Shown piece after piece: positions 1 to 64,000 of a stretch of 64,000 nucleotides of DNA. The notes under the pieces are model-generated. The model had not been told where the DNA came from, did no database searches, and saw nothing but the letters and a program-made list of their open reading frames with translations. The position numbers were made by a program, and so were the translations under genes. Each line of letters opens with the position of its first letter. Position 1 is the stretch's first letter. The DNA comes from Longimicrobiales bacterium (lineage in GTDB: Bacteria > Gemmatimonadota > Gemmatimonadetes > Longimicrobiales > Gaopeijiaceae), in NCBI GenBank assembly GCA_965203485.1, contig OZ241892.1, forward strand, positions 2,624,001-2,688,000, written 5' to 3'.

Positions 1-1136
1 TAGGTGCGCGAGCCGCGCAGGCCGTCGGCGCTCGGCGCGATGTCGTCGTCGACCTCCGGGGGGAACGCCTCGAATTCCGGCGGAAACTGGATGTCGGGCG
101 CCGCCAGCGAGCGCATGTTGCCCGTTCCCGACAGCACCAGCCGGAACGAAACGGCCTCGCCCGCATCCACTAACGCCTTGTCCACGGAAGCGGAGGCGTT
201 CAGCGTCCCCACGTGCCCGAGAAACGTCGCCGGGCGGCCTGCTCGGGGCAGCGGCAACGCCTCGATCTCCACCCTGTTGGAAGCCGCCGACACGGGGACG
301 CCCGACCGGAGGAGACTGCTCTCCATGCTGAACAGCTCGTCGAACAGGCTGCGCGGGCTGCTCCGCGGCACCCGCGCCGTCCCCTCCACGCGAAGGGGTT
401 CCAGGGTTCTCCGACCCGGCCCGGCCGGGAAGAGCGCGAAGCGCCGAATCGCCCTGCTGCCGTACTGTATCCCGTTGCGGACTACGGTGGACTGGCCTCC
501 CACTCCCAGCTCCTCGACCCAAAAGCCCTCGGTGCTCGGCTGCTCGGCGATGCTGGCGTAGTCCACGTCCACCCGAGAGAACAGCCGGTACTCGACGACG
601 ACGGCCTCGTTCTCGTACACCCGCGCCGCGTCCGCGCGCGCTTCGACGAAGAAGTCCTCCCCGGATACGCCCTCGGGCGCGTCCTCCCGCCAGCCCCCGC
701 CAGCCCCCGTCCGCGGCGGCGCGTCGGAGACGACCAGCGTCAGCGGCTCCGTCAGCAGAGTCCGGCCGCCCACCGAGACGGGGACCGCCGGTATCTCGAC
801 CGTGCCTTGGGCCACTGCCTGATACCAGAACTTGTACGTGAACGACGTGGTTGCCCGCCCGTTGAAGATGCTCACGGACGTCTCCGTGCCGATCGAGAGG
901 AAGCGGGCGGCGCCGGACAGGTCGGGCGGGACCGGATCCGCGTCCGTGCGCTGGGCGTCCACGACCTCGACGTTGAGCGCGAACCGCTCGCCGACCGCGA
1001 CATGGGTTCCGCTCAGGTGCGCGCGCACCGAAGGCGGCTGGGCCGCCGCGACCGCGACCGGAACGGGCAGGACGGCCGTCAAGAAGACCCGGAAACCGCA
1101 GACGGGACGGAACCGACGCCGGCGCAACCTCGGCAT
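1..1136 (-). CDS. batD: BatD-family protein, runs off the window start (partial)
   Basis: Not in the ORF track because no stop lies in the window. Manual translation from ATG 1136 gives a signal-like N-terminus, then ..VAVGERFALNVEV..TSVSIFNGRATTSFTYKF..GTVEIPAVPVSVGGRTLLTEPLTLVV. It lies directly after batC. Confidence 0.8.
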   Translation of the reverse strand, partial: MPRLRRRRFRPVCGFRVFLTAVLPVPVAVAAAQPPSVRAHLSGTHVAVGERFALNVEVVDAQRTDADPVPPDLSGAARFLSIGTETSVSIFNGRATTSFTYKFWYQAVAQGTVEIPAVPVSVGGRTLLTEPLTLVVSDAPPRTGAGGGWREDAPEGVSGEDFFVEARADAARVYENEAVVVEYRLFSRVDVDYASIAEQPSTEGFWVEELGVGGQSTVVRNGIQYGSRAIRRFALFPAGPGRRTLEPLRVEGTARVPRSSPRSLFDELFSMESSLLRSGVPVSAASNRVEIEALPLPRAGRPATFLGHVGTLNASASVDKALVDAGEAVSFRLVLSGTGNMRSLAAPDIQFPPEFEAFPPEVDDDIAPSADGLRGSRT

Positions 1137-1137
1137 C

Positions 1138-2043
1138 CTACCAGTCCTTCCTGGGGCGCCTGCCGCGGGCCTGGGGCGGCTTGCGGGTCACCTCGCCAGG
1201 GTCCTCCCGAATGGCCTGCAAGAGCCGCTCGGCCTGCTCGGGGGTCATCCCGGGCGGCTCGCCCGACGCTCCCCGAGCCGCTCCGGACTCGTCCTGCGAA
1301 CCGCCGCCTTGGCCGCTTCGGTCCCCGGACGGCTCGTCCTGCTCGTCCTCCGGTCCGCGGTCGCCGCTGCCGGCATCCGGCTGCTCCTCGCCCTCGCCTT
1401 CCTGGCCCGTCTCGGGGGCCTCGCCCCCCGATGGATCCTGTTCCTCGCCACCATCACCGCCGTCCTGGCCGGCCGAGGGCTGCTCGCCTTGCGCGGGCTC
1501 GGCGCTCGAGTCCCGTCCGTCTTCGCCGCCCTGCTGCCGTTCCTCGCCCTGCGGCTGGTCCAGCGCCTGCATCGCGAACTCGAGGTTGTGCTTGGCGTCG
1601 CCGTCGCCCGGATCGAGGCGCAACGCTTCCTTGTACGCCTCGACGGCCTGCTCCACCTGTTGCTCGCTGAACAACGCGTTGCCCAGGTTGTACCATGCGC
1701 GCGCCGCCCATTCCCGGTCTCCCCTCGCAAGGGCCTCCTGGTACGCTTCGGCGGCGCGCTGGAACTCCTCGCTCTGGTAGAGCGCGTTGCCTTCGTTGAA
1801 TCGGGCGCGCGGCATGCCCGGGGCCGCCCGAAGCGCGTCCAAGTACCGGGCATGCGCCTCCTCGTAGCGGCCCTCCTCGTAGAGCCGGTTCCCTTCTTCG
1901 ACTTCGCGGCGCCCGTCCTGCGCCGCCGCGGCTTCCGGCGCCTCGGCGCCCACCGCCGCGAGGAGCGCCGACACCGCCGAGACCAAGCTCGCGTTCCGCC
2001 GACGGCGGCCGCCCCCGATCCTCCGTCCGGTTCCCTTCGTCAT
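1138..2043 (-). CDS. batC: BatC-like TPR protein with Q/E/G-rich low-complexity tail
   Basis: C-terminal part of track ORF 1138..4278. TPRs (WYNLGNALF..AVEAYKEALRLDPGDGDAKHNLE) and the typical MTPEQAERLLQAI...KDW end. ATG 2043 overlaps the batB stop. Confidence 0.85.
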   Translation of the reverse strand: MTKGTGRRIGGGRRRRNASLVSAVSALLAAVGAEAPEAAAAQDGRREVEEGNRLYEEGRYEEAHARYLDALRAAPGMPRARFNEGNALYQSEEFQRAAEAYQEALARGDREWAARAWYNLGNALFSEQQVEQAVEAYKEALRLDPGDGDAKHNLEFAMQALDQPQGEERQQGGEDGRDSSAEPAQGEQPSAGQDGGDGGEEQDPSGGEAPETGQEGEGEEQPDAGSGDRGPEDEQDEPSGDRSGQGGGSQDESGAARGASGEPPGMTPEQAERLLQAIREDPGEVTRKPPQARGRRPRKDW

Positions 2044-3071
2044 GACCGTTCCCTCCTTCTCCCGCGCGTCGTCCCCCTGCGCCTCTCCGGCAGGACGGCA
2101 TCCAGCACGAGCAGAACCAGCGCCGCTCCCAAGAATATGCGAAACTGTTCCTCGTACTGCGTCGTCTCTCTCGCCTCCAGCTCGCGTCCTCCTTCGCCGA
2201 CGCGCTCCAGCAGCCGGCGCATCCCGTCCTCGCCCGGCCCCGCCCGGTAGTACTCCCCGCCGGTCTGCAAGGCGACGTCCTGCAAGGCGCTCTCGTTCAG
2301 CGCCGTCGTGACGACTTGGCCGTTCTCGTCGCGCCGGTAGCCGCGCCGACGGCCCTGCTCGTCGATGTCGGGCAGGGGCACCCCGCCGGGCGACCCGATC
2401 CCGACCGCGTGGACCGTCGCGCCCGCCTCGACGGCAAGCTGAAGCGCCTCCGCGAGCCCCCCCTCGTGATCCTCGCCGTCGCTGATCAGCACGACGATCC
2501 GATGCTCGCGCGGCGTCTCGTCGAGCGCATCCACGGCGACCCGCAGGGCGCGCCCCAGGTCGGTTCCCTGCACCGGCATGACCCCCGTGTCCATGGCGTT
2601 CAGGAACATCGCAGCCGCCCCGTAGTCCGTCGTGAGCGGGCTCTGCACGAAGGCGTCTCCCGCGAAGGCCACTAGTCCAATCCGGTCTCCGTCCAGGCGG
2701 CCGATCATCCGCCCCACCTCCAGCTTGGCCCGGTCCAAGCGGCTGGGCCGCACGTCGTTCGCGTGCATCGAACGCGACAAGTCCAGCGCCACCACGATGT
2801 CCTGCCCCTCCCGGCGCACCGTCTCGACGCGCGTCCCGAACTGCGGACGCGCCAACGCCAAGCCGAGCGCGGCCACGGCCGCCGCAACCAGAACGGCCTT
2901 CCACCGTCTCGCCACGTCGCTCACCGCCGGATGCAGCTGGCGCACGAGAGCCTTTTGGCCGAACCGGTCCAGCAACGTCCGCCTCCGCCGCCGGCCGTGC
3001 CAGAAAAGGGCGAGCAGCACCGGCACGAGCGCCAAGCTCCAGAACGCCAGGGGATCCGCGAAGCGAAACAT
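2040..3071 (-). CDS. batB: BatB-like VWA domain membrane protein
   Basis: N-terminal TM segment, LARPQFG, MIDAS DLSRSM, SDGEDH; position in operon. Confidence 0.9.
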   Translation of the reverse strand: MFRFADPLAFWSLALVPVLLALFWHGRRRRRTLLDRFGQKALVRQLHPAVSDVARRWKAVLVAAAVAALGLALARPQFGTRVETVRREGQDIVVALDLSRSMHANDVRPSRLDRAKLEVGRMIGRLDGDRIGLVAFAGDAFVQSPLTTDYGAAAMFLNAMDTGVMPVQGTDLGRALRVAVDALDETPREHRIVVLISDGEDHEGGLAEALQLAVEAGATVHAVGIGSPGGVPLPDIDEQGRRRGYRRDENGQVVTTALNESALQDVALQTGGEYYRAGPGEDGMRRLLERVGEGGRELEARETTQYEEQFRIFLGAALVLLVLDAVLPERRRGTTRGRRRERS

Positions 3072-4055
3072 TCAGGGCAGCGTCCCGAGCCAAGTGCGGC
3101 GCAACGCGACTTCGAGCAGCAACAAGACCAGCCCCGCGATCAGGAACCCCTGGAACCGCTCGCCGTACCGGGTGAAGTTCTCGACCAGCATCTCCGTCGT
3201 TTCCAAGCGGTCGATCTCCTCGTATACGTCCGCCAAGCTCCGCCGGTCGGTGGCACGGAAGTACTTGCCCCCCGTCGCCTCCGCGATGGCGCGAAGGCTT
3301 TCTTCGTCCATGTCGGCCTCGGCGACCGCTTGTTGCAGGAAGCTCGGAAACAGAGGCCGCGTTCCCCGCAACGACCCGGCCCCGATCGTGTAGACGCGAA
3401 TCCCGAGCGCCCGCGCCATCTGAGCCGCCGTGAGCGGGTCGATTTCGCCTGCGTTGTTGCGCCCGTCGGTGAGCAGCACGACAACCTTGGAGGACGCTTC
3501 GCTCGTGTGCAGCCTCTTGACGGCCGTGGCCAAGCCCATGCCCACCGCGGTTCCGTCGCCGAGCATCCCCGCTTCCAGGTCCGACACGACCGAAGCGACG
3601 ACCGAGTGGTCCAGCGTCAGCGGCGCCTGCGTGAACGCCCGTCCGGCGAACGCCACCAGTCCGATCCTGTCGTTGGGCCGCCCCGCGGCGAAGTCCGCCG
3701 CCACCGCCTTGGCCGCCTCGAGTCGGTTCGGGGCGATGTCCTCGGCCAGCATCGACGTCGAGACGTCCTGCGCGAGCACGATGTCGATGCCTTCCGCCCG
3801 CGCCGTCTCGCTGGTCACGCCGGTCTGCGGGCGGGCCAGCGCGGCGACGAGGCACGCCAGCGCCAGCGTCCGCAACGCCAGCGGCGCGACTTCCATCCAG
3901 GCCGCTTCGCCGCCGGCCGCCCTCGCTGCCCGTTGCGCGCCCGCGTAGGCCAAGCTCGCCCGCGCCCGGCGGCGGCGCGTCCAGCTCCACCACGAGAGGA
4001 GCGGCAGAAGACAGAGCAGCAGGAGCAACCACGGGCTCTCGAAGCGGAAGATCAT
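3072..4055 (-). CDS. batA: BatA-like VWA domain membrane protein
   Basis: LARPQ, DVSTSM MIDAS, LLTDGRNNAG, TGGKYFRAT. Confidence 0.9.
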   Translation of the reverse strand: MIFRFESPWLLLLLCLLPLLSWWSWTRRRRARASLAYAGAQRAARAAGGEAAWMEVAPLALRTLALACLVAALARPQTGVTSETARAEGIDIVLAQDVSTSMLAEDIAPNRLEAAKAVAADFAAGRPNDRIGLVAFAGRAFTQAPLTLDHSVVASVVSDLEAGMLGDGTAVGMGLATAVKRLHTSEASSKVVVLLTDGRNNAGEIDPLTAAQMARALGIRVYTIGAGSLRGTRPLFPSFLQQAVAEADMDEESLRAIAEATGGKYFRATDRRSLADVYEEIDRLETTEMLVENFTRYGERFQGFLIAGLVLLLLEVALRRTWLGTLP

Positions 4056-5272
4056 CGGGAAGCCCCCTCACGCCGGGCGCCCCGGCCGCTCTCGCCCAGC
4101 TCCGTCTCGTCCACGTCCGCGCCTCCGTCGCCGTCGCCGTCGCCGTCCCCGCTCTCCATCCGCCCGCTGGTCGCTTCGACGATCGCCCTCGCCTTGGCCG
4201 GCGGCTGGACGCTGGCGCAGGATGCGGCGGCCGCCCCGCTGGTCGCTTCGACGATTGCCCTCGCCTTGGCCAGCGCATCCAGCGAGTCCCCGGCCGACGG
4301 CCGCAACTTGGCGAACTTCACCAAGTCGCACGCCTCCAGAAATTCGCGAACCTGCTCGCAGAGCCCGGCGTCCAGCGCGGCGCGCCGCATCTCGGCCGCC
4401 ACCTCGCCCGTGGTCAGCTCCAGGGCGGGAACCTCCAGCTTGCCCTCCAGGTAGGTCCGCACGATGTCGGAGGCGCGCACATGGAACTCCTTGACGCGGC
4501 CCTGTTCGAGGAGCGGGGACGCCTCGAGCTCCGCCAAGGCCTCCAGCGCCACGAGATGGTGCGGCCGGGGCGGCGGACCGGGCTTGCCGGGCACGGGACC
4601 CGGCGGTCGCCGACGCCGACGGCGCGCGAGGAGGGCCACGGCCGCTCCGGCAACGGCGGCGGCCAGTCCGAAGAGCGCCGCGCCCCACCAGCTTCGGGGC
4701 ACCGACAGCGGCCCCTTGATGTCCCGGATCGCGCCCGTCTCGTCCAGCCCGACGCTCACGACGCCGATGCGGAACGGGTCCGTGCCGAGCGTGTCCAGCA
4801 CGCCGTCCGGGCCGGCCACCACGAGCGGCAAGGACGGAATGTCCAGCTCGCCCAGCTCGAAGCTGGTGACGACGAGTCGGGCCTCCGACCGCATCCGTCC
4901 TCCTTCGCTGCCCGGGTCGGGCGCGGGGGGGTCCGCCTCGAAGCGCAACGCCTCGAACGCGCCCAAGTCGAACGAATCCGGCCACTGGACCGACCAGCCG
5001 GACGGATGCGCCACCGACAGCCGCACCGTCACGCGGTCGCCCACGTGCATCTCGGTCGTGTCCGCGAAGGCCGCGGCCAGGAAGTCCTGCGAGCCGGCCC
5101 GGCCGAGCGCCGCCGCGTCGGAAGCGCCCAGCCCGCCCAGCCATCCGGCAACCCCCAAGCAGAGCCGGCCCGGCCCATGGCGCAACCACGGTCCCGGCCG
5201 CTTCCTCCGCGTCCCTTCCTCTGGAAACAGCTCCCGTCCGCCCGCGCGGCCGGGCCACTCCGCCGGCCTCAC
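4052..5272 (-). CDS. Membrane-anchored bat-operon protein (DUF4381/BatD-like)
   Basis: IRDIKGP, TM helix, poly-Arg, ALELTT..E and CDLVKFAK motifs, typical of the gene between DUF58 and batA. GTG 5272 overlaps the DUF58 stop; start uncertain. Confidence 0.75.
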   Translation of the reverse strand: MRPAEWPGRAGGRELFPEEGTRRKRPGPWLRHGPGRLCLGVAGWLGGLGASDAAALGRAGSQDFLAAAFADTTEMHVGDRVTVRLSVAHPSGWSVQWPDSFDLGAFEALRFEADPPAPDPGSEGGRMRSEARLVVTSFELGELDIPSLPLVVAGPDGVLDTLGTDPFRIGVVSVGLDETGAIRDIKGPLSVPRSWWGAALFGLAAAVAGAAVALLARRRRRRPPGPVPGKPGPPPRPHHLVALEALAELEASPLLEQGRVKEFHVRASDIVRTYLEGKLEVPALELTTGEVAAEMRRAALDAGLCEQVREFLEACDLVKFAKLRPSAGDSLDALAKARAIVEATSGAAAASCASVQPPAKARAIVEATSGRMESGDGDGDGDGGADVDETELGESGRGARREGASR

Positions 5273-6147
5273 CGCGCCCTCCGCGTCCGCCCCTCGAAGA
5301 ACCTTCGCAGCGACCGCTCGTACGGCTCGCCCGTCGTCACGTCCACCGAGTCCACGCCGCAACGCCGAAACAGCTCGTCCTGCTCCTCGCGCTCCCGCGC
5401 CGCGGCCTCGCGAAACCGTTCCCTAAAGGCCGGGCTCGACGTTCGCACCAGCACGCGCCGTCCCGTTTCGGGGTCCTCCAAGTCCACCAGGCCCAGCGGC
5501 GGCAACTCCCTCTCGCGCACGTCGCCCACCCGCACGGCCACCAAGTCGTGCCGCCTCGCAGCGACGCCCAGCGCCCGCTCGTGCCCCTCGGCCATGAAGT
5601 CCGACACCAGAAACACGACCGACCGCCGCTTGGCCACCAGCGCCAAGTACTCCAGCGCCCCTGCGATGTCCGTGCCCTTCCCCTCCGGCTCGTGGTACAG
5701 CAGCTCGCGCAGCACCCGCAGGCCATGGCGCCGCCCCTTGCGGGGAGGCACAAACCGCTCGATACGGTCCGAGAACAGAATCAGCCCGACCTTGTCGTTG
5801 TTCTTGATCGCGCTGAACGCCACGACCCCGCACAACTCCGCCGCCAGCTCCGACTTCTTGCGCTCCCTCGTGCCGAAGGCCGCCGACGCGCTCGCGTCCG
5901 CCACGAGCATCACCGTGAGCTCGCGCTCCTCCTCGTACACCTTCACGTGCGGCGCGCCCGTGCGGGCGGTGACGTTCCAGTCGATGCCCCGGATGTCGTC
6001 GCCGTAACGGTACTCGCGCACTTCCGCGAAGCTCATCCCGCGGCCCTTGAAGACGGAATGGTACTCGCCCGAGAACACCTCGTTCACCAGGCCTCGCGTC
6101 GTGATCTCGATGCGGCGCACCTGCTTGAGGATCTCGCGGGAAATCAC
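5269..6147 (-). CDS. DUF58 domain protein
   Basis: GEYHSVFKGRGMSFAEVREY..GDDIRGIDWNVTAR..EEERE; follows moxR. Confidence 0.92.
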   Translation of the reverse strand: MISREILKQVRRIEITTRGLVNEVFSGEYHSVFKGRGMSFAEVREYRYGDDIRGIDWNVTARTGAPHVKVYEEERELTVMLVADASASAAFGTRERKKSELAAELCGVVAFSAIKNNDKVGLILFSDRIERFVPPRKGRRHGLRVLRELLYHEPEGKGTDIAGALEYLALVAKRRSVVFLVSDFMAEGHERALGVAARRHDLVAVRVGDVRERELPPLGLVDLEDPETGRRVLVRTSSPAFRERFREAAAREREEQDELFRRCGVDSVDVTTGEPYERSLRRFFEGRTRRAR

Positions 6148-6295
6148 GGCGCGGCGGCCTCACCCGCGACGACGGGCCCCGTCCCAGCGCCAGCGCGGGG
6201 TCCAAGCGGACGCGCGCGCTCCAAACGGGTCTCCGCCGCGCCGGCGGACTCCATCTCCGTCCGGGCGCCGCGCCCACGCGCACCTACCCGCTCGC

Positions 6296-7285
6296 TCACG
6301 GCACCTCGACGGTGTCGAGCACGCGCGCGACGATGTCTTCGGGCGCCACCTCCTCGGCCTCGGCTTCGTAGGTGACCAGCACCCGGTGGCGCAGCACGTC
6401 CATCGCCACCGAGCGAACGTCCTCGGGCGTCACGTAGCCGCGCCGGCGCAGGAACGCCCTGGCCCTGGCCGTCTTCGCCAAGTAGATGGTGGCGCGCGGC
6501 GACGCTCCGAACGAGACGAGCGGCTCCAGGTCGGCCAGCCCGTGCTCCCTGGGCGCCCGCGTCGCAAACACGAGCTCGACGATGTACCGCTCGACTTGGC
6601 TGTCCATGTAGATCGACTCGGCCGCCCGCCTCGCGGCCACGATCTCTTCCGGCGTGACCACCGCCTGCGCCCGCGGCAAGTCCGACCCGCTCATCCTGCG
6701 CAGCACCTCGAGCTCCTCCTCCTTCGACGGATAGCCCACAGCCAGCTTGAGCATGAATCGGTCCACCTGCGCCTCGGGAAGCGGATACGTCCCTTCCTGG
6801 TCAATGGGGTTTTGGGTCGCGAGCACGAGGAACGGCGCCGGGAGCGGAAACGTGTTCTCGCCGATCGTGACCGTCCGTTCCTGCATCGCCTCCAGCAAAG
6901 CCGACTGCACCTTGGCGGGAGACCGGTTGATCTCGTCGGCCAAGATCACGTTGGCGAACACCGGCCCCTTGCGCGTCTTGAACTCCGTCTCGCGCGGATC
7001 GTACACCAGCGTGCCGATCAAGTCCGCCGGCAGCAGGTCCGGCGTGAACTGAATCCGCTGAAACGAGGTCTGAACCGCGTCCGCGAGCGTCCGCACCGTC
7101 AGCGTCTTGGCCAGCCCGGGCACCCCCTCCATCAGCACGTGCCCGTCCGACACCAGCCCGATGAGAAGCCGCTCGATCATCGCCTTCTGCCCGACGACCA
7201 CCCGCCCGACCTCCGCGAACAGCCGGTCCACGAACGCGCTGGCCTCCTTGATTCGCTCTTGGATGACTTCTATGTCTCGATCCAT
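6296..7285 (-). CDS. moxR: MoxR-family AAA+ ATPase
   Basis: GVPGLAKT, RIQFTPDLLPAD, DEINR, ATQNP, FGASPRA; start taken at MDRDIE. Confidence 0.95.
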   Translation of the reverse strand: MDRDIEVIQERIKEASAFVDRLFAEVGRVVVGQKAMIERLLIGLVSDGHVLMEGVPGLAKTLTVRTLADAVQTSFQRIQFTPDLLPADLIGTLVYDPRETEFKTRKGPVFANVILADEINRSPAKVQSALLEAMQERTVTIGENTFPLPAPFLVLATQNPIDQEGTYPLPEAQVDRFMLKLAVGYPSKEEELEVLRRMSGSDLPRAQAVVTPEEIVAARRAAESIYMDSQVERYIVELVFATRAPREHGLADLEPLVSFGASPRATIYLAKTARARAFLRRRGYVTPEDVRSVAMDVLRHRVLVTYEAEAEEVAPEDIVARVLDTVEVP

Positions 7286-7432
7286 GGCCCCTTCGCTGTG
7301 CTCGCTGGTGTTGTGTTTTGGGACTGAGGGTTGGCCGCCGGGCAATGCCGCAACGGCCCCTCGGTTCGCAGAAACCTAGCTGTGCGCGCCGACGACGCGC
7401 CGCCGTCCGAAACCGCAAGAACAATGGATGCC

Positions 7433-7459
7433 GAAGAAAGCCGAAGGGTTGCCTTCGGC
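7433..7459 (-). terminator. Putative intrinsic terminator
   Basis: Minus strand GCCGAAGG-CAAC-CCTTCGGC hairpin followed by TTTCTTC, between the R-M genes and moxR. Confidence 0.45.
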
Positions 7460-7631
7460 AGGCCCGGCGCCGCAACAACTGGCCGCCCCGGCTTCGTTGC
7501 CCGGACCTTCCAGCAACTCGGTGGCGCCGACGCGCCCTTCAGGCCAACCGACGGGCGTTGGCCCCGAACGCGCCCTCACCGACATTCGAGGCCCCCGGTC
7601 CCTCCATGGCCAACAACCATCGCGCACCCAC

Positions 7632-8126
7632 TCAACGGCCGCCCGACGACGCCACGAGCCGGGCAATCGCCTTGGCGTGCTGCAGCACCTGGGATAGACG
7701 ACAATATAGGTCCGCGGTCGCGCAAGCACGGGGAGTGGCCAGAAACCGAAAGCTAGGTTCCTCTTCCTTGGCAAGCAGATACCATCCCTTGAGCTCAATG
7801 CCAAGAAGCACGTCTGCTGGGTCAGCAGCGCTCTGAAAACGAACGTCGGGGAATGTTTGAGGTTGTCGCACGAAGGAATACATGAAATACCGATTGGCCG
7901 GATCCCAAGACCGCCGAAGCCCATTGAGTGTGCGAACCACGCCTTCCTCTATCACTGCCCCGAGCAACGCGTTCAAGCTGAACAGGTCGGTCGTTTGAAC
8001 GCCGCGAATCACGACGTCGGAACTGAAGGTTGCCGGCACAGCGAAGACCGCTTCTCGTACTCGCTCATATAGCGAGTGATGTTTCCAAGACGCTGGAGGT
8101 GGATTCCTGGATGGTGGAATGGTCAT
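7632..8126 (-). pseudogene. Putative type II restriction endonuclease (PD-(D/E)xK), probably frameshifted/truncated
   Basis: FPDVRF..GIELKGWY motif, adjacent to an MTase. After ATADL the hydrophobic strand IVVYP continues in a different frame (track ORF 7376..7924), and the sequence then looks unrelated. Confidence 0.55.
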
Positions 8127-8142
8127 GGGGAAGGCGGCAGGA

Positions 8143-9201
8143 TCAAACGAGCCGTAGATTTTGTTGCCGAAGCCGCTGCACGGCGGCAGCGTAGTACTCG
8201 GGCAACACCTCGGCAGAATAGCAAGCCCTGTCGATGTCGGCGCAAACCATGGCAGCAGTACAGAGCCCGCCAAAGGGTTCCCATACCACGTCGCCGACCT
8301 CCGATGTGGCGTCAATGATGCTCCAGGTTAGCTTCCGGGGCTTCTGGTTCGCGTGAATGAACCTGCCCGAGCCATCTGCTCGTCGCACGCGTTCTTCGCC
8401 GCGCACGGCAGGACAGGACCATACATTTGTGATTCCAAGGCGAAGCTTGAACTTAGATCTCATGCGAGCCCACGCCGAAGCTGTCAAGGGCAGTCGCCCG
8501 TCCAAGGAAAAATAGGGCATTCCGTCGGGGTGCCCGTGCGCATTGGCGAAGTCCGCCAAGCACTGAAATGCGTCCGGCGGCGGAAAGTACCACACGTGAT
8601 CCTTGGTGAGGTACTTGCGCGTAGCCGCGTTCCGTACTCCGCAAGCCTCATTGGACCGGCTGAGGGGAAGACCAGAGCGTTCCCATTCCCAGCGAAGCCA
8701 TTCCTTGATGCCCAGCACCCGCCCGCCGACCTTGAACGTCGGCCTCTTCACGTATTGCGCGCAGATTTCCGTGACGACGGGAAACCGCCGAAGCGTCTTC
8801 GAGTTCGTATTTCCCGAGACGTGCGCGATTCCCTTGTCCCAGATATTGCAACCGACGTACTCCCAACCGTGTGCCAACAGCAAGGGATGAACCGTGGCCC
8901 AGCCGACCTCGGTGTTCCAGAACCAGAGAGTGGTCTCGCCGGTGGCGGCACTGGACCATTGCTCCACGTGCGGCCGGTACCAACCGACCAAGCCGTCGGG
9001 CGTCGGCGTGTCGCCTGGGAAGCCCGAAACGCCGTAGGCTCCGTCCGAAACGATGACGACGGGCGCGGGCCAGGTGCGATACAGACGCAACGCATCGCCT
9101 AGGAAGACTTGGACACCTGCTCTGCGCGCAACCCGGGGTTGCGCACCGGACAGGCGACCGGCGGCGGACCGGGAGGAGACCGAAGCTACGGAGGCAACCA
9201 T
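8143..9201 (-). CDS. Site-specific DNA methyltransferase (N4/N6, beta-class order)
   Basis: Catalytic-like SDGAY near the N-terminus, then H.NQKP and the SAM-binding VWEPFGG near the C-terminus. Confidence 0.85.
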   Translation of the reverse strand: MVASVASVSSRSAAGRLSGAQPRVARRAGVQVFLGDALRLYRTWPAPVVIVSDGAYGVSGFPGDTPTPDGLVGWYRPHVEQWSSAATGETTLWFWNTEVGWATVHPLLLAHGWEYVGCNIWDKGIAHVSGNTNSKTLRRFPVVTEICAQYVKRPTFKVGGRVLGIKEWLRWEWERSGLPLSRSNEACGVRNAATRKYLTKDHVWYFPPPDAFQCLADFANAHGHPDGMPYFSLDGRLPLTASAWARMRSKFKLRLGITNVWSCPAVRGEERVRRADGSGRFIHANQKPRKLTWSIIDATSEVGDVVWEPFGGLCTAAMVCADIDRACYSAEVLPEYYAAAVQRLRQQNLRLV

Positions 9202-9473
9202 GGTCCCGAAGCTTGGCGGGCTTCCAGGGTCGGCGCAAGCATGGCGGTCGCCGCCGTTTGCCGGAGACGCCGGGTTCGCGGGGATCGCCCTCGGGCGACC
9301 TGCTGGCGCTGCCGCGCAAAGCGCTTCGTAGATGAAGGCATCACGAACGCGCGCCGACCCCGAATAGAAACCGGTACCACTGCGGCAGTAGAAGTGCTTG
9401 GGCGCCCAATTCGTTCAGGTCATTGTTGATCATCGCGCTTTCTCGAATTGCGCTGGCGCCGCCGACGCACCGC

Positions 9474-10085
9474 TCAACCACGCCACCCGTCGGTGGGTAA
9501 GCGGACGACACGGCTTTCAACCCCCTCCGGCGGACGAGGCGGGCGTGAACCCGGCGGCGGAGGCCGGCAACTGTCGCGATCTTCGTCCGCCAGCGTGTCC
9601 AGCCCGACCCACAGCACCAACGTGGTGTCGCGCGGCTCGCTCCACTCGACGACCACGTCCAGTCGCGTGCGGAAGCCGGCCTCGTAGCTGAAGCGCACCG
9701 GCTCGCCCGCTGCCACCGTCGCCTCTATCTTGCCGTCCCCAAGCATGTCGCGGGCGGTGATGGTCCAAGCGCCCGTGCGGGGCTGCACGACTTGAAAGCA
9801 TCCGGAGAGCGACAGACCCGCTACCGGGACAGGGGAACTCCGATAGCCACCGCGACCGCCTTCGACGGCGAATCGCGCCCACCCGCCCCCGTCCCGAAGC
9901 GTCTGCAAGAGGCGGGCCAGCTGCGCGTCGGCCAAGCCCGGCGCGACAGCGAGAGCCCACGCCGCCGCCGCGAGCTGCACGAGCGCGCCGCGCGCCGCGC
10001 GCCCGCAGCCTTCCCGGCCCGCCACGAATCCGACGACGCCGCTTCGACGCACAGTAAACGGCATTCGGAGCACCTTCTTTACCAT
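9474..10085 (-). CDS. Hypothetical exported protein
   Basis: Signal-like ..WALAVAPGLADAQ followed by a beta-rich globular region; no recognised family. Confidence 0.55.
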   Translation of the reverse strand: MVKKVLRMPFTVRRSGVVGFVAGREGCGRAARGALVQLAAAAWALAVAPGLADAQLARLLQTLRDGGGWARFAVEGGRGGYRSSPVPVAGLSLSGCFQVVQPRTGAWTITARDMLGDGKIEATVAAGEPVRFSYEAGFRTRLDVVVEWSEPRDTTLVLWVGLDTLADEDRDSCRPPPPGSRPPRPPEGVESRVVRLPTDGWRG

Positions 10086-10403
10086 TAGCGACAACCCTCG
10101 GCCGACCGGCGGTGGCCGAAGCGGCCAAGGGTGCGGTCCAGCGGTCACGCACGACCGCGGAGACCCCCTTTAGCCGTCACAAGATAGGTTCCGTGATCGT
10201 AGCGAACAACTTCTGGAACACGAAGAACCGGCTGCGCTCCAGGCCGCCCATGCCGGGCCGACGACCGTTGCGCGGTCGCCCACGAACCGGTCCATTGGGA
10301 ATACATGATCGATCAAGCCCGCACCCCCCGGGCAAGGACGACCAACTTCCGGCTTGGTCGATCCCATCCCGCGCGGCCTGCTTCAAGAGGGAACGGCGAT
10401 CTC

Positions 10404-10814
10404 GTGACTTCCTACGCGCTCCATCGGCTGGCCGACATCCTGCTTCTCGCTTTCCATGGCTCGCTCGTGGTCTTCAACGCCTGCGGTTGGGCTTGGCGAA
10501 GAACGAGACGCCTTCATCTGTGCACGATTGCGGCGACGCTCGCATCCTGGTTCGGCCTCGGTCTTGTCTACGGCTGGGGATATTGCCCGCTGACCGACTG
10601 GCACTGGCGCGTGAAGCACGCGCTGGGAGAGGCCGCATTGCCAGCTTCGTGGGTGAAGTACCATCTGGACCGGATCACCGGGCTCGCTTGGGACCCGGCC
10701 GTCGTGGACGCGCTCGTCGTCGCCACGGCCACGGCGGCTCTGGGCTTGTCCGCTTGCTTGACGTACAGGGACCGCAGGGCCAGTCGACTTGGCTGCGCGA
10801 CAAGTCGGCGCTGA
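10404..10814 (+). CDS. DUF2784-family membrane protein
   Basis: LADILLLAFH..LHL..GWGYCPLTDWHW pattern; GTG start inferred. Confidence 0.75.
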   Translation: MTSYALHRLADILLLAFHGSLVVFNACGWAWRRTRRLHLCTIAATLASWFGLGLVYGWGYCPLTDWHWRVKHALGEAALPASWVKYHLDRITGLAWDPAVVDALVVATATAALGLSACLTYRDRRASRLGCATSRR

Positions 10815-10846
10815 GTCCAGCCAGAGAGGGGACCCGCCGACTTCCC

Positions 10847-10881
10847 ACAGATTCTCCGACAAATTGTCCCTAGAATCTGTC
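10847..10881. repeat. Intergenic copy 1 of the GACARATTC/AGAATYTGTC palindromic motif
   Basis: ACAGATTCTCCGACAAATTGTCCCTAGAATCTGTC; related copies at 25684 and 25799. Confidence 0.65.
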
Positions 10882-11063
10882 CGCCCGCGCCTGGGCATCG
10901 CGGACGCCCCGACGTCCCGCACGGCAGCGAGCTGGAACCGATGGCGCCTTGCCCGTCTTGACGAGACCGCGCACCCTAATGGGACGCTCCCGGCGGCCCG
11001 GCGCCGCTCGAAGCGGAGAGCCGGCCCGCCCCGTCCTGCCGCTTGCCGAGGATTCCGTTCGTC

Positions 11064-12380
11064 ATGACCGTTCCCACACGCCGCTCGTTTCTCGCCGAGA
11101 TGATGGCCGTCGCCGCGTTGCCCAAGGCCGTCTCGGGCGGCGGCCGCCTGGAGCACGGGGAGCACGCGCCGGGCGCTCCGGCGCTGGAGGACTTCCCGGC
11201 TTCGCCTGCCGGCTTCCCGGTTGCGCCTGCCGACGAGTCGTACTGGGAGCAGGTCCGGGCGCAGTTCGCGTTTCGGGAGGAGCGGGTTCCGATGAACGCG
11301 GCCAACCTGTGCCCGTCGCCGCGCGCGGTCGCAGGCAGGGTGGAGGAGCTCACGCGGGACATCGACCGGGACTGCTCGTTCAACAACCGGGCCAAGTTCG
11401 GAGCGATGCTGGAGGAGTCGAGGGCGCAAGTGGCGGCGCAACTCCGGGTCGGCGCGGACGAAATCGCGCTTGTGCGCAACACGAGCGAGGCGAACAACAC
11501 GGTGAACGCCGGCGTGCATCTCTCGCCGGGCGACGAAATAGTCCTTTGGGACCAAAACCACCCGACCAACAACGTTGCCTGGGACGTGAGGGCCGCCCGC
11601 TTCGGCTTCACGGTCAAGCGCGTGCAGGTTCCCCCGCATCCGTCCGAGCCCGGCGACCTGGCCGCCCCCTTCGTGGAGGCGCTTTCCGCCCGAACCCGGG
11701 TCCTGGCGGTCACCCACGTGTCCAACGTCAGCGGCATCCGTCTGCCCGTGCGCGAGCTGGCGGCCGAGGCCCGGCGCCGGGGCATCCACTTCCATGTGGA
11801 CGGCGCGCAGACATGGGGCGCACTGGACGTGAACCTCCGGGAGATGGGGTGCGATTCGTACTCCGCGTCCGCCCACAAGTGGTTCATGGGTCCGAAGGAG
11901 GCCGGACTCCTCTACGTACGCGAAGAGCGCATCCCGGAGTTGTGGCCCGCCGGCGTGGCCCCGGGTTGGGGCGCCGACGCGGAGCCGGACGTGAAGGGCG
12001 CCCGCAAGTTCGAGTCCCTGGGCCAGCGCGACGACGCGTGCCTGGCCGCCGTCGCCACCGCAGCCGCGTTCCATTCCGCCATTGCGCCGCCCGTCGGCGC
12101 CGCCCGCGTGGCCCATTTGGCAACCGCCCTCAAGGAGCGGCTCGCAGACGCGGGACTGACGCTCGTCACGCCGATGGCGCAAGAACTCTCCGGCGGCGTC
12201 TGCATCGTCGAGGCGCCCGGCGACGGCCGCACCGCCGTCAACCGCCTCTACGAGGAACACGGCGTCGCCGGCGCCGCTACCGGCGGCCTGCGCCTCTGCC
12301 CGCACGTCTACAACACCATCGCCCACGTCCAGCGCGCGGCCGACGGGGCCAAGGCGCTTCGAGACGTCATTCTGGGATAG
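11064..12380 (+). CDS. Tat-exported class V PLP aminotransferase (isopenicillin-N-epimerase/cysteine desulfurase-like)
   Basis: TRRSFL Tat motif, RNTSEA, HVDGAQ, SAHKW (PLP lysine). Confidence 0.88.
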   Translation: MTVPTRRSFLAEMMAVAALPKAVSGGGRLEHGEHAPGAPALEDFPASPAGFPVAPADESYWEQVRAQFAFREERVPMNAANLCPSPRAVAGRVEELTRDIDRDCSFNNRAKFGAMLEESRAQVAAQLRVGADEIALVRNTSEANNTVNAGVHLSPGDEIVLWDQNHPTNNVAWDVRAARFGFTVKRVQVPPHPSEPGDLAAPFVEALSARTRVLAVTHVSNVSGIRLPVRELAAEARRRGIHFHVDGAQTWGALDVNLREMGCDSYSASAHKWFMGPKEAGLLYVREERIPELWPAGVAPGWGADAEPDVKGARKFESLGQRDDACLAAVATAAAFHSAIAPPVGAARVAHLATALKERLADAGLTLVTPMAQELSGGVCIVEAPGDGRTAVNRLYEEHGVAGAATGGLRLCPHVYNTIAHVQRAADGAKALRDVILG

Positions 12381-12548
12381 AAGGGCGCCGAGGCGTGCAC
12401 GTTCCGGTCGGCGGCGGCACCGACAACAGACCCCTCGCAACGGCTTGCAGACGGCGACGCCGCTCCGTATCTTCTTGTCTTCGAGTCGGCACCTCGCGAG
12501 ACGGCGCTCCGTCTTCCCCCGCCCGTTGACGGCAGAGGCAAGCCCAAC

Positions 12549-12992
12549 ATGCGAAGCGAAGCCGAGAACGCAAGCGCTCCGTCCGGCGAGCATCGCTGGC
12601 GCTACCGGCTCGCCTCTTTCTCGCGTGCGTACTCCCTGTTGCGCGAAGCCTTGGAGCACGATGTCGATGCCTTGAATCCATTGGAAATGGAGGGATTGAT
12701 CCAGCGCTTCGAATACACTTTCGAGCTGGGCTGGAAACTTCTCAAGGATCGTTTGGAGTACGACGGGCTTGCTCTCCCCGTCACGACTCCGCGATCCGTT
12801 GTTCGGGCCGCTTACGAAGCCCGTCTGATTGAAGACGGAGAAGTCTGGATGGACATGCTGACCGATCGCAACCGGACGTCGCACAGGTACGACGAAGAAC
12901 TGATCGAAGACGTCGTCAGGAACGTTCAGTCCCGCTACCTGACGGCATTCGGCTTCTTGCACGAGCATTCGCTCCAGGCCGAGGACCGATAG
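12549..12992 (+). CDS. HEPN toxin / nucleotidyltransferase substrate-binding protein (HI0074 family)
   Basis: GLIQRFEYTFELGWKLLK, WMDMLTDRNRTSHRY (R-x4-H). Confidence 0.9.
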   Translation: MRSEAENASAPSGEHRWRYRLASFSRAYSLLREALEHDVDALNPLEMEGLIQRFEYTFELGWKLLKDRLEYDGLALPVTTPRSVVRAAYEARLIEDGEVWMDMLTDRNRTSHRYDEELIEDVVRNVQSRYLTAFGFLHEHSLQAEDR

Positions 12993-12994
12993 GC

Positions 12995-13366
12995 GTGGCC
13001 GATCTGCCCGCCTCGCTCCGCATTCCGCGGACGAGCCGCCGGACGCATTCGACGCGACGGAGCGCACCCGATCTTCCTGCCGCTTCGCTCCGCATACTGA
13101 CGGACGTCTTCTCCTCTTACCCCGAGTTGGAAAAGGTTGTCTTGTTCGGCTCTCGCGCCAGCGGCGCCGCCCGTCACTGGTCGGACATCGACTTGGCTAC
13201 CCACGGCATCGTCGGCGCCCGGTATCGCCTCGGGCGGCTCGCGCTCGATCTCGAAGACACGAGCATACCCCAAAGATGCGACGTTCTGGCGTACGAAGAG
13301 ATCGACTACGCGCCTCTCAAGGAACATGTGAACAACACCGGAATCGTCATCTACGCGCGAGGCTAG
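12995..13366 (+). CDS. Minimal nucleotidyltransferase (MNT) antitoxin
   Basis: VVLFGSRASG..SDIDLA, 2 nt after the HEPN gene. Confidence 0.88.
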   Translation: MADLPASLRIPRTSRRTHSTRRSAPDLPAASLRILTDVFSSYPELEKVVLFGSRASGAARHWSDIDLATHGIVGARYRLGRLALDLEDTSIPQRCDVLAYEEIDYAPLKEHVNNTGIVIYARG

Positions 13367-13432
13367 GGACAAGCAAACGGCCGCGCCGGTCCCCGCACAC
13401 GCCCCCGCACCCAACCACAGGAGACGCCCGCC

Positions 13433-15085
13433 GTGCAAGGCTTCGTCTGCTCCCTGCCCGTGGCTTTCGCCCTTCTTGGCATGGCGATCCCACCCGCGTC
13501 GGCTGCACCCGTCGTTCCCGCGGCCCGCCCATCGGTCCCGTCGCATGCCGCCGGCCAGCAGTACGACGTGCTCATAGCCGGTGGAACGGTCGTGGACGGC
13601 ACCGGCGCGGCGCGCTTTCGGGCCGACGTGGCCGTGGCGGACGGACGGGTCGCCGAGGTGTCCCGGGAGCCCATTGACCCGTCCCGCGCGGACCTGGTGG
13701 TGGACGCCCAGGGCCGGATCGTGGCGCCGGGATTCATCGACAACCACGCCCACGTTCAGCAGACGATCGCGCTCTATCCGTTGGCCGAGAACTTCCTTCG
13801 CCAAGGGATCACGACGCTGGTCGCCTCGCTCCATTCGGGCGACCAGCCCTGGCCGCTCGAGGAGTTCGCATCCGGACTGGAGACGGCGCCCAACGTCGGC
13901 TTCTTCGCCGGCCACACCTGGACGCGAAAGCAGGTCATGGGAATGGACGACCGGGCGCCGACTCCGGCCGAGATGGAGCAGATGAAGGCGTTGGTCGACC
14001 AGTCAATGCGCGAGGGCGCGCTCGGCCTGTCGACGGGCCTGCTGTACGTGCCCGCCAACTTCGCCGAGACGGAGGAAATCGTCGAACTCGCCAAGATCGC
14101 GGCGTCGCACGGCGGCATCTACGTGACCCACATGCGCAACGAAGCCAGCGGTCTCCTGGAGTCGGTGGCGGAGGTGATCCGCATCGCGGACGAAGCCGGC
14201 ATTCCAGCGCAGATCAACCATCACAAGGCGGCGGGCGCTACCCAGTGGGGCTGGAGCGAGCAAACCCTGGCCATGATCGATTCGGCCAACGCGGCCGGCC
14301 TCTCCGTGGTGCACGACCTGTACCCCTACGCGGCGTCCAGCACCGGCTCGTCGATCCTGTTCCCGCAGTGGGCGCTGGCGGGCGGCCCGGAAGCGTTCGC
14401 CGAACGGGTGGCGAATCCCGAGACGCGAGCGCGCATGGAAACGGACATGCGGCGGATATTCACCACCGACCGAACCGGCGGCGACATCTCCCGCATTCAA
14501 TTCCGCGTCCTCGCCTCCGACGAGTCCTACAACGGCAAGACTCTGGCCGACTACGCTTCGGACCGCGGCCTTCCCAACGACCTCGAGACGGGCATCCAGC
14601 TGGCGACCGAACTCCAGCTCGAGGGCGGCTTCAGCGCCATCTATCACGCCATGGACGAAGCCGACGTAATCCGCATCATGCAGCATCCCCTGGCCATGAT
14701 CGAGAGCGACGGCGACGCCGTGGGCCACGGCATCGGCTACCCGCATCCGCGCAGCTACGGAGCCTTCCCCCGCGTGCTCGCTCGCTACGTGCGCGAGTTC
14801 GGCGTGCTCACTCTGGAAGAGGCCGTGCGCAAGATGACGTCCATGCCCGCCGCGTGGCTGGGCCGAACCGACATGGGCGTCCTCGCCGAAGGAATGCGCG
14901 CCGACGTCGCCGTCTTCGACCCGGAGACAGTCGCCGACCGCGCCACCTACGCCGATCCGCACCAGTACAGCGTCGGCATCACGGACCTGCTCGTGAACGG
15001 CGTTCCCGTCATTCTTCGCGGCGGTCTTACCGGCCAAAAGCCCGGTCGCTGGATTCGCGGCCCCGCGCGGCGCCCGGCGAGCTGA
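13433..15085 (+). CDS. D-aminoacylase / N-acyl-D-amino-acid deacylase (amidohydrolase) with signal peptide
   Basis: APGFIDNHAH, GALGLSTGL.Y.P, HMRNE, HPRSYGAFPRVL. Confidence 0.9.
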   Translation: MQGFVCSLPVAFALLGMAIPPASAAPVVPAARPSVPSHAAGQQYDVLIAGGTVVDGTGAARFRADVAVADGRVAEVSREPIDPSRADLVVDAQGRIVAPGFIDNHAHVQQTIALYPLAENFLRQGITTLVASLHSGDQPWPLEEFASGLETAPNVGFFAGHTWTRKQVMGMDDRAPTPAEMEQMKALVDQSMREGALGLSTGLLYVPANFAETEEIVELAKIAASHGGIYVTHMRNEASGLLESVAEVIRIADEAGIPAQINHHKAAGATQWGWSEQTLAMIDSANAAGLSVVHDLYPYAASSTGSSILFPQWALAGGPEAFAERVANPETRARMETDMRRIFTTDRTGGDISRIQFRVLASDESYNGKTLADYASDRGLPNDLETGIQLATELQLEGGFSAIYHAMDEADVIRIMQHPLAMIESDGDAVGHGIGYPHPRSYGAFPRVLARYVREFGVLTLEEAVRKMTSMPAAWLGRTDMGVLAEGMRADVAVFDPETVADRATYADPHQYSVGITDLLVNGVPVILRGGLTGQKPGRWIRGPARRPAS

Positions 15086-18000
15086 TGGCACGCCGGCGCT
15101 TGGCGGGCGCCATTGCAGCCGCGACCGCTGCCGCGCTTGGACTCGCGCCTGAAGCTCGCGCCCAGACCGGAACGGTGACAGGTACCGTCGTGGACGCAGG
15201 CACTGGCCGCCCCATCGTGTCGGCACGAGTTCACGTTCCGGCCCTGAACGCCGCCGCGCTGTCGAGGGAGAACGGCCGGTTCCTCCTGCCCGCCGTCGGT
15301 CCGGGCGCGCACGAGCTGCACGTGGACGTCGTCGGCTTCGCCAGCGTCGTTAGAACGGTGAGCGTCCGCGCAGGCGAGACGGCCACCATCGACATCCAAC
15401 TCCATTCGACCGCGCTGGAACTGGCCGAGATCGTCGTGACCGGCACTGCCTTCCAAGAATCGCCCGTCACGCTGCCCTACTCGGTGGCGGTCTCGAGCCG
15501 GCGAAGCCTCGCCGAGCAGGGTTCGCCCCAGGCCATGGACTTCTTCAAGGCCCTGAGCGCGAGCCACGGCGGCCTGGGCGAGCGCCACAGCTTCGCCAAC
15601 ACGGCCCAGCCCGGCGCCGTGCCCGAGACGATCGCCAGCGTGAACCTTCGCGCCCTGGGGGCCTCGCGGACGCTGGTGCTGCTCAACGGGAGGCGCCAAA
15701 CCTACGTGCCGGTGCGGATGTACGGCGGTCGCTTCGTGGACGTCAACGCGTTCCCGTCGATCTCGCTGGACCGGATCGAAGTCCTGAAGGAGGGGGCGTC
15801 GGCGGTGTACGGCTCCGACGCCGTGGCGGGCGTCGCCAACTTTCTCACGAGGGGCGACTTCGACGGACTGGAATTCACGGCCGCCCACGAGTACTACGCC
15901 GCTTCCGGCAATACGAGCGCGGGCGGCATCTGGGGCCGGTCCGTGGGAGAAAGCGCCCACGCCGTGATCTCGGCCGAAGCGCTTCAGACCCAGTACCTCA
16001 AGGTTCGGGACCGCGACTTCGCCCTCGCCCCCTTCGTGCCGGGCGCCGGCGGCTGGTCGTCCGTCGGAAATCCGGGCGCATTTCTTTTTCCGCAGCTTAC
16101 CGGCGACGAGGCGCCCAAGGAATTCGCCGCGGCTCTGCGGGATGCGCAGTTCAGCGGCCGGGTCTTCGTCGATCCGGCTTGCGAGGACTTCGGAGGCCAC
16201 CGCGAAGACGAGACGTGCCGGATGCGCTACCAAGCCTGGGACGACTTGCAGCAGGCGTCGACGTACGTTCGCGCCTTCGCCGAGATCAACGGCCGGTGGG
16301 CAGACGGCGGCCACTACCACGCCGAAGCGCTCGTCGCCCGCACGGCGACGCCGAAGTGGTCCACCACGCCGTCCTTCGCGCCCATCTACCAATACGACGG
16401 CACGCACTTGGTGCCGCCGGACAACCCGGGCCGCGAGCGCTTCTGCAACAACGCCGCGCAAGCCGCCGGATTCGCGTCCCCCGCCGCCTGCCTCGCAGGA
16501 GACTGGTACTTCTACGGGCGCACGATCGGCAACAGCGGCCCGGCGCGCCTAGTTTCCCGAAGGTCGCAGACGCTGCGGGTCGCCGCGTCCGCCGACCGCA
16601 CTGTGGGAACCCTGGCCGGCGAAGACTTGGCGCTCGAAGCGTCCGTCAGCTGGTCGCGGGCAACGGGCAACGTGAGCTTGCCCGCCGAATACGCCCATCG
16701 CCGCTTCCTGGCGTTTCGCGGGTTCGGCGGCCCCGACTGCAGCGTGGAGGTCGTGGCGGACGCGTCGAGCCCTTCGGGCATGGCGCTGGGACCGCTGAAC
16801 GGAGCGGTGGCGGGACGGGGCGGCTGCATGTGGTACAACCCCTTCAGCAACGCGATCCAGCATTCGCAGCAACCCGGTGCGCCGTTCGAGACCCAGGCGA
16901 ACCCGGGCTGGGTCCCGTCCCTGGCCAACGCGCCCGAACTCCGCACGTGGCTGTTCGACCAGGTCGACCTGCGCAGCAGGACCAACTTGGCCGTCGCCGA
17001 CGCCACGTTGAAGGGAACGCTCGCGGAGGGCGTGGCCGACTTCGCGGCCGGATATCAGTTCCGCTGGTTCGGCGTCTCCGCCCAGCCCAACGACGCGGGC
17101 AATCTCCTGATCAACCCATGTCCCGTCCTCGGCGACCAAGGCTGCAACGCAAGAATCGGTCCGTTCAGTCTCATCAACGGCTTCTACCCGGACGACGCCT
17201 CGCAGACCGTGCACCGCTTCTTCGCGGAAGCGCCCTTGACCATCGGCTCCCGGATCAGCGCCCAGGCGGCGGCCAACTACGAGTTCCACAACTTGGCCAG
17301 CAGCTTCGACCCCCGGCTGGCGCTGCGCGTTCAGATTTCGAGCGCGCTGGCGCTGCGCGCGTCGGTGCAGACAACCTTCCGCTCGCCTTCGGTGGACGAC
17401 GTGAACAAGTTGCAGAACACGGCGGCCGTGTACGTGCCCGAAGCCGAGGCGTGGAGGGCGACCGACAACTTCGGCAACCCCAATCTCGAACCAGAACAGG
17501 CGTTCACGTACAACGTCGGCGCCAGCTTCCAAGCCTCCCGAATGCGGGCGGCCGTGGACTATTGGAGCTACGACTTTCGCAACTTGATCGACGTGCTCCC
17601 CTATGCGGCCGTCATGCGCTTGTATCACGCCGGCGGCGCGTCGCGCGAAGCCGTCAAGGAATTCGTCAGTTGCCCCGACGGACAGGGCACCGCCACCTGC
17701 GCGTCGGCGGACGTCGAACGGATTCGCGTGGGGCTCGTGAACTGGCCCGGCGCCCGGACCTCGGGCATCGACTGGCATGCGAGCGCGCGGCTGGCCGCCG
17801 GACAAGGCGTAGTCTCGCTGGGCGCCGACGGAACCTGGACACGCGAGTACCGCGTCAAGGCGCTGCACGTGAACGGCGCCGAACTCTACGGCGAGCAGGC
17901 GGCGGCCGGCCGGCTGAACTGGTTCAACCCGGTCGCGCCGCCCCTTCCCCAATGGAAATCGCGGTTCTCGGCCGGCCTCCACCGTGGCGACTACAGCCTG

Positions 18001-18261
18001 GTGAACTGGATCAACGTCGTGTCGTCCTACGCCAACGAGGAGTTCGCCGGCACGCAGTACGAGAAGATTCCGCGGGTGGCGACGTGGGACTTGAGCCTCC
18101 TGCGACGGGCCAAGCAGGGCCTCGACGTGGCGTTGACCGCGGCCAACCTGCTCGACGCCCCGGCACCGTTCGTGGCCTGGGAACACGCCTTCGACGCCTT
18201 CACCCACAGTGCGCGGGGCCGCCGGGTCAAGCTGTCGGCGACGTGGAGGACGGGCGGGTAG
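15085..18261 (+). CDS. TonB-dependent receptor
   Basis: Signal peptide, carboxypeptidase-regulatory-like N-domain, EIVVTG TonB box, plug (NLRALGASRTLVLLNGRR, IEVLKEGASAVYGSDAVAGVANF), GNPNLEPE. ATG overlaps the upstream TGA. Confidence 0.92.
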   Translation: MARRRLAGAIAAATAAALGLAPEARAQTGTVTGTVVDAGTGRPIVSARVHVPALNAAALSRENGRFLLPAVGPGAHELHVDVVGFASVVRTVSVRAGETATIDIQLHSTALELAEIVVTGTAFQESPVTLPYSVAVSSRRSLAEQGSPQAMDFFKALSASHGGLGERHSFANTAQPGAVPETIASVNLRALGASRTLVLLNGRRQTYVPVRMYGGRFVDVNAFPSISLDRIEVLKEGASAVYGSDAVAGVANFLTRGDFDGLEFTAAHEYYAASGNTSAGGIWGRSVGESAHAVISAEALQTQYLKVRDRDFALAPFVPGAGGWSSVGNPGAFLFPQLTGDEAPKEFAAALRDAQFSGRVFVDPACEDFGGHREDETCRMRYQAWDDLQQASTYVRAFAEINGRWADGGHYHAEALVARTATPKWSTTPSFAPIYQYDGTHLVPPDNPGRERFCNNAAQAAGFASPAACLAGDWYFYGRTIGNSGPARLVSRRSQTLRVAASADRTVGTLAGEDLALEASVSWSRATGNVSLPAEYAHRRFLAFRGFGGPDCSVEVVADASSPSGMALGPLNGAVAGRGGCMWYNPFSNAIQHSQQPGAPFETQANPGWVPSLANAPELRTWLFDQVDLRSRTNLAVADATLKGTLAEGVADFAAGYQFRWFGVSAQPNDAGNLLINPCPVLGDQGCNARIGPFSLINGFYPDDASQTVHRFFAEAPLTIGSRISAQAAANYEFHNLASSFDPRLALRVQISSALALRASVQTTFRSPSVDDVNKLQNTAAVYVPEAEAWRATDNFGNPNLEPEQAFTYNVGASFQASRMRAAVDYWSYDFRNLIDVLPYAAVMRLYHAGGASREAVKEFVSCPDGQGTATCASADVERIRVGLVNWPGARTSGIDWHASARLAAGQGVVSLGADGTWTREYRVKALHVNGAELYGEQAAAGRLNWFNPVAPPLPQWKSRFSAGLHRGDYSLVNWINVVSSYANEEFAGTQYEKIPRVATWDLSLLRRAKQGLDVALTAANLLDAPAPFVAWEHAFDAFTHSARGRRVKLSATWRTGG

Positions 18262-18605
18262 CGCGCCGCCACGTCCACATGGTCGGCGTCGGCGGAAATC
18301 ACGACCGCGGCCGACTGGTAGCCCAGCATGGTGATCGCGAGGGTGACCGCGCCAGGCCCGACGACGATGGAGAAGTTGCCGTCCTCGTTGGTGAACGCGC
18401 TACGAGCGGCGCCCGCGACCGCCACGGCCGCGCCGACTACGGGTTGCCCCGTGGTCGCGTCCGACACGGTGCCCGTGATCATGCGAGTCTGGGCATCGAG
18501 GGCGTGGGGGGTCGAAAGGATCGTGCAGATGCAGACTGCGGCGAGCGTGGTGAGCGCGGATAGGTGGGGGGGGGGGGGGGGGGGGCGATTGCGGTGGCGG
18601 TTCAC
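18262..18605 (-). pseudogene. 5' remnant of a SusC/TonB-dependent receptor (signal peptide + N-terminal domain only)
   Basis: DAQTRMITGTVSDATTGQPVVGAAVAV..TNEDGNFSI..GYQS, after which the frame runs into the antisense of the preceding receptor. Confidence 0.7.
18566..18585. repeat. G20 homopolymer
   Basis: Run of 20 G, inside the signal-peptide region of the minus-strand remnant (poly-Pro). Confidence 0.9.
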
Positions 18606-18616
18606 GGGGCTTCTTT

Positions 18617-21121
18617 CTACTGGTTGCCTGCTTGGGGCTTTAGCGCGGGAGATTGAAAGGCGTTTCGATGCCGCCGGCTCTCAATCTCCTTCAAGATGTC
18701 GTCCGCAACGTCCATCACCTCCGCGGGGGCACGCACCGACTCCCCGGCATGTCTTCGCAACGCGACTATTAGGGGCCACAGCGCGTGCGCCCTTTCTGGG
18801 TCGGCACCCAATTCGACTGCGAGAACATCCGGTGGGCCGTCGGCGGCAACTATTAGAACCACCAGCTCATGCAAGTCCGCCAGCATTCTCTCATGGCCGA
18901 AGTCGAGCGTCCCATACAGTCTTCGAAGCATCTCCCGCCAGTGGTCGGTCATTCCGGCTTTGTAGTAGGTGAGCACTCTTTCCCTTCCCGCATGCCAGTG
19001 CCAAAGCAGTCCGCCGAGGCCGACAATGTCCCCGAATCGACGGTCCAGATCGTCGTGGGACGCGAGAGCGTCGTCGATGCATCCAAGGCTTCGCTGGGCC
19101 CAACCTCTGACAAGAAGCAACCGCGCACCGTGCGCCCGGACTTGAGACTCGCCACCATCTTCAATGTACTCAATTGCTTCTTCGCATGTCGCCAGAGCGG
19201 CTTCTGCGTTGTGATTTGTCAAGAGAACCACAATCTTTATGTAGGCGGCTGTCACATGCTGTCGAACCCCATGATCGCCGCAACTGCCGAATCGGTCGAT
19301 CAAGATTCGCAATGTCTGGATGCCAACCGTGCGTGTGTCTGGAACCGACGACTGCAACGAGCCCATGTTGATCATCGCTTGCGCCACACGCGAGGCCAGA
19401 AATGGGCGATCGTCCTGACCATAACGCCTAACAACTTCCTCGAAGCAATCAAACACCTCTTGGCGATGCAGGCCCAACTCCATATGGAAAGACGCACGAT
19501 CAAGGGTCGCTCCTAGAACAACATCCAACATCTCGTCGTCGTCTCTGTACATGGCAATAATGTCGCCGTAACTGCTAATGGCTCCATCAGCATCATTCAG
19601 GTTCCGCATCGCCGATACTCTGTTAAATCGGGCGATTGCCACCGCACGTCGAGACCCACCAATGCTGTCCTCGCCAAAGCGATCTATGACCGCCTCGCAA
19701 GTCATCTTGGCGTCTTCGTATCGTCGCAGTTGGTAGAGAAGCACCGCCTTTTGTAGCATCAGATCGGCCATATTCACGGGATCAATGTTCCGATCGCGCA
19801 TTTCCTGATTGAGTGCCGCAAGGGAAGCTTCGGGCACCGACGCCAGGACACCGGGATCGTCCGTGGCTACGTCAATCATGGCTCGGCGAGTCAACCGATC
19901 GTGCCGAATCTCCTCGATAAGCTTGGCACTCATGTCGGCGCGGCGGGCTTTGCTGTAGAAGGCGGCCATGAACCGCATCAACATCTGTACCACGCCGACT
20001 TCGTCGCGCTCGCGGCGGATCTTGTAGTACAAGCAGTAGAGACGCTCCGCGGCCGCATATCGCCTCCGCCGTTCTCCTCCTGTCACCATCAACGCTCCTC
20101 GCGCAACAAGGCGTCCAAGCATCGACGACGCAAGCCGTACGCCCATGCGCGCTCGTGCCGCGATCTCCGACGTGCTCGAAGGCTGCCAGAGACTGATCGC
20201 GGCGACATAGACCCGACGCTCGGTCTTAGGAAGCGCTTCCAAATGGCTTCGAAAATAGTCGGTGTGATCGTCGACGAGCGCCACGAGGTCTTCCATCAAA
20301 CGCCGAACGGACTGATGCCGAGCCAGTTCTGCCACGATGGTCAACAGCCGGGGGCTCCCTCCGGTAAGAATCTCCAACGGCCGCACGTCCCGACGATCTA
20401 TCGGCTCACTGGAAGCGGCTTGCCAAAGACGCCTGCATTCCTCCGTGCCAAGAGGCTCCAAAGCGATCGTCATGAAGAGTTCAAAGAACGGTTCCTTTGC
20501 GTCGTCCAACGCCTTGAAGCGGCTCGTCGCCGTAGCCAACAGCATAACGGCCGGCTCCATTTGCAAGGACTCGCGGAGTTGCCAACCGAAATCGGCGTCA
20601 ACATCGTCGCAAAGATCCTGAAAGTTCTCGACCATGAGCACGAGTTGCTTGCCAAGCTGGTCGGCCGCCTCCAGCACCGTGGCGCGAGCCCGATGGGCGT
20701 AGTCGCGATCTTGCCAGGCACTCGCCAGATCGGCATGAGCCGCTTGCAGCTCCTTCGCCAGATCGGGCGCCGTGGATGTGCACTCGTTGGCGAGATAGAA
20801 CAACGTCTCCAGCCAGAAATCGCCTATGCACGAGACTTCGTGACTCTCCTCCATGAAGCGAACCGGCATGAGTTCCCCCGAGCGGGCACCGTTGGCCCGC
20901 AACTCCGCGGCCGCCCTGGCCAGGAGCATGGTCTTGCCTTGTCCGCGAGGCGCAACTACGAGGAGATGCTGACAGGAATCCGCGTCGATGTTGTCGCGCA
21001 ACACTTCCAACACCATGGCGAGTTCGTCCTGCCGCACGACAAACTGATGGATCAGCTCTTCGTCGGACTGAAGCACGCCCGGATTGAACTTCCGAATCGT
21101 GGGACGAGGAGACGATCTCAT
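18617..21121 (-). CDS. P-loop ATPase - wHTH - TPR protein (STAND-like)
   Basis: Walker A APRGQGKT, degenerate Walker B LMVENF, TGGSPR, HTH (TSEIAARARM..LGRLVARG), C-terminal TPR-like helical repeats. Confidence 0.8.
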   Translation of the reverse strand: MRSSPRPTIRKFNPGVLQSDEELIHQFVVRQDELAMVLEVLRDNIDADSCQHLLVVAPRGQGKTMLLARAAAELRANGARSGELMPVRFMEESHEVSCIGDFWLETLFYLANECTSTAPDLAKELQAAHADLASAWQDRDYAHRARATVLEAADQLGKQLVLMVENFQDLCDDVDADFGWQLRESLQMEPAVMLLATATSRFKALDDAKEPFFELFMTIALEPLGTEECRRLWQAASSEPIDRRDVRPLEILTGGSPRLLTIVAELARHQSVRRLMEDLVALVDDHTDYFRSHLEALPKTERRVYVAAISLWQPSSTSEIAARARMGVRLASSMLGRLVARGALMVTGGERRRRYAAAERLYCLYYKIRRERDEVGVVQMLMRFMAAFYSKARRADMSAKLIEEIRHDRLTRRAMIDVATDDPGVLASVPEASLAALNQEMRDRNIDPVNMADLMLQKAVLLYQLRRYEDAKMTCEAVIDRFGEDSIGGSRRAVAIARFNRVSAMRNLNDADGAISSYGDIIAMYRDDDEMLDVVLGATLDRASFHMELGLHRQEVFDCFEEVVRRYGQDDRPFLASRVAQAMINMGSLQSSVPDTRTVGIQTLRILIDRFGSCGDHGVRQHVTAAYIKIVVLLTNHNAEAALATCEEAIEYIEDGGESQVRAHGARLLLVRGWAQRSLGCIDDALASHDDLDRRFGDIVGLGGLLWHWHAGRERVLTYYKAGMTDHWREMLRRLYGTLDFGHERMLADLHELVVLIVAADGPPDVLAVELGADPERAHALWPLIVALRRHAGESVRAPAEVMDVADDILKEIESRRHRNAFQSPALKPQAGNQ

Positions 21122-21122
21122 T

Positions 21123-22388
21123 TCAGAAGCCGATCCGCCGATCGCCGGGCACGTCGGCCTGCAGGCTCTCCAACGGCACGGCAGGACCTTCAGCTCGCAA
21201 CGACCACCAGTCCTTCAGCCATCGGGAACAGAAGCGGTAGTCGTCGCCATGGCGCTCCAAGTAGCCGTCATGGACCAGGATGTCGATGATCATTGCGATG
21301 TGCTCCCTCGCTCGTTCAAGAGAACCGGCGTATGCGCGTTCCAACGCGGTATGGGCGGCAGGAGAGAGCTTGTCTTGGGTCGCCGCCTCTCCAAGGATCC
21401 GGCGGGCGATCTCGTGGTCAGGGTCATCTTCGAGAGCATCCTGCAATCGGGTGTCGTAGTGCAGGAGATCGCCCTGGCCGACGGGGCCGAGCATTTCGTT
21501 CTCGTAGACGCGTTCCACGTCTTCAACGCCGATTTGGTTGGTACGTCGGACCTCGGGCGAGTGTCGCAGGCGCGCGAAGAACGATTGCACGTGCTGGGGA
21601 ACGCCGATTCCGAGCCGGTCGTAGACGGCTCCGGCCGCGCCCTCCTCCAAGAAAATGCGATAGTGGCCGGCAAGGCGCCGCAAGCACTCCTCGCTCTCGG
21701 CACGGCCCCATGGTCCCAGGCGAAAGTCGTGAAGGTAGTTGATCCTGTCCGGCAACCCGAGGCGTCGCAGAAGCGGGACGAGGCCAATGCTCCCGGTCGC
21801 CAGCAGAACGGGCGAGGGACCCTCGGACGCCTGGAACGCTTGGCGCAACCAGCTCATGAACACATCTACCCTGTGTCGGCCGTCGTCCTCCGCCCGGCGA
21901 AGAAGTCGGGTCAAGAATATGGGCAGCTCGTCGACGACCAACAGAATCCGCTTGTCGTGACGGGCGCAGAACTCGATCAGGTCGTCGCCTCGGCGCCTCC
22001 AAGTCCCCTGGTTCAGAACGGCGCGGAACTTCAGCCGGAACTCGTGCGCTCCGACCTCTTCGAGCTTCCCGAACGTCCGGTCGAGGCGTCGCCCCAGCGA
22101 ACCGACGAGACGCTTGCGGATAGGCTGGACCGGATAGACGGCCTTCGCCATCTCGGCGATCGCGTCTTCCTCGGAGACCGCTCCCTCGACATCGGTGAAC
22201 AGGCAGGTCCATCCTTGCAACCGCAACCGCTCTCCAAGCGCCCTCGTCAAGCTGGTCTTCCCCATGCGTCGCTGGCCCGTGAGGAGGACGTGATTGCCGT
22301 CGCGCACGAGTTGCTCCAGCTGCTCCAGCTCGTCGGTTCGATTGAAGAATTCGTCGCTGCTGACCCAGCGACCCGTCGACGACCTCAT
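21123..22388 (-). CDS. AAA/STAND-type ATP-binding protein
   Basis: FFNRTDE, Walker A GQRRMGKTS, Walker B LLVVDELP, TGSIGL, C-terminal LKDWW; 1 nt gap to the next gene. Confidence 0.85.
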   Translation of the reverse strand: MRSSTGRWVSSDEFFNRTDELEQLEQLVRDGNHVLLTGQRRMGKTSLTRALGERLRLQGWTCLFTDVEGAVSEEDAIAEMAKAVYPVQPIRKRLVGSLGRRLDRTFGKLEEVGAHEFRLKFRAVLNQGTWRRRGDDLIEFCARHDKRILLVVDELPIFLTRLLRRAEDDGRHRVDVFMSWLRQAFQASEGPSPVLLATGSIGLVPLLRRLGLPDRINYLHDFRLGPWGRAESEECLRRLAGHYRIFLEEGAAGAVYDRLGIGVPQHVQSFFARLRHSPEVRRTNQIGVEDVERVYENEMLGPVGQGDLLHYDTRLQDALEDDPDHEIARRILGEAATQDKLSPAAHTALERAYAGSLERAREHIAMIIDILVHDGYLERHGDDYRFCSRWLKDWWSLRAEGPAVPLESLQADVPGDRRIGF

Positions 22389-22478
22389 GGCTGGCGTCCT
22401 TTCGGGATTCGGGGGCGAATCGGACCTCCGGGGAAGGCCGAGCCCAGCTCGTCCAGAATAGTCGCGATCAGCAAGTAC

Positions 22479-22515
22479 GCTGTCAACGGCACCGCTGTCA
22501 GCGCTTTTGCTGTCA
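22479..22515. promoter_or_regulatory. Three GCTGTCA direct repeats at 15-bp period upstream of the ATPase pair
   Basis: Copies start at 22479, 22494 and 22509. Confidence 0.4.
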
Positions 22516-22792
22516 TCCAATTTGATGGTTCACGAAGCATAAGGCCCAGCGGGGCGCAATGCACTCGGCGACAGATGGTGCCTCGCCGGACGCGGCGTCG
22601 GCCGCGCGGCTGGCAAGGGCGGCTGACGGGCGGAGAAACGGGAGAACGCGAGCAAGCGACGGGGCTTGGCACGCCGACGACTAGGCCGAGTACGACCCGC
22701 TCGTAGCCCGTCAAGCCTTTGGGGTTTGGCTGGACAGGTGTTATCCTTCATGAGCCCTGGTGACGCATGTCCATGAACGAAAGGCCACCGCC

Positions 22793-22984
22793 ATGCCGCT
22801 GGAGACTTCTAGCACGGAGACATCTGCGACGGAATCCAAGAAAGCGGATGCATTGCCGAGCGTCCCGTTTCCCGACGAAGATTGGCGCGAGCGGATCGCA
22901 CGTGCAAAACAAGCTCGGGAGGAAGGCCGAAAGGCACGACAAGGAAAACCACTGACCTTCCGTATGAAATACAACATCAAATAG
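22793..22984 (+). CDS. Small basic hypothetical protein
   Basis: 63 aa, helical WRERIARAKQAREEGRKAR, SD-like GAAAGG upstream, directly before the SDH protease. Confidence 0.55.
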   Translation: MPLETSSTETSATESKKADALPSVPFPDEDWRERIARAKQAREEGRKARQGKPLTFRMKYNIK

Positions 22985-23002
22985 GCGTTTCTTTATTCGG
23001 AT

Positions 23003-23866
23003 GTGGAACAAATAATGCCAGATCGAAGCCCATTGTATGAAGCAAGACATGCACCTCGGTATGAACGCCAGAAGCTTATTCGCCAGTATGAAGAAGATTA
23101 CAAATGTCGACTCGTGGTTCTCATTGACATATTGTTTTCGCATAGTGTGACGCTCTTAGAAGAAGCACTACATGATGCAGATGCCGATGAAGACCTGCAT
23201 ATCGTCCTAGCTACGCCAGGTGGGGACGGAGAGACAGCGATTCGACTTATCCGTCAATCTCAATCTCGTTGTAAAGAACTGACCGTGATCGTGCCTGATC
23301 AAGCGAAGAGCGCAGGCACTCTCTTTGTGCTCGGCGCAGATCAGATATGCATGGGGCCGACCAGCGACCTCGGGCCCGTTGATCCTCAATTTCGGCTCTC
23401 GGACGGATCTTTGGCCGCGGGCCAAGCAATCATAGCGGCAGTCGAAGATGCAGAGCGGAGAATCGAAGCGACTCCTCAAACATATCCGCTTCATGCCTCA
23501 TTACTAGCGGACATATCGGCATTGATGGTACAGCAGGCACGGGACGCGATTGCTCGTGCGGGCGACCAGATTCGAGAAGCACTCGCGTGTGTTGATTCGC
23601 GGAACAGCGAACAGGTCAACACGCTAGTAGAGAAACTCAAGGGACCACTTCTCGGCGAAGCACAAAGCCATGCGACCACCATTTCCGCTGACGACGCACG
23701 CCGATTCGGACTTCCCGTAAGAGTGTTGTCGTCGGATGATCAGCAATGGAAGAGCATATGGCGTCTGTGGACCAAGTATACGGTGCTGAACGCTCTTCAG
23801 ATATACGAAGGTGCCGTGGCATCGTATGTTGTTCCTCAAAGTCAGCGACATGGACCGGAAGCATAA
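23003..23866 (+). CDS. SDH-family (ClpP-fold, DUF114-like) serine protease
   Basis: TPGGD, AKSAGT (Ser), LGPVDPQ (Asp), SHATTIS (His) in S-D-H order; AT-richer than the flanks. Confidence 0.85.
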   Translation: MEQIMPDRSPLYEARHAPRYERQKLIRQYEEDYKCRLVVLIDILFSHSVTLLEEALHDADADEDLHIVLATPGGDGETAIRLIRQSQSRCKELTVIVPDQAKSAGTLFVLGADQICMGPTSDLGPVDPQFRLSDGSLAAGQAIIAAVEDAERRIEATPQTYPLHASLLADISALMVQQARDAIARAGDQIREALACVDSRNSEQVNTLVEKLKGPLLGEAQSHATTISADDARRFGLPVRVLSSDDQQWKSIWRLWTKYTVLNALQIYEGAVASYVVPQSQRHGPEA

Positions 23867-23970
23867 TAGGGCTCGGGATCAGCTAGGAGCCCATAGCCGT
23901 AGGGAGAGGCCGGCAGAGAAAGACGCGGCCAGAACCCAGGACCCTCCGCACCAACGCCAAGATCCGCGCC

Positions 23971-25281
23971 CTACCGCACCCCCTGCGGCAGGCGCTTGAC
24001 CACGATCGCCTGCACGTCCAACTCGTCGGACTCGACGAACGCGGCCAGACCGTCCGGGCCGAACGCGATGGGCATCGCCGCTACGCCCTCGGCGAAGGTG
24101 CCGGCGTAGCCGCCGTCGGCGGACAGCACGTCGATCGGTCCGTCGGGGCTCGCGTCGGCGGCCCGGCGCCGAACCCACAGCCGTCCCTCCCACGACGCCC
24201 GCACGTCCGACAGCACCGGCACCTCGGGGTAGAACTCCAAGTTCGCGACCATCCCCTGCCTTATCTCGTCCAACTGGCTGCCCGAAAGTCCGCCGCCCGC
24301 CGGGACCGTCGCCATCCGGCGCTCGCGCTCCGCGTCGCGGATTCGGTCGGTGACCGGCCGCGGCTGGAACGGCCGCGTCAGGATGCGCGAGACGACGCCG
24401 GAAGCGTTCGCGACGTGGATTGCATAGGTGGTCGAATCGGCAAACGCGAAGCCGCCGTCGGGCATCACGCCGACAAGAAGTCCGGGCTCGAACGCGCGCA
24501 GGTTCTTTCTGATCTCGACCGTGGGTCTGCTGGCCGAACCGCTGACGCGAACGCCGGAATCGTCCTTCTTGGGCATCCACGCCGCCGCCAGCGTGTCCAT
24601 CCGGACCTCGTCGCGGCCGACGTGGAACCGCACGACGTGGCGGCCTTCGTCGGGCGCCGGAGCCTGGGACGGCATCACGTCGATCTTCTGAAAGCCCCTC
24701 GCAATCACCATGTCGCCGGAGCCCGCGACCCGCATCCCTCCCGTGATCCGAACCAGCGAGAAGGGGCCCTCCGCCTCGCGCTTCATGCTGCTGGACCGCA
24801 CGAACTCGCCGCCGGGGCCGAATATCTGAAAGCCGAGCTTGGAGGGGTCGAAGACGATGGCGCTGCCGGAGCGGGTCACGGCGAGAGCCGCGGCCGACCG
24901 GAACTCGCCCGGACCGTCGCCGCGCCGCCCGAACTCGCGAACCAAGCCACCGCCGGGAGAGACGACGACGACCCGCGCGTTCGATCCGTCGAGGATGTGC
25001 AAGTTGCCGGCCCCGTCGAACCCCGCTTCGGACACGAATCCAAACGCCTCCCAATCGCGGCTGTCCATTCCGCCCACCCGGTAGAGCTCCTCGAAGGCGG
25101 GGGCGAGAAACTTGTCGTCGGCGGGAAGTTCGACGCGTTCCTGGGCGGCGAGCGGCGCGGCCAAGGCGCAGGCCAGCGGCACGATTGCGCGGCGGGTCGG
25201 CCGCGGCAACTCGAAGGCGGAGGGACGACGGCCCGCGTGGCATCCTCGCGGCTCCGCTTGGGCGCTGCGGATCCGCCTCAT
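23971..25281 (-). CDS. Exported 6-bladed beta-propeller / NHL-like protein
   Basis: LAAQERV signal cleavage, [11 protein letters not shown] motif, [16 protein letters not shown]-terminus; start uncertain. Confidence 0.75.
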
Positions 25282-25586
25282 GGTCCCCGGTTTCCCAAAG
25301 CCGCGCCATCGAAGAGGTTGCGCGGCTCCGCCAAGTCCGCCAGCACCTTCTCCACCACGCCCGCCGCGACCCAGGCCTGAAATCGCCGGCGCACCGTATC
25401 GTAGTTCGGGTAGCATTGGGGAAGCCAGCTCCACTCCGCGCCCGTGCGCAGAATCCACAGCACCGCTTCCAAAACGTCCCGCGTCGGCACGCGCGGCCCT
25501 CCGCGCCGACCCTTCGGCTTCCTTTCCTCGGGAAAGTGGTGGCGGACGCGCTCCCACTCTTCGTCGGTCAGCTTCACGCGGAACAT
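25278..25586 (-). mobile_element. IS5-family transposase N-terminal fragment (DUF4096-like)
   Basis: [43 protein letters not shown]; no DDE domain follows. Confidence 0.8.
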
Positions 25587-25683
25587 GCTCGAACGATAGC
25601 AATGGTCCGGGCCGGCGGGAAGCGGCAGGGCCGGTCACCTCGCGCTCGCCGCGCCAGGCGGATGGGGCGGTGGCGCAGGCCCC

Positions 25684-25834
25684 GACAGATTCCGTGACAG
25701 ATTCTGCCAGAATTTGTCGGAAACGCACGCACGGCGGCGACGCCCGCTTCCGGGGACGCCAAGGCCGATGTTCGGACATGGCGGCGCCACGCCCTTCGGA
25801 CAGATTCCGTGACAAATTCTGCCTAGAATTTGTC
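25684..25834. repeat. Copies 2 and 3 of the GACARATTC/AGAATTTGTC palindromic motif
   Basis: 25684-25718 GACAGATTCCGTGACAGATTCTGCCAGAATTTGTC; 25799-25834 GACAGATTCCGTGACAAATTCTGCCTAGAATTTGTC. Confidence 0.75.
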
Positions 25835-25989
25835 AGAGCGTAGCACTCTCCGTCGCGACGAGCCCCTCAAGGGACGTATCCCGGCAACACCTGGTGCGCC
25901 GACGACGAGGCGGACGGCGGCCCGTGCTCGACCGGTCAAGCCCTCGTTCAGCCACGGCGATCTCGGCGGCGAGAGGCGTGCCGCGCAAG

Positions 25990-26496
25990 CTAGCCCATGT
26001 CCGCGAGCCATCTTGGGACGACCGGCTGGCGGTAGAAGTCCTTGCGCGCCCGGTACCCGTGATCGTCCAGGAGCCGCCGCACTTCCGCGAGAAGGTCGTT
26101 CATGACGCCGGCCTTGGCAAGGTCGCTTCTGTGCAGACGAATCGCGGGGGCGCCGGGGGCGGGGTCGCCGGGGCGCAGCCCCAAGAAGCGCATGAGGCTC
26201 CGGCTGTCCGTCGCCAAGTAGGCGACCGCTTCGTCCGGCAAGTCGTGAAGCGCTCCGAAGACAAGCACCTTGAACATGAAGACCGCGTCCCAGCGCCTCC
26301 GGTGCGCACGCCGCCCCTGCTTCGGCCAATGCCTCTCCAGCCGCGGACGAAAGGACTCCCAAGGCACGATCGTCGCCAGCGGCGCCAACGGATCGGTCAC
26401 TTCGCCCACGGGCTCCCCGTTGATGTTGGAGGGGCGGGCGGGCCGCCGTGTCCCGGACCAAGCGCGGCCGAAGAAGCCGCCGCGACCGCCTGACAT
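25990..26496 (-). mobile_element. IS5 (InsH/DUF772-like) transposase N-terminal fragment
   Basis: DPLAPL..VPWESFRPRL..MFKVLV..LPDE..DSRSLMRFLGL..PGAPAIRL..LLAEVRRLLDDHGY; lacks the DDE core. Confidence 0.7.
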
Positions 26497-26596
26497 CGCC
26501 GAGCGCGCCGGGACGGGCAAGGCGGAGCTCCGGCTCGACGACGGCCCGCTCGGTATCTCCGCCGCCCCGCTTGTGCCACCCGGTTCCGCTTCATGG

Positions 26597-26800
26597 TCAA
26601 CGGTCTTCCAACGCCACGCCCTCGAAGATGTTGCGAGGCATCGCCAAGTCCTCCAGCGCCTTCTCCAGCACGCCCGCCGCGGTCCAAGCTTGAAATCGCC
26701 GACGCACCGTATCGTAGCGCGGGTAGCATTGGGGCACCAGCCCCACTCCGCGCCCGTGCGAAGAATCCACAGCACCGCTTCCAGAAGGTTCCGGGTCGGC
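26597..26800 (-). pseudogene. Second, frameshifted copy of the DUF4096-like IS5 fragment
   Basis: Nucleotide paralog of about 25283-25480. [14 protein letters not shown] and [17 protein letters not shown] lie in different frames. Confidence 0.8.
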
Positions 26801-26894
26801 GCGAGCGGCCAGGCTCTCGATCCACCTCCCCGGCCCCACCTCATCAGCCGATCCACGACCCACCACGCCTTCCGCCGACGGCACACCTTCATGC

Positions 26895-26956
26895 TCCGCC
26901 TTCGACTGGAACTTGAAGAGGAGCACGAGCCAGAGCGGACGGGCTCGGAACCGCAC
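26895..26956 (-). pseudogene. Rpn-family fragment
   Basis: VRFRARPLWLVLLFKFQSKA, paralogous to about 38853-38913. Confidence 0.7.
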
Positions 26957-26965
26957 ATCTTGGGG

Positions 26966-27562
26966 ATCCAGGCAGTTCGGTCTCTTCACGCCACACGTGG
27001 TGGCTCTTCCGGTGTCTCGAATCCGCAGCGAAGCAGGCCGCGCTCGAGTGGCTCAGCCAATCTGGCTGGACCACCGCGCACGGCCGCGACCTCGGCGGCG
27101 GACGGCCCCGCCGACCGGGCGCGCGAGCGGTCAGACTACTCGGACGTCACTCTCGCTTTCCGCCTCGGCAAGACCCTCGTGCGCATCGACCTCGACCTCG
27201 CCGACACCGCGCTCGACGACGCCCTCCGCAAGCTGACGCGCCCCGTCGGCTCCACCCTCGATGCCCGCAACCGCTCCTTCCACCGGATGTTGGTGGACGG
27301 CGTCCCCGTCGAGTACCGGGCACCCGCCAGGCGCATCCGCGGCCACCACGCCCGAGTCCTCGACTTCGACCAGCCCGAAGCCAACGACTGGCTGGCCGTC
27401 AACCAGCTCACCGTCGCCGATGACAAGCGCACGCGCCGCCCGGACGTCGTGCTGTTCGTCAACGAGCTCCCGCTGGGCGTTGTGGAAACTCAAGGACCCG
27501 AGCAACCCGGAGTGTCTCGGACGGCGTGGAGGCCCGGTTCGGCATGCTCACCGGCGACTAGG
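26966..27562 (+). pseudogene. hsdR: Decayed 5' copy of hsdR
   Basis: Colinear nucleotide paralog of 39364-39915 plus a piece matching about 40021-40049, with indels; [26 protein letters not shown]. Confidence 0.85.
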
Positions 27563-27788
27563 CCAGTCCAGACGGGAAGCGTCCATCTTGCCGTAGTACC
27601 GCTTCATTCGCCGCCCCCATGGCTTCATGCTAGGTTTCCAGTGAGGATATCGCACCGTTGCGCCTCGCCCTCGCGGCAGGTTGCGGAGACGTGTCCGGGG
27701 CTTGGCACCGGGGAAAGGCCGCGCAACCCGCGCCAATCCAACACCGGCCTCTCGCCACTCGGGCGGGAATCGTACTCTATCCGAAAGG

Positions 27789-28073
27789 ATGAACAACATG
27801 GAAAACCAACGCCCCGTACTCTACCGCATAGAGTCTATAACGTCGGGCAGATCGCTTTTCCGTATCGGCGTAAGGAAACGATTCGCAACAGACGAAGAGG
27901 CCAGCGAAGCAATAGAGAAAATACGCAAAGCAAAAGGTATGCTTCGCGTCCGCTGGCGAAACACCGGCGGCATCAGCCGCACCGTACCAAATCGCGAAGT
28001 CGTCATAGACAATCTGTTCGATACATTCGAAGAAGCCGAAAACGTCATGAAAACACTACCGCTAGACATCTAA
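27789..28073 (+). CDS. Small hypothetical protein
   Basis: 94 aa, AT-richer, natural amino-acid composition, GAAAGGA just upstream; no recognised family. Confidence 0.5.
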   Translation: MNNMENQRPVLYRIESITSGRSLFRIGVRKRFATDEEASEAIEKIRKAKGMLRVRWRNTGGISRTVPNREVVIDNLFDTFEEAENVMKTLPLDI

Positions 28074-28107
28074 CCCCCAAGTCCAACGTCGACGCCAAAC
28101 GGAACCG

Positions 28108-28500
28108 TACGGAGATATGACATGACGAGCAGATCCCGGATGACGGGCCTGCTGGCCGCCCTTGTTGCACGTTCGTCGGCGGTTGCGAGCAGGAAGGAGT
28201 CGGTGACGCGACGGCCGCCCCCCGCGCAAGGGCGCGGTAGACGGCAATCTCCTGTTCTTCGTGCATCCCGAATCTTCGACCCCGAACTTGTGGGCGTCGC
28301 CAGATTTCGCTAGCGCGCGGCGGCTCCGCTCACGCCGTCGTCGTTGCGGCCCAGGGCCGCCTTGATCTTGTCAAACTCTTCCGCGGCGCCGTCCAGCGCC
28401 GAGGCGTCCAAGCGATCAAGCAAGGGCACGGGTATCCGCCCTGAAGCGGACGGACTTGCGTCGTGGATCGCCCCGCGTGAGTCCTCTAGCCCACAGACCA
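28108..28500. pseudogene. Decayed copy of the ParA 3' end / intergenic / type IIG R-M 3' end
   Basis: Matches 52148-52310 and 52483-52621 with indels (e.g. RIPVPLLDRLDA..LDGAAEEFDKIK). Confidence 0.8.
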
Positions 28501-28589
28501 GCGCCTTGTGGTCGAGTACCTGCTTCGCCGATGGGAAGAGCTGGAATTCGAGCACTTGGTGTAGAGCAAGGCCGTACGGGCGAAGATTC

Positions 28590-31500
28590 CTACGCCCCTC
28601 GCTCCGTGGGTCGGCTCACATCCAGCACTACGACCTTGATCTTATGCCTCTGGTCGGGCGCGAGCTCTCCTCGGAGGCGCTCTCGCAACGCTTCGGGCGT
28701 CTTCGGACGACGACCAGAGGGGGGCACGGTCTTGGTGTACCGCACGCCGAACCAGAGCACGACATAGACGCCGTGCCCGCCCGACTCCGGGGCACGGGCG
28801 TACTGTTCGATCAGCTGGTCGTTGATCGCGCTCCACAGTTGCGGGTGGGTGTTCTTCTTGATCTCCACTGGGACGGCGTGGCCGCCGCAGGATACCCGAA
28901 TGTCCGCCCGCTTGCCTTCGGCGTACTGGGCTTCGGGCTGGGCGTCTACGTTGACGCCGACCCCGGTGGGGAGGCGCCCCCGCACGGCCGACAGGAGTGC
29001 GTCTCGGCAAGTATCTTCGGGCCTCGGTTCCTTTTTCTTCGGGCGACCGTGGCTGTCTACGTTCCAGTACTGTCGCCAGTCGTTGGTGTTGCCGTCTCGA
29101 ATCTCCGTGGCAAGCCGCTCCAGACGGGCGACGAGCAAAGCAAGCAGGTCGGTGGGGTTTGCGGGCTGGCCGTCTTGCAACACTTTCTGCACCTCGTCCG
29201 CAGTGGGAATCTGGTGCAAGTGGTCGCGACGGAGCAGGACCTGCCGGTCGCGCGCTTCGAATATGACGTGCCGCCACATGGCCAACTCGGGCGCAACAGC
29301 AAGCACTTCCAGCGCATCGGCGGCCTTCGCGCCCGGCTTGTTCGCCAGCCGGTCCAGCCACGCCGAGAGCAAGCGCCGAGCCTTGTCGGCCGCTTCGACG
29401 GCATGCGTCATGAAATGCGCCTTCATTTCGTTGTCGTCTGGAGGACGCCAAGGGTTGACCCGCGCGCCGACGCCCCGGATCGCCGTCGCCAAGTGCTCCG
29501 TGCTCCACTCCATCAAGAACGACGGCAGGTCGTCGGGAACGACGAAGCTCATCAAGTGTTGTGCGCGAACGGGCGATCCCTCGCCGATGAACTCCATCGC
29601 CGTTGCCAAGTAGCGACCGGGCGACGCCAACATCCCGGCGCCCAGCCACAGCGCTTGCTGGGCTACGTCCATGCCCGAGCGCGCGAGCTTCGTCGCCGTC
29701 CGTGACGCAAGGTCGTCGGGCATGTACCGCACCGATGCCCACAGCAGGTGACGAAGCGCCAAGATCTGCGGTCGAGTGCACCGAACGGGAAAGGCGCGAA
29801 GCAACGACGGTGCCGCTAGTTGCGCCAGCTTCCGATACTTGGGGTTCCCGGCTACGGAAGCCAAGTGCTCTTCGCAGGGCGTCTTGCGCCTGATCTTGGA
29901 CATGTGGACGGCCACTAGGCCTTCCGCAACCAGTTCAGTATGGGACTTGACGAGCTCGTCGTACCAATCGGGGACGTGTGCTTGGTGGTAACACCCCGAG
30001 TGCGGGTCTCGCACCATGGGGCGCGGGGTCAGGTAGTAGAAGCCCGCCGCTCTCTTGATTCCGTTTGCCGTCAACTTCCGGTGGCCGCCGCACCCGGTCC
30101 GGTCCCCCTCGGCCAACCCGGCCAAGACGGGCAAGGCGAAATGCGAACGCTTTCCCTCGCTATCCAGCCGAACGATCTCGTCGAGACCTGGAAGGTCGTC
30201 GCGCTCCAGCGCCCGCTTGAATCCGGAGAGCGTTGCGGCCACCAAGCGTTCGTCGGAGTCCAGCAACTTGCGCAACGAGGCCACGGGGTCTGTCGACATG
30301 TTGCCGGAGTCGAACCCGAAGTACGTTCTGGCAAGGCAATCCAGAAGGACCGGCTTGCATGAGCTCGCCGCCAAGTCCCTCGCCCGCTCACGCACATGCG
30401 CGACGAACTGTTGTTCTTCCCTGCGCCGACGCTCTCGTGCAGCAGTTGCCTTCTTGTCCCACTCTGTCAACGCCGTCCCGGCTTGGTCGCGCAGCGAGTC
30501 CGGGGGCTCTGCGAAGCTGGCCAGATGGTCACGCAATTCCGGCATGTCTTGAAGTCTGGCGCCTGCGCATGCGATCCAACGAGCGAAGTGCGGCTTGGCG
30601 CGCCGAAGAGAAACCGCCCATTCCAGCAGGAGTCGCGCCGCTGGGACGTGGGAGCTTGCCAACCCGATGGCATGATCGAGACACCACGCGGCAAAGCCGG
30701 GAGGGGGGGAGCCGTCGAAGAGTTTGCGACGGTACCGCCAAGCGTCGATGTCCAGGTCTTCCTTTTGAGCGTTTTTCCTTAGAAATTCCAGGAGACAAGC
30801 TCTGCCGACAGCCGGATGTGTTGCAAACCATGATCGAAGGCGTCGGAGTTCGGGCCCGTCCAGTCTCCCGATGTCCGTCGGCTCAGTCCCCGCCGCGAAT
30901 TCGATCCACTTCGACAGTCGCGACACAGGAGTCGTCTCTCCGTGCACGTTCAGGGCGCGCACCAACAGGCGATGCACAAGATCGTTGAGCTGACCCTCGC
31001 GCAGTACAGCAAGCAACCGGGACCTGCTGGCGAGCAAACCATCCAAGAGGACGGGCAGATCGGCGTCGCGGGTACTCTGCTCGACTCTCTTGAACCAGAA
31101 CAGTACGTCAAGACCGATCAGCCTGTGGTTGGCCGTCTTCGGCACGTAGCTCCAAATCCGTTCGGGCGGAACACGATCAGGATACCACGCAGTCAGCAAT
31201 TTGCCCCGGAGTTCGTTGTCGGGATCGTGAACCCGACCATCTTTGGTCTCTGCAAGCAATTCGTCGACGAGTTCGTTGCCCTTGCCGCTTCTCGCCACGG
31301 CATGGAGCGCGGCCGCCAAGCCAGCATGTCTGACGCGCGGCCACCAAGTAGGGTCCCGTACCAGACGCAACAGCTCACGGATGAACGACCGAGGCGTCGT
31401 CGGGAAACGCTCGGGCGATGCCCACAGCGCAGAAGCAGCATGTGGAATGCCACGCAACAGCAGATCTACGACCGCCTGCCTAGCGTCGCCGCGGTCGTCG

Positions 31501-32810
31501 TCTGCGACGTGGGCGCGAAGCATCTCGATCGTGCTCGGCCGGATTATGGAACCAAGCGCAGGCGCCGACCACTCCTGCCGCAACAGCCGCCGATCCTTCC
31601 CCTCCAGCGCGCGGATCAAGCCGGCGATATCCTCGTCGCCGAACCCGCCGGCATCGCCATGGGCCAGGACGCCGATCGGATCCGCGCTCGCCAAAGCGTG
31701 CCTGGCTTCCCCGCAAAGGGCGGCCAGCCACGCGGCCAAGCCCCGAAGCCCAGACACGATGCCGCCGTCGTGGCCGGTCAGAAGGGCCAGAACCCGTTCG
31801 CTCGGCAGCCCCGCTCCCTCGCCGCTGGTTCTTCCCTCGATGACGTTGCGGAGGAACCGAGCCCCGACGTACTCCGCGATATGCACGTGGACGGGCACGA
31901 AGCGTCCAGGCGACTGCGCAGTGAAGAGCTTGGTGGCGAGCACCCGACGCAGCGCTTCCCCGTCTCCGTCCGCCACTTCGTCAGGGGCTAGGTCGTCGTT
32001 GCGCTTCTCCACGCCGCTTCTGCAAATCGCCTGTGCGTCCGTAAGCAAAAAGAACGCCGCCAGTCGGCCCGCCGCATCGAGCAGGCGCTCGGCGCCCAAC
32101 TCGCTTGCGTCGCGATCCCATGCCGCGTCCAGGTGCTCGGGATTCTCCTCCTGCACGAGTCGGAGGCAGGCCTTCTCGAACACTTCGGTTCGGCTCGTCG
32201 GCCAGCTCCCGTTCGCCACAATGCCCGCCAACAGCTCGAGAGACTGGGGGCTGTCCAGCAGTCCGCCGAGACCCCGGTCCACGGCCTGCCGAACAAAGTC
32301 GGCTACGTCCATTTTCTGGGCCGCAGGCAACCCAGCCAGAACGTGGCGAACGTCGTCGCCGCCGAGGGGGTCGAGTTGCAGAAGCCGAAGCCGTCCGCCG
32401 TCGAGTAGGGACTGGAGCGCGTTCGTGTCCGTGAGTCCCCAGTCGGCCGGCCGGCACGAGAGCCTGAACCGGGGACGCCCCAGCTTCCTCAACCGGGCGA
32501 CGATCTTGTCCAGTGGAGAACGGGGGTCGCCGCCGCCCGCTCGCACTTCGTCCAGGCCGTCGATGAAGAGCACGGCGTTTTTGGCGTCCAGCGCGCCGTC
32601 CAGGTCGCCCCGGACGAACTCGCGGGCGGTCACGTATCTTGCCCCGCCCGCCTGGGCTTCGCGCTTGAAGGCGGTCGTCTTGCCTGCCCCGGGGTCGCCC
32701 AGTAGCACGTAGGCCCATTCGCACCGGAAGGCCGAGATCGGGCGAGAGGGTTGGACGGATGAACCGTCTTGGTCGTCGTACTCGGTCGCGGTTCGGTCTA
32801 CGTACGTCAT
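28590..32810 (-). CDS. NACHT/STAND NTPase with long helical sensor region and C-terminal PD-(D/E)xK nuclease (about 1400 aa)
   Basis: VLLGDPGAGKTT, LFIDGLDE, LSCR; C-terminal EDTCRD..PEAQYAEGKRADIRV..VPVEIKK..QLIEQY..GVYVVLWFG. ATG overlaps the upstream stop. Confidence 0.85.
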   Translation of the reverse strand: MTYVDRTATEYDDQDGSSVQPSRPISAFRCEWAYVLLGDPGAGKTTAFKREAQAGGARYVTAREFVRGDLDGALDAKNAVLFIDGLDEVRAGGGDPRSPLDKIVARLRKLGRPRFRLSCRPADWGLTDTNALQSLLDGGRLRLLQLDPLGGDDVRHVLAGLPAAQKMDVADFVRQAVDRGLGGLLDSPQSLELLAGIVANGSWPTSRTEVFEKACLRLVQEENPEHLDAAWDRDASELGAERLLDAAGRLAAFFLLTDAQAICRSGVEKRNDDLAPDEVADGDGEALRRVLATKLFTAQSPGRFVPVHVHIAEYVGARFLRNVIEGRTSGEGAGLPSERVLALLTGHDGGIVSGLRGLAAWLAALCGEARHALASADPIGVLAHGDAGGFGDEDIAGLIRALEGKDRRLLRQEWSAPALGSIIRPSTIEMLRAHVADDDRGDARQAVVDLLLRGIPHAASALWASPERFPTTPRSFIRELLRLVRDPTWWPRVRHAGLAAALHAVARSGKGNELVDELLAETKDGRVHDPDNELRGKLLTAWYPDRVPPERIWSYVPKTANHRLIGLDVLFWFKRVEQSTRDADLPVLLDGLLASRSRLLAVLREGQLNDLVHRLLVRALNVHGETTPVSRLSKWIEFAAGTEPTDIGRLDGPELRRLRSWFATHPAVGRACLLEFLRKNAQKEDLDIDAWRYRRKLFDGSPPPGFAAWCLDHAIGLASSHVPAARLLLEWAVSLRRAKPHFARWIACAGARLQDMPELRDHLASFAEPPDSLRDQAGTALTEWDKKATAARERRRREEQQFVAHVRERARDLAASSCKPVLLDCLARTYFGFDSGNMSTDPVASLRKLLDSDERLVAATLSGFKRALERDDLPGLDEIVRLDSEGKRSHFALPVLAGLAEGDRTGCGGHRKLTANGIKRAAGFYYLTPRPMVRDPHSGCYHQAHVPDWYDELVKSHTELVAEGLVAVHMSKIRRKTPCEEHLASVAGNPKYRKLAQLAAPSLLRAFPVRCTRPQILALRHLLWASVRYMPDDLASRTATKLARSGMDVAQQALWLGAGMLASPGRYLATAMEFIGEGSPVRAQHLMSFVVPDDLPSFLMEWSTEHLATAIRGVGARVNPWRPPDDNEMKAHFMTHAVEAADKARRLLSAWLDRLANKPGAKAADALEVLAVAPELAMWRHVIFEARDRQVLLRRDHLHQIPTADEVQKVLQDGQPANPTDLLALLVARLERLATEIRDGNTNDWRQYWNVDSHGRPKKKEPRPEDTCRDALLSAVRGRLPTGVGVNVDAQPEAQYAEGKRADIRVSCGGHAVPVEIKKNTHPQLWSAINDQLIEQYARAPESGGHGVYVVLWFGVRYTKTVPPSGRRPKTPEALRERLRGELAPDQRHKIKVVVLDVSRPTERGA

Positions 32811-34042
32811 GGAGCACGGGGACGATGCTCGTCCAGCCAGTAGCTCGCCGGAGAAGAGAGGAACTCGTTCAGGGGCACGCCGCCGGCTCCCACCAGGAGG
32901 GTGCGGGCGTTGGGAAAGCGCTTCCGAAAGTCGTCCATGCCGGCCAGCCGCGTACGTCGAGGGCCGCTCTTCACTTCGATACCCAGGACGTTGGGCCCCC
33001 GCGACAGCACGAAGTCCACTTCGCGGGACTGGCGACGCCAGTAGTGCAGCTTCGTGGCCGTCCGCAGCGAGTTGTGCAGATGCGCCCCGATCGCGCTCTC
33101 GACGATTCGGCCCCAGAAGCCCCGGTCGGCCCGGGCCTCGTCGAACGTGTAGCCCGTCGGCGCGGTCATCACCGCCGTGTTGAGGACGTTCAGCTTGGGA
33201 CTCGACGCCTTGCCCAAATGCGGCTTGGCGGAGTAGTTGCCGAGTCCCGTCACGAGTCCCGCGTCCGACAGGAGGTCGAGGTAGCGAGCCAGGGTCGTCG
33301 TGTTGCCGGCGTCTTGGAGCTGTCCGACCATCTTGTTGTACGACAGCACCTGCCCCGAGTAGTGGGGCGCCAGGTCCATCAACCGACGCATCAAGGCAGG
33401 CTTGTCCACGCGGGTCAGAGCGACGATGTCGCGGTCGATGGTGGGAGCGACGATGGTGTTCTGCACGTAGCTGCGCCATGCGCCAAGGTTGTTCTTGAAG
33501 CCCGCTGCGCCCGGATAGCCTCCGAAGAACAGATGCTCGTCCATGCTGTAGTCGAACGCCTCGGCCATCTCCGGAAGGGACCAGTGGCGAACCGGCACCG
33601 GAAAGAAGCGACCCACCATGCTCTCGTGCAGGCCGGTGAGCATCGACCACGGAGCCGATCCCGACACGATCGCCCGCACAGGGCATCCGGTGGCTTGGTC
33701 CTCGTCCCACAGTCCTTTCACGACCCCCGACCAACCCTTGATGGACTGGACTTCGTCGAGGGCGAGCACGAAGCCCCGCTCGATCTTCTCGGCTTCCCGC
33801 CGAGCGTGCTCCCAGAGTCCGACCAACCACCCGAGGTCGTCCCGTGAAGGCGGCGCCAGCGGGTCGCCCGGCCGATCCACGGCGACGTACCGGCTGGGCA
33901 GGCCAACCCGCTCCAGAGCTTGGCGGATGATCGTGGTCTTGCCCGTCTGGCGCGGACCCGTCACGGCCACCACGAGCCGCTTGGAGTCTTCGGCCAAAAG
34001 GCGGACGACGGTCTCGACTTGCAGGCGCTCAAAGCTGATCAT
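32807..34042 (-). CDS. AAA_14 + DUF4143 ATP-binding protein
   Basis: TGPRQTGKTT, LDEVQ, SGSA, GGYP, C-terminal YWR..EVDFV..IEVKSG. Confidence 0.92.
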   Translation of the reverse strand: MISFERLQVETVVRLLAEDSKRLVVAVTGPRQTGKTTIIRQALERVGLPSRYVAVDRPGDPLAPPSRDDLGWLVGLWEHARREAEKIERGFVLALDEVQSIKGWSGVVKGLWDEDQATGCPVRAIVSGSAPWSMLTGLHESMVGRFFPVPVRHWSLPEMAEAFDYSMDEHLFFGGYPGAAGFKNNLGAWRSYVQNTIVAPTIDRDIVALTRVDKPALMRRLMDLAPHYSGQVLSYNKMVGQLQDAGNTTTLARYLDLLSDAGLVTGLGNYSAKPHLGKASSPKLNVLNTAVMTAPTGYTFDEARADRGFWGRIVESAIGAHLHNSLRTATKLHYWRRQSREVDFVLSRGPNVLGIEVKSGPRRTRLAGMDDFRKRFPNARTLLVGAGGVPLNEFLSSPASYWLDEHRPRAP

Positions 34043-34058
34043 ACGGAACAATAAGCCA

Positions 34059-34076
34059 TTGAGTGAAAATACTCAA
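34059..34076. promoter_or_regulatory. Inverted repeat TTGAGT-N6-ACTCAA in the divergent AAA_14/hsdM intergenic region
   Basis: TTGAGTGAAAATACTCAA, 17 bp upstream of ATG 34042. Confidence 0.35.
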
Positions 34077-34314
34077 CAGCTTGGCGACGACGGTTTCCCC
34101 GCGAATCGAGGACAACGGCAAAAGACCGGCTACTCAAGCCCGTGGACGACTCGCGCGCGCCGGCTTGCGCGGACCGAGCCCATGCGGCATATTTTCGCCA
34201 GCGGTCCCTGTCCATCCGCCGGGCCGACCCCCTTAGACCATTCGCTCGCGCCCCGGAAGCGACGCCCGTGAGTCTACCCGTCGGCAAAAACGACCTTCCC
34301 GGCACCGTCGTCGA

Positions 34315-35931
34315 ATGAGCGTGCCGGCCAAGGTCCCATCCTCCGCCGCCACGACCGGCTACGAGGCCGAGCTGTGGAAGATGGCGGACGCGCTTCGCGG
34401 CTCCATGGACGCCGCCGAGTACAAGCACGTCGTCCTGGGGCTGATCTTCCTCAAGTACGTCTCCGACGCCTTCGAGGAAATGCACGCGAAGCTCGGCGAG
34501 GACGAGCACGCCGACCCGGAGGACCCGGACGAGTACCTGGCCGAGAGCATCTTCTGGGTGCCGCCCGAGGCCCGCTGGGGGCGGCTCAAGGCCGCCGCCA
34601 AGCAACCCGGAATCGGCCGGCTCGTGGACGACTCGATGACCGCCGTCGAGCGCGACAACCCCATGCTGAAGGACGTCCTGCCGAAGGACTACGCCCGCCA
34701 GTCCCTCGACCAGACGCGCCTGGGCCAGCTCATCGACATGGTGAGCAACATCAAGGTCGGCGACGAGGCCGCCCGCTCGAAGGACGTGCTCGGCAGGGTC
34801 TACGAGTATTTCCTGTCGCGCTTCGCGGACGCCGAAGGCAAGCGGGGCGGCGAGTTCTACACCCCCCGTTGCGTCGTCAAGCTGCTGGTCGAGATGATCG
34901 AACCGTTCAAGGGGCGCGTCTACGACCCGTGCTGCGGCTCGTCGGGCATGTTCGTGCAGTCGCTGGAGTTCATCCGGGCGCACCGAAAGCCCAACGGCGG
35001 CGGAGACGCGGCGCCCGGCGGCGACGGCCTGCCGTCGACTGCCCCGGACCCCATCTCCGTCTACGGCCAAGAGTCCAACTACACGACCTGGCGCCTCGCC
35101 AAGATGAACCTCGCCATCCGCGGAATCGAAGGCCAGATCGCCCACGGAGACACCTTCCACAACGACCGCCACCCCGCCCTCAAGGCCGACTACATCCTCG
35201 CCAACCCGCCCTTCAACGTGAGCGACTGGGGCGCGGAGCGGCTGAAGGACGACCAGCGCTGGCGCTTCGGCACGCCGCCCAAGGGCAACGCCAACTTTGC
35301 CTGGGTCCAGCACATGGTGCACCACCTGTCGCCCACCGGAGTCGCCGGCTTCGTGCTGGCCAACGGCTCGATGAGCTCCCGCCAAAAGGCCGAGGCCGCC
35401 GTCCGCCAAGGGCTGGTGGACGCCGAGATGCTGGACTGCATGGTCGCCCTGCCCACGCAACTCTTCTACTCGACCCAGATACCCGCCTGCCTGTGGTTCT
35501 TGGCCCGCGACCGAAGCAACGGCCCGTACCGCGACCGCCGAGGCCAAGTCCTCTTCGTCGACGCCCGCCAGCTGGGGCGCATGGTGGATCGCACCCACCG
35601 CGAGCTCACCGACGAGGACGTGTCCCGAATCGCCGGCACCTATCACGCTTGGCGCAGCCCCGAGGCCGCCGACGCCTACCAGGACGTCCCCGGCTTCTGC
35701 AAGAGCGCCCCGCTGGAAGAGATCCGCCGCTACGACTACGTGCTCACGCCCGGCCGCTACGTCGGCGTCGAGCCCCAGGAAGAAGACGACGAACCCTTCG
35801 AGGACAAGATGCGACGTCTCGCGGCCGAGTGGCGCGAGCAGGTGGCGGAGGCGCGGCGGCTGGACGCGAAGATCGAAGCGAACTTGAGGTCCCTCGGCTT
35901 TCCGCCTCCGGAAGACCGCCCATCGGAATGA
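34315..35931 (+). CDS. hsdM: Type I R-M methyltransferase subunit M
   Basis: [43 protein letters not shown]. Confidence 0.96.
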
Positions 35932-36344
35932 TCGACTACGGCAAGTTCCGCCTCTCGCTGGAGCGGCTCCAAGAGCAGTACGAAAACTACAGCCAGCCCG
36001 ACCTTTCGTTGCCCGAGGTCACGCGCGAGGCCGTCGCCGAGTCGGTCGTCCACCGCTTCGAGACGTGCTACGACTCCCTGTGGAAGGCCCTCAAGCGGTA
36101 CTTGGCGGAAGAGCTGGGCGTCGCCGACCTTCCCAACAGCCCCAAGCCGATCTTCCGACTTGCCTCCGAGAACCACCTGTTTGACAGCCCTCTGGAGCGT
36201 TGGCTAGGATATGCCGAACACCGCGTGGGCACGGCCCACGACTACAGCCTGTCGAAGGCCGAGGACTGCTTGGCGGCGACGGGCGACTTCATCGTGGACG
36301 CCACCGCGCTTTACGAGACGATGACCGGGGAACGATGGAAATGA
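35928..36344 (+). CDS. HEPN toxin / nucleotidyltransferase substrate-binding protein (HI0074 family)
   Basis: C-terminal 138 aa of track ORF 34374..36344: [42 protein letters not shown] overlaps at both ends. Confidence 0.88.
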
Positions 36345-37876
36345 AGGGCGAGATCGATCTGACGGAGGAGCAGCGGCAACTGGTGGTAGGGTTGATCAAA
36401 CGGCACCTGCCCGACACGGATGTGTGGGCTTATGGGTCGAGGGTGACGTGGACTGCGCGGCCCGGGTCTGACTTGGACTTGGTTGTGTTTTCCGATACTG
36501 ACCACAGTCGTGAGGTGTCCGACTTTCGGGAGGCATTGGACGACAGCAACTTGCCGTTTCGCGTAGATGTGTCGGTTTGGGGCGAATTGCCGGAGTCGTT
36601 TCGACAAGAAATTGACCAGGCACACTTTCCTGTTGTCGAGGACACGTCCCACGTGATGCATCTGACTTTCGGCGAGTGTGCGACATTGGTACGTGACACC
36701 GTTGATCCCGAGGATATGCCTAGCGATATGCCATACGTCGGTCTCGGCCATATCCCCCGCAACGGTCTTGCCATAATCAATCCTGGCGTAGCAAGTGACG
36801 TGACGAGTGCGAAGACTCGTTTCCGACGCGGTGATATATTGTTTGGACGACTACGGCCATATTTCCGTAAGGTGGCACGTGCTCAGTACGATGGCATATG
36901 TTCGACGGACATTTGGGTAGTGCGCGCTCGTTCAGGTATAGAACAAGAATACTTATTCTACCAGATGGCTCACCGCCAATTTGTTGATTATGCTTCCTCT
37001 GCCTCCGAGGGCACAAGAATGCCGAGAGCAAAATGGGATCACGTCGCGCAATATAATATTGCTCTTCCATGCATAAGCATCCAACAGCGTATCGCTCATC
37101 TTCTTCGTACCATGGACGAGAAGATCAATCTGATTCAGAGAAAAATGGGAACTCTTGATTCGATACTCCGCACTGTTTTTTATGGTTGGTTCGTGACCTA
37201 TGATCCGGTTTATGCCAAGGCAGAGGGCCGAGATGCAAAACTACCGGCGACGATTGCCGATGCTTTTGTCGATTCCACAACTACTTCGTCACTAGGATCC
37301 ATACCATCTGGATGGACAGTGAAATCGTTAGGTGACCTTCTCACACTCGCCTACGGCAGAGCACTCCCTTCTCGGAACAGACGGCACAATGGAAGCATAC
37401 CAGTTTATGGTTCAAATGGTCAAATCGGATGGCATGACACGGCACTTGTCGACGGACCCGGCATCGTAGTTGGGCGAAAAGGAACACCAGGTACGGTCAA
37501 TTGGATTTCCACCGATTTCTTTCCCATAGATACAGCATATTATGTTGTACCAAGACATCATTGCATTTCTTTGTTTTTTTTGTTTTTTGCATTACAAGAT
37601 CAACGTCTTTCCTTGCTCGTCGCCGATTCCGCTGTACCCGGATTGAATCGTGATATTGCGTATGCTCAACAACAAGTTTTTCCCACTGCTCGTGTTCTTA
37701 GGCTTTTCGACGAATGTGTGAAGCCATTCTTTGCCACCATTGGACACTTGACAGACGAACGCCAACTCATCATTTCGGTACGCAATCTTCTGCTGGATCA
37801 GTTTATGAGTCGTGGGAATGCGAATCATCAATCAAGCCATAACACCGGATCGCCCGTGAGTCCAGAACCTGTGTGA
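36341..37876 (+). CDS. hsdS: MNT nucleotidyltransferase - HsdS fusion (type I specificity subunit with two TRDs)
   Basis: N-terminal VWAYGSRVTWTARPGSDLDLVV..LPFRVDV, in frame with GDILFGRLRPY..LP..QQRIA..MDEKI..IPSGW..IVVGRKG. Confidence 0.9.
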   Translation: MKGEIDLTEEQRQLVVGLIKRHLPDTDVWAYGSRVTWTARPGSDLDLVVFSDTDHSREVSDFREALDDSNLPFRVDVSVWGELPESFRQEIDQAHFPVVEDTSHVMHLTFGECATLVRDTVDPEDMPSDMPYVGLGHIPRNGLAIINPGVASDVTSAKTRFRRGDILFGRLRPYFRKVARAQYDGICSTDIWVVRARSGIEQEYLFYQMAHRQFVDYASSASEGTRMPRAKWDHVAQYNIALPCISIQQRIAHLLRTMDEKINLIQRKMGTLDSILRTVFYGWFVTYDPVYAKAEGRDAKLPATIADAFVDSTTTSSLGSIPSGWTVKSLGDLLTLAYGRALPSRNRRHNGSIPVYGSNGQIGWHDTALVDGPGIVVGRKGTPGTVNWISTDFFPIDTAYYVVPRHHCISLFFLFFALQDQRLSLLVADSAVPGLNRDIAYAQQQVFPTARVLRLFDECVKPFFATIGHLTDERQLIISVRNLLLDQFMSRGNANHQSSHNTGSPVSPEPV

Positions 37877-37923
37877 TCAGATGGTCGCAAGAACCGCTTG
37901 TCGTTCCACCATGAAGGCTCCAG

Positions 37924-38075
37924 TTAGAACTTGAAGAGGGGCAGGAGCGGACGGTCCCGGACCCGCACCCTCCAAAACGCCATGTCCACCAGCCGGACCA
38001 TCTCGCGCTCCGCGTCCGCGAACTCCGTGCGTACTGGATCGAGAGTGTCGAAGTCGAGGTCGCCCCCCCAGTCGC
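37924..38075 (-). pseudogene. Rpn-family fragment
   Basis: DWGGDLDFDTLDPVRTEFADAEREMVRLVDMA.WRVR.RDRP, paralogous to about 38866-39015. Confidence 0.75.
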
Positions 38076-38148
38076 CGCTCCACGGCCTCTTGCCGACTGG
38101 GGTGTCCAGCAACACCAAGTAGTCTGAGCCAGCCTCGCCGTCCGTTCG

Positions 38149-39129
38149 CTAGTCGCCACCCGCCTTGGCGATCAGCTCCTCGCCCGTCTCGCACTCCGCC
38201 AACAGCCGCCCCAACCGCGCCAGCCGAGAGCGGTCCGTCACGCCGGCAAGCATGTCGGCCAGCCGCTCCGCCGCATCCGCGCCGAACTTCCACTTCGCCG
38301 TCTCCACGTACGCCCGAGCCTCCCCGAGCGTCTGGGCCTCCTGCGCCACTTTCGAGATGTGGTTCGCGTACACCTTGGTTGCCTCCTTCAGCGTGTCCAA
38401 CTGTCCGATTGTCTCCTCCGACCCCTTCCAATCTATCATCTGAACGCGAATCCACGCGACGTACGCCTCCCGCAACGCCGACGTGACCAAGCGCTCCTCC
38501 AGAACCGCCAACGCTTGCGCGACCCGTTCTGGGTCCCGCTCGAAGCGTAGCGCCAAGCCTGCACGCAGGCGGCCCGCCTTGCGCAGATCGAGAGACGCGC
38601 CCTTCGCCGCTTCCGCCTCCTCGTCCAGCAGCACCACTCGCTGGCCGTACACGAACGGCCTCAGTTCTTCGGGCGCGAGCTTCTCTAGCTCGCACGCCTT
38701 GCTCAGCGGCCCCCTCCACCTGCCCTCGAAGCTCTTGACCACCACAAACAACACCGCGCTCGCTTCCACGTCGGCCCCGGCACGCCGGCCTTCAGCCAAG
38801 CTCTGGTAGCACAGCGCCGTCTCGAGCAACGCGCGGGTCGCCATCCTCTTGTCCGCCTTCGACTGGAACTCGAACAGGAGCACGAGCCAGAGCGGGCGGT
38901 CCCGGAACCGCACCCTCCACGCCATGTCCACCAGCCGGACCGTCTCGCGCTCCGCGTCCACGAACTCCGTCGGCGCCGGCTCGAGGGTTCTGAAGTCGAG
39001 CGCGTCCACCCAGTCGCCGCCCACGGACTCGCCGACGATCTCGACGACGACTTCCTCCACAACCTCCGCGAACGAGTAGAACTGCTTGTACACTCGGTCC
39101 TTCTCGCCGTGCTTCGGCTGGTCGGGCAT
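38149..39129 (-). CDS. Rpn-family recombination-promoting nuclease / PD-(D/E)xK putative transposase
   Basis: DRVYKQFY..LDFRTLE..EFVD..DMAWRV..LLFEFQS..DKRMATR; typical KFG..DRSRLARLG..LAECETGEEL C-terminus. Inserted antisense between hsdS and hsdR. Confidence 0.8.
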   Translation of the reverse strand: MPDQPKHGEKDRVYKQFYSFAEVVEEVVVEIVGESVGGDWVDALDFRTLEPAPTEFVDAERETVRLVDMAWRVRFRDRPLWLVLLFEFQSKADKRMATRALLETALCYQSLAEGRRAGADVEASAVLFVVVKSFEGRWRGPLSKACELEKLAPEELRPFVYGQRVVLLDEEAEAAKGASLDLRKAGRLRAGLALRFERDPERVAQALAVLEERLVTSALREAYVAWIRVQMIDWKGSEETIGQLDTLKEATKVYANHISKVAQEAQTLGEARAYVETAKWKFGADAAERLADMLAGVTDRSRLARLGRLLAECETGEELIAKAGGD

Positions 39130-39409
39130 GAGCAGCCCCTCCGTTCCTGGCCGAGTGCGGGTTCGCTGTTGCGTCTGGAACTGGACGCCGGGAGGCCCGC
39201 CCGGAACGTCCGGGAGGCACGGCAGGCGGGTGCGTCCCTGAGAAGATGGGGCCGCAGAACGGGCGTTTGGATGGCTGGATCGGCCACGCGTGAAATTGGC
39301 TTGCGGGCTGGAAGGCCCCGCCGCCCTGCTTGCCGCGTCCTTGACTCGCGGCCATCTTGCGGAATCCAGGCAGTTCGGCCTCTTCGCGCCACACGTGGTG
39401 GCTCTTCCG

Positions 39410-42400
39410 GTGTCTCGCATCCTCGAATCCGCAGTTGAGCAGGCCGCGCTCGAGTGGCTCAGCCAATCCGGCTGGACGACCGCGCACGGCCCCGACCTCG
39501 GCGCGGACAGCCCCGCCGGCCGGGCGTCCGAGCGGTCAGCCTACTCCGACGTCACCCTCGCCTCCCGCCTCCGCAAGGCCCTCTCGCGCCTCAATCCCGA
39601 TCTCCCCGGCACCACTCTCGACGACGCCCTCCGCAAGCTGACCCGCCCCGCCGGCTCCACCCTCGACGCCCGCAACCGCTCCTTCCACCGAATGCTGGTG
39701 GACGGCGTCCCCGTCGAGTACCGGACGCCCGACGGAAGCATCCGCGGCGCCAACCCCCGAGTCCTCGACTTCGACCAGACCGACGCCAACGACTGGCTGG
39801 CCGTCAACCAGTTCACCGTCGTCGAGGGCAAGCGCACGCGCCGCCTGGACGTCGTGCTGTTCGTCAACGGGCTCCCGCTGGGCGTGGTGGAGCTCAAGGA
39901 CCCGAGCAACCCGGACGCCACCATCCACACCGCATGGCGGCAGCTTCAGACCTACAAGGCGGAGTTGCCCACGCTCTTCGCCATGAACGAGATCATGGGC
40001 GTCTCGGACGGCGTGGATGCCCGGTTCGGCACGCTCACCGGCGGCTGGGAGTGGTTCAAGCCGTGGCGCACCATCGACGGCGACGAGAGGGCGGGAGCGT
40101 CGGCGTCCCAGCTGCAGGTCGCCGTCGAGGGGCTGTGCGCGCCGCGACGGTTGCTCGACATGATCCGCGACTTCATCGTCTTCGAGGACGACGGCGGAGG
40201 CGAGCTGGCCAAGAAGATGGCGGGCTACCACCAGTACCACGCGGTGCGGGTGGCCGTGGGCCAGACCCTGCGGGCGACCCGGATGCAGGACGAGAAGGAA
40301 GCCGCTCCGGTTCGGCCCTTCCGGCCGGTCGTCGTCCCGCCGGACCCGCGAACCCGGTACGTCACCACTGCGCCGCTGGTCCCGCTCAAGGCCGCGGCTG
40401 GCGCGTTCGGCGATCCGCGGCGCTTCCCGGCGGACGACTTCGAGTGGACCAGGATTCGCCCGAAACGCCCGCTGCGGCGCGGGATGTTCGTCGCCCAGGT
40501 CGTCGGCCCATCGATGGAACCGGCGATACCCGACGGCGCCTGGTGCCTCTTCTCCGCGCCGGTCGAAGGCACGCGCCAGGGCAAGACCGTGCTCGTGGAG
40601 CTTCGCGACGAGATCGATCCCGAGACCGGCGAGCGCTACACCGTCAAGCGGTACGAGAGCGAGAAGGCCGCCCAGAACGAAGACGGCGACCGCTGGCGCC
40701 ACGCCCGCGTCACCCTCAAGCCCCGCAATCCGCGCTTCCAGCCCATCGTGCTCGCGCCCCAGGACGAAGGCCAAGTACACGTCGTCGCCGAACTGGTGGA
40801 GGTGCTGGACCGCCACGCTCTCGACACCGGTCCGAAGCCCGCGCTACCGGGCGACCGCCGCGTCGGCGTGGTGTGGCACACGCAGGGCTCCGGCAAGAGC
40901 CTCACGATGGCGTTCTACGCGGGGCGCATCGTTCGCGAGCCGGCCATGGCGAACCCCACGCTGGTGGTCCTCACCGACCGCAACGACCTGGACGAGCAAC
41001 TCTTCGCCACGTTCTCCCGTTGCCGGGACCTGTTGCGCCAGCCGCCCGAGCAAGCCGAGGACCGGGCCGACTTGCGCCGGCGGCTGGACCGCGAAGCGGG
41101 CGGCGTCGTCTTCACCACGATCCAGAAGTTCTTCCCGGATCAGAAGGGCGATCGGCATCCGTTGCTGTCGGCGCGGCGCAATATCGTGGTCGTCGCCGAC
41201 GAGGCCCACCGCAGCCAGTACGACTTCGTCGACGGCTTCGCCGCTCACATGCGCGACGCCCTGCCCGCCGCCTCGTTCATCGGCTTCACCGGCACGCCCA
41301 TCGAGCACACGGACCGCAACACGCGCAGCGTCTTCGGCGACCACATCAGCATCTACGACATCCAGCGCGCGGTGGACGACGGCGCCACGGTGCCGATCCA
41401 CTACGAGGGCCGGCTGGCCAAGCTCGCGCTGGACGAAGACGAGCGGCCCCGGATCGATTCGCAGTTCGAGGAAGCCACGGAGGGCGAGGAGGTCGCCCGC
41501 AAAGAAGGACTGAAGACGCGCTGGGCGCAACTGGAGGCGATAGTCGGGGCCGACAAGCGCCTGGAGTTGGTGGCCGGCGACTTGGTGCGCCACTACGAGC
41601 AGCGGTGCGACGCGCTGGAAGGCAAGGCGATGATCGTGTGCATGAGCCGCCGCATCTGCGTGGCCCTGCACGACAAGATCGTGTCGAAGCGCTCCGGCTG
41701 GCACGGCGAAGAAGACGAGCAGGGCGCGATCAAGGTCGTCATGACCGGCTCGGCCTCCGATCCGCCGGAGTGGCAACGCCACATCCGCAGCAAGGGACAA
41801 AGGGAGGCGCTCGCCAAGCGGTTCCGAGACCCGGACGACCCGTTTCGAATCGTGATCGTGCGCGACATGTGGCTGACCGGCTTCGACGCGCCGGCGCTGC
41901 ACACCATGTACGTGGACAAGCCCATGCGCGGCCACGGCTTGATGCAGGCCATCGCCCGCGTGAACCGTGTCTTCCGCGACAAGCCGGGCGGGCTGGTCGT
42001 GGACTATCTGGGACTGGCGAACGACCTGAAGGAGGCTCTGACCACCTACACGAACAGCGGCGGCAGGGGCAGGCCCACCGTCGACCAGGACCAAGCCGTG
42101 CAGGAGATGCGCAAGCGCTTCGAGATATGCCGCGATCTCTTCCACGGCTTCGACCGGTCGCGCTGGACCGCCGGCGCCCCCGCCGAGCGCTTGGCGCTGT
42201 TGCCCGCCGCGCAAGAGCACGTCCTGGCCCAGGAGAACGGCAAGGACCGGTTGCTCGAAGCCGTGGACGCCCTGTCCAAGGCGTTCGCGCTCGCCGTCCC
42301 CCACGACGAAGCCCTCGGCATCCGAGACGACGTGGGCTTCTTCCAGACCGTGCGCAACTCCCTGGCCAAGCGGGCGCCCGGCGCCGCCCAGCCCGCCGAG

Positions 42401-43063
42401 GAACTCGACCACGCCGTGCGGCAGATCATCGCCGGAGCCGTCGTGCCCAAGGGCGTGATCGACATCTTCGCGGCCGCCGGACTGCCGAAGCCCGACATCT
42501 CCATCCTGTCCGACGAGTTCCTGGCCGAAGTGCGGGACCTGCCGCAACGCAACCTGGCCGTCGACCTGCTGCGCAAGCTTCTGGACGGCGAAGTGCGCGC
42601 CCGCCGCCGCAAGAATGTGGTGCAGAGCCGCTCCTTCGCCGAGATGTTGGAGCGCACGCTGGCCCGCTACAGGAACCGAGCCGTCGAGACCGCCCAGGTG
42701 ATCGAGGAGCTGATCGGCTTGGCGAAGGAGATGCGCGAGGCCGACCGCCGCGGCGAAGACCTTGGCCTGTCCGAGGACGAGCTCGCGTTCTACGACGCGC
42801 TGGAGACCAACGACAGCGCCGTCAAAGTGCTCGGCGACGAGACATTGCGCACAATCGCTCGCGAGCTGGTCGCGACCGTGCGCAACAACACCACGATCGA
42901 CTGGACGATCCGCGACAACATCCGCGCCCGCCTCCGCGTCTACGTCAAAAAGGTCCTCCGCAAGCACGGCTACCCGCCCGACAAGGAGGAGGCGGCAACC
43001 AAGACGGTCTTGCAACAGGCCGAGGTGTTCTCGGCGGACTGGCTGGCCTCGGCGCCACGGTGA
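39410..43063 (+). CDS. hsdR: Type I R-M restriction subunit R with an internal S24 peptidase-like insertion
   Basis: [17 protein letters not shown] nuclease, [43 protein letters not shown]. Extra about 185 aa at 40282-40848. Confidence 0.95.
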
Positions 43064-43357
43064 CCAGGAGTTGCGTGCGCATGGAGGTCGCCGTCCGCCG
43101 AACGGGCCGAGGTGCTGGACATCGGCGCAAACGGCAAGTTGCTGGCTGCCCAGAGGCACTTTTCCCGTGGCTATTTGCGATTCGGTCAGGGAGTCGTTTA
43201 TCTTCCGGGTACACGGGAACCGTGGGGGCCTCAGATCGTCCATTTTCTTCATCCGCCCGGTCAGGGTACCGCTGGCCCCCGGGCAGGCGGGTCCGAGCCA
43301 GGCCGCGCACCGACCAGCAACCGGCGGTACAGCCCGAGGGGCCATCAGAACGGATCG

Positions 43358-43864
43358 ATGAGCATGAAGCTAAAGAAGCTACTGTCCCAGTTTCGCCTAG
43401 AGGGTGTGCGTCTCAACGTCAAGTTCGCCACCTTCGACGTCGACCTGACAGACCACGACAAGAACGCGGCGTGGGATCTGTACGTAGAGATGTTGACCAG
43501 GATCGCCACCCAGCCGCTCCCCACCATCCATGGCAGTGAGGATCAAGCTTTGGCGAGCGTCTACTCTCTGTTTCCTACTACCCGCGAAATCCTCCGACGT
43601 CGAGGTCCCAGCACTATTGAATTCTCCAAAATCGCGATCCCTGTACTCAATCAAGTTGTACGTCCATTTACGGCCAAATGGCATCGCGAATCACTGGTGG
43701 GCGCATTTGACGACCCCGCCCGCTGTATCGAATTTCGTCAAGAACTCGCGTCACTGCAGGTTCATCTAAGGAACTACAATCGCCTGTTGGCGAGCATTGC
43801 CGATGTAGAAGACCTTACTGACCCAGAACCTCATGACCAAACAATGGGAGAAAACCATGGCTGA
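43358..43864 (+). CDS. Hypothetical helical protein, first gene of the TIR operon
   Basis: [44 protein letters not shown]; overlaps the TIR start by 8 nt. Confidence 0.75.
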
Positions 43865-44336
43865 CAAACTGCACAATGTCTTCATTAGTCACAAGCATGA
43901 AGACGACGCTGGCCTACAGTCGCTCAAGGCCCTGCTTGAACGGCACGGCATGAAATACAGGGATTATTCCGTGACATCTGACAAGCCTAATCGCGCCGTT
44001 AGTGAAGATTACATAAAATCCAGCATCCTTGCGCCTAGAATCCAACGCGCTAGCTGTTTAGTCGTATACGTGTCGGCAGCGACCAAGAACAGTGACTGGG
44101 TAGATTGGGAAATCGAATATGCCCACGGAAAGGGGAAGCGAATAGTCGGCGTTTGGCAACGCGGAGAACTGGGTTGTGATGTACCTCGTGCTTTGACTCT
44201 ATACGCTGACGCAGTGGTGGGATGGAATGGCGAAAGCATAGTTGATGCCATTACTGGCAAGTCCAACACGTGGTACAACCAGAATGGGACCTCATGGGAG
44301 TACCGGTCAGACATCCAACGACACACTTGCGGTTAG
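43857..44336 (+). CDS. TIR domain protein (ThsB/DUF1863-like)
   Basis: VFISHKHED, LVVYVS..TKNSDWVDWEIEYA (catalytic Glu), KRIVGV. Confidence 0.88.
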   Translation: MADKLHNVFISHKHEDDAGLQSLKALLERHGMKYRDYSVTSDKPNRAVSEDYIKSSILAPRIQRASCLVVYVSAATKNSDWVDWEIEYAHGKGKRIVGVWQRGELGCDVPRALTLYADAVVGWNGESIVDAITGKSNTWYNQNGTSWEYRSDIQRHTCG

Positions 44337-44834
44337 GAGGACAGTTCATGTTTCTCTATTCGTACATCGTCGCCAGGGACTATGGCTTCGCCCCTAATCC
44401 CTTCTTTGGCTGCTGTACCCTTGCTACGTGCAAGCCCGTAATTCGCCGATGTGCTAGCGTCGGCGATTGGGTCGTTGGCACTGGGCCCAAGAAGAAGCAA
44501 AGGAACGGTTACCTGGTTTTCGCTATGCGGATTGATGACGCAATGTCGTACAACAAGTATTGGTCTGATCCCCGCTTTGCGGCCAAAAAGCCGAACATGC
44601 GATCTAGCGTTCGGAATGCATATGGCGACAATATCTATCGCACAGACGATGCAGGAGGCTGGATACAGCAAGATTCACACCATAGTATGCCACATGGCAA
44701 ATCTTGTGGAGTTGCCCCGGTATGGTGGACGGGCAAGGATCTTGGGTTCAGATGGTGCAATGTGAAACATGACTTTAGGAAGGACGGAGGCGCAAGGGCG
44801 CCGAACGGTCTCGTGTCGAGGGGGTCGGTGCACT

Positions 44835-45683
44835 TTACGCGACCGCACGCTTGCGCTCGAAGCCGGCGGGGGATTCGTAGCCGAGCGCCGAGTGTCGGCG
44901 CCGCGAGTTGTAGAAGCCTTCGATGAAGGCGAAGACGGCGCGCCGGGCTTCGGCCGGACTTGTGAACTGGCAACGGTCCAGCAACTCGCATTCCAACGTG
45001 GCGAAGAAGCTCTCGCACATCGCGTTGTCGTAGGCGTCGCCCACCGAGCCCGTCGAGCGACGCACGCCGGCCTTCCTGCACCGCTCGCCGAACGCCCAGG
45101 ACGTGTACTGCGACCCCTGGTCCGAGTGATGGATCACGGTCTCTGGACTGCGGTTCTCGACGGCCATGGCGAGCGCGCGCTCGACGAGTTCGCCGCGCAG
45201 GTGCGTCTCCATGGCCCAGCCGACGACGCGGCGGCTCCAGGCGTCGACGACGACCGCCAGGTAGAGCCATCCGGCCCCGGCCGGCACGTACGTGATGTCG
45301 GCGACCCAGAGCTGGTCGGGGCCTTCGGCGCTGAAGTCGCGCTCGACCAAGTCCGGAGCCGGGCGCGCGTGGGCGTCGCGCACCGTCAGCGCCACCTTGC
45401 GGCGCCTGCGGCTCGCGCCTTCGATGCCCTCCTCGCGCATGAGGCGGGCGACGCGCTTCGGACCGACGCGCTCGCCCCAGGCCGCGAGATCGGCGTGGAT
45501 GCGCGGTCGCCCGTACGTCCGCCGGCTCGCTTCCCAGCTGCGGCGCACCAAGACGCGCAACGCGTCGTCGCGCAACGCGCTCGCCGATCGGGGACGCTTC
45601 AGCCATGCATAGAAGCCGCTCGGGGAGAGACCGAGGACGCGGCACATCGCGCGCACGGGAAACACGGCCCGGTGCGCTTTCAC
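44835..45683 (-). CDS. IS3 transposase OrfB (DDE integrase core)
   Basis: YGRPRI, WVADITY, HHSDQGSQY, DNAMCESFFATLECE. Confidence 0.93.
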   Translation of the reverse strand: MKAHRAVFPVRAMCRVLGLSPSGFYAWLKRPRSASALRDDALRVLVRRSWEASRRTYGRPRIHADLAAWGERVGPKRVARLMREEGIEGASRRRRKVALTVRDAHARPAPDLVERDFSAEGPDQLWVADITYVPAGAGWLYLAVVVDAWSRRVVGWAMETHLRGELVERALAMAVENRSPETVIHHSDQGSQYTSWAFGERCRKAGVRRSTGSVGDAYDNAMCESFFATLECELLDRCQFTSPAEARRAVFAFIEGFYNSRRRHSALGYESPAGFERKRAVA

Positions 45684-45994
45684 GAACTCGAACCCTCTCC
45701 GGGAATCGAGCCGCTCTCCCGAGCGAACCAGGCCGCGGCTTTTTTTAGAATGTCGCGCTCGAGGCGCAACTGCTTGTTCTCCCGCTTCAGGCGGCGCAAC
45801 TCGTCCCGCTCGCGCGTCGTCGTCCCGTCGTCGCGACGGCCCTCGTCGAGATCGGCCTGCTCGACCCAGTTGCGGATCGTCGGCGCCGACGGCTCGAACT
45901 CACGCGCCAGCGCCTCCGGCGACCGGCCCGAACGCGCCAGATCCACCATTCGCCGCCGGTACTCCAGCGGGTACTGCTTGCGTTTCTTCGGCAT
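45680..45994 (-). CDS. IS3 transposase OrfA (HTH)
   Basis: YPLEYRRRMV..TIRNWV..ELRRLKREN..ERDILKKAAAWF. Confidence 0.92.
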   Translation of the reverse strand: MPKKRKQYPLEYRRRMVDLARSGRSPEALAREFEPSAPTIRNWVEQADLDEGRRDDGTTTRERDELRRLKRENKQLRLERDILKKAAAWFARESGSIPGEGSSS

Positions 45995-46287
45995 CGTGGA
46001 CTCCTCCTCGTCCCGAAAGATTGAACGTGTCCACCATGCCGGGGCAACTCCACTTGTGACGCCAACATCCACAACGACACCAAGACTGACAGAGTGTTGA
46101 TTAGTTGGTACTTCACCTACTGGGGTGGAACCGGGCCCGAAATACCGTATGCAAGCCGGACGGACATTTGCTCTCGCGGTCGATCCCATAAGAAGATCCT
46201 TCTCCGAGATATACAAACAACCGTCGCTTGGCTTAAGGATTTGAAGCGAGGCTATTGTGGTGAACCCCTGGAATGGGCAGCTATGTG

Positions 46288-47391
46288 ATGTTGGCTGCGA
46301 TGTCTTTTTCACTGGAAACTCTGTCGCTGTACGCAAGAACGACCGCCGAAACCGATCGCCTTCCTCCAAGCGACATCCAACCGGTTCTTTTTGGTCTGTA
46401 TGGAGAGGTTGGCGGCATCATGACGTTGATCAAGAAATGCCACCGTGAGGAAGTTGATATGGACAGAGCGATTCTACGAGAGGAGCTTGGCGACGTACTG
46501 TGGTACTTCGTTACGCTATGCCGTCGATTGGGCGTTTCCCTCACTGATGTTGTAGTCAGTACCTACAGCAAACCTGATGTGAAACCGATCCAAGAAAACA
46601 TGATGGGGATTGACCAGCTTCGTCCGCTATCAAGAACGGTGGAAAGACTAGGGGTTAGGGCGGCAATGCTGCTGTCCGTTACGAACTCGGATGCGTCAGT
46701 TGCGGAGGGGTTGCGTGGATTTTGGCAGGACTTTTGGCAGTGCCTTGCCGCCGCTCGGGTGGATATTGGAATAGTAATTGCCGAAAACATTGCAAAAATT
46801 CGTGGCAGATTCACGATTCCGACGTCTACCGAACTCCCTACTTTCGACGACACATATCCCGAGGGTGAGAAATTGCCGATGTCGTTCCGAATTGAATTTA
46901 TTGAAACCCACGAAGGGGCCATTACCCTTCGATGGAACGGGAACATTCTCGGGGACGAACTCGACGATAGTATAATGCGGTCCGACGATTATCGCTTTCA
47001 CGATGTGTTTCATCTTGCGAATGCCGCTGTTCTTCATTGGTCTCCGACATTTCGGAAACTAACGGGACGAAAGCGCAGAAGTAATCCTTCTGTTGATCGA
47101 GGACAAGATGGCGGTCGAGCAATCGCAATTGAGGAAGGCCTGACAGCATGGATGTTTGCCTATGCAAAGGAGCGTGCGTTTCTCGAGGGAAGCAGACGTC
47201 TTCCATTTGACCTACTGAAGGGAGTCAGTCGATTTGTAACCGGCTATGAGGTGCATGCATGTCCGCTGGGCCTGTGGGAACAGGGAATTCTAGAGGGCTT
47301 CAAGGCGTTTCGTGCTTTGGCGAACAACCGAGGTGGCGTGGTTGTAGGAGAGCGAGCTGATCGCATGATCGGTTATGAGTGTCGGTCATGA
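46288..47391 (+). CDS. MazG-like nucleotide pyrophosphohydrolase with MazG-C domain
   Basis: GLYGEVG..EELGDVLWY; C-terminal DDYRFHDVFH..WSP..RKRRS..DGGRAIAIEEG. TGATG coupling to Nmad2. Confidence 0.85.
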   Translation: MLAAMSFSLETLSLYARTTAETDRLPPSDIQPVLFGLYGEVGGIMTLIKKCHREEVDMDRAILREELGDVLWYFVTLCRRLGVSLTDVVVSTYSKPDVKPIQENMMGIDQLRPLSRTVERLGVRAAMLLSVTNSDASVAEGLRGFWQDFWQCLAAARVDIGIVIAENIAKIRGRFTIPTSTELPTFDDTYPEGEKLPMSFRIEFIETHEGAITLRWNGNILGDELDDSIMRSDDYRFHDVFHLANAAVLHWSPTFRKLTGRKRRSNPSVDRGQDGGRAIAIEEGLTAWMFAYAKERAFLEGSRRLPFDLLKGVSRFVTGYEVHACPLGLWEQGILEGFKAFRALANNRGGVVVGERADRMIGYECRS

Positions 47392-48026
47392 CAGCCGACG
47401 CGTTTGTCGACATGCTCACCGACCAAAGGTTTCGCAATGCATTTGATCCGTACTCTCAACGATGCACTGCCCACGACTTGGCTGACGCCCCGGAAATGAG
47501 ATGCCGGATGGTGCTGTCAATGATTGGTAACGCCGTCGAGCACGGAACCGATTCGTTGTGGGTCGGGAGAGACCTCGGATATCGTGGCGGGCGCCGTACG
47601 GGCCTTGCGATGACTGACGACTTTAGCCTTCAGGTCCACGCACGCCGATGGAGCATAGTCGGCGAGCGGCCGACCAGAGGAACGATGATCAAAGAGCGCA
47701 CAGCAACGGCGGTTTGGAACCTGCTCGGGAAGATCGAAATTAGCGTGTTTTTGTGGAATGTGTTTCCATTTCATCCGCATATACACGACACTCCGTTTTC
47801 GAATCGACCACATAATAGAACGGAGAGACAGGTCGGCCGGAAAATACTTGGTGAGCTGATTCGTATGTTGAGGCCTAGGCGGATAGTTGCTGTCGGTGGA
47901 CTGGCGGCGAGCGTGATTGGGGCTATGACAAATGGCGAACAATGTGTTCGTGTACGTCACCCGAGCTATGGCGGTCAAAGAGAGTTTGTCGAGGGAATGC
48001 TGGGTGTCTACGGGAATCGAGGGTAA
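47388..48026 (+). CDS. Uracil-DNA glycosylase superfamily protein
   Basis: VGRDLGYRGGRRTGLAMTD, ERTATAVW, WNVFPFHP..NR, VRHPSYGG. ATGA coupling to MazG. Confidence 0.85.
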   Translation: MTADAFVDMLTDQRFRNAFDPYSQRCTAHDLADAPEMRCRMVLSMIGNAVEHGTDSLWVGRDLGYRGGRRTGLAMTDDFSLQVHARRWSIVGERPTRGTMIKERTATAVWNLLGKIEISVFLWNVFPFHPHIHDTPFSNRPHNRTERQVGRKILGELIRMLRPRRIVAVGGLAASVIGAMTNGEQCVRVRHPSYGGQREFVEGMLGVYGNRG

Positions 48027-48081
48027 ACGATCATGAATGGGTAAACGGTCATGAATGGAAGTGGAGACGGAGTGTTTCTTG

Positions 48082-48143
48082 ACGAGGCAGAGCAGTGGAA
48101 GATGGCCGACGCCCTTCGCGGCTCGATGGACGTTGCTGAGTAC
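48082..48143 (+). pseudogene. 62-bp remnant of an hsdM 5' end
   Basis: 54/62 identical to 34361-34422 (manual count); encodes [20 protein letters not shown]. Confidence 0.8.
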
Positions 48144-48310
48144 TTTCCCCGCATTCACGCTGTCGGGACCCACTGAACACCCGTCTCAACCTTGTATTCC
48201 CGCGCTCCGCGCAAAGCCTTTTTGCCACGGACTGCTAAGGACGGCTCCCATCGACCCTGGCGCGACGACGAGGCGGACCACGACCCGTTCTTGGTCCGTC
48301 ATGCCTTCAT

Positions 48311-49150
48311 TCAGCCACGTCGTGCGCGCCGCAGGTGGTCGCGTGCAACGCGCTCGGGTATGTGGAGCTTCATCAAGGCGGCCACCCTGTCGTCCTCGCT
48401 CGCGTCAGGCATCTCGTCCAGTATCTCCCGCGCCCGGCACGCTCGCCATGACCAGATGGCGCCGTCAACAGTCTTGCGGTTCAGCCCATTGGCTTCCGCG
48501 ATGGCGCGGATCTCCTTCGGCGGGTGTCTGCCCTCATCGCACAGGTCCCAGATAATGCGAGTCTTGGCCGTCTTCTTTGCGGGTCGCTTCGGCACCCGCC
48601 TCTTGTCGTCCCGATTCGGCGGAGGCTGCAACGTCGGCGCCGACGCTAGCTTGTTCAGCCGACGTTCCCACCATGTGGCATCGAACTCGTACACCGGAAG
48701 CTTGACTTCGCGCACTCCGAATCTGTTCTCGATCATCGTGTCCGCGATGTCGTTGCCGTCGTACAGCTTGACTTCAATCCGAGCCTCCTGTGCCTTGTCC
48801 GCCGCTTCCCGCGCCTGCCGCGTGTAGCCGCTGGACGTGAAGAAGTAGCCGCTGGTGAGCCCGCGACTGGTCAGTGCGCCCACGAAGTTGACGACCTCCT
48901 TCGGCGGCACGTCTCGGTCCCACCGCTTCGCCTGGAACGCGAACCGGAAGTCGAGCATGTTGCCGATCCCATCGATGCCGCCGTCGCCCGCGCCACCGGT
49001 CCGCTCCACGCGACTTGCTCCCCTGAGCGTCAGAAGCTGGACCACGAACTCCTCGAACTCCTGGCCCGACATCTTGCGAAGCCATCCGTGGATCGCGTTC
49101 CGCGCCGACTCAATCGGATCGTGGAGAACACTTCCGTTCTGGTACGCCAC
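48311..49150 (-). CDS. Mrr-like (type IV) restriction endonuclease with C-terminal extension
   Basis: EFEEFV..TGGAGDGGIDG..QAKRW..FVGAL..FTSSGYT..LYDG; no Mrr N-terminal domain. Confidence 0.85.
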   Translation of the reverse strand: MAYQNGSVLHDPIESARNAIHGWLRKMSGQEFEEFVVQLLTLRGASRVERTGGAGDGGIDGIGNMLDFRFAFQAKRWDRDVPPKEVVNFVGALTSRGLTSGYFFTSSGYTRQAREAADKAQEARIEVKLYDGNDIADTMIENRFGVREVKLPVYEFDATWWERRLNKLASAPTLQPPPNRDDKRRVPKRPAKKTAKTRIIWDLCDEGRHPPKEIRAIAEANGLNRKTVDGAIWSWRACRAREILDEMPDASEDDRVAALMKLHIPERVARDHLRRARRG

Positions 49151-49360
49151 TTGCTCGTTCCCTTCTCTTGGATGGTTTCGTCTCTTGGATGGTTTGTGAA
49201 CCCGTGGGGACGCAGGAAGATAGGCGCATCAGTAAAAGCGCCGCAACCAAGAGCGGAGAGGCGGGGGGACGCCTTCGAGCGGCTCTTCCCCCTGTTTCGG
49301 TGGGCGTCGTAGGATGGACGGAAGGGAGGAACGGCATGACTCTTCGAGCGAGGAGAGCGA

Positions 49361-49860
49361 ATGGAGATGCGGGAGTGGGTAGAGCGGTTGATGGGCCTGG
49401 GGCCGGAGTGGCGGATCAAGCGCGTGGACGAGGATTCTGAGCACCAGGAAGCGCGGGTGGCGCTGGCGCGCAAGGCTGGTTCGGCGTTGCGGTGCCCGCA
49501 ATGCGGCGGACATGTCCGGGCTACGACGTGCGGCACCGACGTTCGAGTCGCTGGTGATCGGCTGGCTACGCGAGGCGAGCGTGCTTGCGGTGTCGCGGCG
49601 ACTACGCTTGAGCTGGACGGCGGTCGCCGGGATCATGGAGCGCGCGCGGTGCGCCGGCGGCTGAGCGTGGACCGGACGTTCAGCGCGGCCACAAGTACGT
49701 GACGGTGGTGTCGGACTCGGAGACGCAGGATTGCTGCACGTGGCGCCGGGCCGCGGACGCGAAGCGCTGGAGGCGTTCTACCGGCGCATGGGCGAGCGGC
49801 CGCTGGCCGTAGCGGTCCGCACATTCGGGATGCCCCGGCCCGCCGGGGCACTAGCTTCAA
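49361..49860 (+). mobile_element. ISL3-family transposase remnant (multiple frameshifts/deletions)
   Basis: LMGLGPEWRI..CPQCG zinc finger; fragments FESLVIGWL, SWTAVAGIMERAVRR, HKYVTVVSD, GRGREALEAFY in different frames. Confidence 0.7.
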
Positions 49861-49921
49861 CGTCGGCACCAAACGGCGCTTGCGCGTAGACTACGCTCGG
49901 CCAGAAGACGATGCCGCGACG

Positions 49922-51130
49922 ATGCAACCCTACTCGGAATCCACATTGAGGACGATGGCGTCGGCCTTGGAGTCCGAGTTGGTCGAACGCAAGGAGTCGT
50001 TGCAAGGCGATGCGCCCAAGGCGATTCGTCAGGCAGTTTGCGCCTTTGCCAACGATCTGCCCGGCCACCGGCAGGCCGGCGTGGTCTACGTCGGCCTGAA
50101 GGACGACGGCCGACCGACTGGACTAGCGGTCACCGACGACTTGCTGAGGCAACTGGCCGACATCAAGACGGACGGCAACATCGTGCCCTTGCCGACGCTT
50201 TCGGTGGGCCGGCTGACAATATCCGGAAACGATGTGGCCGTCGTCACCGTTCAGCCGTCGCATTCGCCGCCCGTGCGGTTCCGCGGCGCCATCTGGATCC
50301 GCACTGGGCCGCGCCGCGCGATTGCGTCCGCCCAGGACGAGCAAATCCTCAACGAGAAGCGGCGTCATGGCGACGCTCCCTTCGACGTGTATCCCGTGTC
50401 CACAGCCCGTCTTGCCGACCTCGATGCCCGCAGGTTCGAGGAGGAGTATCTTCCAGGCGCGGTCGAACGCTCGGTCCTGGCGGCCAACGACCGAAGCCTG
50501 AAGGAGCGTTTCGCCGCAGCAAAGATGACGGTCTCGACGGACGACCCGAGGCCGACCGTGCTGGGTTGCCTCGTATTGGGCATCCGCCCGCAAGACTTCA
50601 TTCCGGGAGCGTATGTCCAGTTTCTCCGTATCGCCGGTACCGAACTGAGCGATTCGGTCGTGGACGAGACTCGTTGCGACGGGCCGGTCTCGCAAATGAT
50701 CCGTTGCCTGATGGACAAGCTCGCCGCACACAATCGCACCTGCGTGGACATTACGTCCGCGTGGACAGAACGGCGGAAACCGGCGTATCCGATGCCGGCG
50801 TTGCAGCAACTCGCGCTCAATGCCGTCATGCATCGCGCCTACGAGAACACGAATGCTCCCGTGCGAATCTGCTGGTTCGACGACAGAATCGAGTTCAACA
50901 GTCCAGGCGGCCCTTACGGCGTCGTGACGGCGGAAACCTTCGGACAGCCTGGCGCGGTCGACTATCGCAATCCGAATTTGGCCGAAGCCATGGGCGTGAT
51001 GGGTTGGGTGCAACGGTACGGCGTCGGCCTCGGAATCGCTCGTCGGAGCTTGGCCGACAACGGACAGTCGGCACCGATTTTTCGCGTTGACCGCAACTGG
51101 GTGTTCTGCACGGTGAGGGCGAAATCATGA
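49922..51130 (+). CDS. AlbA_2 (Schlafen-like) + HATPase_c_4 domain protein
   Basis: ESELVERKES, CAFAND, YVGLKDDG, NAVMHRAY, DDRIEFNSPGG, YRNP.LAE..G.G. Confidence 0.88.
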   Translation: MQPYSESTLRTMASALESELVERKESLQGDAPKAIRQAVCAFANDLPGHRQAGVVYVGLKDDGRPTGLAVTDDLLRQLADIKTDGNIVPLPTLSVGRLTISGNDVAVVTVQPSHSPPVRFRGAIWIRTGPRRAIASAQDEQILNEKRRHGDAPFDVYPVSTARLADLDARRFEEEYLPGAVERSVLAANDRSLKERFAAAKMTVSTDDPRPTVLGCLVLGIRPQDFIPGAYVQFLRIAGTELSDSVVDETRCDGPVSQMIRCLMDKLAAHNRTCVDITSAWTERRKPAYPMPALQQLALNAVMHRAYENTNAPVRICWFDDRIEFNSPGGPYGVVTAETFGQPGAVDYRNPNLAEAMGVMGWVQRYGVGLGIARRSLADNGQSAPIFRVDRNWVFCTVRAKS

Positions 51131-52164
51131 ACGCCAAGACAATCACGTTCTTCAACAACAAGAGCGGAGTCGGCAAGACGTCCTTGATTTACCACGTCGC
51201 ATGGATGCTGGCCGAACTGAACCACGATGTCCTCGCGGTCGACTTGGATCCGCAGGCCAACCTAACGGCCGCATTCTTGACTGCGGACATCCTTGAGCGT
51301 TTGTGGCAAGAAACAGAACCACCCAAAGCCGACACCATGTACGAGTGCGTGTCGCCATTGATGAAAGTCGGCGATATCCAGTCGCCCACGGTTCGCAAGA
51401 TTGCCGATCACCTTTACTTGCTTCCGGGGGACTTGGCGCTCTCCAGCTTTGAAGACCTATTGTCGAATGAATGGCCCAACTGCCTAGCCAGCGATCCGCG
51501 CTCCCAGTACCGAGCGTTTCGCGTTACGACGGCGTTTTGGCAAGTGATCAGGACGAGTCTGAGTCAATGTCACGCTGATACTGTGCTGATCGACGTGGGG
51601 CCAAGCCTCGGTGCCATCAACCGGTCCGCGTTGATTGCCACCGACTGCGTAGTGGTCCCCCTCGGAGCCGATCTCTTCTCGAGGCAGGGACTGAGGAACC
51701 TTGGGCCCACTCTGCGCCGGTGGCGACGGGACTGGCAAACCAGACTGGAACACTGCGACAGCCCGGATTTTGCATTGCCGGACGGGCGCATGAAGCCCAT
51801 TGGCTACCTCGTCCAACAGCATGGAGTGCGGCTCAGTCGCCCGGTCAAAGCCTACGACCGTTGGGCGAACCAGATGCCGGCCGAATACGCCCGTCATGTG
51901 ATGGACGAGAAGACGACGGCGGCCGACGCCCCGGCGGCCGACGAGCACTGCATCGCGACCATCAAGCACTACCGCAGCCTCGTGCCGTTGAGCCAGGACG
52001 CCAGAAAGCCGATCTTCTTGCTGCGGCCTGCGGACGGCGCCATCGGAAGCCACGCCGTGGCCGCCAACCAGGCATACGACGACTTTAGGGTGCTGGCGAA
52101 AGCGTTGTTGCGGCGCAGTGATCTTGTGCGTGACTTGGGGGAGCCGCACGGAGACATGACATGA
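51127..52164 (+). CDS. ParA/Soj-family ATPase
   Basis: FFNNKSGVGKTS, DLDPQANLT, IDVGPSLGAINR. ATGA overlap with the upstream gene. Confidence 0.88.
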   Translation: MNAKTITFFNNKSGVGKTSLIYHVAWMLAELNHDVLAVDLDPQANLTAAFLTADILERLWQETEPPKADTMYECVSPLMKVGDIQSPTVRKIADHLYLLPGDLALSSFEDLLSNEWPNCLASDPRSQYRAFRVTTAFWQVIRTSLSQCHADTVLIDVGPSLGAINRSALIATDCVVVPLGADLFSRQGLRNLGPTLRRWRRDWQTRLEHCDSPDFALPDGRMKPIGYLVQQHGVRLSRPVKAYDRWANQMPAEYARHVMDEKTTAADAPAADEHCIATIKHYRSLVPLSQDARKPIFLLRPADGAIGSHAVAANQAYDDFRVLAKALLRRSDLVRDLGEPHGDMT

Positions 52165-52257
52165 CGAGCACATCCCGGATGACGGCCTTGCTGGCCTCCT
52201 TGTTCGCGTTGCATCCCGATCTCCGATCCCGAACACGTGGGCCGTCGCCAAACTCCG

Positions 52258-55215
52258 CTAACGCGCGGCGGCCCCGCTCTCCCCGTCGGCTTGGCGGCGT
52301 AGGGCCGCCAGTGCCGCCTTGTTGTTTCCGTGGACGGACGGTTCCCTGCACCAGAGATCGCGCAGGTTGGCCACCATGTCGTCGGCCCATGGCGGCAGAG
52401 CCAACATTCGCACCACCGCTCGATCGATCTCCGCACGGACCGGATCGGCATGGGCTTGGCACAGAGGCCGCAACAACTTCGTCTTGATCTTGTCGAACTC
52501 TCCCGCGGCACCGTCCAGCGTCGGGGCGTCCAAGCGATCAAGCAAGGGCACGGGTATCCGTCTGAGCGCACGGACTTGCGTCGTGGATCGCCCCGCGTGA
52601 GTCCTCTGGCCCACGGACCAGTGAAGCAGACTGCCCAGCGTGGAGTTCGCCCAAAGCGCGAACGCCTTGAGAACCCGCTCGTCGTCATGCCTCAACGCTG
52701 TCCACGAGCGCCCGCCCATCACCGGCATCTGGGTCGTGGCCGCCACCAAGGACTGCGACGTCCATCTCAGGTTGCGGGCGTAGAACAGCGTGCCGGCCCG
52801 GCCGCGCATTCGGTCCTGGTCCCTGCCCGTCAACGCCTTCGGCACGATTCCCTTGTGCGTGGGTCGCACTTCCATCCGCCGTTGCTTCTTCGAGTCGGCC
52901 ATCCACAACGCTCGATCGCCGACGAGCGACGCTCCCGGCGGCAACGGATGGAACTCGAAGGCGCCGCGTCCGTCTCCGCCGACGGGATATCCGATCAAGT
53001 CGTGCGTCGGCCCGATCTCGAACAGGTCCCCCAAGCGTCCAAAGGCCACGCTCGAGGCCACGCTCTCCGGGGCGCCGAATTGGCCGAAGCGACCGTGGCT
53101 CAGAGCATTCGAGAACTCGGCCAAGGCCGCCGACATGGCGCCGACCGGAGTCCATGGCTTGCCCGATCCGTCGGCTTCGAACGCGACTACTCTGCCGACT
53201 TCTTCGTCGCCTACGCGGACGGGAATGTGGCCGGTGCCCATATCCTCGACGGCACGGCCCACGGCCCGAGCGATCTCGTGGGCCTGTCCGGCATCGCGCA
53301 ACGGTTCGTACAAGGTGACGCACCGAACGACGGCAACCCCCGATGCCGCCGACGCCCGCTTCGTGGCCACAAGCATCATTTCTTCCATGCCCGTGTCCGC
53401 CGAGACAGCCTCTCTTCGCAGCGCGCGACCGGCCGAAAAAGCAATCGCCACAACATCGCTGTACCGGGTCTCGACAAGCTTCCGCGTCATGGTCCAGCTG
53501 TCGGCAAAGGCCGCCGTCAGCGGAAGCACGAAACCCAGGCGTCCACCGGGCCTGAGCTTTTGGTCGGCCAGCGCCAGGAAGGAAGCGGCCATCCCTGCCT
53601 GATTGTTCGACTTGCCGCGTGTCAGCGCTTGCCACCGGCGCTGGCACGCTTTCCGCTCCTCGTCGCTCATGCCGGCAACGTCGAAGGCGCTCTGGCCGCC
53701 TCGGGTACGCGAATACGGCGGATTCATGAGCGCCCAGCAAAGAGAGTCGTCGCCGACGTAGACCGAGCTCGGGCGCTCTTCCTCGATTCCGGCCGACTTC
53801 TCTCCCGCCGTGCCGAAGAGGTCGTCCATCTCCTCCGCCTCGAAGTACTCCAACGCACCGGCCTTGGCAGGCGTTCCGCCAACCCTGACCCATCCGACGT
53901 GAGTCGCGCCGTAGGGATTGCCGTCGCCCAGCGCGGCCAGCGAAGAGGCCGTCAGGTGGGCGGCGATGGGGCTGATGTCGGTACCGTAGATGCCAGTCTC
54001 CATGGCCGCCTTGTGAAGTCGCACCACGGAATCGGGCGTCGCGTCGCCCGAACGCTGGTGAAACGCCGCGATCCTTCTGTAACCGGCCCGCAGAAGCGTG
54101 CCCGTGCCGCAGGCCAAGTCGGCGAGCTTCGCGCGGTTCCACAGTTCGGGATCGCCCCAAGAGACACCGGACGGCAACGAGTCCTTCGCCACGGTCATGG
54201 CCGCCAGGAATTCGGCGGCGGGAGGTTGCGTGTAGTAGGCAGCCGCGGTCTTCCGGTCGTCGCTCAGCTTTGGAAAGAGCTCCGCGCCGACGTTGATGTG
54301 CGCTCCTAGCCTGCGGGCCTTGATTCTCTGAACAGCCTCCAACAAGCAACGGAGCGCCTGCGACGTCGCTCGAGAATTGACCGCTTCGGCCCTTGTCATG
54401 ACCTTCTTCGCGGGTTCGAATACCGATCGCCAGTTCCGACTCAATATGCCCCGCCATGCCTCGACGAAATCGTAGGGCAAAGGATACCCTGCTTCGTCGC
54501 AGCAATCGATTGGCGCGGGCACGTCTCCGTGGCGCTCGTGAAGCCTGGCTTGCGTCAACAATGCATTGAGCCAGAGCACCATGGTCGTGGCAAAGCCGGT
54601 CAGCACCGTTCGCTGGTCCACTTCGGCAACCAGTCGTTCTCTTTGCGACGGCTCGCTGAGGCGATGGAGCCGGGCCGCCGCCCATTGCACCCGTTGCGCG
54701 ACGTAGTCCGCTGTTTCGTCGACGACCTCTTTCGGCGAGGCCACCAGCGGCAGGAGGTCGACGAGATCGACGCCGGCGCCCGTCGCGAATCCACGCTTCG
54801 GCCATCGTCGCGACGTGCCTTCGCCCGTTCGCTGGTGCACGGCGTAAGCAAGTTCCGTCCCTTCTTCAAGCTCTCGCGCAATGCGCGACCTCGACCATTT
54901 TCGGCAGGACTCGGGAATGCGAACTGCGACCGCGGTTTCGATCTGCATTCCATCGGACGCCGTCTCCAAACCGAGGCGGGCCGAGGCGTCCCGGTCCGCG
55001 TCCCGACCGTCGAACGAGGCTTCGATCGCTACCGGCCACATTTCCGGGTCCGCAACAAGAATGTCGGGATGCTTGCCCGGCGCCCCTGCTATCGTCCGCG
55101 TCCGCTCCACCTGAACGCAGTCCGGCGATTCGCGCCACCTCACGACGGACCGTCGCAACGCCGTGCCGAGCGCTTCGTTGAAGGAGGGCTCGGTGGTCAA
55201 CCCCCGGTGCGACAT
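52258..55215 (-). CDS. Type IIG-like fused restriction endonuclease / N6-adenine methyltransferase
   Basis: N-terminal HPDILV..VAIEASF, then AYYTQP, DLACGTGTLL, MNPPY, GFVLP; C-terminal TRD-like LWANSTLG. Confidence 0.85.
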   Translation of the reverse strand: MSHRGLTTEPSFNEALGTALRRSVVRWRESPDCVQVERTRTIAGAPGKHPDILVADPEMWPVAIEASFDGRDADRDASARLGLETASDGMQIETAVAVRIPESCRKWSRSRIARELEEGTELAYAVHQRTGEGTSRRWPKRGFATGAGVDLVDLLPLVASPKEVVDETADYVAQRVQWAAARLHRLSEPSQRERLVAEVDQRTVLTGFATTMVLWLNALLTQARLHERHGDVPAPIDCCDEAGYPLPYDFVEAWRGILSRNWRSVFEPAKKVMTRAEAVNSRATSQALRCLLEAVQRIKARRLGAHINVGAELFPKLSDDRKTAAAYYTQPPAAEFLAAMTVAKDSLPSGVSWGDPELWNRAKLADLACGTGTLLRAGYRRIAAFHQRSGDATPDSVVRLHKAAMETGIYGTDISPIAAHLTASSLAALGDGNPYGATHVGWVRVGGTPAKAGALEYFEAEEMDDLFGTAGEKSAGIEEERPSSVYVGDDSLCWALMNPPYSRTRGGQSAFDVAGMSDEERKACQRRWQALTRGKSNNQAGMAASFLALADQKLRPGGRLGFVLPLTAAFADSWTMTRKLVETRYSDVVAIAFSAGRALRREAVSADTGMEEMMLVATKRASAASGVAVVRCVTLYEPLRDAGQAHEIARAVGRAVEDMGTGHIPVRVGDEEVGRVVAFEADGSGKPWTPVGAMSAALAEFSNALSHGRFGQFGAPESVASSVAFGRLGDLFEIGPTHDLIGYPVGGDGRGAFEFHPLPPGASLVGDRALWMADSKKQRRMEVRPTHKGIVPKALTGRDQDRMRGRAGTLFYARNLRWTSQSLVAATTQMPVMGGRSWTALRHDDERVLKAFALWANSTLGSLLHWSVGQRTHAGRSTTQVRALRRIPVPLLDRLDAPTLDGAAGEFDKIKTKLLRPLCQAHADPVRAEIDRAVVRMLALPPWADDMVANLRDLWCREPSVHGNNKAALAALRRQADGESGAAAR

Positions 55216-55324
55216 GGCCTGCCGTTCCTCCGAGCGACGGCATCGCTCGCGATGTGGGCGATGGACGAGCCAACGGACGCCGGCTGGCTCGCAGAGAGGT
55301 GAACGTCGGATGTCCGGCCTGGCT

Positions 55325-58300
55325 TCACCCGCCCCTCCGCACCCTGCGGCCCGGCGTCCAGGGCGCTCCCACGTCGTCCAGCGCCTGCCGGAAGTCCGCC
55401 ATCGCGGCCAGCAACGCGTCAAGCGTCTCAAGATGCTCGTCCAAGAGAGGCGCCGTCCGCTCCAGCACGGCACGTTCGTGCTGGGTGGCAGGCGCGAACG
55501 CTTGGTGCAGTCCGTTGGCCTCCGAGAGTTGCCGCAATAGTGGGACGGGACCGTCGTCGCCGCCTCCGCCGCCGCCGAAGCCGCCCTGTCCGCTGCGACC
55601 CCGCAAGGCTTCGAGCAGGCTGTCGACGCGTTCCGCCAAGGAATCGGCGCGCGCTTCCAAGCCGGACCGGTCCCCAACATCCCCGCGATCGCTTCTGGCC
55701 GCGCGTTCCAGGGCTCGGCCCACGCCCTCCAGCTCCTCCTCGATCTCCTCCGCCTGCCGCACCGCGATCCGGGCCGTCGCCGACAAGTCCCGGTGCGTCG
55801 CGCGCAACCGCTGCAGCTCGGCCAGGTCTACCGCCGTCATCTCGATCAGATCGTCCTGCTCAACGGCGAACGAGCGCTCCACGACGACCGGATCCCCCTC
55901 GCCGTCCGAGGGCTCGATCATCAGACGCGCCGTGTACCGCCCAGGCAACGTCGGCACGCCCGCGCCGAACCCGAAGCCTCCGCCGGCACCGCCAAAGCCA
56001 CCGCCCCCTTGGCCACTTCCGCTTCGCCGGGGCGGGCCGGACCATGGCGCGTCAAGCCGCAGGTCCCATCGCGCGCTCCGCAGCCCCGCGGCCGCCGTCG
56101 CCCTGAGCACGCGCACCACGTCGCCGTGCTCGTCCACGATCTCGATCGACGCGTCGCCCTCCATCCTCTCCGGCAAGTAGTACCACACCGTCGCCCCGTA
56201 GGGAGGATTGTCCGCCGCATAGTTGCGGTCCGCGTGCGTGCCGGTCGTGGGCGCGGTGTTCACGACGTAGGCAAGCGCGTCCCGCACTGGAAACACATAG
56301 GGCCCGCCCGCGGCCTTGGCCTCGGCCAGCATGACGAGCGGCGTCAGGTCGTCGATCACGAAGAAGCCGCGTCCGTGCGTGGCCACGACCAAGGCGTTGT
56401 CGCGGGGATGTACCTTGATGTCGTGCACCGGCGACGGCGGGATGCCGTTCTTCAGAGGCGTCCAGGACTCGCCGCCGTCGAGCGACACGAAGGGGCGTAT
56501 TTCGGTGCCCACGAAGAGCACGTCGGGGTTCTCGTGGTGCTCGGCGAACGCGCGCACGTTGCCGAACTCGGGCAGGTCGCCCGCTATGGAACGCCATGTT
56601 CGCCCTTCGTCCTCGCTCTTCAGCACGTAGGGCCGAAAGTCGTTGCTGCGGTGGCCGTCCAGCGTCGCGTACAAGGTCGTCTCGTCGTGCAGCGACCAGC
56701 GCACCTTGCTCACGTAAGTGGTGTCGGGGACGCCGGGGAAGTCGGTCTGCTTGCGCCATGTCCGGCCGTCGTCGGCGCTGACCGCGATCATGCCGTCGTC
56801 GGAACCGGTGGCGATGACGCCGGGCCGGAGGCTGGACACGTGCATGGTCGAGATGTTGGAGAACACGGCCGTGCCTTGGTGGCGCGACACTGCGTTGTCG
56901 GCGGGAACGGAGCCCATCATGGGCAGGCTGTCGCGATCGATCTCGCGCGTCAGGTCGTCGCCCAGCGCTTCCCAGCTGTTGCCCTGGTCCGTGCTCTTGA
57001 ACACGTGGTTGCCGGCGAAGTACACGGTGGACGGGTCGTGAGGCGAAATCTGGATCGGCGAACTCCAGTTGAAGCGGTACGCGTCCTCGCCGGGCGCGGG
57101 CCGCGGCCGGATCGACTTGCGCTCGCCCGTTCGGCCGTTGAAGCGCAACAGGTTTCCGTTCTGGGATTCGACGTAGGCCACGTTGTGGTCGCGGGGATCG
57201 ATGGCCGCGAAGAAGCCGTCGCCGCCCGCCATGCGGTACCAGTCGGCGTTGCCGATGCCCATGGAGTTGCGGGTGCGGCTCGGCCCGCCCCACGTCGAGT
57301 TGTCCTGCAGGCCGCCGTAGATGCCGAAGAACGGCTCCTGCATGTCCATGCCCACCGCGTAGAACTGGCTGATGGGCAGGTTCGGCGAGAAGTCCCAGGT
57401 CTCGCCCCGGTCGTGCGACACGTAGAAGCCGCCGTCGTTGCCCAGCAGGATATGCGAGGAATTGTCCGGGTTGATCCACATCGAGTGATGGTCCACGTGC
57501 ACGGAACGGGCGATCCGCGTCCAGGTCTCGCCACCGTCCTCGGAACGCTGCAGCGGCACGCCGAGGTGATACACCACTTCGGGATCGTTGGGATCGACTC
57601 GGATCTGGCCGAAATACCAGGGAATCGAGGCGATGTCGCTCGTCTTGCGCCAATTGGCGCCGCTGTCGTCGGTGCGGTAGACGCCCTGCTCGGAGCCTTC
57701 GACCACCGCGTACAGCGTGGCCGGCCTGACGTGGCTGATGTCCAATCCAATCCGTCCCATGTCGGACGTTGGCAGGCCATTGGACAGCTTCGTCCAAGTG
57801 GCGCCCGCGTCAGTGGTCTTGTAAATGCCGCTGCCGGGGCCTCCGCCGACATAGCTGTAGGCCCGGCGCTCCCGTTGCAACGCCGAGGCGTAGAGCACCT
57901 TGGAATTTCTGGGATGCATCACGAGATCGGTCACGCCCGTGTGCTGGTCGATGGTCAGGACGGCCTCCCAGGTCTCGCCGCCGTCGGTGGTCTTGAAGAC
58001 GCCCCGCTCGCCTCCGGCGCCCCAGAGAGGACCAACGGCCGCGACGTACACCGTGTTCGGGTCGTCGGGGCTGACGACGATCCGTCCGACGTGCTGCGAC
58101 GTTCGAAGCCCCATGTGGCGGAATGTGGCGCCGCCGTCCTCCGACTTGTACACGCCGTCCCCGTAGGACGAGCTGCGCATGTTGTTCGGCTCGCCGGTCC
58201 CGACCCAGACGATGTTCGGATCGGACGGCGCCAACGTCACGTCGCCGATGGACCCGACGCCGGCGTCGTCGAAGACCGGCTCCCAGGCGACGCCCCCGCT

Positions 58301-58657
58301 CGTGGACTTCCACACCCCGCCGGTCGCGGCTGCGATGTAGACGATCTGCCCGGGCTGGATTTCCTCGGCAAGCAGGCGCCTCTGGCTGAAGTCGTATGCG
58401 GACCAGTTGGGCATGGCGACCGCGATGTCCACCACGCGGCCGCTCATGACGGCGGGCCCAAGGGAACGGGCCGCGACCCGGCCCACGAGGGCTTCTTCCG
58501 ATGCGTTGGAAGCGGCCGAGCCCTGCGCGGATGCGCCGCTTCGTTGGGCGTCGAGGGATGCGGTCGTGGCGACGACCGATGCGACTGCAAGGGCAAGCGC
58601 ACCGGAAGGCCGGCGGGAGAGGGCTGTGGCGAAGAACGAACGGAAGCGAATGCGCAT
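55325..58657 (-). CDS. VPS10/sortilin-like BNR-repeat exported protein (glycosyl hydrolase-like)
   Basis: GPAVMSGRV, repeated S/T-x-D-x-G-x-T/S-W Asp boxes, GGLQDNSTW, ATHGRG. Confidence 0.9.
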   Translation of the reverse strand: MRIRFRSFFATALSRRPSGALALAVASVVATTASLDAQRSGASAQGSAASNASEEALVGRVAARSLGPAVMSGRVVDIAVAMPNWSAYDFSQRRLLAEEIQPGQIVYIAAATGGVWKSTSGGVAWEPVFDDAGVGSIGDVTLAPSDPNIVWVGTGEPNNMRSSSYGDGVYKSEDGGATFRHMGLRTSQHVGRIVVSPDDPNTVYVAAVGPLWGAGGERGVFKTTDGGETWEAVLTIDQHTGVTDLVMHPRNSKVLYASALQRERRAYSYVGGGPGSGIYKTTDAGATWTKLSNGLPTSDMGRIGLDISHVRPATLYAVVEGSEQGVYRTDDSGANWRKTSDIASIPWYFGQIRVDPNDPEVVYHLGVPLQRSEDGGETWTRIARSVHVDHHSMWINPDNSSHILLGNDGGFYVSHDRGETWDFSPNLPISQFYAVGMDMQEPFFGIYGGLQDNSTWGGPSRTRNSMGIGNADWYRMAGGDGFFAAIDPRDHNVAYVESQNGNLLRFNGRTGERKSIRPRPAPGEDAYRFNWSSPIQISPHDPSTVYFAGNHVFKSTDQGNSWEALGDDLTREIDRDSLPMMGSVPADNAVSRHQGTAVFSNISTMHVSSLRPGVIATGSDDGMIAVSADDGRTWRKQTDFPGVPDTTYVSKVRWSLHDETTLYATLDGHRSNDFRPYVLKSEDEGRTWRSIAGDLPEFGNVRAFAEHHENPDVLFVGTEIRPFVSLDGGESWTPLKNGIPPSPVHDIKVHPRDNALVVATHGRGFFVIDDLTPLVMLAEAKAAGGPYVFPVRDALAYVVNTAPTTGTHADRNYAADNPPYGATVWYYLPERMEGDASIEIVDEHGDVVRVLRATAAAGLRSARWDLRLDAPWSGPPRRSGSGQGGGGFGGAGGGFGFGAGVPTLPGRYTARLMIEPSDGEGDPVVVERSFAVEQDDLIEMTAVDLAELQRLRATHRDLSATARIAVRQAEEIEEELEGVGRALERAARSDRGDVGDRSGLEARADSLAERVDSLLEALRGRSGQGGFGGGGGGDDGPVPLLRQLSEANGLHQAFAPATQHERAVLERTAPLLDEHLETLDALLAAMADFRQALDDVGAPWTPGRRVRRGG

Positions 58658-58770
58658 GGCGTGCTCGGGCATGGAAATGGCCTGTTGGGTCGGGTCTTCG
58701 GAGGGAGATGGATGCCGGCGCGACGGAGAGTGCGTTCGCAGAATCGGCAGGGGCATTGGGAGTCGCTTCC

Positions 58771-61700
58771 CTATTGGGAGGAGGACGGCGGCGGACGACG
58801 GCTCGGGAGGGCGACCGGCTCGCCCGCCTTGGGCCGCACGCCCGCTTCGTTCATGCGCCGGTGGAACTCGGGAACGCGTTCCTCGACGTACTCGTTGACC
58901 TGTTCCACGAGAGCCGGCACCTGCTCCCACGCATGGGCGACCGCCAGAAGCTGGCCCTTGGACGGCGGCCCGGCGTTGCGCTCGATGCCGGAGGCGGCGC
59001 GTCCGGGCCTTGCGCGCTGCAGTCGGCGCTGGAGCGAGTCCACTTCGGCGGCGAGGGTCTCGGCTTGCTCCTTGAGAGCCGCGATATGCCCGGCATCTTC
59101 CGTCGCGTCCTCGGCTGCTTCCGCCCCCTCGCCTGTTCCGGCCCCCTCGCCGGGATCGGCCCCTTCGCCTGCGCCCGCTGCTTCGCCCGCGGCTTCCGTC
59201 TCGCCGGCGCCTTCCACGCCGCCGACGTCCGCCCGTCCGGCGTCGCCGTCATCGCCCCCGGCGACCCGTAGCAGATCTTCGGCGGCCTCCAGCTGCTCCG
59301 ACAAACGCCGCAACGCCCGCGCCGCCAAGGCAATCGTCCCGTTCAGCGTGGCCACGTCGCGCGCGGCTTCCTGGCGCGCCTGCAACGCTTCCATGTCGGC
59401 GCTCGCCCGCGGGTCGAGCCGCACGGCCACGTCTTCCTGCATCGTCTGGCCGCCCGCCTCCAGCTGCACCACGTATGCGCCCGGCAACACCAGGGGGCCT
59501 CGCGGCGCCCCCCCAAAGCCGCCGCCGCCCGGCCCGCCGTCCTGTCCTTCCGGCATTTCCACCGGCGCGTCCTCCCGCAGGTCCCAGACCACTTGGTTGA
59601 CGCCCGGCCCGGCCGTCGCCTCCAGCGTCCGCACCGGCCCGCCGTCCTCGCTCGTCACGGACAACGTCGCCGAGTCGACTCCCTCGGCCAGCCAGTAGCG
59701 GATCACCGCCCCGTCCGGCGGATTCGCGGCCTCGTAGACATCGCCGCGGAACGGCCAGCCGCCCATGCGGAACCATTGCGTCGCCCCGGCAACCGGAAAC
59801 AGATGTGCGTTCTTGTCGAACACCGAGCCCGTCGCCAAGTCCTCCAGCGGCGCCAAGTCGTCCAGAATCCAGATGCTGCGGCCGTGCGTGCCCACGACCA
59901 AGTCGTTTTCGCGAGGGTGCACGACCATGTCGTCCACCGGCACCGTCGGCAGACCCTTCATCCGGCGCCACGAGCCGCCGCGGTCCAGCGAGACGAACAC
60001 GCCGATCTCGTTGCCCGCGAAGAGCAGGTTCTCGCTGCGAGGATGCTCGCGGATCACGTTCACCGACCAGTCGGGAAGACCGTCCGTCATGCGGCGCCAG
60101 GACTCGCCGTAGTCGTCGCTGCCGTACACGTACGGCGCATAGTCGTCGTCCCAGTGGCGGTCGAACGTCGCGTAGACGCGCCCGGCGGCATGATGCGAGG
60201 CGTCGATGCGGCTCACGTAGGAGCGCTCGGGCAGTCCGGGCACCTTGTCCGCCACGTTCGTCCACGAACTTCCGCCGTCGCGGGTGACCTGCACGTTGCC
60301 GTCGTCCGTGCCCACGTAGATCACGTCCGGGGACAAGGGCGACTCGTCGATCGTGGTGATGTTGCCGTAGGTTGCGATGCCGTCGTGCCGCGACAGGGTG
60401 GAGTCGGTGACGAGCGCGCCCATGATCGGCAGCGAGTCGCGGTCGATCGCCTTGGTCAGGTCGGGGCTCGCCTCCTCCCACGACATGCCCTTGTCGCGGG
60501 AGCGCATGAGGTGATTGGCGCCGACGTACACGGTGCTCGAATTGTGCGCCGACACCACGATGGGCGCGTTCCAGTTGTAGCGGTACCTTCGCTCCTCGTC
60601 GCCTTGCGCGGACTCGTCCTCGCTCGGCCGCGATTCCCCGGGCGGGGGCACGGGACGCATGTTGAGCGCTTCGCCCGTGGCCAAGTTGACGCGCCCCGAG
60701 TTGCCGCCCTGCGATTCCGTGTACAGGATGTTGGGATCGTTGGGATCGAACTGGTTGTAGAAGCCGTCGCCGCCCCAGACGTCTCGCCAGTCGCGGTTGC
60801 GCAGCCCGTATCCCGTGATCGTTTCGTTCGGCGCGCACCAGGAGCTGTTGTCCTGCAGGCCTCCGCACACGCGGTACGGGTCGCTCATGTCCACGCCGAT
60901 CTCGTAGAACTGCCCGATGGCGATGTTGTTGTGGTGGCGCCAAGTACGCCCGCCGTCGAAGCTCGTGGCCACGCCGCCGTCGTTGCCCAGCACCAGATGA
61001 TCCGAGTCGGCGGGATCGATCCACAGCGCGTGATGATCGACGTGAATGCCCTGGGCCGCGTCGCCCTCCCACCACGTCCGCCCGCCGTCGTCCGAAGCGG
61101 AGAAGCGCACGCCGCCCAAGTAGACGCGCTCCGGATTGTTGGGATCGACGCGCACCATGCTGAAGTACATCGGCCGGGGATTTCGGCTCGATACCTTCTG
61201 CCAGCTGTCGCCCCTGTCCGTGGACCGGTAGAGGCCGCGCCCGTCGCCCCGCGATTCCACCAGCGCGTACACCAGAGCGCCGTCGCGCCGGTGCACGTCC
61301 ACGCCGATGCGTCCCTTGTCGCCGCCGGGCAGGCCGCGCGTCAGCTCCGTCCACGTGTCGCCGCCGTCGGTCGTGCGGTACAGGCCGCTTCCCGGCCCCG
61401 CGGCGCTGAACCCGAACGCCGTGCGCCGCCGCTGGTACATGGCCGCGAACAGCGTGCGCGGATCGGACGGATCCATGACCAGATCGATCGCGCCCGTGTC
61501 CTCGTCCACCCACAGCGCGCGTTCCCACGTCGCGCCGCCGTCGGTCGTGCGGAAGACGCCCCGCTCCTCGTTCGGCCCGAAGAGGTGGCCCACGGCGGCC
61601 ACGTAGGCCACGTCCGGGTCGCGGGGATGCAGCGCGATGCGGGCGACGTGCCGGGTGTCCTCCAGGCCCACTCCGTCCCAAGTGCGGCCGCCGTCGGTGG

Positions 61701-62100
61701 ACTTGAAGACGCCGCACCCCCAAGGCGTGCTCTGCCGGTTCTGCGGCTCGCCCGTCCCGGCCCAAACCACGTTGGGGTTGGCCTGGAAGACGGTGACGTC
61801 GCCGATCGACGCGCACGGCTGCTCGTCGAAGAGCGGCGTCCACGACATGCCATTGTTCTCCGTCAGCCACACCCCGCCCGAAGCCAGCCCCACGTAGAAC
61901 TTGACCGGATTGGACTCGACGGGCGCCACATCCGACACCCGCCCGCCCATGATCGCCGGGCCGACTTCGCGGAACTCCAGGGCGTCGAGAGCTTCTTGGA
62001 GAGGGGAGGCGACGGAGTTCGGCTGGCTGATCGTCGCAGCCCCGACGGTGGCCGGGGCGGTCGCCGCGAGAGCGGCTAGCAACAGCGAAGGTGCGGACAT
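58771..62100 (-). CDS. VPS10/sortilin-like BNR-repeat exported protein (paralog)
   Basis: GPAIMGGRV, Asp boxes, GGLQDNSSW, GTHGRS; acidic G/A/E-rich insert near the C-terminus. Confidence 0.9.
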   Translation of the reverse strand: MSAPSLLLAALAATAPATVGAATISQPNSVASPLQEALDALEFREVGPAIMGGRVSDVAPVESNPVKFYVGLASGGVWLTENNGMSWTPLFDEQPCASIGDVTVFQANPNVVWAGTGEPQNRQSTPWGCGVFKSTDGGRTWDGVGLEDTRHVARIALHPRDPDVAYVAAVGHLFGPNEERGVFRTTDGGATWERALWVDEDTGAIDLVMDPSDPRTLFAAMYQRRRTAFGFSAAGPGSGLYRTTDGGDTWTELTRGLPGGDKGRIGVDVHRRDGALVYALVESRGDGRGLYRSTDRGDSWQKVSSRNPRPMYFSMVRVDPNNPERVYLGGVRFSASDDGGRTWWEGDAAQGIHVDHHALWIDPADSDHLVLGNDGGVATSFDGGRTWRHHNNIAIGQFYEIGVDMSDPYRVCGGLQDNSSWCAPNETITGYGLRNRDWRDVWGGDGFYNQFDPNDPNILYTESQGGNSGRVNLATGEALNMRPVPPPGESRPSEDESAQGDEERRYRYNWNAPIVVSAHNSSTVYVGANHLMRSRDKGMSWEEASPDLTKAIDRDSLPIMGALVTDSTLSRHDGIATYGNITTIDESPLSPDVIYVGTDDGNVQVTRDGGSSWTNVADKVPGLPERSYVSRIDASHHAAGRVYATFDRHWDDDYAPYVYGSDDYGESWRRMTDGLPDWSVNVIREHPRSENLLFAGNEIGVFVSLDRGGSWRRMKGLPTVPVDDMVVHPRENDLVVGTHGRSIWILDDLAPLEDLATGSVFDKNAHLFPVAGATQWFRMGGWPFRGDVYEAANPPDGAVIRYWLAEGVDSATLSVTSEDGGPVRTLEATAGPGVNQVVWDLREDAPVEMPEGQDGGPGGGGFGGAPRGPLVLPGAYVVQLEAGGQTMQEDVAVRLDPRASADMEALQARQEAARDVATLNGTIALAARALRRLSEQLEAAEDLLRVAGGDDGDAGRADVGGVEGAGETEAAGEAAGAGEGADPGEGAGTGEGAEAAEDATEDAGHIAALKEQAETLAAEVDSLQRRLQRARPGRAASGIERNAGPPSKGQLLAVAHAWEQVPALVEQVNEYVEERVPEFHRRMNEAGVRPKAGEPVALPSRRPPPSSSQ

Positions 62101-62585
62101 CACGGCTCTCTTGGCGGCTGTGGATGGGATGCGAGCGCGGGGCGTTCGCCGTTGCAACTTATTCGCCTTCCGGTTGCTCGCCAAGCACGTGCCTCGGGCT
62201 CCGCCCCGACGGACGAGCTCGATCACGAGCGGGCGCTCGCTCCAAGGCGTGGAGCGGCCGGGCCGGCGCACTGGTCCCGTCTCGTCCTGAACAGTCCGCC
62301 CGAAGTCCGCCGACTGCCACCCCACCCGGACACTGGAGACGACGCCCAACGAGCGCCAGGTTGCCGAAGACCGGCCGGACTGCTATCAGTTGTATGTTGT
62401 GACCGACTGCGCCAACCAGCCGAAGTTGCGAGAGCCCAGGCTCGACCCGGCCCAGCTCCCCTGGCGGAGGGCCGCATGGTCCAGCGCTGGCGACGCTCGG
62501 AGAACACCATGACGCAACCGACGACCGGGCGAGAGAGCGGAGCAGGGCCGAGGAGACGACGCAACGAAGGAGCCGACGGGTGACG

Positions 62586-63990
62586 ATGGATTTGGCGGAC
62601 GTTCGGCGGTTGGTTGCTACCGGAGAGTCGGAAACCGTCGAACTCAAGGGCAGCACGGCCGAGCGCGATCCAGCCGCAAAGGCGTTGTGCGCAATGCTGA
62701 ATCACCGCCGGTGGCAAGGTCATCTTCGGCGTGAGCCCTGAGGGTGGGATTGTCGGCCAGGAAGTCAGTGGCCGCACGCTCGAACGGCTGGTCCAGCAGT
62801 TTGCGAAGATCGACCCACCGGTCTTTCCAAGCGTCGAGCGTGTTCCAGTCAGAGATAGTTTGGACGTCGTCGTGGTAACGGTCCTGGAGGGCCCGAATCG
62901 TCCTTATACCTACAACGGCCGAGCGTGGCGCCGGGTTGGCAACACCAATCGATCCCTGTCAAGTGACGAGCACAATCAAATGGTGCTGCAATTCATGCAT
63001 GCCCGGCGCAGATGGGAAAACGAAGTTGAATCGGATTGGGATATCGGCGATCTCGACACGAAGGAAATCGTTCGCACCGCCGAGAAGGCAATAAGCATTG
63101 GACGACTGGACGATCCGGACACACGAGACCCACTCGCGTTGTTGCGCGGCCTCGGCTTAACGCGGGATGACGTCCTTCTGCGTGCGGCGGTCGTGCTGTT
63201 CGGCAAGAAGGATCGCTTGTCGGCAGAGTATACGCAGTGCACAGTCAGGGCGGCAAGGTTTCCTGGGACGGACAAGTCGGAGTTCCTGGACAATCGGCAG
63301 TTTCATGGCCATGCATTCGAACTGTTGTCCAGCAGTCAACGCTTTGTTCGAGAGCACCTCCGCATCGCCGGCCGGTTCGAGCCTGACAATTTTCTTAGAA
63401 TCGACGAACCATCGTATCCGCCCCTTGCGGTGCGCGAAGCCTTGGCGAATGCGATTTGTCATCGGGACTACTCGGCAGGTGGCGGTGCCATACACGTCGC
63501 AATGTACGATGATCGATTGGAGATATCGTCTCCCGGCACCTTGCCGTTTGGCCTGACGCCAGAATCGTTGTTTGCGCCTCACGACTCCAAGCCCTGGAAC
63601 CCTCTCGTCGCGCACGTCTTTTTCCGGCGTGGAGTGGTGGAGATGTGGGGGCAGGGCACGCTGAAGATGCTCAAGCTGGCAACCGACGGAGGGTTGCCCA
63701 GGCCAGAGATCGAAGACGAACGGGGGTCGGTGACCGTTCGCTTTCGACCGAATGGCCGCATTGCTCGCTACGCCCACGTCAAGCTCTCCCGGCGGCACCG
63801 AGCCATCCTGGCGGCGCTTTCCGCCCAAGGGCCTCTTTCCCTCAGGGAAATCGTCGCCAGGATGCCCGCTGACGCGAGCGCCTCGAGGGAAGGCCGGAGG
63901 ATAAGAGAGGAATTGCGCGAGTTGCGCGCATTTCGCCTGGTTGAACACCGGGGAACCGGATCTGACAGACGCTGGGAGCGCGCTCGGTAG
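62586..63990 (+). pseudogene. AlbA_2 + HATPase_c_4 + wHTH protein with a +1 frameshift near 62709
   Basis: MDLADVRRLVATGESETVELKGST..LCAMLNHR is in one frame; GGKVIFGVSPEG..REALANAICHRDY..DDRLEISSPG..HTH is in the next. One extra C. Confidence 0.8.
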
Positions 63991-64000
63991 AGCCAGTCGC

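Follow-up and report, generated by a model that had tools for sequence, protein, structure and literature searches.

The hsd locus and its HsdR protein

The window, by which we mean the whole 64-kb stretch of DNA that was analysed, contains a complete hsdM-hsdS-hsdR locus, in which HsdR is otherwise intact around an inserted S24 domain. The genes of the locus are as follows.

34315-35931, plus strand: hsdM, the cognate methyltransferase (PF02384, PF12161; PADLOC MTase_I)
35928-36344, plus strand: HI0074-like nucleotidyltransferase substrate-binding gene inside the hsd operon (PF08780 above cut-off, TIGR01987 below cut-off); its product is presumably HEPN-type
36335-37876, plus strand: hsdS with an in-frame N-terminal nucleotidyltransferase fusion (PF01909, aa 21-99; PF01420 over two stretches; PADLOC Specificity_I)
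38149-39129, minus strand: YhgA-like putative transposase gene between hsdS and hsdR (PF04754 above cut-off)
39410-43063, plus strand: hsdR, GTG start, 1217 aa, stop-free; HindI-like Type I restriction subunit with an internal S24 domain

The HsdR protein matches TIGR00348 with 566.7 bits (cut-off 284.55) and the Pfam families HSDR_N, SWI2_SNF2, T1R_D3 and T1RH-like_C, and the predicted model of residues 1-900 matches EcoR124I HsdR with an E-value of 4e-23. As in Type I HsdR proteins, a PD-(D/E)xK nuclease occurs together with Walker A and DEAH motifs and with linked hsdM and hsdS genes. Outside the S24 domain, the following elements were located in the protein.

39422-40051, plus strand: PD-(D/E)xK nuclease domain, aa 5-214 (PF04313; D147, E161 and K163 intact)
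40226-40291, plus strand: helix in the model, aa 273-294, first element of motor domain 1, named here the Q motif, with a role in ATP binding
40877-40900, plus strand: Walker A motif, read as HTQGSGKS
41198-41209, plus strand: DEAH box, downstream of Walker A

The three nuclease residues are kept in all 106 relatives covering those positions. Intact motifs and dN/dS values below 1 lend indirect support to the predicted ATP-driven translocation and DNA cleavage by this protein. Compared with EcoR124I and HindI-like HsdR proteins (PF11867), it shares the nuclease, two motor domains, the C-terminal region and all motifs, and differs in some 164 extra residues that form a protease domain in the loop from the Q helix to Walker A.

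An S24 peptidase domain within the first motor domain

The expanded loop and the predicted functional sites in it are listed below.

40280-40849, plus strand: expanded loop (linker-S24-linker), aa 291-480, 190 aa, in frame
40355-40807, plus strand: LexA/UmuD/cI-type S24 domain with cleavage-site region, aa 316-466 (PF00717; model pLDDT 85.7)
40388-40402, plus strand: K-A-A-A330/G331, predicted scissile bond and latent Ala-Ala C-terminus (A330-G331 at 40397-40402; PLKAAAG = aa 325-331)
40511-40513, plus strand: Ser368, predicted nucleophile from conservation
40646-40648, plus strand: Lys413, predicted general base from conservation

The sequence-only reading had proposed that HsdR carries an S24 domain in frame, and the profile search suggested there bears this out, with PF00717 matching the in-frame stretch 40280-40849 at 30.5 bits (cut-off 23.3). 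Comparison with the LexA of the host by hhalign gave a probability of 93.4 and an E-value of 2.4e-7. A phmmer search of the PDB with the single insert sequence returned no S24 match, and the insert profile search reached LexA only at an E-value of 0.013; it was the structure search that settled the identity. Using the predicted S24 model as query, 10 chains were retrieved at Z >= 8, every one of them LexA, cI, UmuD or 186-repressor, with signal peptidases at Z 5-6.6. The best match was Thermotoga maritima LexA (Z 12.4, 128 residues, rmsd 3.4), within a LexA range of 12.2-12.4, followed by lambda cI (11.8) and UmuD (11.0), so that the proposed check by structure prediction also came out in favour of a LexA/cI/UmuD fold (Z 11-12). 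Profile and predicted fold thus confirm the insert as a complete S24 (LexA/UmuD/cI-type) domain with its dyad and cleavage-site region. No Pfam domain corresponding to the N-terminal DNA-binding domain of LexA-type repressors was found in HsdR, the upstream part being the nuclease, and identity as a LexA-type SOS repressor was not assigned given the absence of that domain.

The insert is bounded by the stretches [18 protein letters not shown] (aa 273-290, nt 40226-40279) and [17 protein letters not shown] (aa 481-497, nt 40850-40900); in the predicted model, the linkers (aa 294-302 and 473-483) have low confidence. The domain is tethered on both sides, with a C-side tether of 9-37 aa. The range given in the sequence-only reading, 40282-40848 (about 185 aa) is out of frame and has no Pfam match, the correct one being 40280-40849. 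That reading also placed the insert between the nuclease and motor domains. The Q-motif helix is where the ATPase profile PF18766 starts in insert-free relatives (aa 273 of P0227), so the insert lies instead inside the first motor domain, in a flexible loop downstream of that helix. The loop was rightly described as variable in related proteins, although it is not short: of 100 close relatives lacking the insert, 99 have 48-59 aa from the Q motif to Walker A and the remaining one has 78 aa, indicating that the native loop is itself fairly long. In insert-bearing proteins this distance is 194-248 aa (70 proteins with both marks found), and the net insertion amounts to about 164 aa.

Single contigs of two sequencing runs (X1 and X4, two samples of one study, with X1 possibly the source) cross both insert junctions with zero differences, and the same insertion is present in 75 other protein clusters, which together rule out an assembly artefact. 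A frameshifted neighbour was also considered, and rejected or ranked low. The GC3 of the insert (0.87) is near that of its flanks (0.94 and 0.92) and hence gives no sign of a very recent arrival.

Conservation of the predicted cleavage determinants and RecA-contact positions

The PLKAAAG motif, the serine at 40511 and the lysine at 40646 singled out by the sequence-only reading all lie at those positions in the HsdR translation, and the conservation it proposed to test was recovered in homologs, with A330-G331, Ser368 and Lys413 near-invariant across approximately 75 insert-bearing relatives. Over three sequence sets, the equivalent of Ser368 is serine in 208/208, 82/82 and 147/148 proteins, and that of Lys413 is lysine in 211/211, 81/81 and 146/148. 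Internal forms present Ala-Ala at P2-P1 in 73/73 cases and Gly at P1' in 72/73. Conservation in distant members was assessed on 148 representatives obtained by clustering at 50%; P1 was readable as Ala in 123, Cys in 12, and Ser, Gly and Met in one each of 138 of these distant members, nearly all small residues. The spacing from P1 to the serine is 38 residues here and 35 in LexA (A84 to S119). The S24 domain is under purifying selection, with dN/dS of 0.10-0.36 in 15 of 15 pairs (6 genes) and 0.16-0.47 for the nuclease domain. The dyad and scissile residues appear, as read by eye, to have been lost in a second LexA-like protein of the host (L003).

The LexA pocket for the RecA L2 loop is formed by three residues, F111, V153 and L113, with Y52 and F94 as the UmuD equivalents (PMC9926225). 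Mapping by offset from the Ser-Lys dyad places F360 at the F111 position (Phe in 73/73) and Y410 at the V153 position (Tyr or Phe in 76/76). The third pocket position, L113 in LexA, is Ala in 70/73, and the equivalent of LexA E152 is Arg in all 76 internal forms; the host's own LexA, read by eye, likewise has no Glu there. The hairpin before the lysine is longer by about 7-8 residues, an extension that is conserved. Acidic residues have moved into a longer loop, and the lysine is preceded by an acidic D-x-x-D-P-E loop (Asp in 146/148). Among known S24 proteins, LexA and UmuD bind RecA filaments as dimers and cI as a monomer.

Placement and distribution of the module

Three placements of the module were found in HsdR proteins: at the C-terminus (39 HindI-like proteins, and the commonest form in a second HsdR subfamily), in the loop from the Q helix to Walker A (76 HsdRs, including this one) and, in EcoAI-like HsdRs (22 of 78 loci), within the nuclease domain between its motifs I and II. 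The two internal placements, in the motor loop and inside the EcoAI-like nuclease domain, are new here. Common to all three, predicted cleavage would leave a new C-terminus on the piece containing all or part of the nuclease. This predicted end is usually -x-A-A-COOH, Ala-Ala being absent in 17/138 distant members and 3/13 readable EcoAI-like members. The module also caps HsdS subunits (P0410, P0431) and DruE-like, Schlafen, HNH, PLD and McrC/LlaJI-like proteins, and all its recognisable carriers are restriction or defence proteins.

The spread of the module is patchy: its state changes 17 times on the motor tree and 4 times on that of the module, and among the 120 closest motors just 16 have the insert, some as fragments. 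No match was obtained in 50,697 phage records, and 72,556 plasmid records yielded a single one, on a 1.8-Mb Halomonas replicon (39.7%). Our literature search found no description of this S24-in-HsdR arrangement. The presence of a LexA-type domain inside an HsdR motor, and elsewhere in many defence enzymes, suggests an undescribed damage-driven shut-off of restriction.

A putative off switch for restriction

The host genome encodes RecA, canonical LexA and ClpX, as well as a tmRNA detected with Rfam, not by ARAGORN. The ClpX C-terminal (ssrA-like) degron class consists of free C-terminal small nonpolar residues ending in Ala-Ala. As a sequence, the predicted L-K-A-A-A end fits this definition, and ends in Ala-Ala as does the L-A-A of the host tmRNA tag (ANTDLALAA, read from the frame). 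Exposure of ClpXP degrons beside the cut is described for LexA-like proteins (PMC5742171). Although recA was found in all five other genomes carrying the internal form, this co-occurrence is uninformative, since recA is near-universal. Reading by eye ahead of the host lexA and recA genes gave TTCG-N7-TTCG as a candidate SOS box. The window has 3 copies of it, where 4.4 are expected, and none is near the hsd genes, which leaves transcriptional SOS control without support.

We propose, with a probability of roughly one half, that when DNA is damaged RecA triggers self-cleavage of HsdR and restriction is thereby switched off, a process probably completed by ClpXP. RecA-ssDNA filaments formed upon DNA damage would bind the S24 domain and elicit a cut at A330-G331, yielding a 330-aa piece (nuclease and Q-motif helix, ending in -L-K-A-A-A-COOH) and an 887-aa piece (S24 domain and remaining motor). 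The new Ala-Ala end would act as a ClpX signal, as in LexA, leading to degradation of the nuclease and Q helix, with which both cutting and translocation would cease. Such a switch would serve restriction alleviation, protecting the chromosome at times when repair produces unmethylated sites. The parts of this proposal differ in strength. Self-cleavage by the domain is very likely and, given self-cleavage, dependence on RecA is nearly as well favoured; a RecA-triggered cut would then probably have a net effect of switching the enzyme off, and in that case a ClpXP step seems somewhat better than an even bet.

The idea in the sequence-only reading that cleavage would sever the nuclease from the translocase proves inexact. 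The predicted cut follows the Q-motif helix, so the pieces may stay associated, and with the C-terminal and intra-nuclease placements the two activities would not be separated at all. A nuclease mutant of EcoKI remains toxic without ClpX (PMC4231737), and a cut that also takes out a motor element would therefore be useful.

Several considerations weigh against the off switch. Tethering at both ends could hinder entry into the RecA groove, Ala at the L113 position and Arg at the E152 position depart from LexA, and the Ala-Ala end may be a mere inheritance from LexA. Phages and conjugative plasmids could exploit an ssDNA trigger. EcoKI alleviation is independent of LexA cleavage (PMC11109961), which indicates that alleviation can work without such a module. 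Finally, for the DruE-like, Schlafen, HNH, PLD and McrC/LlaJI-like carriers, activation by damage is equally plausible.

Alternative roles of the S24 domain

The main rival to the off switch, which we regard as improbable though not negligible, is that cleavage activates the enzyme. The intact domain would restrain the motor or nuclease until RecA filaments, formed upon infection or damage, nick the loop, the pieces staying bound and the enzyme becoming more active or losing self-discrimination, as an abortive defence. UmuD is activated by the same chemistry, the cut falls after a helix belonging to the motor domain, so that the pieces could remain together, and many carriers are effector-type nucleases or helicases from which a tail could be released. 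Both internal placements, however, keep the S24 domain on the C-terminal piece, so that it would not be removed, and the module also caps HsdS subunits. We infer, moreover, that RecA-dependent restriction would come late against phage and be on while the host has unmethylated sites.

Less probable still is that the main job of the domain is docking on RecA filaments, motor dimerisation or competition with LexA, with cleavage incidental. The C-terminal domain of LexA likewise forms dimers and contacts RecA at sites apart from the dyad, and independence of position suits docking as well as a degron; yet the near-invariance of dyad and scissile residues among the distant representatives, and their apparent loss in L003, speak against it. 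Of slightly lower standing is self-cleavage on a trigger other than RecA, such as a phage protein or the stalled translocation state of the enzyme, or cutting in trans. The two deviating RecA-contact positions and the extended hairpin are compatible with another trigger, and a RecA-independent LexA-like protein is reported (PMC7101444). The two aromatic pocket positions and the acidic patch are nevertheless kept, as is the cis site, needless for a purely trans-acting protease.

Release of the nuclease domain by cleavage, to act as a non-specific DNase able to diffuse, is an option also raised by the sequence-only reading and is very unlikely. Although the nuclease domain lies entirely on the N-terminal piece, its catalytic residues intact, this piece ends in a tmRNA-like -AA, and the idea fits the other two placements poorly: C-terminal forms would release no nuclease and EcoAI-like forms would be cut within it, so that neither would part nuclease from motor. 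The patchy spread and the fragments among the closest motors would suit a tolerated passenger or intein-like selfish domain of no benefit to the enzyme, a reading made highly improbable by purifying selection, by the 164 aa, which showed neither an endonuclease nor another way of spreading, and by the restriction and defence functions of all recognisable carriers.

Implications and relation to known systems

Self-protection of Type I systems during repair is only partly understood; EcoKI is targeted during translocation, and its degron was sought and not found (PMC4231737). An HsdR with an S24 domain offers a defined candidate cut site, trigger and degron. The proposed outcome is that of EcoKI alleviation, in which ClpXP destroys HsdR when the chromosome is at risk (PMC4231737, PMC11109961), with the difference that the HsdR switch would carry a latent degron and a RecA sensor in its own chain. 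The internal placements discriminate among mechanisms where a C-terminal tail cannot, because the S24 domain cannot be shed from them and a free nuclease is not common to all forms. If the off switch holds, many uncultured bacteria would become open to gene uptake for a time when their DNA is damaged or ssDNA enters; should cleavage prove activating, immune nucleases would be armed in a new way.

More speculatively, the module might be a distinct LexA-type autopeptidase branch serving as a portable, position-independent cassette of RecA sensor and hidden degron, through which the SOS signal disarms defence at the protein level. Its carriers (three HsdR subfamilies, HsdS, Type ISP, IIG, McrC/LlaJI-like, DruE-like, Schlafen, HNH and PLD proteins) would then tentatively be seen as unrelated immune enzymes that acquired it. 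Such a cassette would be a genetically encoded device for restriction alleviation in general; it would also give mobile DNA a handle to exploit and provide a ready-made damage-inducible degradation tag.

With the LexA C-terminal domain (PF00717) the module shares the fold, Ser-Lys dyad, Ala-Gly site in cis, predicted Ala-Ala new C-terminus and aromatic RecA-pocket positions. It differs in having no DNA-binding helix-turn-helix, in being built into an enzyme and tethered on both sides, and in its 17-24% identity in structural alignments, longer pre-Lys hairpin and Ala and Arg at L113 and E152. UmuD sets the precedent for post-translational control of an enzyme by S24 cleavage; it is a separate subunit that cleaves between subunits and is activated, whereas the HsdR module is part of the enzyme chain. 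Cys-Gly, as in UmuD (C24-G25), is found at the cleavage site of 12 of the 138 distant module members.

An S24 peptidase domain inside HsdR motor domain 1

The open frame at 39410-43063 (+) runs without breaks and encodes a 1217-aa Type I HsdR (TIGR00348, 566.7 bits) of the HindI-like subfamily (PF11867). Every motif named in the sequence-only reading was found in this protein; the nucleotide range given there for a LexA/UmuD-like insert is out of frame and has no Pfam match, and the in-frame stretch is 40280-40849. The proposed identity was borne out by an HMM search of the insert against Peptidase_S24 (30.5 bits, above the curated cut-off of 23.3) and by structure prediction, which yielded a LexA/cI/UmuD fold when the domain was folded alone (pLDDT 85.7). 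This isolated-domain model matched LexA, lambda cI and UmuD with Foldseek E-values of 6e-6 to 3e-3, and comparison with 48,161 chains gave Z-scores of 12.4, 12.2, 11.8 and 11.0 over 99-128 residues for LexA/cI/UmuD chains and of 5-6.6 for signal peptidases. The alignment onto LexA starts at residue 75 and therefore covers the cleavage-site region.

The predicted scissile bond (A330-G331) and catalytic dyad (S368, K413) are invariant in 121/121 top matches, a set biased to close relatives, and near-invariance extends to 148 more distant representatives (Ser in 147, Lys in 146). Among the 138 distant members covering the cut site, the residue before the bond (P1) is Ala in 123 and Cys in 12, and the one after it (P1') is Gly in 132. 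Six genes with available DNA carry the domain at the same internal position; by simple counting on these GC-rich genes, dN/dS of the S24 domain falls at 0.10-0.36 in every one of the 15 pairs, and the corresponding ranges are 0.16-0.47 (nuclease) and 0.10-0.26 (motor).

The insert had been placed between the nuclease and motor domains. In the insert-free relative P0227, however, the ATPase profile starts at the Q-motif helix, so the S24 domain, which follows this helix, lies inside motor domain 1. Comparison of HsdR relatives delimited it: Q motif and Walker A are 48-59 aa apart in 99 of 100 insert-free relatives (78 in the other), and 70 proteins with the insert have 194-248 aa between them, indicating a net insertion of about 164 aa. 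The 120 proteins closest in the motor region comprise those 100, 16 with the module in this loop (some of them fragments) and four that were not judgeable. An AlphaFold model of residues 1-900 (mean pLDDT 72.8, built from 86 sequences), whose best solved-structure match is EcoR124I HsdR, shows a helix (273-294), the beta-rich insert flanked by two low-confidence linkers, and the Walker A strand. Both junctions are crossed unaltered by contigs of two runs from one study, one of which may be the source.

Genomic context

The locus order is hsdM, an HI0074-like gene, hsdS fused to a nucleotidyltransferase, a YhgA-like gene (opposite strand) and hsdR. The HI0074-like gene overlaps the end of hsdM, and the nucleotidyltransferase is an in-frame N-terminal fusion on HsdS (35928-37876). 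The latter is likely the partner of the HI0074-like protein, and the two form a toxin-antitoxin-like pair within the specificity subunit. A cluster follows hsdR at 43292-48026:

within the cluster, 190-aa ORF of no assigned family
43857-44336, ThsB-like TIR
within the cluster, Nmad2 gene shortened by an insertion-sequence-like element (about 44835-46000)
46273-47391 and 47379-48026, two ORFs without a PADLOC match

Elsewhere in the window, a broken 5' piece of a close hsdR paralogue (about 27010-27555; 72-79% identity) is frameshifted and stops before the Q helix. By eye, two motifs can be made out in a 1389-aa ORF at 28590-32759 (-) that has no match in Pfam or PADLOC: a P-loop close to the start and a nuclease-like one close to the end.

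Distribution and hosts of the module

The module was detected in 1808 of 2649 candidate proteins (669-2130 aa); among 598 pattern matches to genome contigs, at least 496 contain it. With a threshold of E 1e-30, a search of 1.84 billion representatives returned 499 clusters; the looser set at E 0.001 (2490 clusters) will include ordinary S24 proteins. Within the window's phylum, 12 of 401 genomes carry it, two of them weakly. Nearly all named loci among the matches listed come from MAGs (Acidobacteriota, Gemmatimonadota, Myxococcota, Chloroflexi, Planctomycetota, Pseudomonadota and others), the closest of them being a Longimicrobiales MAG locus (L019, 82% identity). In this locus a second, partial S24-to-Walker A junction (L019:985-1414) precedes the intact gene by about 6 kb.

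A Pfam scan of 58 chosen proteins (56 from or close to 150 representatives, selected by length or position, and two from the 2649 candidates) identified Type ISP, IIG, HsdR, HsdS, McrC/LlaJI-like, Type III-like, Schlafen, HNH and PLD hosts, as well as DUF3427 and DEAD-MZB helicases, the last matching Druantia DruE; many showed no family besides the module. The module is C-terminal in 102 of 148 representatives and alone or in a fragment in 33. Some members bear the automatic label 'SOS-response transcriptional repressor LexA'; the query is a Type I restriction variant with an S24 member inside, not a repressor. In the window's phylum, five open frames of roughly 2000 aa end in the module (L009, L010, L011, L012, L017), and representatives of similar size (P0385, P0406) match DruE. 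Several members (P0075, P0078, P0333, P0334, P0352, L039, L078) have about 180-200 aa of no Pfam family beyond it.

Literature searches, in the portions of text available, returned no description of an S24-restriction enzyme fusion, and the accessible parts of work on Bacteroidetes LexA, a 21-system defence screen, ParA immunity, YprA helicases, Schlafens and BREX do not mention one; a domain-architecture table may. The parts are known; their combination and its logic appear undescribed.

Three placements in HsdR

In HsdR, the module occupies (a) the C-terminal tail, in 39 HindI-like proteins and in a second subfamily, where this form makes up the most frequent class of 80 genome loci; (b) the Q-helix-to-Walker A loop, in 75 clusters besides the query and five of the 80 loci; or (c) in EcoAI/EcoEI-like HsdRs, a site within the nuclease domain that separates the E-x-x-A-R motif from the D-Y-V-L...E-A-K motifs (P0427, P0391, L099 and 22 of 78 metagenome loci). 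Among the five loop-form loci, L049 has hsdM and hsdS, L034 has hsdS, two lie on short contigs, and L019 has neither gene within the stretch examined. For placement (c), hsdM is directly downstream in 18 of 21 loci checked. A sigma-54-type activator gene (by eye) directly precedes the EcoAI-like hsdR of L099 (L099:57-1493).

On quick trees (FastTree without a topology test, IIG/ISP and representative rows subsampled), the module phylogeny accounts for the internal state with four changes and the motor phylogeny with 17. This suggests that internal insertion arose once or a few times and then spread by recombination, or was repeatedly lost, the count being blind to gain versus loss.

A putative off switch of restriction

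A shared function should serve all three placements. Shedding of an inhibitory domain was rejected as the shared function, because in (b) and (c) the domain stays attached after the cut. In all three, the new C-terminus after the predicted cut lies on the piece with all or part of the nuclease. This end is predicted to be Ala-Ala in 73/73 internal and 39/39 C-terminal HindI-like forms, in 121 of 138 distant members and in 10 of 13 readable EcoAI-like forms (nine others were unread by the pattern). LexA-like proteins bear ClpXP degrons next to the cut, according to the available part of PMC5742171. The host genome encodes RecA, ClpX and a canonical LexA with intact motifs; its tmRNA frame reads ANTDLALAA, and the tags of four relatives have the same LAA ending, as does one weaker call. 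On these grounds we favour, at a probability of about 0.5, an off switch in which RecA would trigger self-cleavage of the module and the cleaved HsdR would then be degraded, disabling nuclease and motor together.

RecA binding by the module appears plausible, since contact positions, placed by offset from the dyad using the accessible portions of the RecA-LexA and RecA-UmuD structure report (PMC9926225), are partly kept. In internal forms, the LexA F111 and V153 positions are aromatic (73/73 and 76/76), that of L113 is Ala in 70/73 and that of E152 is Arg in 76/76; acidic residues occur in an extended D-x-x-D-P-E loop. Several points count against the off switch: tethering at both ends may impede RecA access, nicked pieces may remain active, the Ala-Ala end may be inherited, and docking on RecA would be position-independent too. 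In the parts of the sources at hand, EcoKI is alleviated by ClpXP via a degron not identified, a nuclease-dead EcoKI mutant is still toxic without ClpX (PMC4231737), and alleviation is independent of LexA cleavage (PMC11109961).

Some hosts resemble effectors that damage should arm, which likewise counts against an off switch; that cleavage instead activates the enzyme is an unlikely but serious contender. A role without cleavage is rather improbable. Self-cleavage on another trigger seems slightly less probable still. Release of a free nuclease, the alternative offered by the sequence-only reading, fails for placements (a) and (c) and is very improbable, and that the module is a mere passenger is scarcely credible.

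Two features of the host genome were noted by eye. TTCG-N7-TTCG is repeated upstream of lexA (L001) and recA (L004) on G000:C1, a candidate SOS box for the lineage, and a second LexA-like protein (L003; G000:C1:1575306-1575596, -) apparently lacks the Ala-Gly site and dyad.
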